A stretch of DNA of 64,000 nucleotides from Squalus acanthias (GCA_030390025.1 CM059432.1:42782001-42846000); one strand, 5' to 3'. Shown: positions 1 to 64,000, counted from the stretch's first letter. Program-made: numbers and translations. The notes: generated from the sequence alone by a model not told the origin.

Positions 1-1254
1 AGGGCATCCAAAGCTAGACCTCCCTGGATGACTAATGTTAGAGATTAAAATGAAACAGTAAAAGGAAGCTTATGATAAATATCAGGCTCATAAATCGGTA
101 GAGAACCAAGTTGAATGCAGTAAGTACAGAGGAGAACTGGAAAAGGAAATAAGAGGGGCAAAGAGAGTGTATGAGAATAGATTAGCAGGTAACATAAAAG
201 GAAGCCCGAAAGTCTTTTATAAACATATAAATAGTAAAAGGGTAATCAAAGGAAGGGTGGGACCAATTAAAGACCAAAAAGATCATCTTGTGGAGATAGA
301 GGGCATGGCTGAGGTACTAAATGAGTACTTTACATCTGTCTTCACTAAAGAAGAAGATTCTGCCAATATCACAGTAAAGGAAGAGGTAGTAGGGAAATTG
401 GATACAATTAAAATATATATAAAGAGGAGGTACTTAAAAGGTCCCAGTCTGGATGGGACGCATCCTAAGTTGCTGAAGGAAGTAAGTGGGGAGATAGCAG
501 AGGCTCTGGCCACAATCTTCCAATCCTCCTTAGATATGGGGGTGGTGTCAGAAGATATTCAAAAAAGGGAGAGGAATAAACCCGGCAACTACAAGCCAGT
601 CGGTGGTGGGGAAACTTTTAGAGACAATAATCCGAGACAAAATTAATTGGCACTTGGAAAAATATGGGTTAATAAATGATAGCCAGCACGGATTTGTCAA
701 AGGAAAATCGTGTATGACTAACTTGATTGAACTCTTTGATGAAATAATGGAGCGGGTTGATGTTGTGTATATGGACTTTCAAAAGGCGTTTGATAAAGTA
801 CCACATAATAAACTTGTTAGCAAAATTGAAGCCCATGGGATTAAAGGGTCAGTGGCAGTGTGGATACAAAATTGGCTAAGGGACACAAAGCAGAGAGTAG
901 TGGTAAACGGTTGTTTTTCAGACTAGGGAAGTATACAGTGGTGTCCCCTAAGGGTCGGTATTAGGACCACTGCTCTTTTTGATATATATTAAGGACCTGG
1001 ACTTGGGTATACAGGGCATAATTTCAAAGTTTGCAGATGACACAAAACTCGGAAATGTAGTAAACAGTGAGGGGGATAGTAACATACTTCAGGAGGATGT
1101 AGACAGACTAGTGAAATGGGCAAACACATGGCAGAGGAAGTTTAAAGCAGAGATGTGTGAAGTGTACGTACACAAATCTTTGAAGGTGGCAGGACAAATT
1201 GAGAAGGTTGTTAAAAAAGCATACAGGATCCTTGAAGTTATAAACAGAGGCTTT

Positions 1255-1633
1255 GGGGGTGATTTTGCCAGTGGGGATGCATTGGAGGCGGGACTGCTGC
1301 TTGTCGGGTCGATGTCCCGCCTCTATCGACTTCTGGCCAACCCACGCTATTTTCCCTTGATTGACCTTGTTAAGCCCGCCCAGTGGGCTTACAGGCCAAT
1401 TAAGGGGAAGCCGGTTACAGAGAATGTCAGCGTATGATGTTTCATCTGTTAACAGGCAGTTAAGTGGCTGTGATCCCCTTCCCGCCTTCAGGAGATGGGA
1501 CCTGGCACGAGTCGGCTACCCGCCTCCTGGGAAGATGGCACAGAGGTGGGTTGGGGGCAGGATAGGTACCCGCCCCCAGATTCTGCCATTTTCCCAGCAG
1601 TCCCGCCTCCCCAGGGCTGGCAAAATCCAGCCC
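1255..1633. mobile_element. Harbinger-family MITE inserted in CR1
   Basis: Ends GGGGGTGATTTTGCCA ... TGGCAAAATCCAGCCC match the TIR of the element at 36875-41146. The CR1 reading (ATAAACAGAGGC...ATAGAGTA) resumes on both sides. Confidence 0.75.
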
Positions 1634-1703
1634 ATAGAGTAGAAAAGCAAGGACATTATCATAAACCTTTATAAATCACTGGTTAGGCCCCAGCTGGAGT
1701 ATT

Positions 1704-2056
1704 GGGCCGGATTTTCTCAATGGAAATGAGTTGGAGGTGGGACTGCTGCTTGTCAGGTCGATGTCCCATCTCCATCATCTTCTGGCCAACCAGTGGGATT
1801 TTCCCCTGATTGACCTTGTTAAGCCCGCCCGGCGGGCTCAGCAGGCCAATTAGGGGGGAAGTCAGTGACCGAGCACGTCAACGTCTGACGTGCTGTCTGT
1901 CAAGACTTCTTGAAAGAAGAAATGTCAGCATTTGACAGCTCTGTGAAGCTGTCAAACACTGACATTCTGTGTAGTTTGATGAGTCCTTGTGTTCAGGACT
2001 CATCAAACCTTTCAACTTTGTAGATTTCAGATGGCTGTTGGTTCGGAGGATCCAAC
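1704..2056. mobile_element. Partial Harbinger-family MITE (left end only)
   Basis: Starts GGGCCGGATTTT and repeats 1285-1410 almost verbatim. The right end is not visible. Confidence 0.65.
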
Positions 2057-2404
2057 ATGAATGGTTTTGATAGAGAAAATAAGGAGAAACTGTTTCCAGT
2101 GGCAGAAGGGTTGGTAAGCAGAGGACAAAGATTTAAGGTAATTGGCAAAAGAACTAGAGGTGAGATGAGGACAATTTTTTTTTACACAGCGAGTTGTTAT
2201 GATCTGGAATGCTCTGCCTGAAAGGGTGGAGGGAAGCAAATTCCGTTGTAACTTTCAAAGGGGAATTGGATAAATACTAGAAGGGGAAACATTTGCAAGG
2301 CTATGGAGAAAGGGCAGGGGACTGGGATTAATTGGATAGCTCTTTCAAAGAGCCATCAAAGGCACAATGGGCTCCTTCTGTGCTGTATCATTCTATGATT
2401 CTAG

Positions 2405-3108
2405 GGGGGAAAAGTTCAGTTGCCCGAGGGGAGGCTAACGGGGCGCAAAGCAACTAGCGCCTGGTGCAGCACCGCTAACGCCTCCCACGAAATTCAGCGG
2501 GAGGTTAGCGGTGGCAGTAGCTGGTAGCACCCCGCGGTGCTGCTCCTCCGGAGATGACATCATCGCTGGCCGCAAACTTGGCTTGCGTCCCCTGACCTAC
2601 CACCAGACGCTATGTCCGACAGGGTCAGGGTGGCGTTTTTGCAGCCGGGGCGACGATAATTAAAGGGCAGGAGCCGGGAGGTGGGTTTTTTTTGGGCCGC
2701 CTGCCAGCACCTGCCCCCTCTGGCCTCCTCCCGCGGGGTGCCGGCCGCGATCCGTCAGCCTGGCACTCCTCTCGATAGCTGGGCTCTTTTGCCGGCACCC
2801 CACTCCCCGGTGGTCCAGCAGGGCCCCGGTGGTCCAGCAGGGCTCTGTTGCGTGCAGCGCTAGGCCTCTCCCCTTTAATCAGGGGTGGGCGGCCTGCAGT
2901 ACCTCAGCGCTACTGCATGTAGCGCCGCGATATTCAATGGGAGCGCCCCAAGAGGGAGGGGCCTTTCTAGCAGACAAGTTGCATCCACCTCCTACTTGGG
3001 GCGCACCATTCAATTTTGGGCGTGGGGGCACTAACATTTTCGGGGTGCTAAAAGTAGCACCCCGGCGAAGTTAGCGCCCCAAAGGGAGTGTGACCCAATT
3101 TTTCCCCC
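2405..3108. mobile_element. GC-rich MITE, probably Harbinger-type
   Basis: Termini GGGGGAAAAGTT / AATTTTTCCCCC, flanked by TAG/CAG, with many internal TAGCGCC/GGCGCTA-like motifs. Confidence 0.55.
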
Positions 3109-3156
3109 CAGAACTTTTGAAAAATGTTTGTCAAAATGCTCATAGTTAGTGCTGAA

Positions 3157-3580
3157 AGAAGTTTGTGGGTACAAGTCTCACTCCAGAGACTTGAGCACAT
3201 AATCCAGGCTGACACTTCAATGCAGTACTGAGGGAATGCTGCACTGTCAGAAGTGCCATCTTTCGGATGAGATGTTAAACTGAGACCTGGACTGCTCTCT
3301 CTCGTGGATGTAAAAGATATCATGGCACTATTTAAAAGAAGAGCAGGGAAGTTCTCCCTGGTGCCTGGCCAATAATTATCCCTCAACGAACATCATTAAA
3401 CCAAAGATTATCTGATCATTATCTCATTGCTGTTCTGGGACCTTGCTGTATGAAAATTGGCTGTTGCGTTTCCTATACTACAACAGTGACTACACTTCAG
3501 AAGTACTTCATTGATTGTAAAGCGCTTTGAGACATCCTGATGTTGTGAAAGGAGCTATATAAATGCAAGTTCTTTCTTTT
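3157..3580 (+). mobile_element. DeuSINE (SacSINE1/AmnSINE1-like), 5' eroded
   Basis: Deu-domain-like core (GTGCCATCTTTCGGATGAGATGTTAAAC...GTGGATGTAAAAGAT...TGGCACTATT) and tail GCTATATAAATGCAAG. Same family as 8684-9130. Confidence 0.8.
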
Positions 3581-4612
3581 GGAATGACACTGATGATTTG
3601 AGGATCTGATTTGGAATGGATTGTCACACCAAAGAAGGGATTTAAGTGTCAAAATATCTGAATCTAAAGCACATCATGAAAATTGTTTTGGAAATTATGA
3701 CCTACATTGAAATCCATGCACTGAATCGCAGGCAAATCAAAGATCTGATTTAAAAAACTCAATGATAAACATCTCCCTTCAGATGGCATGCTTCACTGGT
3801 GCACTGGCTTTCCGGAGGAAGAGCAATTGCTCATTTTCGCTTGAATTGCTTAGTCCTGTGAAAGTATTCATTAAAGAAAAAGAGCAAAGCATATCCTGAA
3901 TTGGCACACCTGCAGTGGGTTATGGATTTGGCCTTTCTAGCAGACATGTTGCATCTGGACAAAATAAATCTGGAATTGCACAGAAAGATAAAGTTGTTAC
4001 CTGAATGTATGCAAACTGTGTTTGCCTTTATAAACAAATATAACTTGTTTTAAACTTAATTCCAGAGCTGAACTGACTATAATAACCATCCGTGATTAAG
4101 GTTAGTGAAAATGATAATTTTGGAGAAGATCCACAGAGTTGTAATGATCACTTAGGGCTGGATTTTCATAGGAAGGTGGAGTCGGGTTTGGAGGCGTGTG
4201 GGGGGTTAAAATTGCGAAAAGTGGCAGGCGGACCTGATCCCGCCTCCATTCCGCCTCCACGCAATTTTGATAAAATCGTGTGCGGTGTTCCCGACTCCGT
4301 CCCACCTCCAAGAGGCGGGAGAGGCCATTAAAGCCCTTAACAAGCCCTAAATTGGCTCTGTAATGCCATTTTGAAATGTTTTAGCTAGTTTAACCCTTTT
4401 CCGACGTGAAGCACGCCTGATGTGAAACATGCCAGTGAAACCTGGCGGGAGCACAAGTGGATAGCTGACTATCAGCTGCAGGTCCACTATTACAACGGAG
4501 ATGTGATGAAGGTAGTAGTAGTAGGTCTGAAAGTCGCCTCTGATGCTGCTGCACTTAATGTCTTCAGAGACTGCCTGGCCTTTGCTGTGAGAGGACATGG
4601 ATGGAAAAAAAT

Positions 4613-4644
4613 CTCTCAATCTCTCTCTCTCTCTCTCTCTCTCG

Positions 4645-4696
<52 letters not shown>

Positions 4697-4750
4697 GTCT
4701 CTGTCTCTGTCTCTGTCTCTGTCTCTGTCTCTGTCTCTCTGTCTCTCTCC
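4613..4750. repeat. (TC)n / (TCTCTG)n compound microsatellite
   Basis: Directly visible. Confidence 0.95.
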
Positions 4751-4823
4751 TGCTCATTTTGCATCCAGGTCCACTCACAGCAAAGGCCAGGCAGTCTCTG
4801 AAGACCTTCAATGCAGCAGCAAT

Positions 4824-7058
4824 GTTGGACTGGGGTGGACAAAAATGAAAAGTCACACAACACCAGGTTATAGTCCAACAGATTTATTTTAAATTACAAG
4901 CTTTCGGAGCTGTCGCCCCTTTGTCAGGCAAAGGTACAGTGAGTGAATCTACAACATTACACCGTATATAAACACGGATACTGCAGAGATACAATCTTTC
5001 AGGGAAGGTGTCCTTACATCAAAGACATACCAGAGCACAGCCGAGACAATGAGATGTGTCACAGGGGGTCCAACGTGTCCAATCCTGCTGTCTGCAGTTG
5101 TTTTTTTTTGTTTTTGGGGTTTGTTTTTTTAAAGTTTTTTTTTAAACTGGAAAGACAGACAACGATGTCGAGTCACGTTCTGTAGCGTGACATGAACCCG
5201 ATATCCCTATTGAGGCCATCCTCATGGGTGCGGAACTTGGCTATCAGTTTCTGCTCGATGATTTTGCGTTGTCGTGTGTCTCGAAGGCCGCCTTGGAGAA
5301 CGCTAACCCGCAGATCCGAGGCTGAATGTCCTTGACTGCTGAAGTGTTCCCCGACTGGGAGGTAGCAATCCTGCCTGGCGATTGTTGCGCGGTGTCCGTT
5401 CATACGTTGTCTCAGTGTCTGCATGGTCTCGCCGATGTACCATGCTCTGGGGCATCCTTTCTTGCAACGTATCAGGTAGACAATGTTGGCCGAGTCACAT
5501 GAGTATGTACCATGTACCTGGTGGGTAGAGTGCTCACGTGTGATGATGGTATCTGTGTTCATGATCTGGCATGTCTTGCAGAGGTTGCCGTGGCAGGGTT
5601 GTGTGGTGTCGTGGTCGCTGTTCTCCTGACAGCTGGGTAATTTGCTGCGAACGATGGTACTTTTGAGGTTAGGCGGCTGCTTGAAGGCGAGTAGTGGAGG
5701 CGTGGGGATGGCCTTAGCAAGGTGTTCGTCGTCATCGATGACATGTTGAAGGCTGCGAAGAACATGGCGTAGTTTCTCCGCTCCGGGGAAGTACTGGACG
5801 ACGTAGGGTACTCTGTTGGTTGTGTCCCGTGTTCGCCTCCTGAGGAGGTCTATGCGGTTTTTCGCTGTGGCCCGTCGGAACTGTCGATCGACGAGTCGAG
5901 CGTCATATCCCGTTCTTACGAGGGCGTCTTTCAGTGTCCGTAGGTGTCCATCGCGTTCCTCCTCATCTGAGCAGATCCTGTGTATTCGCAGGGCTTGTCC
6001 ATAGGGGATGGCTTCTTTAACGTGGTTAGGGTGGAAGCTGGAGAAGTGGAGCATCGTGAGGTTGTCCGTGGGCTTGCGGTAGAGTGAAGTGCTGAGGCGT
6101 CCGTCTTTGATGGAGATTCGTGTGTCCAAGAATGAAACCGATTCTGAGGAGTAATCCATAGTGAGTTTGATGGTGGGATGGAACCTGTTGATGTTATCGT
6201 GTAGTCCTTTCAGTGATCCTTCGCCGTGGGTCCAAAGGAAGAAGATGTCGTCGATGTATCTGGTGTACAGCGTTGGTTGGAGGTCCTGTGCAGCGAAGAA
6301 GTCTTGCTCAAACTTGTGCATGAAGATGTTGTCGTATTGGGGTGCGAATTTGGTCCCCATGGCTGTTCCGTGTGTTTGGGTAAAAAACTGGTTGTCGAAG
6401 GTGAAGATATTGTGGTCAAGGATGAAGCGGATGAGTTGTAGGATGGCGTCTGGAGATTGGCTGTTGTTGGTGTTGAGTACTGAGGCTGTCGCAGCGATGC
6501 CGTCATCATGGGGGATATTGGTGTAGAGTGCCGATACGTCCATCGTGGCGAGGAGTGTTCCTGGTTCAACTGGTCCATGGGTGCTGAGTTTCTGCAAGAA
6601 GTCTGTAGTGTCGCGACAGAAGCTGGGGGTTCCCTGTACGATGGGTTTCAGGATGCCCTCGACGTACCCAGAGAGGTTCTCACACAGGGTTCCGTTGCCT
6701 GATACGATAGGACGTCCGGGTGTGTTGGCTTTGTGTATCTTTGGGAGGCAGTAAAAGTCTCCTACGCGGGGAGTACGTGGGATGAGAGCGCGTAGGATGT
6801 TTTGAAGGTCTGGATCGAAGGTCTTGATCAGTCTATTGAGTTGGCGGGTGTGTTCTTTGGTCGGATCTGCGGGTAGCTGTCTGTAGTATTCCTGGTTGTC
6901 CAGTTGTCGGTATGCTTCTTTGCAATAGTCCATTCTGTTCTGTATGACGATGGCTCCTCCTTTGTCCGCTGGTTTGATGACGATGTTGCGGTTGGTCTTG
7001 AGAGCGTGGATGGCGTTGCGTTGTGCTCGGGTGACATTCTGGACTGTCTTGTGAGTGC
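4824..7058 (-). mobile_element. Penelope-like retroelement, 5'-truncated
   Basis: RT + GIY-YIG ORF, and a 3' terminal segment shared with the copy at 44950-46947. Removing it restores the host MITE sequence CCTCTGATGATGTC|ATTGCTGCTGC (minus strand). Confidence 0.92.
4894..4931 (-). ncRNA. Minimal type-I hammerhead ribozyme-like motif with a variant core
   Basis: Minus strand reads TTGC-CTGACAA-A-GGGGC-GACA-GCTCC-GAAA-GCTT-GTAA. Stems I and II pair, but the core is CUGACAA rather than CUGANGA. Confidence 0.65.
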
Positions 7059-7059
7059 G
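5173..7059 (-). CDS. Penelope-like RT + GIY-YIG endonuclease, uninterrupted but 5'-truncated
   Basis: The frame is open upstream of the listed ATG (IKPADKGGAIV). Motifs: LPKIHK, GRPIVS, MDVSALYT, GTAMG, YTRYIDDIF, and NIVYLIRC..WYIGET..LRQRMNGH..HF..E (GIY-YIG). Confidence 0.93.
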   Translation of the reverse strand, partial: RTHKTVQNVTRAQRNAIHALKTNRNIVIKPADKGGAIVIQNRMDYCKEAYRQLDNQEYYRQLPADPTKEHTRQLNRLIKTFDPDLQNILRALIPRTPRVGDFYCLPKIHKANTPGRPIVSGNGTLCENLSGYVEGILKPIVQGTPSFCRDTTDFLQKLSTHGPVEPGTLLATMDVSALYTNIPHDDGIAATASVLNTNNSQSPDAILQLIRFILDHNIFTFDNQFFTQTHGTAMGTKFAPQYDNIFMHKFEQDFFAAQDLQPTLYTRYIDDIFFLWTHGEGSLKGLHDNINRFHPTIKLTMDYSSESVSFLDTRISIKDGRLSTSLYRKPTDNLTMLHFSSFHPNHVKEAIPYGQALRIHRICSDEEERDGHLRTLKDALVRTGYDARLVDRQFRRATAKNRIDLLRRRTRDTTNRVPYVVQYFPGAEKLRHVLRSLQHVIDDDEHLAKAIPTPPLLAFKQPPNLKSTIVRSKLPSCQENSDHDTTQPCHGNLCKTCQIMNTDTIITREHSTHQVHGTYSCDSANIVYLIRCKKGCPRAWYIGETMQTLRQRMNGHRATIARQDCYLPVGEHFSSQGHSASDLRVSVLQGGLRDTRQRKIIEQKLIAKFRTHEDGLNRDIGFMSRYRT

Positions 7060-8683
7060 ACATCATCAGAGGCGACTTTCAGACTGAAAACACTAATTGG
7101 TTCATGGGTTCCCACATGCTGGAACTCAATTGCCCAATTAGGTGAAAATTGCATCAATCTCCCACATCCAATTGCAGTCGTGTGGATGACACGACCCCAA
7201 CCCGCCCCAGTATCAAAATCCAGCCCTTAATCTTTCTCCTGGGTCTTGAAGAAAGTTTGGTTCAACGATTTAGATTTGGAGTTGAACAGGCCTCAGGTTA
7301 GATTTCCTGTCAACCTATTCAGTGCTGAGGCAGATTACTTGAGGGCCCCATTGGTTACTGATGGAGCGGTTTCTCAGTTGGAAATTATTGAACAGCAGGA
7401 AGATGGCAGATTAAAGTCAATTCTAAAATGAGGAAATACTTGCATTTTGAACGGCTGTGCCATGTGAAGTATCCAAGTATTAATACCGCTGCCCCATGTC
7501 AAATTTCTATGTTCACTTTTATCTGAGTCTACTTTCATGTAAAATCAAAGTAAAAATCTGTTCTGACTGATGCTCATATTTCAGAATTGTTATATTTAAA
7601 CACAACTAAGAACAAACCGAATTTCAAAAAATTGTAAAAAACAAATATGTTGAAATTCCTGACTGCACCTTGTACGATGCACATGCATTTTTGTTGCAGT
7701 TACAGGGAGAATATCACTGAGAATATTATTACTGCTAGTACTGGTGTTTCATTAATTATTAACAGAAATTGTTGATTTTTTTTCTTATTATTAACACTTA
7801 TTACTTGTTTAAATTATTGCAACTGTTGGAAAATAATAACCTTCCATTCCAAAATTTATGGCTGGGACTTTATTGTTGTCGTATCTCTGCTCAATGTAAA
7901 ATCTGTGCCATAAGTTACACTGAAAATATCCATAATAGCGTGTATCTAGTAATATTTAATTGAAGGCACTTTTGCCATAATGAAGTGCTATGGGCTGCAG
8001 ATGCAGGGTTCTCCTGCTGTTGGTGGCACTCCTGAACATAAAAGACCCAACATCTGTAAGCTCAGTGGCACTGGAGACCCAGCTTTGGGTTGTCTCTCCC
8101 AGAACCTGAACGTAATGTAAATGGGCCTGAACACTAGCAGCTGTTTGCAATATATAAAGGATGATTCCTTGATCCATTGCTGCTGCGGAGGGCTGTGTGT
8201 GCGTGGTACTCACAGCAAGCACATCTTGGGAAACTGCTGGAAAATGACAGGAGATCGCAGACTGTATGTCTGTGATTTCCCAAGATATGCTCCCTCCAAG
8301 CACCATTCCTCACTGGGAACGCTGGATTGTGAAATGAAATCTAGAATTTTTTTTAACTGTTAAGCTATTAAGGGTTGACCAGCCCTGGGCTGGAAAAACT
8401 TAGCCTTGAAGGGAGGAATATGACAAGGGACCATATAACGGTATACGAGATGCTGAGTGGAATGGACTAATCCAGATAACTATTTCCAGTTAAACCCCAA
8501 CTAAAGAAAAGGGATCATAGATACAAACAAAAGGCAAGTTCAGGTCTGATGTCAGATAGCACTTTTTCATGCAATGATTATTACCTAATAGTATTCCAGG
8601 GCAGTGGAGGCAAAACAAGAGGCAGTTAAATACTCGGACAGGTGGTGGATGATATATTTCACTGGAAGGCGGATGTGTTCGCC

Positions 8684-9130
8684 TCGGCTCAGTTGGTAGC
8701 ACTCTCGCCTTTGAGTCAGAAGGTCATGGGTTCAAGTCCCACTCTAGAGACTTGAGCACAAAATCTATGCTGACACTCCAGTACAGTACTGAGGGAGTGT
8801 GGCACTGTCGGAGGTGCTGTCTTTCAGATGTTAAACTGAGGCCCTGTGTGCTCTCTCAGGTGGATGTAAAAGATCCTATGGCATTATTTCAAAGAAGAGC
8901 AGGGGAATTCACCCTGGTGTCCCGGCCAATATTTATCCCTCAATCAACATCACTAAAACAGATTATCTGATCATTATCACATTGCTGTTCATGGGACTTT
9001 GTTGTGTGCAAATTGGCTGCTGCATTTCCTACATTACAACAGTTCGAACACTTCAAAAGTACTGGCTGTAAGGTTCTTTGGGAGGTCCTGATGTTGTGAA
9101 AGGTGCTATATAAATGTAAGTCTTTATTTT
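8684..9130 (+). mobile_element. Full-length DeuSINE (SacSINE1-like)
   Basis: tRNA-like head (GGCTCAGTTGG A box; GGTTCAAGTCCC B box), Deu core, and GTGCTATATAAATG tail. Confidence 0.82.
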
Positions 9131-9589
9131 CTTTTATTGTGATCTTTGTGTGTTTGTGTTGTATATGTGTGAGCAGCGCTCTTTCTGATTGTGCGTTTGT
9201 GCTGTGAGTGTATGTGGGTAGAACAAATGAAGGACAGAGACACAATGAGTTGCTAGTCCATGTGCTTGTTTACTAGGCCAGAGCGAACTGAGCATGCTCA
9301 TACTAAACCATGTGATAATACAGTGCGCTGCTTTCCCCCTTTAAAAAAAAGTATGTATTCCCCTCTCAAATACAACAAAACTATAGTCCCACCTTTCCCA
9401 GCATTACATGTGCCACATAACAAAAACTCCTGGCTTTTTTCTTTTAAATGAATCCTACAAATGAACTACAAATCCAGTTTAATAACAGGTTTGTGGAGCC
9501 TTCCTGATCTCCTTACAGAAGGCTTTGGTGTTGAACCAATTTTCGGGCTATTTTGTTTTGGTTCCGAACTCAAAGATGATCCTGTTTCT

Positions 9590-10770
9590 ATCTCAGAGTT
9601 GTTTGAACCTGTACTTCAGTTACTGAAATCTGAACTGAGTCAAACTCATGTATGTGTTCATGATCAAGTGGTTCACGATTATGTCTTGGTTCATCTCTAG
9701 CAGAGATCAATTGATCTACATGAACACTTTGAATTTTGTCACCAATTTCAACCAAATATCTCTTGGTTCCACCAACCTCTACTATGGTTCCTACATCCCA
9801 CTTGTGAGAACACGAACATACTTGTTTTGTTTGAAACTGCGTTCTTTCTGATTGCTGTCTGGAGTGATGGGTTATGGGGAGCGGGCAGGGAAATGGAGCT
9901 GAGCCCAAGATCAGATCAGCCATGATCTCATTAAATGGTGGAGCAGGCTCGAGGGGCCAAATGGCCTACTCCTACTCCTAGTTCTTATGTCATAATAACG
10001 TTTCTGACTCAACTGTTTCTGTTCAACTCTTGAGGCCAAATTCGGTTGAACAAGACTCAATCATGTTCTCAATCTCCTCTTCATCAAGAGTTCTGCTGGA
10101 GTATATCCACTTGTAGTGTGCAGAGTAGTTCTGTACTTCAAGAAATTTGCCAAACGTTGCTTCATACTGAGTCCTGAACAGCCCTGCAACACTTGCTTTT
10201 TGAGAGCTTCTTTCACTATTCTGACTGACCTTTCAGCTGCTCTATTTGAAGCTGGATGATATGGTGGAACGAGAGTGTGTTTGATACCGTTCCATTTCAT
10301 GAATTCTTGGAATAGAGCAGAACGGAACTGAGGGCCATTGTCAGAAACAAGCTCTTCAGGTAAACCATGACATGCAAAGATAGACCTCAACTCCTCTATG
10401 GTACGTTCAGTTGTAGTATTTGAACCCATGTGTTTCACTTCAATCCACTTTGAGTGACTACAAGTACCAGGAAATAATCATTTGCCTTCTCACAGAAGTC
10501 TACATGTATTCTCTGAAAAGGTCTACTTGGCCATGACCAGGGTTGTAGTGGAGTTTTGGGTGGTTTGTTTCTGTAATTTTGGCAAACGCTGCATTTGCTG
10601 ACAAGTGATTCAAGATCACTGTCCAATCCAGGCCAGTAAACAAAGCTTCTTGCAATTGATTTCATACTGACGATCCCTGGATTTTCAGTATGAAGTTCGG
10701 CCAGAATTCTATCTCTCAAAGAAGTAGGTACCACGACTCTGTTTCCCCACTTGATACAACCTTGCTCACA
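9590..10770 (-). pseudogene. Gypsy integrase remnant
   Basis: ELHTENPG..CSVC, PFQRIHVDF, GLPEELVSDNGPQF, PYHPASNRAAER and VHVDQL, with frameshifts. Confidence 0.88.
9866..9990 (+). mobile_element. CR1 3'-tail fragment inserted in the Gypsy integrase
   Basis: GATCAGCCATGATC...GGAGCAGGCTCGAGGGGCC..ATGGCCTACTCCT, the same tail as 17195-17286 and 63838-63915. Confidence 0.8.
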
Positions 10771-11492
10771 CTATGTCCTTCCATGATCCCTAAAAATGGC
10801 TTTGGGATCCCATCCTCATGGCCAAAATGTAATATATGTGGGTAGAACAAATGAAGGACAGAGGCAGGATGAGTTGCTAGTCTATGTGCTTGCTTTATTA
10901 GGCCAGAGCGAACTGAACATACTCACACTAAACCATGTGAGAAACCATCTGATAATACATTACACTCTAATTATGTGTTTGTACTGTGAGTGCAAGCAGA
11001 ACTCTGTGGCTTTGTGTGCTTTGAATGTGAGCACTGCTCTCTTTGGTTGTGTCTATTGTGATTGTGCATAGTACTTTCTAGTTGTGAGTGTGAGTAGTGT
11101 TACTTGGTTGTGTGTTATGAGTTTGAGCAGCACTCTCTCTGGTTGCGATTATGTTAGCAATATGTGCTGTGACTGTGCGCAGTCCTGTCTCTGGTTGTTT
11201 TTTATGTGATCAGTGTTCCCACTGAGTTGTGTGTATTGTATCAGCAGCACTTTCTCTGGTTGTGTGTTTGCGCTGTGAGTGTGGATAGTACTTTCTATGG
11301 TTGTGTTTCTGCATTGTAATTGTGAGCACAGCTCTCCGGTTTTGTGTGTTGCGAGCACTTCTCTCCGGTTGTGTACATTGCGAGTGTGAACACATTTTGT
11401 CTGCTTGTAAGTTGGTGTGGGCATTGTGAACAATGTACTGTCTGGTTATCTGTATTGTGAGTGTGAGCATGCTTTCTCTGCTTATATGTATG

Positions 11493-11680
11493 TGATCAGA
11501 TAATCTTTTGGTTATTGATGTTGGTTGAGGGATAATTATTGGCCAGGCACCAGGGAGAGCTCCCCTGCTCTTCTTTTAAATAGTGCCATGGTATCTTTTA
11601 CATTCACCTGAGAGGGCAGGCCAGGCCTCAGTTTAACATCTCATCCGAAAGGCAGCACTTCTGACAGTGCAGCATTCCCT
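11493..11680 (-). mobile_element. DeuSINE core fragment
   Basis: Reverse complement of 3230-3420. Confidence 0.8.
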
Positions 11681-14341
11681 CGTGTATGTCTGATCATGCA
11701 AGTTGTCGGCTGTAGCCGAGCAGCCGCTATTGGCTTGTGGCACAGAAACGCGCGCAAATTGCGCTTTTTGCCGACAACTGGGTCCAGGTGTGCAGCAGCA
11801 ACAATCAGCTCCCTCTCTGCATCAGCCGCAGTGTGCGCCAGAAACATCCTCCTGACTGCACAGAGCCCAGGAACGAGGAGCGCGCTGGGGTTTCAGTCTG
11901 TGCCCTCGGGGCTTGATGTTTTTGTTTATTGGTTGACAGATGAAGCAAACAAAATGCCAGAATGAGAAACTAGTGATGCTGTCACCTGTTTGGTAGGATG
12001 CTTAAAATGAAATCAATGTTACCATTTTCTCAATGTTGTGCAATTTGCGAGTCTTGTTTATATTTTGACGCGTTGTTGATTTAAGGAGAGCGGGCACAAC
12101 GTTCTTTAAAAGAGAAGGGTTAGATTGATTCTGTTGTTGGTTGGGGAGCAAACTGGCGTCTAAGTGATGACCTTGGTTGTACATTCTTGCCGTAGGTAAT
12201 AAACTTTTGCAATCTGTTATGGATTGTAGAAAATGGTACTGCATTGTGGAAGTGCCCCGCTTTTTATTTAAATGCAGAATCCTTTTCACAGCAGGTGAAC
12301 AAATGTTCTCTGATTAATGTGCTTGCTAATGTATGGATTTTGCTTTCTGTTAACTTGCAAAAGATTTTGTCATGAGGAAGGAGGTGTGTGCCTTTGTATA
12401 TTTGAAAGATGGGGGTGGGGCACCAGTTACATGACATCAAGCTGCATAAAGTGCAGGTGTTCAACAGGTGCATCCTGACAATACAGTTCCCAGTTTGCTT
12501 CCAGCTCCTTTACTGGTTTTGTGCTTTCTCACATTTGTTTTATTCAGGAGCAGCCATGCATTGCACACCTGTGATGTCTGCTTCTGAAAAACAAATGATC
12601 CCATTGCCTGACATTGTTACATCACATTAAAAATAGAATACAGCTTCATTGGTTCACATAGTTCCTGGCAAATGGAAGATTAAAATTAATGACTTTCAAA
12701 ATAGCACAATGCTTCTTCAACCTCAATTCAATTTGTTTCAACAGATCGCCTGTAAAATGCAATTATCTATGACAGGTAACCGAGATATAGTTTGGGTCAT
12801 CCAAAAAAAAGGAGTGAGACTAACTGAGAGTCGGCACGAGCTCGACGGGCCGAATGCCCATCTTCCGTGCTGTAACCATTCTATAATAAATGGTAATGTT
12901 TATGAAAAGGAAACTTTATAGACAAATTATAGTAAACTACAAGAATGCAAAATGAAAAAAAAATTGTCATGGTTCAAGTAATTATTCTTTTTGGATAAAA
13001 TATTTACAGTATTGCAAATGGAAATCACCAGGTATAATCAAAACATTAAATGATGTTTAAAAGTTATTGTGTAAAAAGATTTATATGTTTATGATGGCTA
13101 TTTTCCAGTAGGGTCATGGGTAAACTTAAAGGAAGATCCAAAATATTGTTATTCAAGGTAGAACTCGCAATGCAAAAAACAAATGTTTTTGAGTGAATGG
13201 ACACTCAATCATAGGATTTCTCTGTGCCAGGGAGGAGGGATTATGCTGCTACGGAGATTGTTACAATTTGTTATGGTAAATGTGAAAGGCTCATTACAGC
13301 ATTTAATATCATACATGATCTTTGGGCTACTGGAAATAGATTTATTAGACTAACTTCCCTGCCAGGCTACAGATTGCACTGATTACAGGTGCAAGGTATC
13401 CATTTTTATTTTCAAGCTAATGAACAAATTCATTATTCTTGTAATTGTGTCACGGGGTATGGAGAGGGAGAATTAGGCATTTAAACTTTCCAATGTCAAT
13501 CTGGGCAGTTTTTATGAATATTCTATGTTATGTTTCAGCATTTAGTACCTTCCTTCTTCTGTGGAAACTCTGGGGTATATTTTGACTTTGTGCGATAGTG
13601 TAAAATGGGTGATAGCGAATCGGCAGCCGTTTTGCAGCTCTCCCGATTTTTTGTTCCATTGAAGTCATTTGTTATTTAATACTTGGACCCTTCCAGAACA
13701 ATGTTAATTTTACTTACAATATTTATGTTTGTTTTAAAAATTTAGATTGCTTCCTAACTTTGGTAATTCCACACTTTCCTAATCAAGGGGGTGAATTTAC
13801 GTAGAGATTCTCCCCTTGTCCGCTGTTAACTTGGACGAAAGAGCCACGGAAATTCTGGAAAAAAGTGTAAAAGTTTATTGCATTTTTCCAGGGTTTCCAT
13901 GGCTCTTTCACCAAAGTTACAGCAGACGAGTGGGAAACCGCTGAGGAAATTCATCCTCCAAGTGTCCAAATAACTTGAATTTCCCAAGTTTCATTTACTC
14001 CCGCACCACAGTATCCTAATTTTTAAAAATCATCATTTGTAAATTTGCTGACAAATGCTTACGGTAAGCCTGTCAGAAACATTTTGTTTTAAAATCGTAA
14101 GAAGTTAAAACATACAACTCTTTTTTTGAAATGCCCTTTTTAGCATGACAGTTTCCATCAATTTCAATTTATGTAAATTTTTATTGAAAAACAAGCACTT
14201 TGAAAACAGTGATCTTTCTCTTTCCCTCCAGTCAATTTTTCAGTTGTCACTACAGGTTAGAGCCTGAAATGTATGGTGCTTGAGATGGCAGTCACTGACA
14301 CCATGCAGAAATTCATATTTTCTCATACAGGTAAAAATAAT

Positions 14342-15083
14342 GGCCCAGACTTTGCGTTGAGAATAAGGGTGAGGTGAACAGCGCTCACCGGTATTATTGA
14401 GTAAATTTGATAGGAACTTCCGGAGTACGCACATGCACAGTGAAACGCGGAAATCCGGAAGTTGTGGTATGATTTACCTTGCTCCTCCACAAGCTATGCT
14501 ATAACAGTACCTCGCTGATAGACTGAGCATTGAAATCAATGTAAGGGCGTGAAGTTGTGTTACTTACCCACTAGTTACCCACTAAACGCGCCAGAAAAAG
14601 TTAGGGCTGGTGCATTCTGGTGTAAGTGAGTTTTTAATGCTGTGATCAGTCATAATTACTGCCAAACAACACCTCTGATCCTGAAAATGTAATTTTACAA
14701 GTGTGGAGTCTCAACCCTTAAGAATTTAATTTGTGTTGGAGATATTTTTTTTTACTTTTCCTGTCTCTCCTTTATCTCTCTCTCTTAATCCTATCTTTCT
14801 TTTTCAATCTTTATTTCTCTTTCATAATTTAAATCTAATTTATACTTCTTGGTTTACTGTGTGTGTCTCAGTGAGGATTTTTCAATCTGATTGGTTGAAG
14901 AGCCTCGCTGTTTCTTGTCCTGCTCACAGATGCCACAGATCCCCTATACAGGGCGCCGTGCTAGATTGGACGCCCGATGACAGCAAGTCTATGCTCAAAA
15001 GCCCGCAAAAGCTCTGTGGGCAGCTGTCAGCATAGTGAATGGTGAGTGCCGTTCCTTCGCCGCTGACCACAAAATCCGGGTCG
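14342..15083. mobile_element. Old non-autonomous DNA transposon (Harbinger-like ends)
   Basis: Ends GGCCCAGACTTTG / CAAAATCCGGGTC. The interior resembles the reverse complement of 16618-17751. Confidence 0.5.
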
Positions 15084-15175
15084 ATGTCTGATAGATAAAA
15101 GATTTTCCATTTATAGAAAAAATTGCTAAGTGGTAATTAATGATAGCGGTAATAATTCAGGTATATACACACTCT

Positions 15176-15750
15176 GGGCTAGATTTTTCTGTTTCCCATC
15201 CACACGGTGCAGGGGGGGGGGGGAACCGGGAGACGGCGGGAAACCCGGAAGTTCGGGTTTCCCGGCACGAACGCACATGCGACGTAAAGGGCAGGTTGCA
15301 GTCTTGCGGGGAATGTGGACCAGGAGGCCTCAGGACCAAGCAGGTGCTGGGCCCAGGATAGTGGGTGGGGGGGGGGGGGGGGTCGAAGCCCGAGGGTGGC
15401 TGAGTCACGATCCTGGGGGGGTCCAATCCCCGACCCGGGGCTGAGTCACGATCCCTGGGGGCGGGGGTTCCGAGTCCAAGGGGTCCGATCCCGGAGGGTG
15501 GTTCTGATTCCCCAACCCCGGGGCTGAGTCCCGATCCCCGCGGGGGGGATGTTCCAAGCCTGGGGGGGGGGGCGGGGGACAATGATGGGGGAGCTTGGGG
15601 AGCCAGGAGGAAGCATTCCTGCTCATCCCAGCCCACAAGGATTGCTCCCTGAGGCTGAGGCCGCTTCATTGCAGCTACCAGGAATCCCAAGCCCCGGATC
15701 CCTGGCCGCCTGCAGTAAAATCTGCAAAACAGGTTAAAGTAGAGGCTACT
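15176..15750. mobile_element. GC-rich MITE with internal tandem repeats (one end missing)
   Basis: Starts GGGCTAGATTTT. Inverted homolog of 49135-49683, with repeated GGCTGAGTC(A/C)CGATCC units. Confidence 0.75.
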
Positions 15751-16617
15751 TTCCTGAGAAAATTCCAGTCTCTATATTTCAAAACTAGGCTTACCCTCGC
15801 TGTGTACTTTTCTCACCTTAAGATCACCTGATTTTGTAGGTATCGTCTGGTAACTTCCAAACGTATAACTATATTTAATAAATACTAACATAGTATGTGA
15901 TGCTCTGGTTGTGGAAATATTAAATTCCAAGGAGAGAGTTGAAATTTTGCATTCTGAATATAAATTTGCTTTTAAAATCCTGCAAATAAGCAGTTTTTAA
16001 ATTTAAATATTTGTAGATATTACAAGAAAGTAGATGGTGATTTGAGACCAAAAATGTTCCCCGCCCTGAACTTCAGTTTACCTGTAACTAGTATCACATG
16101 ATAAAAGGCTTTTGTAGCCACTTCCACAACAACCTACATGGCTCCAGGCATAAGAAAATTAGTCTATTGAGAAAAGCATTGCATTTATAACAGGAGTGGA
16201 TTAGCAAGAGTGTAATTAATGGTGTAAAGATATTGAGTAGCCCGTTCCCAGTTGGGACAGTTCTCACATTGATCATATGGCTTATAGCCTGAAGGATGGT
16301 TTCTTTTTTTTTCTATGACTCATTGCAGGTCTCTTGGTCTTTTGTGTTTTACTGTGTTGGTCAGAAAGGTCTAAATAGGTCAGATCTGGTACGATCTTTG
16401 CTGTGGTCTCTGCGGGATTTAATAGCGATTTTGAGAACAATGCTTCTCTGTGAATACTGGAACACTTTAAATCAAAAGTTTTTATCCTCAGATGTAGTAT
16501 TCCAGCAATATCCAGATAAAGAAAAACTTCGAACAAGAGATACATACAGCAAATTAAGTGATTCAGAAAATAGTGGAATATATTTTAATTCAGATTGTAA
16601 GCACTAAAAATAAATTA

Positions 16618-17751
16618 GACCGGATCTTGCTGGAGCGGGGCCTGTTTTTTCTGCACTCTTCAGCTCAAATGTTTTTTATGCTGTAACTTGCTGGAAGTGC
16701 GAGCTAATAACGGCGTAGCAAGGGCAACGGGGCATCTGGGACCAACAGTGTATCTCCTTAGCCAATGAGAATTAAGGATTGAGAAAGAGACAGGAATGAC
16801 AGAGAAGAAGGATGATTTGGAGTGGGTGAATTAGAGTCAAGTCAGGTATAGGGCAACACGGTGGCATAGTGGTTAGCACTGGTGCCTCACAGCGCCAGAG
16901 ACCCGGGTTCGAATCTGACCTCGGGTGACTGTCTGTGTGGAGTTTGCACATTCTCCCCGTGTCTGCGTGGGTTTCCTCCGGGTGCTCCGGTTTCCTCCCA
17001 CAGTCCAAAAATGTGTGGGTTAGGTTGATTTGGCTATGATAAATTGACCCTTAGTGTTAGGGGGGATTAAATATGTGGGGTTATGGGGATAGGATGGGAT
17101 ATGTTAGGGGGGAATTAAATACGTGGGGTTACGGGGGTAGGGTGGGATATGTGTACTGTGGGGATTAAAGCAGGGACAGGGTACTGGATTTGGATGATCA
17201 GCCATGATCGTATTGAATGGCGGAGCAGGCTCGACGGGCCGAATGGCCTACTCCTGCTCCTAGATTCTATGTTTCTATGTTTCTATATAAAGGGAAATAA
17301 AGAGCAGGGGAAAAAAAGCGACAGAAAGCAAAAGTAAGAAATTAAATTTGACATTTTTAAAATCTCTAACAACATTTGACTACATGCAGGAATAGGATTG
17401 AACACTTTAAATTGTTCCCATTCCGGGCCAGAGAGGTTTATTGGCATTGCATTAACAATTATTACATCGTTAAATAGGTACTTATGCTTTTAATTACCAG
17501 ACTTAATTTCTGTGGTGAGTTTAATGGGCAACTAATATGCAGATCCAGCAAGTTCTTAAAAATAAAGGGCAGGCTAAGGGCGAGATGCCGTTTGTGCGAA
17601 GCAAACAGCGGTGTGGCGTAAATCGACCAGCGAGTTCTGGAGTTTCGCAACTCGCCATATCTTTTCATCCCTGAAATTGCTGACTGATTTGCACATTAAT
17701 AACATAGTGCATTGTTAACATGCTGTTATTTTACCAGCAAGATTAGGCCCA
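16618..17751. mobile_element. Old non-autonomous DNA transposon hosting an HE1 SINE
   Basis: Ends GACCGGATCTTGCTGG / CCAGCAAGATTAGGCCC. Confidence 0.55.
16851..17286 (+). mobile_element. HE1-type V-SINE, full length
   Basis: tRNA-derived head (TGGCATAGTGG, GGTTCGAATC), V-domain (GTGTGGAGTTTGCACATTCTCCCCGTGTCTGCGTGGGTTTCCTCCGGG), CR1-type tail and (TTCTATGT)n end. Confidence 0.88.
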
Positions 17752-17849
17752 ATATTGTGCACAGATTCATTTCAGTTCCAACTCAAAGATTATGGTTCCA
17801 ATATTCTTCTCTTTTTCACCCTTTCCTCCCAATACCTTTTATTATTTAT

Positions 17850-18460
17850 GTTCTTTGGATGTGGACGATGCTGGCAGGGCCACATTTGTTACTCCTCCCT
17901 CGTTGTCCTGAGAAGGTAGTGGTGGGCCTTCTCCTTGAACCTTGCAGCGATGGTGCTCTGACAATGGTGTTAGGTAGAAAACTTTGGTATTTTGAACCAG
18001 CAACAATGAGAGAATGATGTAATATGTCCAAGTCAGGATGATGTGTGACTTGGAGGGGAACTTGGAAGTAATGGTGTTCCCACAATATTGCTGCTTTTGT
18101 CCTTCTCGGTAGTATAGGTCATGGGACTGGGAGGTGCTGTTGAAGTAAGCTTGGTGAGTTGCTGTAGTGTATCTTGTAGATAGTACATATGACAACCACA
18201 GTGCACTGTGGAGGTGGAGGGGTGGATATTGAGTCCAGTGGCAGAAGCGCCAATCAAGCAGACTCCTTTGTTCTGGATGATGTTGAACTTCTTGAGTGTT
18301 GCAGCTGCCCCATCCAGGTGAGTGGTGAATATTCCTGAGTTGAGCCTTCCAGATGGTGGATAGGCTTTGAGAGGACGGGGTAAGCCACTTAACGCAGAAT
18401 ACCCAGCCTTTGCCCTGCTGTGGTAACCCTCTTGTTGATATTGCTGGTCTAGTTAAGCTC
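17850..18460 (-). mobile_element. CR1-clade LINE 3' fragment, older copy of the 43362-44129 family
   Basis: Reverse-complement similarity to 43590-44110 (WEHH..QVP.QVTHHPDL). Confidence 0.8.
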
Positions 18461-20211
18461 ATTATTGCCAACCGCATCGCCTCATAAATCAGGAGACAAA
18501 CTCTTAAAAATCATGAAATTTGGTATAGAAATCATGAGTTGCTACTTTTTTTCCGACCTGACCCCTCATTGACCTTTGCTCCCAGACAGGAAGCACATTC
18601 CACGACCTTTGCTCCCGGACAGGAAGCGCTTTCGGCCATCACTAACCTCTGTCTCTCTTTCTCTCTCTCTCTCAGTAAATTTGACACCGAGCCACATGAG
18701 ATATTAGGAGAGGTTTTAAGGAACGTCTTAAAGGAGGAAAGAGGGGTAGAGAGGCGGAGAGGTTTAGGGAGTGAATTCCAATGGTGGAGCGATTAAAATC
18801 GGGAATGGGCAAATCGGGGACACTCCTGTCTACTGAGAACCGCTCCCCAAAGAGATTTGTGTTTAACCGGGACTGATTTCTATGCTACTTTCTTCATCCA
18901 GTCTCACATCTGCAGCATGATCTAACTCTTACAACATAATAGGAAGTGCATTAAACTATCCTCTACAATTGTAATCTCTCTATTCAGACTATTACTTTTT
19001 AAAGCTCACCATGCTGTACTTCAGAATATATAATGAGGAAAACAGAAAGTCAAGTTTAGTCCACTCATCACAATTGCATATGCATCATATAAAATGAAAT
19101 AATGCACAAAGGATTTCCATACAATAAACTACAATGTATTTGCAAGAATAACATCACAGCTGTCATTTTTTTCCTAATGTGACTGTTATCATACTACAAC
19201 TCCAAGGAGAGAATTGACAGCTTGGGCTCGATTTTAATTCCCGAGGTGGGTTGGAGTTGGGTTGCGTGGTGGGCGGGTTCGGGAGCCGCTTCCGGCGGGA
19301 TCAGCTGCTGATCTCCGATTTTGATTCAATGAGCTTGTTAATTTCATGGAGGCGCGCTGGCCGGTCCAATGAGTGTGATCGGATCGGCTGGCTGCCTCTG
19401 ATGATGTCATAATAGCAGCTGCTTTTAAAGCTGCCATTCAACCTAAGCCTTTCTATTGTGGTTTCCTGGACTTGATTTAAATGCTATGACTTCTTCCAGA
19501 GGCAAGGCAGCTCCTCGTTTTAATGATGACTCCCTCCATGTTCTTGTGGATGCTGTCAGAGGGCGCAGGGAGATTCTCTTCCCTCCTGATGGCTGAAGGA
19601 AGCCTCCTCAGCAGACCAAGGCAGCCTGGCTGCGCATTACTCAGGAGGTGAGCGCAAGGTCCATTTATGCACGGTCATGGATCCAGTGCCGGAAAAGGTT
19701 TACTGATCTTTTCCGAACATCAAAAGTGAGTATCCCATCTCACTTGCCTTCACTCTGCTTCCCTTCTCTTCTCATCACCAGCACTCTGTGTTGTAAGCCT
19801 CCTCCTTCACATCCCATCTTACTCTTACTTCCCTTCCACCCTTTCCTATCCATCTCTGTCTCTGCACTGAATCACTTCAGTATCCTACCTATGCACCCCT
19901 TAGACTCGCTCTCACTGTCATGCAGTGACAACAATTAACAGGGAGCTAGCTTCCTCTTGGCACCTTACCCCATCTTCGTCTCCCTCAAAGCTTCTATGGT
20001 AAGGATTATTCACACTCACTCCATCACTGTGGCTGAAAAACTGCTTGTGTCCTTCCTTGCGGGAAAAGGTAGCCCACAATAAGAGGGAGAGAGCAATGAC
20101 TGGAGGAGGAACACCTGGCCTAGTAACATTGACCAGTGCTGAGGAGGCTGCAAACGAGATTGTTGGCGGTGGCGAGGACCTGGAAGTGGGCGATGGAGAG
20201 ACAGGCACACT

Positions 20212-21323
20212 TGTAGAGATTCGCGTATCTCTGGTAAACAGGATCGAGTGCAAACCAATATGGTGGGTATATTGTGTTTAATCGGAGTTTAGGACGGAAT
20301 AAAACACACTAGTAATACAGCAAAAACATACGACTGTGACAAGCAGTTGGTACCGGACCCGATCATACAGACGGCTGGCGTGCGTGAACAGTTCTCTGGC
20401 TTCCGGCCTCTCTCTCCCTCGCTTTCTCTCTCTCTCTCTCTAGAACCTCCAATGGTGAGCATGTGATCACTCTCAAAAGAGCGTTCGACCAACCCAACTT
20501 CTTTTTGCAACTTCTGTTCGGCTCTCCCCTCCACCGTCTGTGGGCAAGCCCTTGGGGTGTCACTTTTATTCCCATTTTAGGGGTGAGCCTGAGGCCAAGT
20601 TATTGACAAGACCATTTAACCTATAGAGGTTCCTCCAAAACTTCATCAACCAATGACAGCTCAAGTTCTTTGTCTTGCCTCTTGGACGAAAGCCCCCTCC
20701 CCAAAAGAGGGTCTCATTACTTCATCCAATTTATCTTTCTTGTTTTTACATTTTGAAGGTTCCTCCATTGGAACTCGTCTTATCTCTCTTGACTCTATTC
20801 TCCTTAACCCAGCAAGTACAAGGCCTGGCCCTGTCCCTCTTAATCATAGCCCCAGCCAGAGCTGTCGCACATTAGTCAGTCGCTATCTCGCCTTCATCTA
20901 GCAAATGGCCCATTCTAAAATGGATACCTTATCCTCCTCAAATTCCTTTCATTCTATGTCTTTTCCTAATTAACTTTTAATTATCTTCACAAGCAGTTCT
21001 GCTAAACAAACTCCAAATTCTATCGGCAGAGATTATAATATGGTTATTAGTAATAATGGAAGAAACATAGGTTGGGCCTTCACTGGCCAAATTTAAGATA
21101 CATTAACAAAGTCAAAACCCTAACTTACAAACAACAGATAACTAGCCTGGCAGGGCCATCCTGTGGGCCCCCGTGTGGAATGTTTATGTTTCACCTAATC
21201 TAACTGATTAAAAAGACTGTCTCAAATTCTAATGCAAGCTTTCCAGGAAAACAAAACTTATCATTTAAAAACAGTATTATTCATGTAGCCATATACATTT
21301 TTAGGCATCCCTAGTTTCTAACA
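20212..21323 (-). repeat. 3' LTR (1112 bp)
   Basis: Direct repeat of 27624-28749. Minus-strand AATAAA at ~20565-20570. Confidence 0.95.
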
Positions 21324-21334
21324 GTCCCCACCTT
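21324..21334 (-). other. Polypurine tract
   Basis: Minus-strand AAGGTGGGGAC immediately before the 3' LTR TGTTAG. Confidence 0.75.
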
Positions 21335-21591
21335 GAGAGGGAGAAAAACTCTACTTCGACCTCTCATTTTTGACCCTCTACTAACCATGCCAACTCTAAA
21401 GTATTAGTTTGACAGGTTCAATTCACTGTTCCGGTGTTCCAATTCTGCCCCGCCTGAGGTATCCTCTGTTTCTTCTATCTTTCCTGATCTTACCCCGCCT
21501 GGGGTCTCCTCTGCATTGCCTCTGATTTTCATCCGTCATTAATTAATTAGTTCAGTTAGTCATACTTATAGATACACATTTGGCTTATGCA

Positions 21592-21912
21592 TCAAAGTCT
21601 TACTACACGGGTTACATATATCAAATATACTGTCATTACAAGTTGGAGAACTACCAGAGCGTGTGAAATGATACGAACCTAAGGGTGTGTTGATGTATAA
21701 ACCCCAATATCCCACCAGTGTGAATCGTCCCCGATGCTGTCAATTTCAATATCTATTCTCGAGTTGTCTTGCTCCAAAACATAAAATTGCTTTAGGGGGG
21801 AGTTCAGTCGCATCACGAGCTCACTGAATTCCTCAGACAACAGGAGAATGTCGTACCTGAATTGTACCACATAACTGTGCAGCTCATACTGGATCGTACT
21901 GGCTTTTCCCAC
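21592..21912 (-). pseudogene. env C-terminal remnant (heptad-like helix, HWWD, transmembrane segment)
   Basis: ...LSEEFSELVMRLNSPLKQFYVLEQDNSRIDIEIDSIGDDSHWWDIGVYTSTHP*VRIISHALVVLQLVMTVYLIYVTRVVRL*, lying between IN and the PPT. Confidence 0.65.
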
Positions 21913-22075
21913 GCTCTGTTACCTACAGAACACAATTATTACAGTCACAGTTATAATTCAGTCTTACAATCATTAGCACGTCGACTAAGTACATACATTT
22001 CAAGCGACAATGATACAAAACAAAGAATACAGAAATTGTGAAGAAAGCTACAGTTTTTCATCTAACCAGGAATAT

Positions 22076-25000
22076 TTATTCTTTCACAGTTTTCAACTGA
22101 TTGATGTGGTACCATTTAGTCATCTTGGCACTCCCCTTTTTCCCAGGGAATTGCACCAGATAAACCGAAGGACTGGCCCTGTCAATAATCGGGAAGGGGC
22201 CATTCCACTTTGTTTTGAAGCAATGTTGCTTCTTCCCATAGTTTAATACCATTACAACATCTCCCACTTGATATTCAAATGGTCGGACCTTCTTGTTGAA
22301 GTATTTCTTTGCCTGGTTTTTTGATTTGCCTGTTTGTGTAGCTACAAACATGTTAGTTTGTTCTATGTTTTCTGCCATTTTTGGTTGGCAATTCCCTGTA
22401 CTAAGGGTATGGCTGAAGGGGTTAACAGATGGGCTGGCATTCGCATTAGTCGCCCGGTCATAGCCTGGTAGGGTGAGATACCCGTTGTGCTATGCGGAGT
22501 GGATCTAATAGCCATTAGACACATTGGCAACATACTGGACCATTTGGTAGGGTGATCTGCACAAAATTTGTTTAACATAGTTTTCAGAGTTCGGTTTCCT
22601 CTTTCCACCACTCCAGATGATTGTGGGTGATGGGAAATGTGAAGTTTATGCGAGATACCCATTATCCGTTGTAGTTCGGTAAAAATTTGGGCGGTAAAGT
22701 GTGATCCCTGATCACTATCAACTTGAATTGGCACTCCCCACCTGCAGATCACCTCACCCAATAAAAGGCGAGCCGCTGTCAATGCGGTGTTTGTTTTACA
22801 TGGAAAAGCCTCCATCCATTTAGTAAATTTATCAACTATAACCAGACAATACCGCAAGCCAGAAGGTCCTGTAGGTAGAGGCCCTATGAAGTCAATTTGA
22901 AGGTGGGTCCACAGCCCATCAGGAGGAGGGGGACTGTGCAACTGTGCCCGATTAGTGTGGGCACTTGGATTGTGCTGTAAACAGGGCAGACAATGATTCA
23001 CCCTATGAGTGACATCTGTGATGCAATCGGGAAACCATGCAAATTTGCATAGTTTCTGAACAGTTGCATAAGCTGAATAATGCCCTCCTACCGGGTGTGA
23101 ATGCAGGAGATCAAAAATTTCGGGTGCCATGGATGGGGGAACACAGACAACTGAGAGATCATATGATAGCCACCGCAAGCGGGGGTTGTACATTAACAGG
23201 GGAGCAGCTTCCCCAGTCTGATCCGGAGCCAACTGGGTGTCTGCAGCCCATGGAGTGGGCTGAGGTAACGGACATCCATTCTGCCGCCATGCAATAACAA
23301 CTACATAGGGGGAATAACTGGACTGGAGGAAAGGGAGGTCGATGTCCCCACCTTGGATACTCGAGACTGATCTTAAGGGAGGGGTAGGGGCTTGCCAGAG
23401 GTCACCGTTAACTGTGGCGTCCTTGGCAGCACGATCTGCCTGTGAGTTACCTTGGGTATGTACATCTGAAGAACGTGAATGGGACTTCACCTTACCAATA
23501 TAGACAGGGGCTGATCGTGAATTTAAAGAGTCCCAAAGGGAAGCAAAGAGGTCTGTATGGAGCAGGGTTCTTACCATCGACAGTACAAAAATTATTCCGA
23601 GCATACAGCGGTAAAGATAAAAAAGTGCTAATCGCATAGGCTCTATCTGACCAGACATTAACAGGTATGTCATGAGTAATTTGGATTGCTGTCACCAGGG
23701 CTGCAACTTTAGCATATTGGGCAGAGTGGGGAATACATTTATACTTAAGTTCTTGGTCAGGCATGACTACTGCAAATCCAGTAAGGGGCTTTCCGTCCCT
23801 GTGATAGGATAACCCATCAATGTAGACGTTCTGGGCGTCACTTAGCGGAGTAGGAGAGATGGGGTGATAGTCGAACTCCAGTGGTGGAAGGGGGCACTCA
23901 TGGCTTCCCCCCTCGTACAGTAGGAGCTGAGGTAGTAGAGTTATCTACCTTGGCGTTATTTCCAAATCTCTCTGAGTTAACAGAGTGTCCAGTGACAGAG
24001 TCGGGCAGAGGAGACCAAAGTGTCCCCTGGTTTAAGTAGAAGATTCAAAGGGGTGTGGGGGCTATGTATGATCGTTTTGTTCAGCCTAGTAATAAACGTG
24101 ATGTGTTTGCCCAAAAAGTGGCTAGCAGATGTCGCTCACACACAGTGAAATTCTTTTCCACGCCATTCAAAATACGGGAGGAGAATACGATTGGCATAAA
24201 TTTACCCAGTACCTTTTGGCACAGAACAGCAGCAAGACTCTGATCGGTGGATCCCACCTCCAGGTGGAAAGGCTTATCTTGGTCAGGGCTTATCAGTGGC
24301 TTGCATAACAGCAGTTTTAAGGAGGGACACAGCCGTTGTATGTTCGGTGGTCCAGTCACGGGCCACAGCATCCTCTTCACCCTTTAACAGTTCATATAAT
24401 GGTTTGGCTAGCTCCGCAAATCTGGGAATAAATGAGCGCTGGTATCCCACTAGGCCCAGGAAGGAGTGAAGTGCGGTTTTGGATGCGGGCAATGGTAAAC
24501 GCTGAATTACGTCAATCTTATGCTGGTCAGGGCTGAGTCCCTTTGGCCCACAGAAACCCCTAAAAATATCACTTCTGGCTGTAACAGTTGTACCTTTTTG
24601 GGGTTAATTTTCAGCTCAGCTTTTAGAAGAAGGTCTAATAGCTCTTCCATTAATTTAATATGAGTCTTTTTGTCAGGCATTGCAAGCAAAAGGTCATCAA
24701 CATACTGCAGCAGGCAGTCGGGTCTCGAAAAAGGTTTCAGTGCCTGAGCCATCTGTTTGTGGAATATAGTTGGGGCGTTGTGAAAGCCTTGAGGTAAACA
24801 TGTCCAAGTATAACTTTGATCTTCAAAAGTGAAGGCAAACTTGTACTGATCCTCTGACTTAACAGGAATACTCCAGAAGCCGTTTGAAATGTCAAAGGTG
24901 GAGAAGTAGCAGCTACCTGGTGGAATCTGGGACAGGAGAGTGGGGGTCTCCCGAACAACAGGGGCGCAAGCTGGGGTTACCGAATTAAGCTTGCGATAAT

Positions 25001-25790
25001 CAATTGTTAGACGCCAGCTATCATCTGGTTTCTTAACTGACAAGGTTGGAGAATTAGTGGTAAAAGTGCCAGTGTGGATAACACCCTGCTTTAACAATGA
25101 ATCGATAGTAGACCGAACATAAGGTTTACTCTCAGCCGGAATGGAATACTGCTTAACAGGAGGGTGGGAAGGTCCATTAATCTCCTCATCTCCCGACATC
25201 CTACCACAATCGTGTTTGGACTTAGCAAAAACCTCTGAAAATTTATGAATTAATGTATTAACCATGGGGTCTTCAGTCGTGGGAAGGGTGAAATCCTTGG
25301 GTTTTTTAATTGCATATACCGAATGGACATCTGAAATAGGTGTCGGTGGTCCCTCATTAAAGTGCCACCAAAGACAATCAGTAGCGTAGTCGAGGACAGC
25401 ACAGTGTTTATGCAGCGTGTCACTTCCGAGGATACCTTTCTGGTCATGGGTGGCCATATATACAGGAGAGGGGGCATCGACGGAATTCCCATCATGGGTG
25501 GCCATATATACAGGAGAGGGGGCATCGACGGAATTCCCATCAATGGACAAGACTGTGGAGCTCAATCCCTGATTAGCTAACTGAGTAGAAGCATTAAAGC
25601 CAGTGAGGTTTAGGGCAGTGCCAGAATGGGAAAAGGGAGCAGGGGTCATGTAAAATAGTCACGGCAGAACCGGAATCCACAAGCATAACATGGTGGCGGC
25701 CTCCATGATCAGTGGCCCGGACAAAAGGTCGTCCGTCCTCCCCGTACCAGACAGGAGAAGACGTGGTCACTGTGGAGGCCTCTGACCGTC
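22076..25790 (-). pseudogene. pol: pol: protease, RT, tether (degenerate RNase H), RNase H, integrase with GPF module; frameshifted
   Basis: MLVDSGSAVT (~25660-25690); WRLTIDYRKLN, FDISNGFWS, LPQGFHNAP, LQYVDDLL; PFHLEV..FSSRIL..CERHLLA; VYIDG..SAQ..WSD..GNSQAD; HHCC, QIDF, DSDQG, VERGN, WNGPF. Confidence 0.92.
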
Positions 25791-25919
25791 ACTGGGGCCG
25801 TGAGTCTGGGAGCGCATCTCCGCTATGAGAAACAGCCGAAATGTTTTGCCCCCACGCCTGACTGTGCTTCATGGCCTCAACTACCGGCGAAAGGTGTTCG
25901 AGCTGCTGCTGCACAGAGT

Positions 25920-27507
25920 TCAAATCAGACCCGTCATCTTCACGGATTGGGGTTGGTAGCGTGGGCCATTATTTGGACGTTGACTATCGCGACAGTCGCG
26001 AGCATAGTGTCCGGACTTATAACAGTTATAACAGATCACGTGGCGTTTGTCTCCTGACTGGGGAGGGGTTTGTGGTGTCAGAGGACCCTCCACCGCCGAC
26101 ACTTTGGACCCAGTAGGGGTGAGGGATGATTTAACTCGGTCCCAAGCTCGAATGCAAGTGTCCTCCAGATCAGCCCACGGGGTTCCCTGATGAACAGTAA
26201 TACCAAGAGCATCCCTTATGGGGGGTAAGAGAGCATCGATGAATGTCAGCTTAAATCCCTCCGTGTCCCAAAACTCTTGACCATTACGATTTTTCTGGGA
26301 CTGGTTGTACAAATCATACAATCGATTTGCAAAGGCTACGGGATGCTCGTTAGCCTCTTGCCGGGCATCCCCAGCCGCACGGGTGAAATTAACTGCGTCC
26401 ATGCCCAAACGGGAACAAACTGAATCTATAACATCCCACCAACCCTTACTTTTATCATAGATTTCCCGTGAAAGTGATAACTTGAGTTCCCGTGAAATGC
26501 ATGACAACAGAACTTGTTTTAAGTCTGTCAACTCTAACTCAGGGTGACAGTGACGGAATGTACCCCAATCACTTGTTAGGGTGACTGGGTTCGTCCCCCA
26601 GTTTATTGGCCCCAATTCTTCGGCTAGTGCTTTGCACTCCACCGGGGTCAAACTTCTACTGGTAGTAGTAGTTACTTCCACATTTGGGGGCAGGTTGTAG
26701 GCTACAGAGGAGGTATCATTGTCAAATTCATCATCCGAGGGTGTAGGGTCACCAAATTGGGTGGTAGTAGTGACTATATTAACCTGCTTGGTTTCTACCA
26801 GGGCAGTTTGTCCTGGATAGGGAGGTGGAGGCGCAGAGGGTGAGGGACTATTTTGGCAGATGGGGTTATTATTGCACTGGGCTTTTCTTGTTAGATCGTC
26901 CCAGTTAATACCGGGATCCCCTGGTTTAAGGCGACTAAAGGCCGCAACAGCAGCTGTTTGTCTCCCCAGCTTTCCCGTCAATTCCATAATTTTTAATTCG
27001 CAGTGAGTATGGTCAGTGCTCACCAGAGGGGGTTTCTGAAGTAATTCTCTCAAGGCTCCCCTGGCGTCCTCAAGTTGTGAGATCAGGATTCATTTTTTAT
27101 TTTTAAAGCCTTGTTATCCTCAAACACCTGATGGTGGCGTCTTGAGGCAAGTCGTGCCTCATCTGCCAAGGCTTGTTCTTGATGGAGAAGTGTACAGACT
27201 GTGGCATGTCGGCCTTGCCAGTCCTGTAAGTCTCTTTCAAGTTGTGCATTTCTCTCTTTCAGGAGTACAACTTCGCCTCCCAAGCGAACAGCACACAAGT
27301 GGGCCGCGTAAGCCAGCCTATTTCTGGCTTCCTTAACTTTACATTTCTTCGCACCCACCTGGGACGCTATCTCGCCCCAAATCTCAGAGTAACTTTTCTC
27401 ACTCTTCTCATCACCCTGCACTATTCCGATTACTGCTTGGGCCCCGGAGCCCCTAACTTATCCGAAAGACTGTTCGCAACCTTTTCTGTAAAATACGCAT
27501 CTGCCAT
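25920..27507 (-). pseudogene. gag: gag with N-terminal coiled coil, PSAP/PPPY late domain and CCHC zinc knuckle; frameshifted
   Basis: ATG at 27507 (MADAYFTEKV), ORF pieces 27083-27421 and 25920-27053, PSAPPPPY, major-homology-like ARQEANEHPVAFANRLY, and CYNCYKSGHYARDC. Confidence 0.88.
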
Positions 27508-27600
27508 TTTGTTTTTACTTTACAACCCGATAAGAACACCTAGTACCTTTTATAGACCGAACCCGTCCTCAACTCGTTTCGACCACAACAACCCTGTTGC

Positions 27601-27620
27601 ACTCCTGGCTCGGCTCGCCA
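27601..27620 (-). other. Primer-binding site, tRNA-Arg(ACG)
   Basis: Plus strand ACTCCTGGCTCGGCTCGCCA equals the vertebrate tRNA-Arg(ACG) 3' end ACTCCTGGCTGGCTCGCCA plus one extra C. It lies 3 nt from the 5' LTR. Confidence 0.85.
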
Positions 27621-27623
27621 ATT

Positions 27624-27823
27624 TGTAGAGATTCGCGTATCTCTGGTAAACAGGATCGAATGCAAACCAATATGGTGGGTGTATTGTGTTTAATTGGAGT
27701 TTAGGACGGAATATAACACACCAGTAATACAGCAAAAACATACGACCGTGACAAGCAGCTGGTACCGGACCCGATCGGACAGACGGCTGGCGTGCATGAA
27801 CAGTTCTCTGGCTTCCGGCCTCT

Positions 27824-27870
<47 letters not shown>

Positions 27871-28749
27871 GAACCTCCAATGGTGAGCATGGGATCACTC
27901 TCAAAAGAGTGTTCGACCAGCCCAACTTCTTTTTGCAACTTCTGTTCGGCTCTCCCCTCCACCGTCTGTGGGCAAGCCCTTGGGGTGTCACTTTTATTCT
28001 CATTTTAGGGGTGAGCCTGAGGCCAAGTTATTGACAAGACCATTTAACCTATAGAGGTTCCTCCAAAACTTCATCAACCAATGACAGCTCAAGTTCTTTG
28101 TCTTGGCTCTTGGACGAAAGCCCTCCCCAAAAGAGGGTCTCATTACTTCATTCAATTTATCTTTCTTGTTTTTACATTCTGATGGTTCCTCCATTGGAAC
28201 TCGTCTTATCTCTCTTGACTCTATCCTCCTTAACCCAGCAAGAACAAGGCCCAGCCCTGTCCCTCTTAATCATGGCCCCAGCCAGAGCTGTCGCACATTA
28301 GCTAGTCGCTATCTCGCCTTCATCTAGCAAATGGCCCATTCCAAGATGGATACCTTATCCTCCTCAAATTCCTTTCATTCTATGTCTTTTCCTAATTAAC
28401 TTTTAATTATCTTCACAAGCAATTCTGCTAAACAAACTCCAAATTCTATCGGCGGAGATTATAATATGGTTATTAGTAATAATGGAAGAAACATAGGTTG
28501 GGTCTTCACTGGCCAAATTTAAGATACATTAACAAAGTCAAAACCCTAACTTACAAACAACAGATAATTGGCCTGGCAGGGCCATCCTATGGGCCCCCGT
28601 GTGGAATGTTTATGTTTCACCTAATCTAACTGATTAAAAAGACTGTCTCAAATTCTAAAGCAAGCTTTCCAGGAAAACAAAACTTATCATTTAAAAACAG
28701 TATTATTCGTGTAGCCATATACATTTTTAGGCACCCCTAGGTTCTAACA
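27624..28749 (-). repeat. 5' LTR (1126 bp)
   Basis: Direct repeat of 20212-21323 with a longer internal (TC)n tract. Confidence 0.95.
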
Positions 28750-31700
28750 CACTAGAGGAAGCTGGTGACATAATAGTTTCATCCCTCTCAGAAAGCAATA
28801 GCATATGATGTTCATAGAGATTCGCGTTGTATCATCTGCTCATAAGGATGTGTCGGCTACATCAATATCAGATGTCTAAATCATGCCGTTACTCTCTCAC
28901 AGGACCATTGAGCACCCCCCTCCCCACGATCCAGGATGAAGACCCGGACAACTCCTCAGAGGAACCTGAAGCCTCTGAGGGAGCAGCATCACCAGGACTC
29001 AGCGCATCCAGCACCAGCGCAGTAACGCTCACCTCGGTGGGGACATCATGAGTTAGTGTAGTGTTGCCACCTGGTCTATCACAGTGCTCAAGTGAGCATC
29101 AGCAGATGGTGGAGACAGCGACAGCAGTGGAGAGTCCTCGGAGGAGGTCGCAGGACTCTCCTAGCTCTGCTGAGCTGCATGCAGATGCTGTGCCTCTGGG
29201 GCCATCCAGAAAAAGAGCGGTTCGTGAAATACAGGAACAAGTGCAGGTGTCTCTGGAAGGGTTTGCCTCCAGGGTTAGTGCGAGTGTGGAGAGAATGGAG
29301 AAGTCCATCTCTAACATCAGCACTGCCGTGGTGGAGGCAATGGCGCATGAACGCACCACCATGGATAGGATGGCAACCTCCGTGGAAAGGCTGGCTACCT
29401 CAGTGGAAAGGATGGCTATGGCCATGGAGGAAATAAGTCTCCAGAGTCAGGAATACATGGTGACTGCTCAGAATATAATGACATCTCTGGAGGAGCGATG
29501 GGCAGCTATTGAGCAGAGAGACCAAAGCTTCATGGACGTCCTTTTGAGGAGGACTGCCAGTGCAGTCCCCCTGAAGTGCAGCAGGGTGCTCTCCAGCCAC
29601 TTGCCAGCACTGAGGTGCGGCTGACCCATGAGAGGGATGTTGTTGACAGGACAGAAGGAAGTGTGGGCTCCTCTCAAAGTGCTCACACGACCATGCCACT
29701 GCGGAGCCCTCGGTCAGAGACCCACTTTGCAGAGACAACTGAGATGGCCGTTTCAGCCCCTGCACTGCCGCAGGAAGAGCAGACTGTTGAAGAGCGCTCC
29801 CAGAGCATGCCTGCCAAAGGCGTCTAAGCAGGCGCAGCATCCTAGTCAGCAAGGTGCCTCTACATCTGCTGAAGCCACAGGGGAAGCACCATGTAGAAGC
29901 ACCCGTAAGAGAAAGATTAAGCACCTATAGTTACAAGGGGAGTCACTTAGGTGTTTTGTCTTTTTTTACTGACTCTTGCTGGTTTATTATCCTTTTGTCA
30001 TGTGATAAAGATAAATTATGTCAAACAGTTGATTGTATGGCCTATGTGTTATGGGAAATGGCAAAAGCGCATTGAGGGCTCAGGGCGACTTGCTTTTGTA
30101 ATGCTGATGGTAAAAGTGATAGGAAATAACAGGGTATAGCAGAGATGAAGTATGATGTTGGACAAGTGTCGCCTGCAATTACAGAGCCATATGGTAGTCA
30201 CCTATGGTTGAAGAGTAAGCTTATGCTAATGTGGCATGGCAGTGTGCATACCCTGGTTGACGGGCAGCAGTGAACTGGAGGGATGCTGCATTGGTCACAA
30301 CAGGGCATGTAAGGTGCCCATCGTCCTCCTCCTACTCCTCTTCCCAGAAAGATCTGCGCTGAGCCACGCGGCTGCTACCCCTCCGATTATGAGGACCAGG
30401 ATGAGAGGGCATAAATGTTTCTCATCCCCTTGCTATAGATTTCATTTGAGGCAACAATCTTGCAAGCGCACAGTCGAAGTGACCTGAAATTATTCCATTC
30501 ATGTCACACTGCAGATGGGTGTCAGCCTGAACAGTCAGAAGGTCAGTAGATGTGCCAAAAGTTATCCCATACCTACAACACAAAGTTGTTGCATTTGCAT
30601 TTCAGCCATGTTTCAGGGGCGCTTTTAAAGCGCTCCACCAATGCATACAAATCATGTCCTCCAGCAACTCATCTCCTTGAACCTGGCCTGTTTCTGACAA
30701 GTTGGGAAACAGGAGCCAGAAGCATAAAAATGGGAAACCACTATCAAAATAGGATTAGCAAGGCAGTTAACAGGCTGTCCCACCGGTTCCAGACGGGCCA
30801 GTTTGGGAGCGGCTAAACAGACACGCAAGAAAATCGGGTGGAGGCGGGTTGGGTGTCTGAAGCCATTTTTTCCGATTTTCGCAACAGACCCACCTCCAAA
30901 CCCGCCTCCTCAGAGCTATTAAAATCGAGCCCCAGGTATCCATAAAACAGAATAAAATCACTTCCTCAAACTAAGTGTACTTTTGATATAAATATGTACC
31001 CTGAAATCATTTCATGGCATTAAGCAAATTTGGGGTTTTAAATTATACTTGTAATCTTCTTGTGTTTTGTTATATTGTCTGAAGCCATCAGATTCGATTA
31101 CTGCCTTCAAATTAATTCAGAGAATTGGTAGCTCTATAAATAAAAGGTAGAAACATCCCTGTTTTAAGGAGATTTCAGTCAGTCGGTTTTGAAGGAGCAG
31201 AATGCCATGTTTGGGGTCTTTATCACATCACATGCAAGCGATTCATGTTCCAGAGATGAGAGAGAGTAGCTAACAACTTGGCGGAATGCCCCTCCAGGTA
31301 TTTTAGCAGATTGTGACTGCAGAGATGTGGTCTTTGACTCACCTCCTGAATCCAGAAATGCTTAACTCTCGGGGGGGAATACGCCGATTTGCGCATACAC
31401 GAAAAATATACACGATTCACGTATGAGCAAATTGCATATTATTTACAAATAAAAATCCCGAGATTTAGGCATTCCATTGTGAAATCACAAGTGAAGCTTT
31501 GTTTCACTCCAAAATCATGTCTCTTGTGACCCTCAGGATGTTGATGGTAGGGACCTGGGTGCTAGTGGTGTTGTGAAGGTCAGGGGAAGTGATTGGGCCT
31601 TTCCTTGCTGAAGATGGTCGAAAACAGCATCCAGAAGGCATCTAGCCCTGAAATTCCTCTGCTGCTACTGCAAAAAAAGATATTTCATCTAATTATGTTT

Positions 31701-32368
31701 CAGAGACAGGACCTTTTCCTATTGCTGAATTGTAATAAATGCTTTTGAAAATATATAAGCTATGATTCAGGACCTTACGACTGGAGGTTGTAGTTCCAAT
31801 TGATCTTTAAGGTGTATTATGGGTAAAGCAACTGATGAGTACAATTCAGGATACAGAATTAGAAGAACTGTTCGATGCTGATTGCCTTACCTTCTTTGAT
31901 TTAGACAGTGTTGGACTGCATCACTACCATGATGACATGCTGATATTTGCGCAGAATGCATCAGTACACATTTTGGAGTCCTCCTTGAGGTTTTAGAATT
32001 TGATAAAACCAGGTAACATATTAAAGAGAAGAATGTAGACAGAGTCTGAGCTAACTCTATGAGAAAAAGATTGTATATATAGTATGTGTGTGTAACCTTA
32101 TATGCAGTATATTAAGTTGTAAGTTCCTATTTCTAACTTCCTAGTTCTCTTTTAAAATTCTTGAAATACTCAGTTTTATTATATGTGATGTTGAAAGTGT
32201 TTTACTCAAATAATTTTACGGCCTCATAATTCATTATGGCAGATTCTGCCATATTACAGATTTTTAATTTTTTTTTGAGAGGTGAATTTTTGTGCTCATC
32301 AAACACTGTCCATTTCTGACACCCAGTTTCACTCATCCCAGGTCAGGTATAGCATAGCAAGATGTAAA

Positions 32369-32646
32369 AATGTGTGGGTTAGGTTGATTTGGCTATGATA
32401 AATTGACCCTTAGTGTTAGGGGGGATTAAATATGTGGGGTTATGGGGATAGGATGGGATATGTTAGGGGGAATTAAATACGTGGGGTTACGGGGGTAGGG
32501 TGGGATATGTGTACTGTGGGGATTAAAGCAGGGACAGGGTACTGGATTTGGATGATCAGCCATGATCGTATTGAATGGCGGAGCAGGCTCGATGGGCCGA
32601 ATGGCCTACTCCTGCTCCTAGATTCTATGTTTCTATGTTTCTATGT
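32369..32646 (+). mobile_element. 5'-truncated HE1-type SINE
   Basis: Nearly identical to 17010-17286. ATGTAAA occurs at both junctions. Confidence 0.88.
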
Positions 32647-32724
32647 AAAGTGAAACTCCATTTACTATATCCCAACAGTATATCTCAACCCCAAATTCCG
32701 AACATCATCACCTACTCTATCAAT

Positions 32725-33255
32725 ATAGGAATTAAAAATGCATCTGCTACATTCCAACAGCTGGTGTATTCTGTTCTGGTGGGAAGTCATACATTGATAA
32801 CACAGCCATTTATAGTTGGACATAGGAGGAATAGCTCACCCCTGTTACCTACCTATTAACCCAGTTGAGAAAACCAGGGTTGATGGTTAAGGTGGAAAAA
32901 TGTAATATTGATAAAGCTGAGGCTTTGTTCTTGGATCACCATGCAGTGGGGTAAAGCAAAGGCCCAACCAGGCAAATATAGATTTCATTGCAAACTGTGC
33001 CCGTCCCATGACCAAGAAATAATCACGAGAGTTGCTCTGGTTGATTGGCCATTTTGACACAAGCGTTTCTAATTGTAGTAACTTAGTCATACCATTAACT
33101 GACTTAACTGAGACGATGATACCCAATCAAATGATCTGGTCCGTCAAGGCATACAATGTTTTTGAATGTCTGAAAATGTCTTTTGCGCAGACCCTGTACT
33201 AGCTTGTCCTGGCTATGCTGGAGCTTTCAGAGAGTGGCAATGGTGCTGTCCTTTT
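32725..33255 (+). pseudogene. Highly decayed Gypsy RT/RNase H relic
   Basis: GIKNASATFQQLV, PMTKK..RELLWLIG, IPLTDLT, PVLACPGY and GAVL in shifting frames. Confidence 0.55.
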
Positions 33256-33989
33256 TAAAAATTCATTCCTGGGATGTGGGCGTCGCTGGCAAGACCAGAA
33301 TTTATTGACCATCCCTAATTGTCCTGAGCAAAGTAAATGACCTTGGGGATAAACACCCAATTGTTGATCCGAGTTGTAAGCTATTGCATTAGAAATGGCT
33401 TATTCCGCAATTTAAAAAGAATGTTTAAGTTTTATCTGCGCACTACAGAAGTCACAACCGTATTTATACCTGCCCGCCTTCCTCTACCACTGAGAAAAAT
33501 ACGAACAACAACATTGGAACACAATAAACCTCTAAGTACCACTCCCAAGTCATACAATATCCTGACATATATTGCCATTCCTGCATCGTTGTTGGGTAAA
33601 TATCTCGGAATTACCTACCTAGCACCATCAGTACAAGTACTGCAGTGGTTCAAGGAGAAGACCTCCCAACACCTTTTCGGAGCATGTAGGGATGGGTAAT
33701 AATTGCAGGCATGCCAGCAGTGCCCACATCCTGACAACAAATTTTAAAAAACTGCATTTACAGTATGTTCTAACTACAATACCTTAGTGCGGTTACAGTC
33801 AATGCATGACAAAATGGGCATCTGTTCTGATGGAGCATTGACCTAACAGGATACAACATTGTCATACAGCATTATCGTGATTCACAATAATGGGAATACC
33901 AATACATTGTCACATCAGGAATGAATGTCACAGCACTGAAACAGCCCATTTCAAAGTCACAAATGACATCCTATGTGACTGTGACCATG

Positions 33990-35190
33990 GTAAACTATCC
34001 TTCCTCATCCTTCTCGACCTGTCTGCAGTATCTTCCTCCAATGCCTCTCCTCCATCGTCCAGCTAGGTGGGACTGCGCTCGCCTTGTTCCATTCCTATCT
34101 ATCCAGATGTAGCCAGAGAATCACCTGCAATGGCTTCTCTTCCAGCTCCCACACAGTAACCGCTGGAGTCCTGCAGCATCTATCCTTAAACTCCTTCTAT
34201 TTCTCATCTACATTCTGCCCCTCAGCGACATTATCCGAAAATACAATGTCAGGTTCCACATCTACATTGATGACACCCAGCTCTACCTCACCACCATCTC
34301 TCTAGAACCCTCCACTGCCTCCGATTTGTCATGCCACTTGTCCGGCATCCAGTCCTGGAAGAGCAGAAATTTCCTACAACAAAATATTGGGAAGATTAAA
34401 GCCAGAAACCCCGCCACAAGCTCCATTCCCTAGCCACCGACTCCATCATTCGTCCTGGCCACTGTTTGAAGCCGAACCAGACAGTTCTAAACCTTAGCGT
34501 ACTATTTGACCCTGAGGTGAGCTTCCGACCCCATATCCGCTCCATCACCGCCTACTTCCACCTCCGTAACATCACCTGTCGCCGCCCTGCCTCAGCTCAT
34601 CAGCCGCTGAAACCCTCATCCAAGCCTTTGTTACTTCTAGGCTCGACTATTCCAATGCTCTCCTGGCCGGCCTCCCATCTTGCACCCTTTGTAAACTTGA
34701 GCTCATCCAAAATTCTGCTGCCTGTATCCTAACTTGCACCAAGTCCCGTTCACCCATCACCCCTGTGCTTGCTGACCTACATTGGCTCCCAGTCCGGCAA
34801 CACCTCGATTTAAAAAATGTCATTCTTGTTTTCAAATGCTTCCTATTTCTGTATCCTCCTCAAGCCCTGCAACCCTCCGAGATCTCTGCACTCTTCCAAT
34901 TATGACCTCTTGTGCATCCCTGATTTTCATCGTTCCACCATTGGCGGCCGTGCCTTCAGCTGCCTAGGACCTAAGCTCTAGAATTCCCTCCCAAACCTCT
35001 CCGCCTCTCTACCGCTCTACTCCTTTAAGACACTTCTTAAAACCTACTTCTTTGACCAAGCTTTTCATCACCTGTCCTAATGTGTCTTTGTGTAGCTTGG
35101 TGTCAAATTTTGTTTGATGACGCTCCCGTGAAGAGCTTGGGACATTTTACTATGATTAAGGTGCTTTATAAATGGAAGTTGTTGTTGTTC
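33990..35190 (+). mobile_element. L2-clade LINE 3' portion
   Basis: [26 protein letters not shown] and HITPVLADLHWLPVRQ, with tail GGTGCTTTATAAATGGAAG(TTG)n. Confidence 0.85.
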
Positions 35191-37155
35191 TGGTTCAATT
35201 CTCACAAATGATGTGTCAGTAGTGCTTATGAGTATCAAATTCAAAGAGAGTAGGTGTAAGTTACGTGGCAAAAATGAAATATTTTTACTTACTTTTGACT
35301 TGTTGGCTGTTTCTTTAAAAAGGACTGCAGTTTAAATTCTTCCACTGCCTAACTTGTTACAATGTTACAAATTTAATTGGCTGCAGGGTTGAGAGAGGAG
35401 TAATTCAGTTTTAAACAATGTTATGCGATTGATTCAGTTTGTATCTGACCAACAGTCCCTTTTAAAATTTGAGTGGTCAACTGTTCAATATCCAGGCGCC
35501 CCTGGTCAATCTCCTAGAATATACAAATAACTTTATACTTGAATCTGAGTCAATTTGAAAATCTCTCAGAAGTTTGAAACTCCTGCGAAAAGGGAAACAA
35601 ATCTGCTTTGAACTGCCAAGAGATAGTCCAGATTAATAGAGGCTCCTACAATGATAACACATTTAAGGGAAAAAAGCATTTCATAATATAAAAGTTATTT
35701 ACAAAAGGTTAACTTCGTACTTAAAGTTGTAATTCTTCTACTTAATTTGAGTGGAAATATAATGTTTTATATGCCTGTTCATCTTTTGTTAAATAAATGT
35801 GTTGAATGCTTTTAAACTTAAAACAAGGTCTTGAAGGTTGTGACACTGTATTCACTCGCCAAAGACAAGAGAAATTATATAAAGGCATAGGATAAGTCCA
35901 GTAGCTAAAAATAATTAATGGACGGGATTTTCTGTTTGATTATCCTGGGAGCATTACTGAAAGCTTACCTAGGTCTTAAGGCTGGGATAAATACTCTCGA
36001 GGTATGACGAGTTAGGACTTGTTCATAGAGTGATTTAGGAAATGGGAGCCAAAGCACTCTAGAGTAAGAAGGGTAGAAAAGACCCAAAAAAGTAACACTG
36101 ACATGAAATATTATGACACCTTGAACATCTGCTCAACAAGCAGAAATAGTTTTTGTTGCATTGTTTAATTTATATTATCAATATGTATCACTATAACTAG
36201 CAAAATATTAGAAACAGAATCCATATGGATTTAAATAAAAGATAAGAAGGGATCAATCATGCCAATAAGGATATATTACAGACCACCTAATGGTAGAAAG
36301 GAGGTGGAGGAAGAAATATTTAAGCAAATATGTGAAATGTGTAAAGGACATTAAATAATAATCATGGGAGATTTTAACTACCCCAAATAAACTGGCAAGA
36401 AGAGTTAGCAAAAAGGGTACAGGGAATGGAGTTTTTACAATGAGTGCAGGTCTCCTTTCTTACCCAGTATATATAAAGCCCAACAAGAGAAGGAACACTG
36501 CTGGATCTAGTAATGGGAAATGAACGAGAGCAGATAAGAGAAGTAAGCATATGGGAACATCTAGGCAATAGCGATCACAACATAATAAGATTTAAGATAA
36601 AGCATGAGAAGGACATAGGTAAGACTAAACCAATAAATTGGAAAAACACTGAAGTTAAGGGGATTAAAATTGAACAAGGGAAAGTAAACTGGAAAAATTT
36701 ACTGACAAACAAAGAAATAGAACAACAGTTAAAAACATTTAAAATGGTGATCAATTGCGTCCAGGAGAAATATATCCCACAAAAAAGCAAAAACAAAATA
36801 GCCAGTAATGACACACCATGGACGAATAAAGAAATAAGGGAACAATTGAAACTAAGGAAAAAGTAATACACTATGGGCTGGATTTTGTCATTGGGGACAG
36901 GCTAGGGGTGTGTCAGGTGGTCGTCATGTCCAGACCCCGCCTCCGATGTGAGGCAGGACAAATGAGCGATTTTGCCCTAATTGGGCACTTGATTTCCAGC
37001 GTGTGGGAACCTCTGGCCCAATGAGTATTTTGATGCTGAATCTTGCCTCCGATGACATCATCTATGCAGCTGCATTTAAGGCCTGCAAGCAGCCTTGGTT
37101 CTTTTTCAGCCTTTCAACTTTAGCATAATACTTCTGAGGGATTCCTGCTGCAAAC

Positions 37156-39126
37156 ATGTCCAGCACCAGACCAAAGTGTGCATCCCGTTTCGATGAGAAC
37201 TCCCTCCAAGCTCTGGTGGAGGGAGCAAGAGCGAATAAGGAAGTGCTATTTCCTTCTTCAGGGAGGAAAAAGCCTCCCCAACAGACCAAAGCTGTGTGGC
37301 TGCAAGTGGCACAGGAGGTGAATGCCATATCAATGTGCAGCAGAACCTGGCTGCAGTGCTGAAAGAGGTTTCATGACCTTCTCCGCACAGGAAAAGCGAG
37401 TATTCCATCCCCATGACCCTCAATCTGATCCCCATCGCCTCTCATCACCAGCACTCTGCTTTGTCAACCTCCTCCTCCACATTCCACTTGACCCTTACAT
37501 CCCTGCACCCTTAACCATTCCCTCTCTCTGTATGTTCACATTCACTTAATTATTCGACTATGCAGCCCTCACACTCCCTATCACTGTGATGCAATGACAA
37601 CAACTTACAACACACAGGGAGGGCCCTTGGTCTTGGCACCTCACTCCATCTTTGTGTCCTTCTAAGCATCAATGCTATGGATTCTCTACACTCACTCCTT
37701 CATTCTCACTCAAACTCCACTTGTGTCCCTCATTGCAGGAAAAGAGAGCCCACAATAAAAGGGAGAGGGCGAGGACAGGAGGAGGGCCACTCTCAATAGC
37801 CCAGCTCACCACTGCAGAGGAGGCAGCCCTGGAGATCGTGGGAGTCGAGGAGGATGCACGAGTGGGGGACAGACAGACGGGCGCATCAGAGCAAGCTGGT
37901 GACAGAATAGTTTTTCATCTCTCTCATTGACATTGCATGAGTGACTGATATTGATTCTGATGCTCTAACAGATTGACTTATGATCATCTGCACAATTCAA
38001 TGTGCATACAACGTTTATCTCACAGGTCTAACTCTTTCCTTTACTCCCCCACAGGACCATCGACAGCCCCCCTCCCCACTGTCCAGGAGGAACAGCCTGA
38101 GCCTCAAGACTCCTCAGAGGAAGCTGCAACCTCTGAGGGCGCAGCGTCAGCAGAATTAAGCGCACCCAGCACCTGCGCAGACACTCACACCTCGGTGGAA
38201 CCTTCGGGAGATAGAGTAGAGTTGTCACCTGGTGTATCACAGCTCAAAAGTGAGCATCAGCAGATGGTGAAAACAGGTGCAGCAGTGGAGAGTCCTAGTC
38301 GGAGGGTGCAGGACTCTCCCAGCTCGGCTCAGCTGCATGTCGACCCTGTGCCTCCGGGTCCATCCAGAAGCAGAATTCCAGGAACAGGTGCAGGAGACTC
38401 TGGCAGGTTTTGTCTCCAGGGTCGCTGCGAGTGTGGAGCGAATGGAGGAGTCCATCGCTAACATGAGCAGAGCCTTTGTGGAGGCGCTGGCACATGAACG
38501 CATCACCACAGAAAGGATGGCAACCTCCGTGGAAAGGATGGCTAGCTCCGTGGTAAGGCTGGCTACCGTAGAGGAGAGGATGGCCACGGCCATGGAGGAG
38601 CTTAGTCGCCAGGGTCTTGAAAACATGGTCATTGTTCAGAATAGACTGACATCTCTTGAGGAGCAATGGTCAGCTATTGAGCAGAGAAACCAAACCTTCA
38701 TGGAAATCCTCTGGAGTAGGACTTCAGTGCAGAAACGGGTCCTCATGGCCCCCCTGAAGTGCAGTAAGGTGCTGTCAAGCCACTTGCTAGCTCTGAAGTG
38801 GGGCTGACCCATGAGAGGGATGTTGGTGGCAGAGAACAAGGAAGTGGGGGCTGCTCTCCAAGTGCTCACACGACCCTCTGCAGAGCCCTCGGCCAGAGCC
38901 CCACCAGAGTCCTCACCCAACTGAGATCGGCGTCTCAGCCCCTGCACAGCCGCAGGAGCAGCAGACTGTTGTCGAGCCCTCACAGGCTCGCAACCCCAGA
39001 GGACGCTCACCAAAGGTGTCGAGACAGGAGCAGCAAGAAAGTGAGCAAGGGGCCTCCACATCTGCTGCAGCCACAAGGGAAGCACCACGTAGGAGCACGC
39101 GTAAGAGGAAGATAAAGCACAAGTAG
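37156..39126 (+). pseudogene. Harbinger Myb/SANT protein; exons 37156-37395, 37739-37898, 38055-39126
   Basis: RFDENSLQALVEG..W..VA.EVN...RTWLQC*KRFHDL, TTGCAG|GAAAAG acceptor, EKRAHNKRERARTGGG, phase-compatible exon 3, heptad repeats, and a basic C-terminus RRSTRKRKIKHK*. Stops and frameshifts are present. Confidence 0.88.
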
Positions 39127-39384
39127 TCACAAGGGTAGTCACTTGGGTGTTCTGTTGTGTTTATTTTTGAAAAGCCACCCGTGATTTTGTGATTAAAAAA
39201 AACTTGATGGCAAATTGTTGAAGTTGTGGCCTGTGTCATTTCGCAAATGGGACTTCCACATTGAGGGCGTAGGGCGACTTGCAATTGTCAGTATGGTGGT
39301 CAGAGTGATAGGAATCCGCAGGTTCTTGGCCATTATCCATGCTCTGGTAAGAAGGTGCGAGGCAAAAGTGTTTGATTGGGCAGG

Positions 39385-40619
39385 CTAAGCAAATCTGGCC
39401 AAGATGAGTGCGTCCCTTGCATCCTGGGCAGCAATATGCTCGCGTGCTGCCGCCGCTGGTTGATGCGCCTCTGCAAGCTGTTCGTTGTCACTCTCCTCCT
39501 CCTCCTCCTCCTCATCTGAGGAGGCTAAGCAATGAGCCACTTGTACCTCAGGCAGCTGCAAGCCACGATGCTGTGCCATGTTGTGAAGTGCACAGCAGAC
39601 CACGACGATTCTGGAGACCCTGGCTGCTGAGTACTGCAGGGCTCCACCTGATCTATCCAGGCATCTTAATCGCATCTTCAGCAAGCCGATGGTTTGCTCG
39701 ATTATGGAGCTGGTGGAAATGTGGCTGGAGTTGTAGCGCTCCTCAGCTTCGTTGGACGGCCTCCTCAACGGCGTCATTAGCCACGTCTTCAGGGGATAGC
39801 CCTTGTCTCCAAGTAGCCATCCGAAAAGTTGGTCTGGCGGACTGAAGAGCGGAGGCACTCTAGACTGGCGCAGGATGAAGGAGTCATGGCAACTGCCAGG
39901 GTACTTGGTGCAAACATGCAAAATTTCCTTCTTGTGGTCACACACCAGCTGCACGTTGAGGGAGTGGAAGCCCTTGCGGTTAACAAAAATACCTGGATTG
40001 TGATGGGGTGCCTTAAGGGGCCACATGTGTGCAGTCAACGATGCCCTGCACCCTTGGAAAGCCTGCCAGATTAGCAAATCTGACCGCACGCGCAGTTACA
40101 CTTGCTTGATCCTTGGAGAAGTTGATGTAATTGTGCGCGATGGCAAAGAGGGCATCGGTTACCTGTGTGATGCAAGTGTGTGCGGCCACCTGGGAGATTC
40201 TGCTGATGATCCCTGGAATGAGCCTGAAGCAAAAAAGTTGAGTGCGGTGGTGACTTTGACGGCCACTGGTAAGGGGTGTCCACCCGCTCCTCTGGGCTCC
40301 AGGTCTTGCTGCAGCATTGCGCAGATGTCACCCACTACCTCACGCGAAAGTCTGAGCTTCCTTTGGCACTGCTGCTCAGTCATGTTGAGGTAGCTCATCC
40401 TCTGTCTGTAAACACTGTTTTGGGGTATCTCCTGCGGCGACGTGCTTCCATGTGCTGGCGCCTTCTGGCCTGTGGAGCTTCAGGTGGGTGAGCAGCAGGT
40501 TGGCGCTCCTGTTGTTGATCCTGCAGTTGGTGCTGCTGTTGTTCCGGGTGCTGCTGCTGCCACGGTTGGTCTTCGTCCGAATCTGATGTCCAGGAGCAAA
40601 GGAAATAAATGGTTCCCAT
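39385..40619 (-). pseudogene. Harbinger (HARBI1-like) DDE transposase, frameshifted
   Basis: [20 protein letters not shown] (shifted frame), [39 protein letters not shown] and CCALHN. Confidence 0.92.
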
Positions 40620-43361
40620 GCTTCTGGTATATACCTCAGTTGAGGAAGCGCTCAGTCAAGGTGGGGAGAGGGCTTTCCCAGGAGGTCACACTGGAGATGG
40701 ATCTCAGCCTCAAAACTTCCACAATGAGTAGGCCTGCTAAAAGTTCTCCCAGACCTGAGAAAACAAAGTTCTGCCACCTGCAAATGATCAGTGTTGAAAA
40801 GCCCTTTTTAATGGTGGAGCTGCAGCTGTTAGTAAGCAATCTACTTGTGAGCCCGCCTGGATTAACTGGCGTGTTCCAGAGGAGACATGCAGCACAGGGG
40901 AAACGTGTTAAAGTTAGAAAGGCTTCTCAAAATGGCATTATAGAGGCAATTAAGTGCTTGTTAAGGGCTTTAATGGCCTGTCCTGCCTCTTGGAGGCGGG
41001 ATGGAAACGGGGTCTGAAAGGCCGCTTTTTGGAAAATTGCTCAGAGGTGGTTTGGAGGCGGGATCGGATCTGCCCGCCATATTTTGCGATTTTACCACCT
41101 CACACGCCTCCAAACCCGCCTCCTCGGGCCTGGCAAAATCCAGCCCTATGTATATAGACAACAAAGGAGAAGACGACAAAAGGGAATATGAAAAGATTAG
41201 GAAAGAAATCAAAAAAATAATTAGGAAAGCAAAGGGAAACTACAAAATTAAATTATCAAGGAATATAAAAAGAAATAGCAAAGTATTCTACGGACACAAC
41301 AAAAACAAAAGATCAGGATAGGGATAGGGCCCTTAAGGGATAAATATGATAAACTCACAGGTAATTACAGTGAAATGGCAGAAATATTAAATAATTACTT
41401 TGCTTCGGTATTTACCAGGGAGACAAACATGGTGGACATGACATTAGAAGAAGAGATTAAAAAAAGATATAAAGACATTTTAAGATAGAAAGTGGGGGGA
41501 GATAACTGATAAACTATCAAATTTAGAGAGGATAAAACCCTCTGGATGGATTGCACCTGTGCATATTAAAAGAAGTTAGGGAAGAGATAGTAGAGGCACT
41601 ATACATACACATAAAAATTCATTAGAAAAGGGAATAGTGCCAGAGGACTGGTGGACAGCTAACGTGTTTCCTATATTTAAAAAGAGAGATAGAACAAGTC
41701 CAGGGAACTACAGACCAATTAGCTTAACATCGGTGGTAGGAAAGATAATGGAACCCTTACTCAAAGTTGTAATAGAAAAACATCTAAAGACTGAAAATCT
41801 AACAAGAGTTGTCAGCATGAATTTCAAAAGGAAGGTCATGCTTGGCCAACCTTATTGAATTCTTTGAATAAGTAACAGAAAGGTTAGATAAGGGAAATGT
41901 AATAGACGTAATATATTTGGATTGCCAAAAGGCCTTCGATAAGGTACCACATAGTATCTCATGACTAAGGTCAGAACATGTGGAGTCAGGGGACAGGTAG
42001 CAGAATAGATAGCAAGCAGGCTACAAAACAGAAAACAGAGTGTGGGGTTAAAGGTAGTTACTCAGACTGGCAAAAGTGGTGTTCCACAGGGATCGGTCCT
42101 GGGGCCACTGTTGTTCACCACTTAGATAAACAATTTGGACTCGGGAATTGGAAGTACAATTTCAAAATTTGCGGACGACACCAAATTGGGGGTTGTAGTT
42201 CATACAGAGGAGGACTGTGACAAAATACAGGAAGACATTAATAAACTTGCAGAATGGGCAAGTAATTGGCAAATGAACTTCAATATAGATAAGTGTGAGG
42301 TAGTACATTTTGGTAGGAAGAATAAGGAGGCCACATACTCCTTGGAAAATAATTGCCTAAATGGGATAGAGGAACAGAGGGATCTGGGGGTACAGATACA
42401 TAAATCACTAAAAGTAGTGACACTGGTTAATAAGGCCCTTTATTTAAAATCAGCAAACAAAGCACTGGGGTTCATTACAGAGGGATAGAATTGAAAAGCA
42501 GAGAAGTTATGTTAAACTTCTATCGAACCTTGGTTAGACCACATCTGGAAAACTGTGAACAGTTCTGGTCTGCATATTATAAAAAGGATATAGAAGCACT
42601 GGAGAAGGTACAAAAAAGATTTACTGGAACAATACCAGAACTATCAGGAAAGATTGAACAGTCTTGGGCTTTTTAGTCCAGAAAAGAGAAGACTGATAGG
42701 TGACCTGATAGAGGTCATTAAGGTTATGAAAGGGTTTGATAGGGTAGACATAGAGAAGATGTTTCCACATGCGGGGGAGACCAGAACTAATGGCCATAAA
42801 CATAAGATAGTCACTAATAAATCCAATAGGGAATTCAGAAGACACTTTTTTACCGAGAGTCATTAGAATGTGGAAATCGCTACCATAAGGAGTAGTTGAG
42901 GTGACTAGCATAGATGCATTTAAGGGGAAGCTACATAAACACAGGGAGAAAGGAATAGAAGGATATGTTGCTGGGGTTAGATGAAGAAGGGTGGGAGGAG
43001 CCTCATGTGGAGCCTAAACACTGGCATGGACCTGTTGGGCTGAATGGCCTGTTTCTGTGCTGTAAATACTATGTACTGTGTAAGTCAATACTTTTTTTAT
43101 GTTAAGTCACTATTCAGAAAGGACAGGGAAATTGGGAGCGGAAGAGCACTAGCAATATTAATAAGATACAATTACAGCAGTGAAATGACATGACTTCAGT
43201 AATGGTGAACAGGCAATGGAAACCGTATGGATAAAAGCAAGGAATAGTAAAGGATTTAAGACTTTTGTGGGAGCTTTCTATAGAGTTCCTGACAGTACTG
43301 ATGTAGCAGGGGCGATGTATTAATATGGAGATCAGGGAAGCATGTAGTAGAACATGCTTCC

Positions 43362-44129
43362 CTGGACGACATTCAGGCTTGGGCTGATAAGTGACAGGTA
43401 ACATTCGCACCACAGAAGTGCCAGGCAATGACTATCTCCAACAAGCGAGAGTCTAACCACCGCCCCTTGACATTCAACGGCATTACCATCGCCAAATCCC
43501 CCATCATCAACATCCTGGGGGTCACCATTGACCAGAAACTTAACTGGGCCAGTGTCTCGCCTCCTGATTCCCCAAAGCCTTTCCACCATCTACAAGGCAC
43601 AAGTAAGGAGTGTGATGGAATACTCTCCACTTGCCTGGATGAGTGCAGCTCCAACAACACTCAAGAAGCTCGACACCATCCAGGACAAAGCAACCCGCTT
43701 GATTGGCACCCCATCTACCACCTTAAACATTCACTCCCTCCACCACCGGCGTACTGTTGCTGCTGTGTGTACCATCTACAAGATCCACTGCAGTAACTCG
43801 CCAAGGCTTCTTCGGCAGCACCTCCCAAACTCGTGCCCTTTTCCACCTAGAAGGACCAGGGCAGCAGACGCATGGGAACACCACCACCTCCAAGTTCCCC
43901 GCCAAGTCACACACCATCCTGACTTGGAAATATATTGCCGATCCTTCATCGTCGCAGGGTCAAAATCCTGGAACTCCCTACCTAACAGCACTGTGGGAGT
44001 GCCTTCACCACAGGGACTGCAGCAGTTCAAGGCGGCGGCTCACCACCACCTTCTCAAGGTCAGTTAGGGATGGGCAATAAATGCTGGCCTTGCCAGCGAT
44101 GCCCACATCCCATATATGAATAAAAAAAA
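43362..44129 (+). mobile_element. CR1-clade LINE, 5'-truncated 3' end
   Basis: WADK.QVTFAPQKC and YKAQVRSVMEYSPLAW; ends GGGCAATAAATGCTGGCC...GCCCACATCCC followed by an A-rich tail. Confidence 0.85.
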
Positions 44130-44951
44130 GAACTGGCAAGTGATAAGGCCATACTAGATTTAGTGATGAGTAATGAACCAGAATTCATGAACAATGTGAC
44201 TGTAAGGAAAGATCTTGCAAATAGGGACCATAATATGATTGAATTTGATTTTAGGACATAGATAGTAGTATGTTTGAGATCTTGCGGCGGTAGTTTAAGG
44301 GCGGAAGTGAGAACATAGGTGTACTGGAGGATGATATGGAACAACTGTCAGTTATAATTGTAGAAAAGGAATTGGTTCTGAAAAAAATTAACAGAACGCT
44401 AGTTAAATTAGCTGCCAGGCACTGATGACATGGCTGTTGAAAAAAGCCAGAGAGATGATAGCAGAGGCTCTGGCCACAATTTTTCAATTCTTGTTAAATA
44501 TGCAAAATATGTTGTTGGATTGGAGAGTTGCCAGTGTGACACCTTTATTCAAGAAGAAAGCGAAGGATAAACCAGTAACTATAGACCAATACATCTAGTG
44601 TTAGTTGTGGGCAAATTCTTAGAATCGTAATTCAAGATAAAATTAGTGAGAATTAGAAATTCATGAATTAAATAAGATCAACCAACAAGGATTTGTTAAG
44701 GCAAGTAGTGTTTGGCAAAATTAACAAGTTTTTTTTTGAAGAAGTGACTGATTGAATAAATGAAATTCAGTAGATGTAGTGCATATCAGTTTTAAGAAGA
44801 TGTTTGATAAGGTGTCTCATCGGGGGCTTGTTAAAAAAATTCAGGGGTTATGATAGAAGAGAAAATGTAGCAGCATGGATAGAAAATTAATGGTTAGGAA
44901 ACAAAAAGTTAGGGTTTTGCCTGGATTGGACAATGGTTGGAATAGTGTATC

Positions 44952-46484
44952 GTATCAGGCAATGGAACCCTGTGTGAGAACCTCTCTGGATACGTCGAGG
45001 GCATTCTGAAACCCATCGTACAGGGAACCCCCAGCTTCTGTCGCGACACTACAGACTTCTTACAGAAACTCAGCACCCACGGACCAGTTGAACCAGGAAC
45101 ACTCCTTGCCACGATGGACGTATCGGCACTCTACACCAGTATCCCCCACGATGACGGCATCGCTGCAACAGCCTCAGTACTCAACATCAACAACAGCCAA
45201 TCTCCAGACGCCATCCTACAACTCATCCGCTTCATCCTTGACCACAATGTCTTCACCTTCGACAACCATTTTTTTACCCAAACACACGGAACAGCCATGG
45301 GGACCAAATTCGCACCCCAATACGCCAACATCTTCATGCACAAGTTCGAGCAAGACTTCTTCGCTGCACAGGACCTCCAGCCAACGCTGTACACCAGATA
45401 CATCGACGACATTTTCTTCCTTTGGACCCATGGCGAAGGATCACTGAAAAGACTACACGAAAACATAAACAAGTTCCATCCCACCATCAAACTCACCATG
45501 GACTACTCCTCAGAATCGGTCTCATTCCTGGACACACGAATCTCCATCAAAGACGGACACCTCAGCACTTCACTCTACCGCAAGCCCACGGACAACCTCA
45601 CGATGCTCCACTTCTCCAGCTTCCACCCTAACCATGTTAAAGAAGCCATCCCCTATGGACAAGCCCTGCGAATACACAGGATCTGCTCAGACGAGGAGGA
45701 ACGCGATGGACACCTACGGACGCTGAAAAACGCCCTCGTAAGAACGGGATATGACGCTCGACTCATCGATCGACAGTTCCGACGGGCCACAGCGAAAAAT
45801 CGCATAGACCTCCTCAGAAGGCAAACACGGGACACAACCAACAGGGTACCCTACGTCGTCCAGTACTTCCCCGGAGCGGAGAAACTACGCCATGTTCTTC
45901 GCAGCCTTCAACATGTCATCGATGACGACAAACACCTCGCTAAGGCCATCCCCACGCCTCCACTACTTGCCTTCAAACAGCCGCCTAACCTCAGAAGTAC
46001 CATCGTTCGCAGCAAATTACCCAGCTTTCAGGATAACAGCGACCACGACACCACACAACCCTGCCATGGCAAACTCTGCAAGACATGCCAGATCATCAAC
46101 ACAGATACCACCATCACACATGAGGACACTACCCACCAGGTACATGGTACATACTCATGTGACTCGGCCAACGTTGTCTACCTCATACGTTGCAGGAAAG
46201 AATGCACCGCGGCATGGTACATCGGCGAGACCATGCAGACACTGAGACAACGTATGAACGAGCACCGCGCAACAATCGCCAGGCAGGATTGTTACCTCCC
46301 AGTCGGGGAACACTTCAGCAGTCAAGGACATTCAGCCTCGGATCTGCGGGTAAGCGTTCTCCAAGGCAACCTTAGAAACACACGACAACGCAAAATCATC
46401 GAGCAGAAACTGATAGCCAAGTTCTGCACTCATGAAGACGGTCTCAATCGGGATCTTGGGTTTATGTCACGATACATGACGTGA
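44952..46484 (+). CDS. Penelope-like RT + GIY-YIG endonuclease, uninterrupted but 5'-truncated
   Basis: Frame open from 44952 (VSGNGTLCENLS). Close paralogue of 5173-7059. Confidence 0.93.
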   Translation, partial: VSGNGTLCENLSGYVEGILKPIVQGTPSFCRDTTDFLQKLSTHGPVEPGTLLATMDVSALYTSIPHDDGIAATASVLNINNSQSPDAILQLIRFILDHNVFTFDNHFFTQTHGTAMGTKFAPQYANIFMHKFEQDFFAAQDLQPTLYTRYIDDIFFLWTHGEGSLKRLHENINKFHPTIKLTMDYSSESVSFLDTRISIKDGHLSTSLYRKPTDNLTMLHFSSFHPNHVKEAIPYGQALRIHRICSDEEERDGHLRTLKNALVRTGYDARLIDRQFRRATAKNRIDLLRRQTRDTTNRVPYVVQYFPGAEKLRHVLRSLQHVIDDDKHLAKAIPTPPLLAFKQPPNLRSTIVRSKLPSFQDNSDHDTTQPCHGKLCKTCQIINTDTTITHEDTTHQVHGTYSCDSANVVYLIRCRKECTAAWYIGETMQTLRQRMNEHRATIARQDCYLPVGEHFSSQGHSASDLRVSVLQGNLRNTRQRKIIEQKLIAKFCTHEDGLNRDLGFMSRYMT

Positions 46485-46817
46485 TCCGGACTCGAGTCGT
46501 CGTTAGCTTGTTCACAGATGTGATTCCCAGTAAAAAAGTAAAAATTTTCCCAGTAAAAAAGTAAATTTTTTTTAAAGCTTTTCGTTTTACATACAGACGG
46601 CAGCTTTTGACACGTTAGAACCCCTGCGACTACACCTCATTGTCTCAGTTGTATCTTGCTATGTCTTTTGATGTGGTACCTTCCTGGCTGACTTAATTAA
46701 CTTTATCACACCTCGGCAGATAGTCAGGATGATTTAATTTATTGGTCTGCAATTGTAAAGTACACATGCTTTGTTTTCTATCTATATATGCTCTGGCGAT
46801 TCTGTATCCAATTTACT

Positions 46818-46859
46818 TCACCTGAGGAAGGAGCAATCGATAGCTCCGAAAGCTTGTGA
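46818..46859 (+). ncRNA. Minimal type-I hammerhead ribozyme
   Basis: TCAC-CTGAGGA-A-GGAGC-AATCGATA-GCTCC-GAAA-GCTT-GTGA: CUGANGA and GAAA cores, stems I and II, and palindromic AAGCTT in place of stem III. Confidence 0.8.
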
Positions 46860-48959
46860 TTTCAAATAAAACTGTTGGACTATAACCTGGTGTTGTGCGA
46901 CCTCTCAATTTTGTCCACCCCAGTCCAACACCGGCATCTCCGCATCATGGAATAGTGTACCCAGTGATCAGTGCCGGATCCATTTTTGTTCTCAATATAT
47001 ATGGTTGATTTGGGTATAAGGAACACATGCCTAGAAATTCAGCCACGCACTGCTTGTTTCTCGGGCACTAAATAGCCTACTAACATGGCGGGCAGGAAAC
47101 GGCACACGTTTCCAGCTAGAAGTGCACTGCTCACCATATTGGTGAAGGTGGATGCACTGGTGACAGGAGTGCACTTCCATAATATGTAAAAGAAAGATAA
47201 TTTTATTGAAATGAGGGTCCTGCCCTTCTTGCAGGACCTGTTTTCAATATTGGATTGCTCCAACATGTTACTCGCTATGTACTGAACTTGCACAGCAACA
47301 CGTGATGCTAACCGGCAGAAGGACTCTTCTCTCTGTCCAAATCCTTTCAGTGGAAATGTGCACCTCCCACATCCCCTTGCACAATGACATGTGTGATCCA
47401 ACTGAATGTGTGTACATGTGTGTTTCAAAAACCTCTTTTGTTAATTGCGATATTCTTATTAATTATACAATAAAGATTTTGTTACCTTTCACTTAGCTTC
47501 TCATTTTTTTTCACCTGCTTTTCCTTAGAGTCGAAATTTTCCATTTGGGGGTGCAGCATTCTGGTGGATTTATGGCAGAGGACTCTGAATCCGGGAGGGC
47601 AGAACCAAAATCAATGGGGGCAGAATCCTGATCCATGGGATTTTGGTCCCATTAATAAAGATCAACACACAATCTGACCCTGAGGGTGCAGGCACTTCAT
47701 ATGCATGCCTGTAATTACATCCTGGCAAAAGTTTGGGGCCATGTTTGGGGGCATTAACATGCAACCCTGAGAATCCCACAGATAGACCTGATGGGCTAGT
47801 GGCACCTACCTCTGCTGGGAACAAGGACAGGTGAGAATCTGAGCCACAAGTCGATTCCATCAGTGCCATTTTTAACATGCATCTAGGTCAATGCAATTAG
47901 TCAGGGAAGTTTGAGGAGCTGCTGGTCCAGGATGTGGCAAGCTTTATTTGATTGCTGACTGAAAGAAACATCAACCAGCTTCAGAATTTGTTTAATTTCT
48001 CTTTAAATTATGATGTTCCACTCTCAAAGTTCATCCCGGCTTATCTGGTATCCTCACACAAAGGGGTAGATTTTCATCTTTACCGCCTGGATGGAGGGCA
48101 GAAGGGAAAGTGATGGGGAGGATTGCATGTCCCTTATAGAATCCAGATTTTCCTTTCATTAATTTCAATGGAAGGAAAGCCAGGCAGATCCGCCCCACCA
48201 AATTTTCCATTCTGTGCTTGTCCAAGGTGATGTTTAGTGCCCAGGTGGCAAAGAAGAAAATCTGCTCCAGTGTATGCAGGTTGTTCCCAGGCTTCTGCCA
48301 TTATTGTTCTGAAAACTGCAAGTGGGAGGCATATGAGTGTCCTTGTGATGTCTCTCCCTTTTGGCGAAGCACTTGCCTTCTACCTGGAAACTCCCCGCTG
48401 TGACAGTATCAGCAATTTACCGCAGTTGAGGATTAAACCTATGTCCTGCCACTTGTATGCCTGGAATTTCCACTAGGGTTCTCTGATGGGAGATTGGCAG
48501 AACCTCCGGAGAAACGATGTGAAGGGTTAGAAGTGGCCATTAATGCTCTTTCACTGGGGGCTCTGCTGATCTCCTGCTGAGATTATGGCAGGAGATTTTG
48601 AAAATTCCGTGGCAATTCATGATCCATGGTACCATAAAGCACCATACTACCACGCTGTTAGAATTTGCTGAATATAATAATGTTTCTTTCTGCTCTCTGC
48701 TGGAAAGTCAGTCATAAATTTTTTCATAAAAATCTGCACAAAAAGCATTTTTGTTTATCAAAGGATCACTGCAGATTCTGTACGTTATTTTTTGCCATTT
48801 TCTGTTGATTTATGTGTTTGGAAATCTTGCCCTGATGTTTTTATGAGTTCAGTAATGCCACTTGAGAAGCAGCACCAGATTGTACTAAAGGTTACTGCCT
48901 TTGCAATTGCAAATGAACCTCTCAGAATTCATCCACATTAATCATGTTAATGAATAGGA

Positions 48960-49683
48960 AAGAACGGGTGGGTTGGAGGTGTGGGGGGAAGTGAAAGTTG
49001 CAAAAATCTAAAACCCGACCTCAATCTACCTCCAACCCGCTCACTTTAACCTTTTACTCAGGCGGGACGGGGGGCGGACAGCCAACCCATTGCCAGGAGG
49101 CGGGTTGGCAATTTAAATATTATAATAAGGCCTGAAGCTTCTACTTTAATCTGCTTTGCAGGTTTTACTGCAGGCGGCCAGGGATCTGGGGCTCGGGATT
49201 CCTGGTAGCTGCAACGAGGCGGCCTCAGCCTTGGGGAGCAATCCTTGTGGGCCGGGAGGAGCAGGAGTGCTTCCTCCCGGCCCCCCAAGCTCCCCCATCA
49301 TCAACCTTCATCCCCTGGGTCAGGGATCGGACCTCCCCATCCCACGGGGGATTGGGACCATCCCCCGGGCTTGGAACACCCCCCCTCCGGGGATCGTGAC
49401 TCAGCCCCGGGGTCGGGGTTCAGACACCCCCAGGGATCAGACTGCCCACGCAGAGGATCGGCCCCCACCCCCGGATCGCGACTCAATGAAGGGGATCGGA
49501 CCACCCCCATGGGGGATCGGACCCACCCCCTCGCCATGGGCTTGGAACACCCCCACCAGGCTGACTTCCGGGTGGGGAACCTGCCCTTTACGTCGCATGC
49601 CAAGAAACCCGAACTTCCGGGTTTTCCGCTGTCTCCCGGGTCCCCCCACACCATATGGATGGGAAATGGGAAAATCCAGCCCA
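48960..49683. mobile_element. GC-rich Harbinger-type MITE
   Basis: Ends AAAATCCAGCCC. Inverted homolog of 15176-15750. Confidence 0.75.
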
Positions 49684-49774
49684 AAGAGTGGATTGTGTGC
49701 ACAAGAAAACCCTTACTACTTTTTGTAATTTCCTCACAGAACTGTCATTATTAGCACTCATAGTTCCACTGGAG

Positions 49775-50130
49775 CAGAGAAGGCTAATAGGAGATTGAAT
49801 TGAGGTTTTCGAAATTATGAAGGGTTTTGATGATGTGATTAAGGAAAGACTATTTCCTCTAGTTTGGGAATCGGTGATGAGGGGTCACTGATTTAAAATT
49901 ATTACCGTGAGAGTGACGAGAGAGGTTTGGAGACATTTCTTTATGGAAGAGTTGTTATATCTAGTAGATGAAGCAGCGACCATTGCATCTTTTAAGAGAA
50001 CAGTACAGGAGGATAGAGAACTATGGGGATGGAGCAGGGCAGTGGGATTAGATTTGGATTTCTCTTTGCATTGGCATAGACATGATGGGCTGAATGGTCT
50101 CCTTCTGTGCTTTAAACCTCTATGGTTATT
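49775..50130 (+). mobile_element. Decayed CR1 3' fragment
   Basis: IEVFEIMKGFD and the CR1 3' UTR pattern. Confidence 0.7.
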
Positions 50131-52519
50131 ATACAGTTCTGTTGCCAGACATACCAGTTCTAATTTTGTTTGCAGAATTGACTTTTTTTGGAACTTGTGT
50201 TTAGTACCAGGAACTGAGCAAGCAAACATTGGCGTGGCCTTCTCTGTGACCAGTAGCAAATAATCTTTTCTAGAAGAGCAAGATGTTACTTAAACCTGAG
50301 TACACCTCCCAATCTTTCAGAGGAGCTATTCCTCTCTGGAACAATTTTTGCCTGGGCTGTTATCTCAGTGCTGTTACTGAATGGAGCAGCTGAATTAAAT
50401 GTTTAACACTGAACCACATCTTATTTTAACTTGGGAATCGTAAGGCTCTCTAGATTCACTTTTATTTTTTTGAATGCCTTCATGGTTCACTGTAGAAATG
50501 ATTGTTCATTCTACATAGTTGGGAAAGGTTATCATAATTGAAGAGGGTTTAAATAATTCATTCTTTTCTTAAGTGTTTTTGTGCTTTTCTTTGATATCTG
50601 TTTGCAGTTATAGATCATGATGCTGTACTTTTAGTATGGCATCTGTGTTGAATTAGAACGGGAGCCATTTTATCCCTCCAGAGTTGGTCAAGTTAAAATG
50701 TTTTCTTCTGATTGCTGAAGTCGTTCCAACTCTGAAGTATAAGACAGAGTGCAGACCTTGTCACGAACTGGTACCAGGATTTAAGTACATTCTTGCAATA
50801 TGATTCACTGTCTGGCTCCAGCCTGGCCATACATCTTCCTACTGCTCATTTTATTAAGTTACAGATGACTGCTGCTCTTGTTGATTTCTGCAAAATTATT
50901 GTCTAAGGAGAAACAAATCTGAAAAGTCCGTCCTTTCATCAGCCGTTTTGTTTTCCTTTGGGTCTGACGCTTTTGATCAAAGAAACAACCAGATGTACTT
51001 GGGAAAGATCAAAATAGTCAAATGCTACAGAATAAGGCCTGATTTTCAGAAAGATTGCAAACATTTAAAGGATATTTTGCACCATCTGTTTAGGTGTGCT
51101 TTTCAATGTTGCGCTTTGGGATAGTAGGATTTTTCAGAAGCTGTATTGGTAATACCCATAATGGTATAATAACCAAAATACATATAGCGAGGGGGCGGCG
51201 CGTGGTGGAAGTGTTCTCTCCTAAATGTGACTAACCTACTCTTAAAAATTAGAACTGTTAGAAATGTCTTTTTGTTCCTAAAGCTAAAAGTTTATTTTTA
51301 AAAAGAATTATATTCTTATGGTATTTTAAATATAAAACTTGAAACAATTTAACAAGTTACCCTTTCACTCAAAATAGCGAGTTCTTTGTCTATCTGCACT
51401 TTTAGTTTTTTTTTTAAATACTTTCTCCACCTTCGGGAAATTCTACAGAATTTTTGTTTTTCCATCCCGGTGGGACCTGTGACTTTTGTCTGCTGAGGTA
51501 ATACATATGGTGTATCTGCTGATTGTGGGAATTTAAATTTCACATTTGGATGATCAATTGCTTATATATCCTGCCAAAGGTTTTGGAGCTAATTCTTTAA
51601 ATAGCATTATGGGGCAACACAACTAAATTAGTGCAATACTGCATTGTTTATTCTTTTTATTCCCCATCAGCATCGTGTCCTAATTCTTTACAGAAATTAT
51701 TTAGAATATTTAAACATTTTTTTTAATGAAAACATGAAATAAGCATTATAATTGTATGTGTATGCTAATTATTAATTGTGTTTCTCTCTCTCATATTCTA
51801 AGTTAGATATACTTTGTTAATACTTGTAAAAACACTAAATTAACATTGTATGACCGTGAAAAGGCTATTCAGTCCATCTAATTTGCTTTATCAGTGGGAC
51901 CTGCACTAACCAGTTTTCTCCAGCTTCCTTCTATTCCAAGCCTCATGCAACTCTTACCAATTCCAAAATTTAGGTTTGTGCGTAATGTTTCATAGAATAT
52001 TATTGTAGATAACAATGTTACTGTCAGTTATAATGGCTTCATAATCAGGCTGTCCACAAAATGTTGCTGTTTTCACTGTGTCGGATCGTTCCAGCTATCT
52101 GCCATTGTCACTCTTCCATTTCTGTATGTCTTCATCTTTGCTCTTCCATGTGCTGCTTTTCCTGGATGGGGCCAGTGCCAGAGTAAGTTTTCCACCTCAG
52201 CACTGAAATGGTGATTGATATGTGAGTGCTCACCTACATCATACCAGGCTGACTTCACAGGATTTCCCCAGGCCAGCCCTAATTAACCATGCATAATTGA
52301 TTGGACCTGGCACTGGGAACTCACCAAAGGGGAGAGGTAAAGAAATTGTGTGTGTCATCAGCCCTTAAATAGCTATAAACAACAGTTATAGGATTGCTGC
52401 CACTTACAGGTAAGTGACTAAATATGGGGGCAAAATGTATTCAGCCTTTTCAAAAGTAACACATATTTGAGATGAATTTTCAGCTTTACCAAGATCTTAA
52501 GGGGGAAAAGAAGTTCCTG

Positions 52520-53600
52520 GCCAAACCAAGAGAAGGCAAAATAAAAATGGAGGTAGGAATCTGAGTCTGTGGGCAAACCATGAAGTAGTGCTACACCTGA
52601 AACCCCTGTTTAATGACTTGTGAAGTTGACGTACTGCTGCATGAGGTGCGTTTGGGAAGGGTTAATCTGTTTTACACTCTAAACAGCAGTACGGCATGCT
52701 TGGCAGGAGGCAGCAGCTAGGCTCAGTACACAGTATACTCCCTATTCAGCATGAGAATAGATATGGAGGAAAATGGCACACATTAAGGAAACTGCCAAGG
52801 CAAGACTGCTGAACAGTCACACTTAGCTGCGGTGGCCCAAGTATGCATGACCCAAAATGCTGCCCGTCAACCTGTTCCACATTTAGTGCTTGCCCATTCC
52901 AAGCCCTTACACAACCTTGCAGCTCTTTTGCTGGTTCTCATGCATACCCATATTTCAGTAGGGCACACATTCAATTTGCAACTTACAACTAAATGCCTTG
53001 GCAAACATATTTGCAAACATTCTAATTTTTAAAAACCATTGTAACATAAACTAGGTGCATAATGCATGGTCATTTACTGACACACAGGTTGGGGTGCAGG
53101 TTGAGCGCATGTCTGTCACAGTTTATGTGCTCCTTCAATATCTCATATGACAAGATGGCACATAATACAAGGGAACAGGCCAGAACTGAAAGAAGCGTCA
53201 GAAATTACAATCCTTAGATTCCCTTGGAGGAGGCCATCATGGAAATCCTAGTATATAAGAGCATGGTGGGAGTACCGGAAGATGAAGCCACAGACCTTAG
53301 GGCTAGTACTATCCATCAGGTTCCACTTCTCACACAAACATCACATAGTTAATATCTTTTAATGTAAGCTCTGTTTGAAGGGACGACTTGGAATCTCCAT
53401 TTTCATATTTGCTCCTTTTTGTTCATTGTAGGACTAGAAGAACAGCCTGACAGCACTGCATGGCCCAGAACAAGAGATCACCCTGCATTCCCCTCATTAA
53501 TGTTTGAAAGCACAGCTGCACACATCCCAGAGGATGCAGTTAGTGAGCTTGAGGAGGCAACACAAGTGATGAGAACCAACTGATGGTGGCGAGGGGGAGC
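52520..53600 (+). pseudogene. Ancient Harbinger Myb gene relic
   Basis: 53150-53250 reads KMAHNTREQARTE...PLEEAIMEIL, resembling exon 2 of 37739-37898. The rest is barely alignable by eye. Confidence 0.4.
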
Positions 53601-55340
53601 AGAAACCTGATGCCTAGATGGCCACATGACTGCCATCAGTGACCCTTCTACTATTCAGCACTTTCTGTTCTGCTGAAATCTTGCAAATGCTTCAATTACA
53701 GTCAGCCTTCCAATGAATTAACAGAAAATATTCAGCTATTCTACAAAAACATTACCTACGTTATGAAAAAAACTCTTATTTAAAAAGCATAACTTTTTTC
53801 TTAACAAAAACCAGTAGTAAAAACATGCTATTACACTGGAAATTAAATCAAATGACTAGAAAGTCTCTGCCCATTTAAGAGGTATATTGTATAAGGAGCT
53901 TTCTTTAGATGCACTCCAAATGGACAAACCAAGTGCACAATAAGATCCTGTGCTAATTGTGCGCAAATTGTACTATGCTTAACTTTATAATACATTTAAA
54001 TTTAAGTGTGAGTGCATTTACAGCTGGCGAGAAGATCATTCATGACACAGAAGCAGCAGAGTTCCGACGGTATGGTTCTCTTCCTAACTTTCCAGATCCC
54101 GATCGTCCTTTCCACTCTTACAGCACTAGCAATGGATTCTGGAAAATGTGTCCTTCCATCACATTCTGAGGGTACCAATCTTCAGTTGTAATACAAGTAT
54201 CCTGTGAGATTCTTCTTGTAGCTTGCTCTGTCACTGTTCATAGACTATTTCTTATTACATTTTCACCACGCTGCCCTCCCAGCTGATGCCTAATGTCATC
54301 CTTGCAAAGAACATTCCAAAAGCTACTCCTGTGTTTGTGCCTTCATTACTGTACAGCTCTTCATCATAGCAAAATATCATCTGGGCATAAGTTTGTAAAT
54401 AGACTAAATAGAATTAAGAAGATTCAAATCTCTATGACTAGTTTATCAATGTTTAGGCCTTTCTAGTTGTCTTATTTTAGTTGTATGTAGCTTCACCATC
54501 AAGAAAATATAGCATTTCTGTTTGAAATGCATTTTCCATTAAGCTTTAATATTGCTTCATCAAAAATTAAAATTACATCCACTATAACTTAGTTAAATAT
54601 ATTAACATAAGGCAGGCATGTACACAGAATGCTACACTGAAAACATGAGATCATATTATTGGGATAGAATGAAATTGTGATAAGCAATACATGGTATCAG
54701 ATTTGTCTTCCTATTACATCAGTAAGTGTGGATAAAATGTAATTTCTTGATTATGTGTCAAATCCATTTTTAATACTAACTAATATGATCTTGTCGAGTT
54801 TTGATTGACTTAAACTATTCTAATCCGCGCATTCTTCAACAGAAAAGTGAAGACATGCTTGGAAAAAAATCATTTGTTTTTCAAATTTAGTTTCATCTTT
54901 TAATCTGGAAAAAACATTCTAAATGGCCTTAAATTATACAGTTTCAGTATAGAATTGGGATTTTCTGCAAATCATAATTGCTTTTGTCCCATTATTTTAA
55001 TGCCATATATATGCACACTAATTCTGAACAAACTTTATGGAATTTTGCAAATCTGGAAAATATATTACTGTATGATGCCATCTGTGATACATATTCAGCC
55101 TTGTTTCCCTAGATGATTTAAAACTGTGCTGTTGTTCAGAGCTTCTTGTGTATTTAGTCTTAATGATTTAAACAGAAAGTTGTTCTTTAAGCTCTCCAAG
55201 TTTTGAGAATACTGGACATGCTGCACACTGTTGAAATTATTTGAAATATTTGAAAGCCAGTCACATTTTCATTCCCTTGTGTACCACAGAATAAATGGTA
55301 GTATTTTTTTCAAATCTTTGTTCCTGTTCTGTATTCTATA

Positions 55341-55975
55341 GCCCCGATTTTAACTTGGGGCATGTTGCGGGGTGGGTGGGTGGGTAACCCTCGCAGAGAG
55401 TTCAGCATGAGGCCTGAGCCATTTTAACTCCTGGGCTTCATTTAAATAGCGCTGAACTGTATCCTGCTCAAAGCTGTTGGGAATAGCATCAATGCTGGTG
55501 GCGGGAGCTGTGTCCATAAGGTTAGTGCTGTGGTTGGGAGGGGGGGGGGGGGGTTTGCCAACAGATGACGGTGCTGGGAGTGAGAGGGAAGACCAGGGCT
55601 AGGGAGGCCTGAGGATTCCTTGTGGTGTTGAAAGAATACTCCTGTTGCTCACAGAATTTTTTTTTTTAAATTAACCTTGGCCTCTACTGGCCAAGTCTGC
55701 TGCCTCCCGCCAGGTTTCACTGGCGGCTTTAGTGCTGTGTGGGCTTCTCAATTTCTGCAGTTAAAATTGTATTATGGTGCAATAACACCATCGGGCCTCG
55801 ACTTAAACATGTTAAGTAGGCCCCCGCCTGCCTGGGGTGGGCAACCCTCCTGTGTCTGAATTCTCCCTGGTAAAAACGGCGAGACACGGGGAATGTGTCG
55901 CGAGCTCCCCCCACCCCCTGCCATTTTAACAACCCGCCTGGCCCGTTCGCGCTGGGATGGGTTAAAATCAGAGCT
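55341..55975. mobile_element. Old MITE
   Basis: Ends GCCCCGATTTTAAC / GTTAAAATCAGAGC. Confidence 0.55.
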
Positions 55976-56363
55976 TCTATCTAGATAAGGCATTCAATCT
56001 GTGGCATTAACTCTTGATGACGAAAGTTGATGTGCAATTTGATTGTGATTATATGAATGTCCATATTTTTATTACCAAACACTGCTGATAATTCATATTA
56101 CAGATGTTCATTGTATAAAGATTTTATAGTTGGATCTTTTAAGTTTATTATTTTAGAAAGTGGATTGAGGCTTGCATGGAGATTCTAGCAGCAGAGTGCA
56201 GGTAAATGTAACAGTTGCAGCTTTAATTTGCTTTCACTGTTACTACTCCTTGGTTAGGTTGCAAGATGGAGGACATACACACCAACTGTCCATGTGTTGA
56301 GGTAGCCCGTCAATGTTTCCAGTCCAATGTCCATATTTGTAGGTGCAAATCAGCATTACCCAT

Positions 56364-57080
56364 GGGCCCCAATATTTACAGGGAGGGAGTGGGGGAGCGT
56401 GTTTGTTGGGGTGGGGGGGGAGGGGGGGTTACCTGGAATGCGGGGGTTGTGCCGAATTTAACGGCAGGACCTCATTCTAAATTTTTTACTCTGTTTCCTG
56501 CCTGGCATCCGGGTAGATTGACAGGCTGACCGCTGCCAGGCAGGAAAGCAAGCAGCAGAAGGTCGCAGCCGGGGTTCTTTGGGCACGATCCCCAGCAAAT
56601 TTGGAAACATCGTGGGTTAGTGGGGGGTGTCGGATCTGCAATCAGGAGGGAGGGTTAACTGGCAGAGATGGTGGATCTGTGGGGGTGGGGAGGGGGGTGG
56701 CGGGTGGTTGGCCGATCGCAGCAGAAGATTTGCTTGAGGGGCCAGTGGGAGCATTCCTGCTCCTCCTGACGCACAAGGAGTGCTGTCAAAGTCACTTGTC
56801 TTCTGGAGCTGGCAGACCCCGCCTCCATTTTGCTGCCGGGTTTCCCGAGCCCTGGGAAACATGGATAGCAACTGTTAAATTTAAATCATTGCACTGTGGG
56901 AGCCTGATAGCCTGATTTAAATATATTAATGAAGTGTTCCGCTTCTCCAAGGGACATTCACATGCCATGCTACCTACTGCTGAAAAAATGGCGGCAGATG
57001 CATACGCGATGGATTGGGTTTGCATTTCGCATCTTCCCGCCCGTTGTGGGGGGGTGGGGTGGTGGTGGACGGGGGAGGAG
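56364..57080. mobile_element. Old GC-rich MITE related to the 15176/48960 family
   Basis: Shares GCATTCCTGCTCCTCC...CACAAGGA with 15613-15641. Confidence 0.5.
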
Positions 57081-57779
57081 GTTAATGTCAAGCCACAAGT
57101 CTCCCCAGTGTTTAAAATTTAAAATCCTTGCCTTTTTCTACAATTCTGGTCTGGGCCACATCCCACACTGTTTTTGCACCCTCCTGCAGTCCGACATTCG
57201 CTCTGATCCTTCGACTCTGGCCTCCTGTGTATACTCCCTTCCCTCCATTCCATTATTGATGTCAGAGCCTTCAGCCTCTTTGGCTGTACCTTCTGGAACT
57301 CTCTCCGTCATTAAAAGCCTTTTGAAAACCCACCTTGTACCAAGCTTTGTGTGCTGTACAGTCTGAATTTCCTATATATGCTTCTGGCGGGTGAATCTTT
57401 TCAATAAAGAGTGAAAAATTGAAAAATTACCCCTTGGATGTTCAGTTTAAGTGCAAACTAAATGCTGGGAATTATGGGGTTTCCACCACACTTCCGGCAA
57501 AGTTATGGCGGTGAAACAGGAGCAGTTCCATGGAATTTCCTGGCCAAAGTATAATTTAACGTCATCACTGTACATTCCATTAGTATGGTTACTTGCTACA
57601 GCTTACATTCTGCTTGCCATCTGTTGTAAATCTGGAAGGCAGTGTGAATGTTGTCTGTAGTGTTGAATCATAGCTGCACTCAAAGATGACCTATCTTTAT
57701 GGCTTGTTTTTGTTTATGCTTAGACTGAGGCTGCAGTATAAGAGCTGCACAATTTTTTGTTGCATTTGGTCAAGCGTTC

Positions 57780-58700
57780 TCTTCATGCTGCTCCAGCTCC
57801 TCTTGCTGGTCCCCTTGCTTCGCCTGGGGGTGGGGGACTGCCTCTTCCGTGGTCTTCTTAATGATGGATCCTTTTAGGGTGCAGTTCTGCAGTGTGCAGT
57901 GAGTGGCAAAAATCTTGGAAATTCATTGGTATTGCAGGACACTCCCAGATCAATCTATGCACCTTCAATATGCGAATGGTGTGTTCGATGACTCTTATCG
58001 AGAGATACTCCTTATTATATCTGTGCTTTGCTGCTGTCCGGGGATTTCACTATGTGTCGTGAGTCATGCTTCCAGATTCCCCAGAAGTCACCCTGCAATT
58101 TGCTTTTCAGGATCAAATATTGGTGGCATTGTGGACTGCTTTAAAATGAAGGTGGCGTAACAGCTGCTAAGAAAATGAGCATTTGGTTGCATAATGTGAT
58201 GTTAGCGTTGTGGACTAGCTGAACATTGAGAGAATGGAATCCTTCACAAGTCATGTAGATAGTTGCATTGTGTAATGAAGCACATATGGCCAAGTGGGTG
58301 CAATCTGTAGCCCCTACACCTTTGCAAGTCTTGCCACTCTGTACAATTTCAGAGCTTTGTGCTGCAATTGGTGGTCCATGGAGAACAATCTAAACTCTGA
58401 TGCCAGAGTAAACAAAGCATCTGTGTCTTGGTTCACACATCTATGCACAGCTAATGGTAGATATTTGCATAGTCTCTAGTGGTAGCTTGAAACAACCTGA
58501 CGCATAAAAGTCGAGAGTGGTTGTAATTTTAACACCCACTGCCAGTGGCTGTGGTGCAGTTTGGCATCATTCTGTGACAGTTTCCCTGGTAAATCAAAGC
58601 CTCCATAGGCACTGCTCCTCAGACAGGTGGCGGTACTTGCATCTCTGCCTGTATATTCTGCTTTAAGGGTACTGGCTGGTTGGTGCAGAGTGCTTCAGGT
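57780..58700 (-). pseudogene. Ancient Harbinger transposase relic
   Basis: [56 protein letters not shown] and VIEHTIRILK, with many stops and shifts. Confidence 0.75.
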
Positions 58701-59149
58701 GCAGCCTGATCTACCTGGCATCACTCTGTTGGTCATCTTCTTTCTTTTCTCCAAAAAGCAGATATAGGAAAATGCCAGTGGCTCATTGTGGCCTTATGGC
58801 AGCAGGAGTAGAGAAAAGGGAGCACCATTGGAATTGACAGAAAGGCTCTGGAAAGACCTCAGTGGCAATAGAAAAGAAACAAATAAGGGCAAAGCTTCAG
58901 CAATGACCCGTCAAAGCTTCAATGTCACTATTGAATCCTTTGTAGCTTGGTACCTAGCAACCCTGGATGTCTAATTTATGCAGGTAGATGAATGAAGCAA
59001 CATTAAATGGGCAGATAGGATGGAAATCCAATGTATGATGTCATCATGGCATTATGCATAGCTGCCCACAAACAGATGAGTGCTGCATGAATACTTTCAC
59101 AAATGCACTCAGAGCCTCAGAATAGGTAAAAATAGGTCAACATCACAGA

Positions 59150-59650
59150 ATCATACAGCACAGAAGGCGGCCATTTGGCCCATCATGCCTTTGCTGGCTG
59201 TTTGAAAGAGCTATCCAATTAGTCCCACTCCCCTGCTCTTTCCCCATAGCTGTGCAAATTTTTCCTTCAAGTATATATCCAATTCCCTTCTGAAAGTTAC
59301 TATTGAATCTGTTTCCACCGCCCTTTCAGGCAGTGCATTCCAGACCATAACAACTCGCTGCATAATAACAAAATAAAAAAAAATTATCCTCATCTCCCCC
59401 CTGGTTCCTTTGCTAATTATCTGAAAATTGTGTCCTCTGGTTACCGACCCTTCTGCCAGTGGAAGCAGATTATCCCCACGTACTCTATCAAAACCCTTCA
59501 TAATTTTGAACACCTCAATTAAATCTCTCCTTAACCTTATCTGCGCAAAGGACAACAATCGCAGCTTCTCTAGTCTCCCCACATAACTGAAGTCCCTCAC
59601 CCTCAGTACTATGCTAGTAAATCTCTGCTGCACCCTCTCCAAGGCCTACA
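59150..59650 (-). mobile_element. CR1 3' end
   Basis: ORF 59211-59642 (ERVQQRFT..LRRDLIEVFKIMKGFD..WNALP) plus 3' UTR. Confidence 0.88.
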
Positions 59651-59900
59651 CAATGTTATGGATTGCCACCCAATTTTCTGATCAGGCCCACTCGATTTAC
59701 GCTCATTAATTTGATGAACCTGATCAAATCCAGGCAATTTATTTTTGTGTATGCAAGCAGGTTTCCAGTGACATTTCTCACTGTAAGTCAATAGATACGC
59801 TTTTATAGTGACAGGAACTTTATACTATGAAGCGCGCTCTGTACTATTAGAGTTGGTCTCCTCTGGCAATGCTCACAGACATAAATTAGAAAGAAACTGT

Positions 59901-62147
59901 GGGCTGGATTTTCCGGGGGATCAGCGAGCACGATCGGTGGCAGGTTGGGTGGGAAAGTGTTTTGTTTTCGCAGCGGGTCGGGACCCCGCTGTGAACCCGC
60001 CACCACACGCCTTTCCCCGATGTCGGGTCTGTCAGCGCTGAGCAGACCCGACAAGCAGTGGCGGAGACACAATTCAGGTCATTATGACCTTGTTTAGAGA
60101 TCATTAAGAACACATTTGAGCTCACCTTTTGATTTTATGTGCTCGACCACGGGGTCCTTGCTGCTCAGGATCACGTCTGTTAAGCTGAGGTGGAAGTTCA
60201 GTGGCCATTGAATCAGCTGTTGAGTTGACAGCTTCAAATGTAAAGTAAAAGCTCCCACCTTACAGAGATATCTTCCCTCAGCCACAAGCTCTTCCTCACT
60301 GCATTTCCACAACAGATTCACATGCTGCAAGTCTTTACACAAGTCTCCATCCAGTCTGACCTCATTACCTCGCTCACCATTGACAGATTGCTTCTGTCAT
60401 CCCTACTTCACCTGCCATCTATTCCATCAGCATAGGTGCCCTTTATACTATCTCACCTTGGTCCTCAGAATCCCACCACGATCAGCCCCAACACCAGCAG
60501 CACCAGGCACACCAGCAGCACCAGGCACACCAGCAGCACCAACAACAACACCAAACTTCTCCGCAATCAACTGATGCTGCACAGGACAAAGGGCATCAGC
60601 ACCCGACCACATTGCTGCCCTGGAGGCCAGGGATGGCCTCACCATAGCCAGATTTACTTCACTTGACACTGCACACCCTGGCTGCCACATGATGCACCAG
60701 GTTGGCACCACCCCACACCAACACCATAAAGCATCCCTACAATGCCCAAGCCATTCCTTTCACACTCATCACCATTGTGGGGGGAACTGTTATGTCTCAC
60801 CATTCACTGTAATGCACTAAGCCACTTCCAAAGGTGCACACAAATCTGTCCAAGAACGCAAAGTGTTGAAAATAAAGATTTCAATGTTTGACACCACATT
60901 AACAGAAACTTTACATGGACATTGCATAAAACACCCAAGTGCCTACCCTTGTGTGTTATTTGGTATGATTGGACTAGGATGAGGGTGAGTGTGAAGGGTG
61001 GCTAGTGAGATGGGGGTGTGATAATGTAGATAGGGAGGGATGGGTGGAGGTCCAAGGCAAGTTGGTGTGAGTAAGGATGTGCAGGAGTAGGGTAGAGAAG
61101 GCAGAGTGATGGGGATGTGATGAGAGGCACAGCAGGATGAGGTTGAGTGTGGCTTTGCAATAACGTTTCGTGATCTACTGAGATCATTGAAACATTTGCG
61201 GCACTGCACCCAGGTCCTCCTGACCACATCCCTGCTTGTGACTTCCTGTGCAATGTGCAATCAGGTTGTGTTGATCTCCTGGGGAGGTCTCTTCCGCTCA
61301 TGGGAAGGGAAGAGGACCTCCCTGCGTATTGTGACTCCCTCCATAAGCATATGGAGGGAGTGATGGGAGAGCATGGGTGCAGCAGTGCACCTCTGTGCAG
61401 TGATTGTCAGTGTTTGCAGCACCTCAATGCTGTAGATCACTGACAGCACAAATGTCAAAATAAAGTTGGCCATGGTCCCTTTAAGGAAACCGACTGATGA
61501 CGCATAAGAAAGAAAGACTTGCATTTATATAGTGCCTTTCACGACCACCGGACATCTCAAAGCGCTTTACAGCCAAAGAAGTACTTTTGAAGTGGAATCA
61601 CTGTTGTAATGTGAGAAACGCGGCAGCCAATTTGCGCACAGCAAGCTCCCACAAACAGCAATGTGAAAATGACCGGATAATAGGTTTTTTTGTTATGTTG
61701 GTTGAGGGAGAAAAATTAGCCAGGACACCAGGGATAACTCCTCTACTCTTCTTCAAAATAGTGCCATGGGATCTTTTACGTCCACCTGAGAGAGCATACA
61801 GGGCCTCAGTTTAACGTCTCATCCAAAAGACGGCAGCCCCGACAGTGCAGCACTCCCTTAGTACGGCACTGGAGTGTCAGCCTAGCTTTATGTGCTCAAG
61901 TCCCTAGAGTGGGACTTGAACCCACAACCTTCTGACTCAGAGGCGAGTGTACTTCCAACTGAGCACATCATCAAATGATGTCACGAGACCTGCTTCCTCT
62001 AATTGGCCAGCAAACGCGCTGGGCGGGCTTAACAAGCCCAATCAAGGGAAATTCATTTCAGAGGCTGGGATGGAGACAGCAGCGGGGTCGGGACCCGCCA
62101 CCGACATCGCCCACCACGGACCCGCCGAGGTTAGCAAAATCGCAGCC
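59901..62147. mobile_element. Deleted Harbinger: Myb exon 1 on the minus strand (~61170-61400) and a Q/H-rich transposase-like 5' stub on the plus strand
   Basis: GGGCTGGATTTT ... AAAATCGCAGCC with TGT on both sides; RREVLFPSHERKRPP and RRTWVQCRKCFNDL. Confidence 0.75.
61505..61960 (-). mobile_element. DeuSINE inserted in the Harbinger derivative
   Basis: Reverse complement of 8700-9125. Confidence 0.85.
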
Positions 62148-62274
62148 TGTCTCTCTATTCCAAATAACTCTCTATTTGTCCCCCAATTCTAATTATTTCT
62201 CTCTTCTCTTTCTCTGTCTTTATCTTTCATTTTATTTTTCTCCATTCTCTTTCCTTTTCTCGTGCATTTCGAAA

Positions 62275-63935
62275 AAATAGAATACAAAAGCAGGGAGGCA
62301 ATGTTAAATCTATTTAGAACTGTGGTTAGATTACACTTGGAGTATTGCGTGCAGTTCTGGTCTCCATAGTACAAAAAGATTTTTGAAGCACTGGAGAAAG
62401 TGCATAAAAGATTTATAAGGATGTTACCAGAATTGTCAGGATTCAACTATCAAGAAAGATTGAGCAGGCTGGAGCTCTTTTCTCACTTGCCCTCTCCCTT
62501 TGTATCAGCCGCTCCTTAATTTTGTTTCCTGTCTTTTGTATACTTCCCATATAGTTTTAAAATTATTTTTTACTGTCCCCGTGGGGCCAAAAGGAGCAGG
62601 ATGCTCTTCCATTCCCACAAGGAAAGCTTGTGTTTCCCCTGCTGCGGACTCGCCTCCACCCTCCCATTATCTCATTGAAACATAGAAGATTCTGAGGGGG
62701 GTTGACAGTGTAGATGCTGAGAGGTTGTTTCTCCTGGCTGGAGAGTCTAGAATTAGCAGTCATAGGCCGCGATTTTTCCTCTCGATGCGGCTTGGGGGTG
62801 GGACAGCTGCCTTCCGGGTTCCAATCCCGCCCCCAACGATGTCCAACGCACAGACGTGATTTTGCGTCAATTGGCCTTGTTAAGCCCACCCTGCAGGCTT
62901 GCCGGCCAATTAAGAGGAAGCCGATGTCAGATGACATCAGATGATGACGCGTCATCTGCCGGTTTTCTTAAAGGGACCACACACAATTTTTTTTGACAGC
63001 TGATTTTTCAGTGTTTGACAGCATTGAGGTGCTGCAAACACTGACAATCACTCTGCAAAGGTGAGCCCTTGCCCCTAGGCTCTCCAGTAACTCCCTCCTT
63101 AGGCTAGAACAAATGCCAGCTGCAGGTGAGGTTACAGAAGCGATCTGTCACTGGTGAGAGAGGTTCTCCCAATGAGGTGGGACTACACAAACAATTCAAA
63201 ACTTGTCACCTACAGAAAAGTCTAAATACATTAAAAATGATTTTCTCAACATTTTCTTACCTCTGAAACTCACCAGAGTACCATTGGATACTTCACACCA
63301 CTTCTGCAGCTGTCATCAATGCAGAAACATTACAGTAGACCCACAGCACGCCACACTTACCTGGCGTGGTGTCCAGACGTCAGGAAGCCCGCAGTAAACC
63401 TGTCAAAATTGCAAAAAGCCTCTTAACTGCCTGTTAACAACCTGTTAACAAGCAGTTAAGTGCCTATAATCCTCTTCCCGCCGCTTGGTGTCGGGTCCAT
63501 GCGCAAATCGGGGACCCAACACCTGGGAAGATTGTCTGGAGACGGGTTGAACCGCTGTCAATCTTTGCGATTTTGCCGGATGTCCCGCCTCCAAACCCGC
63601 CCCCTGAGCGCCGGCAAAATTCCCCCCATAGTCTCAGGAAAAGGGGTCGGCCATTTAAGACTGAGATGAGGAGGAATTTCTTCACTCAGAGGGTTGTGAA
63701 TCTTTGGAATTCTCTACCTCAAAGTGCTGTGGATGCTGAATTGTTGAGTATATTCAAGGCTGAGATAGATAGATTTTTGGACTCATGGGGAATCAAGGGA
63801 TATGGGGATCGAGCGGTAAAGTGGAGTTGAGGTTGAAGATCAGCCATGATCTTATTGAATGGCGGAGCAGGCTCGAAGGGCCGTATGGCCTACTCCTGCT
63901 CCTAGTTCTTATGTTCTTACATTCTTACGTTCTTT
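62275..63935 (+). mobile_element. CR1 3' fragments, the last interrupted by a MITE
   Basis: LEYCVQFWSP (~62340) and RNFFTQRVVNLWNSLP (~63680), followed by a (TTCTTAYR)n tail. Confidence 0.8.
62765..63627. mobile_element. Harbinger-family MITE
   Basis: Imperfect TIRs GGCCGCGATTTT / AAAATTCCCCCC with ATA duplication (62762-62764, 63628-63630). CR1 sequence resumes. Confidence 0.75.
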
Positions 63936-64000
63936 TGTTCTCCCGATCGCAAGGCACACATGGGACAGCCCCGGTGGTCGATCCCACCACATACAATAGC

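Follow-up and report, generated by a model that had tools for sequence, protein, structure and literature searches.

The closest described relatives of the provirus considered here are endogenous retroviruses (ERVs) allied to snakehead retrovirus (SnRV). Han 2015 found lineage I of the elephant-shark elements (CmiERV) to cluster with SnRV (PMC4422223), and the SnRV-related clade Huo is described from all major vertebrate lineages (PMC6001957, PMC4977317, PMC12193657), with SnRV-like elements reported from frogs and the coelacanth. The published definition of an SnRV-like element is based on reverse transcriptase (RT); integrase (IN) and Env lie outside it. Then there are the lokiretroviruses (Wang and Han 2021, PMC7947760), whose survey scored none of six chondrichthyan genomes as positive, so a lokiretrovirus in a shark would have been new. 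A third point of comparison is foamy Env, already shown to be F-like and placed, with paramyxovirus and pneumovirus F, among the class Ib fusogens (PMC11468914).

The provirus lies in a window of 64,000 nt, by which I mean the whole stretch of DNA that was analysed. I take it, with considerable confidence, to be a defective elasmobranch ERV of the SnRV-like lineage, whose ancestor likely used F-type entry and whose env-less form was likely copied within the germ line. The host, which the initial annotation had guessed to be a chondrichthyan, is indeed an elasmobranch and, to judge from RAG1, more likely a shark. In the 3.71-Gb genome searched, RAG1 has a single match, whose residues 1-330 are 89% identical to those of Heterodontus, 85% to Scyliorhinus, 84% to Rhincodon, 83% to Amblyraja, 78% to Narcine and 76% to Hemitrygon; the other 34 of the 40 matches reach at most 50%.

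The provirus occupies positions 20212-28749, with exact bounds, on the minus strand, in the order LTR-PBS-gag-pol-PPT-LTR (Table 1). The layout described for it at the outset, a full set of these parts with an env remnant and a 4-bp target-site duplication, was recovered in every feature: LPQG and YVDD in RT, and HWWD ahead of a hydrophobic segment, are seen in the translations, and the two RNase H-like domains are matched by Pfam as the tether and as RNase_H, the latter below its cut-off (22.3 bits against 25.8). Both LTRs have TG...CA ends, and their alignment holds 1072 matches, 38 mismatches and 18 gap columns (K2P 0.035). At the rates of 2.2e-9 and 2.2e-10, as used in PMC4422223, the insertion would be 8-80 million years old, depending on the rate. 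The CACT bases are present once at each of two empty sites that are paralogous, window ~37738-37926 and locus L064, so the duplication of four bases is genuine. The target of the insertion was a host repeat.

Since gag and pol are scattered over at least nine frames and the protease region contains a 48-nt duplication, the copy is dead: complete in structure, and defective. Ten natural frames were run against Pfam, and six of them gave matches, namely zf-CCHC, RVT_1, RT_RNaseH (the tether), RNase_H, Integrase_H2C2, rve and the SH3-like C-terminus, the last of these also below its cut-off. The other four gave no Pfam match; the coiled-coil frame and the env remnant are two of these. The CCHC knuckle claimed for Gag is established by Pfam; the claimed N-terminal coiled coil stays a likely one, by a crude check in which the best a/d register is 56% hydrophobic.

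Table 1. Features of the defective provirus, listed from its 5' end, by position in the window
Feature	Position	Strand	Remarks and evidence
Target-site duplication, right copy, CACT	28750..28753	.	empty-site comparison
5' LTR	27624..28749	-	1126 nt; CT microsatellite; one AATAAA at 27998
PBS for tRNA-Arg(ACG)	27602..27620	-	SnRV PBS with one inserted base
gag N-terminal frame, likely coiled coil	27086..27457	-	frame break before remaining gag; no Pfam match
gag main frame, capsid-like region and single CCHC	25920..27089	-	Pfam zf-CCHC; BLASTP
Protease region, frameshifted	25200..25788	-	exact 48-nt tandem duplication at 25444-25539
RT (LPQG, YVDD), two frames	24286..25199	-	Pfam RVT_1 E 2e-34; trees
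Tether, a degenerate first RNase H	23980..24383	-	Pfam RT_RNaseH_2 E 1e-13
Second RNase H, two frames, lower bound approximate	23400..23944	-	Pfam RNase_H E 1.6e-4, below cut-off; tree
Integrase (H2C2, core, SH3-like C-terminus), two frames, upper bound approximate	22076..23250	-	Pfam H2C2, rve
Swapped-in env fragment, internally deleted, non-coding	21423..22070	-	C-terminal heptad repeat, HWWD, membrane anchor; mosaic map
Family sequence again: env end / 3' UTR	21335..21422	-	86-91% to env-bearing sisters
PPT, short, imperfect	21324..21334	-	precedes 3' LTR
3' LTR	20212..21323	-	1112 nt
Target-site duplication, left copy, CACT	20208..20211	.	empty-site comparison

The Gag and the PBS of this element resemble those of SnRV. 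By BLASTP its Gag matches SnRV Gag at E 2e-11, as against E 0.11 for lokiretroviral Gag, and the Gag of SnRV likewise has a coiled-coil-like region and one CCHC. Lokiretroviruses have an optional smc-like coiled-coil gene upstream of gag; the frame found here is coiled-coil-like and without a Pfam match, and such a region is present in SnRV Gag as well. The PBS starts 3 nt past the 5' LTR; in the host genome there are tRNA-Arg(ACG) genes that it matches, and the exact SnRV PBS is present in family loci L031 and L058. The family thus has the tRNA-Arg PBS together with the SnRV-type Gag of SnRV-like elements (clade Huo).

The comparison with the elephant shark is closer still. In the published sequence of CmiERV lineage I on scaffold 2 (PMC4422223), translated and counted by hand, 101 of 150 RT residues (~67%) are identical to those of the window. 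Since an RT about two-thirds identical was published in 2015, the lineage was already known in cartilaginous fish, an outcome that the initial annotation had itself named as one that would undo its reading. The likeness extends to the PPT and LTR start, the C-terminal motifs of IN, a coiled-coil-like Gag N-terminus and the tether with its RNase H, and its LTR divergence is 0.033. There are differences: the elephant shark is a holocephalan, not an elasmobranch, and its env, judged by eye, is gamma-type, with the immunosuppressive-domain and CX6CC motifs, both absent from the F-type Env of the shark family. The primer binding sites also differ, that of the elephant-shark element being of another type, which I take to be Ser. 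This is why the primer-site motif has no match in the Han 2015 supplement (PMC4422223). The provirus is not a lokiretrovirus, as it was first called; it is to be counted among the canonical retroviruses, in the SnRV-like lineage of CmiERV lineage I and clade Huo.

What sort of envelope did the family have? In sister copies, integrase is followed by about 2.3 kb of env that encodes a furin-type site and a hydrophobic peptide whose first residues are GLGE, together with heptad repeats, a region rich in Cys, a membrane anchor and a short tail. SnRV too has a basic site and then GLGE, opening the membrane subunit of its Env, although the Env of the shark family is about two-thirds as long and no accessory ORF is seen in the family. 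Pfam Fusion_gly is the best match for two of 11 Env frames, at sub-cut-off values (E 0.005-0.007), and a Fusion_gly search of the whole genome gave no match, the controls being silent as well. When the Env frame was run in a word-based search for homologs, none of 2546 candidates was retained, and phmmer against the PDB returned coiled coils only. A full HMMER library search with the same frame gave 33 homologs; among the ten that were followed to their source are proteins of Chiloscyllium and Heptranchias, of frogs from four genera, and of owls. Run against the PDB, a profile of the homologs hits foamy Env at E 0.002.

The family Env is predicted to fold like paramyxovirus and pneumovirus F and foamy Env. 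The model covers a natural frame of 415 residues, the C-terminal part (pLDDT 73.7, pTM 0.43), and likens its membrane subunit to these class Ib fusogens (PMC11468914) at a sequence identity of 10-14%. Its top Foldseek matches are hMPV F, measles F and foamy Env (E 4e-8), and against a viral structure library it matches F-type glycoproteins. In VIA, foamy Env gives Z 8.5 with 293 residues aligned at rmsd 28.8, and hMPV F gives Z 8.1 with 316 aligned at rmsd 27.8, so the global rmsd is high. Profiles point the same way. The wider Env profile, run against 237 reference frames, matches lokiretroviral Env at E 3e-11 and 2e-10 and SnRV Env at E 3e-5; a profile made from sharks only matches lokiretroviral Env at E 2e-6 and 2e-4 and does not find SnRV Env. 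The best of 303 reversed or shuffled controls reached 4.4 bits, and the foamy reference loci in these searches were without their TM subunits. An Env resembling Mononegavirales F had been supposed at the outset, with a proposal to look for env-bearing copies and predict their structure; the sister copies bear the supposition out, both in predicted fold and in profile homology to lokiretroviral Env. In the open-access literature, no statement of an F-type Env for SnRV-like ERVs was found.

The window copy itself has no such env. Past the integrase stop are 648 nt that match the Env profile at E 8e-24 and so are env-derived, yet find no DNA match in the env-bearing sisters. They do match, at 82-94%, a different set of loci, which is abundant; one locus of that set carries a Pol that is only 59-73% identical. 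The last 100 nt are back in the family's own sequence. The window copy is a chimera, its own env replaced by a stop-containing fragment of the env of another lineage. The same arrangement is found in the best 40 of 1,489 candidate places. Among 34 family loci, chosen by their likeness to the window copy, 17 have the remnant, 12 a long env and five neither, and a stop ahead of the membrane anchor is common to 16 of the 18 remnant copies scored. The fragment is present in both RT subclades, whose split has support of 100/100, which implies recombination. Because the family RT tree is mostly unresolved (three of 31 branches are starred) and mixes remnant with env-bearing copies, it does not fix the order of events.

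I propose the following course. The germ line would have been invaded by an SnRV-like virus that had an envelope with a fusogen of F type, its reverse transcription presumably primed by tRNA-Arg and its Gag-Pol presumably made by read-through, both as in SnRV. Template switching to a co-packaged RNA of a related lineage may then have brought in the deleted env. The genome that resulted, without env but with gag and pol retained, would have multiplied, and the window copy would have decayed afterwards. How it multiplied is a matter of two routes. It could have spread by reinfection, with Env supplied in trans by the env-bearing sisters, and the intermingling of the two kinds of copy in the RT tree, with the remnant in both subclades, does speak for co-packaging and recombination. 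On the other side, the LTR pairs of the remnant copies are the younger set when compared with all six measurable env-bearing copies (distances 0.019-0.054, n=9, against 0.052-0.067, n=6; L161 and L165 were excluded from these ranges, as their self-matches include other repeats or tandem copies). Reinfection is the less probable route in my estimation, and I lean, by a fair degree, towards intracellular retrotransposition as the way in which the env-less form spread.

The placement of Pol is more delicate. The reference set comprised 58 loci: 16 foamy, three lokiretroviral (all matching the motifs of published lokiretroviral RTs), SnRV, and 38 gamma, epsilon, delta, alpha and beta. The RT of the SnRV locus equals the SnRV row in the data set of the lokiretrovirus paper (PMC7947760). 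By BLAST against this set, the window RT is closest to SnRV (215 bits), then foamy (154) and lokiretroviruses (143). Careful trees, rooted on Gypsy, were made from RT (36 rows) and from RT plus tether (26 rows). Near-duplicate references and short rows were removed before these and the IN and RNase H trees; lokiretroviruses are represented by two rows, both teleost, and ERV-L/S, fish foamy-like, Odin and CmiERV rows are absent. In both trees the lokiretroviruses stand apart from the shark lineage and all canonical retroviruses (100/99). Topology tests (AU) on RT reject a grouping with lokiretroviruses (p=0.0026), with foamy viruses (p=0.027, four mammalian foamy RTs) and with gamma/epsilon (p=6e-5); a grouping with SnRV is not rejected, either for RT (p=0.14) or for RT plus tether (p=0.29). 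Among Pol proteins in the database, Xenopus supplies the nearest (58%), with other frogs and the coelacanth at 45-51%, and a search of viral contigs with the window RT gave no related loci. The RT of HERV-L and MuERV-L, compared by eye only, is different at the catalytic motifs.

IN tells a different story. It is 43-47% identical to lokiretroviral IN as against 29% to that of SnRV, and in the best IN tree, which has no CGIN1 row, the shark family goes with lokiretroviruses (71/93); an AU test rejects the SnRV grouping (p=0.006), the SnRV IN being a long branch. The tether, too, scores best with lokiretroviruses. It would be wrong, then, to say that the family is closest to SnRV in IN or, given the shark-only profile, in Env. 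Of the two phylogenies suggested at the start for confirming a lokiretrovirus, RT goes against the idea, and IN yields a best-tree grouping at 71/93.

An alternative view is that the lineage of shark, frog and coelacanth is the earliest canonical branch and not the sister of SnRV, that it kept an ancestral F-type Env and an integrase of the lokiretrovirus/CGIN1 type, and that "SnRV-like" names a grade. Such an arrangement is compatible with identity to the CmiERV lineage I. The best RT and RT-plus-tether trees place the lineage, monophyletic at 89/94, outside SnRV, foamy viruses and orthoretroviruses (84/91 and 85/89), and the IN result and the profile homology between its Env and that of lokiretroviruses, above the controls, fit the same picture. 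None of these support values is starred, however, and SnRV is still allowed as a partner by the RT tests. Branches are short in the shark lineage and long in SnRV, foamy viruses and orthoretroviruses, a pattern of long-branch attraction that could yield all the results that go against a plain SnRV label. Gag and PBS, moreover, are SnRV-like, and the trees lack FLERV and non-teleost lokiretroviruses besides the rows already named. I regard the early branch as unlikely, and keep to an SnRV-like ERV.

Could the element instead be a foamy-like ERV, of the kind known from shark and frog (CmiFLERV, XtrFLERV) or of the catshark "ERV-Spuma" kind? The best match of its RT among solved structures is foamy, SnRV having no solved structure, the Env profile and fold match foamy Env, a frog and shark FLERV clade is published, and Xenopus is the source of the nearest protein. 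On the other side, the Pol is not foamy by the RT test, in which the foamy RTs were mammalian, and Gag has a CCHC knuckle, the PBS is of Arg type, and RNase H falls outside a lokiretrovirus and foamy clade (95/88). A foamy-like identity is very improbable. A J Virol study of 2023 reportedly concerns a foamy virus of cartilaginous fish and may bear on it.

That cartilaginous fish have in this element their first true lokiretrovirus can scarcely be credited: the dual RNase H (tether plus RNase H, common to all retroviruses and so not discriminating), the coiled-coil Gag N-terminus, the IN and tether and the homologous F-like Env all recall the lokiretroviruses of PMC7947760, but the RT grouping is rejected, RT is 36% identical and has none of the published motifs (RWPM or close; RCPFGY or RxPFGY; EFNIFL or close), RNase H is outside and Gag is unrelated by BLAST. 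The lokiretroviral reading had also been reached by way of the frog and coelacanth relatives of Pol, which are annotated NYNRIN-like, and was given up in the light of the published lokiretroviral RTs. Nor does the host range of lokiretroviruses gain from this genome: a lokiretroviral RT query had 15,019 candidate places, and the 150 of them that were scored are all 33-41% identical, so no close lokiretrovirus was seen. A class I (gamma/epsilon) element is contradicted by the RT test and by two Env frames in which CX6CC is absent. Ty3/Gypsy and Odin, which have RT outside Retroviridae, and of which Odin has no env and Gypsy a single RNase H, are contradicted by the env of the sister copies and by an RT that lies within canonical retroviruses; the nesting inside Ty3/Gypsy that the initial annotation had named as a refutation is not seen.

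What is new, then, is not the SnRV-like lineage, which was already known, but an elasmobranch variant of it with an F-type Env and a lokiretrovirus-like integrase. Since the F-likeness of foamy Env is already published, the shark Env extends that link and does not open it. The model of independent origins for lokiretroviruses and canonical retroviruses rests, according to PMC9040795, on there being no detectable similarity of Env. An Env from a canonical shark lineage that bridges those of lokiretroviruses, SnRV and foamy viruses bears on whether there was one origin or two. It might even be that F-type Env was the original retroviral envelope, gained once before the split between lokiretroviruses and canonical retroviruses, and that orthoretroviruses later replaced it, with the slow-evolving lineage of shark, frog and coelacanth as the earliest canonical branch. 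I consider this doubtful; if true, F-type Env would be homologous in lokiretroviruses, SnRV and foamy viruses, contrary to the independent-origin model preferred in that report. The same Pol lineage with a gamma-type Env in the elephant shark is a direct case of swapping between envelope classes, and the window copy clearly exemplifies how env is captured and lost before amplification.

One of the Env homologs, an intact frame from Chiloscyllium (GCC29952.1, 739 aa), was considered as a domesticated shark gene, an idea that finds no support in this genome. Its closest matches here are many broken copies, 66-82% identical, that lie beside pol remnants.

The Env of the provirus's family belongs to a type predicted to fold like an F fusion protein, and an intact relative exists in another shark: the bamboo shark Chiloscyllium punctatum encodes a 739-aa Env of this type (GCC29952.1; P0157) in an unbroken frame. 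Copies related to it are numerous in the S. acanthias genome, and broken. Long open Env homologs are found in owls (the P0182 cluster, Strix), and frogs carry near-identical multi-copy homologs (the P0165 cluster in Mantella and the P0175 cluster in Bombina). The Env type is therefore widespread. In related families, the Env N-terminus gives weak matches to immunoglobulin domains (Ig_3, E 0.0065; V-set, E 0.045).

An env fragment of the donor type, like the one swapped into the provirus, is also borne by an abundant group of loci, L052-L071. No gag or pol of the provirus lineage was seen within 10 kb around most of these, and a pair of LTR-like repeats is present at several. The group is likely a non-autonomous element.

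The same lineage is represented in the S. acanthias genome by at least four more RT families, at about 60-75% identity, and one additional RT family, at 45% identity, groups with the frog and coelacanth members. Copies of the provirus's family lie in clusters at two places in the genome, and these clusters are probably tandem or segmental duplications.

Within the window, the repeat that harbours the provirus is one I take to be probably a Harbinger/PIF transposon, and the RT/endonuclease-like frames presumably belong to Penelope-like elements. The duplication in the protease region is not present in the sister frame compared.

Positions of the provirus's surroundings, its duplication and related features (window coordinates unless a locus or contig is named)
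Feature	Position	Strand	Remarks
Host repeat flanking provirus	19597-20211; 28750-29624		Myb/SANT-like and nuclease-like frames
Host-repeat paralog, empty (no provirus)	37738-40095		9 kb from provirus
Exact 48-nt tandem duplication	25444-25539		protease region of provirus
Two long RT/endonuclease-like frames	5173-7062; 44946-46484		
Related-family Env N-terminus, weak Ig-domain match	L045:743-1531	(-)	also in P0160
Clusters of family copies, host genome (G000)	C4:65.38-65.57 Mb; C5:52.21-52.27 Mb		spacing of a few kb
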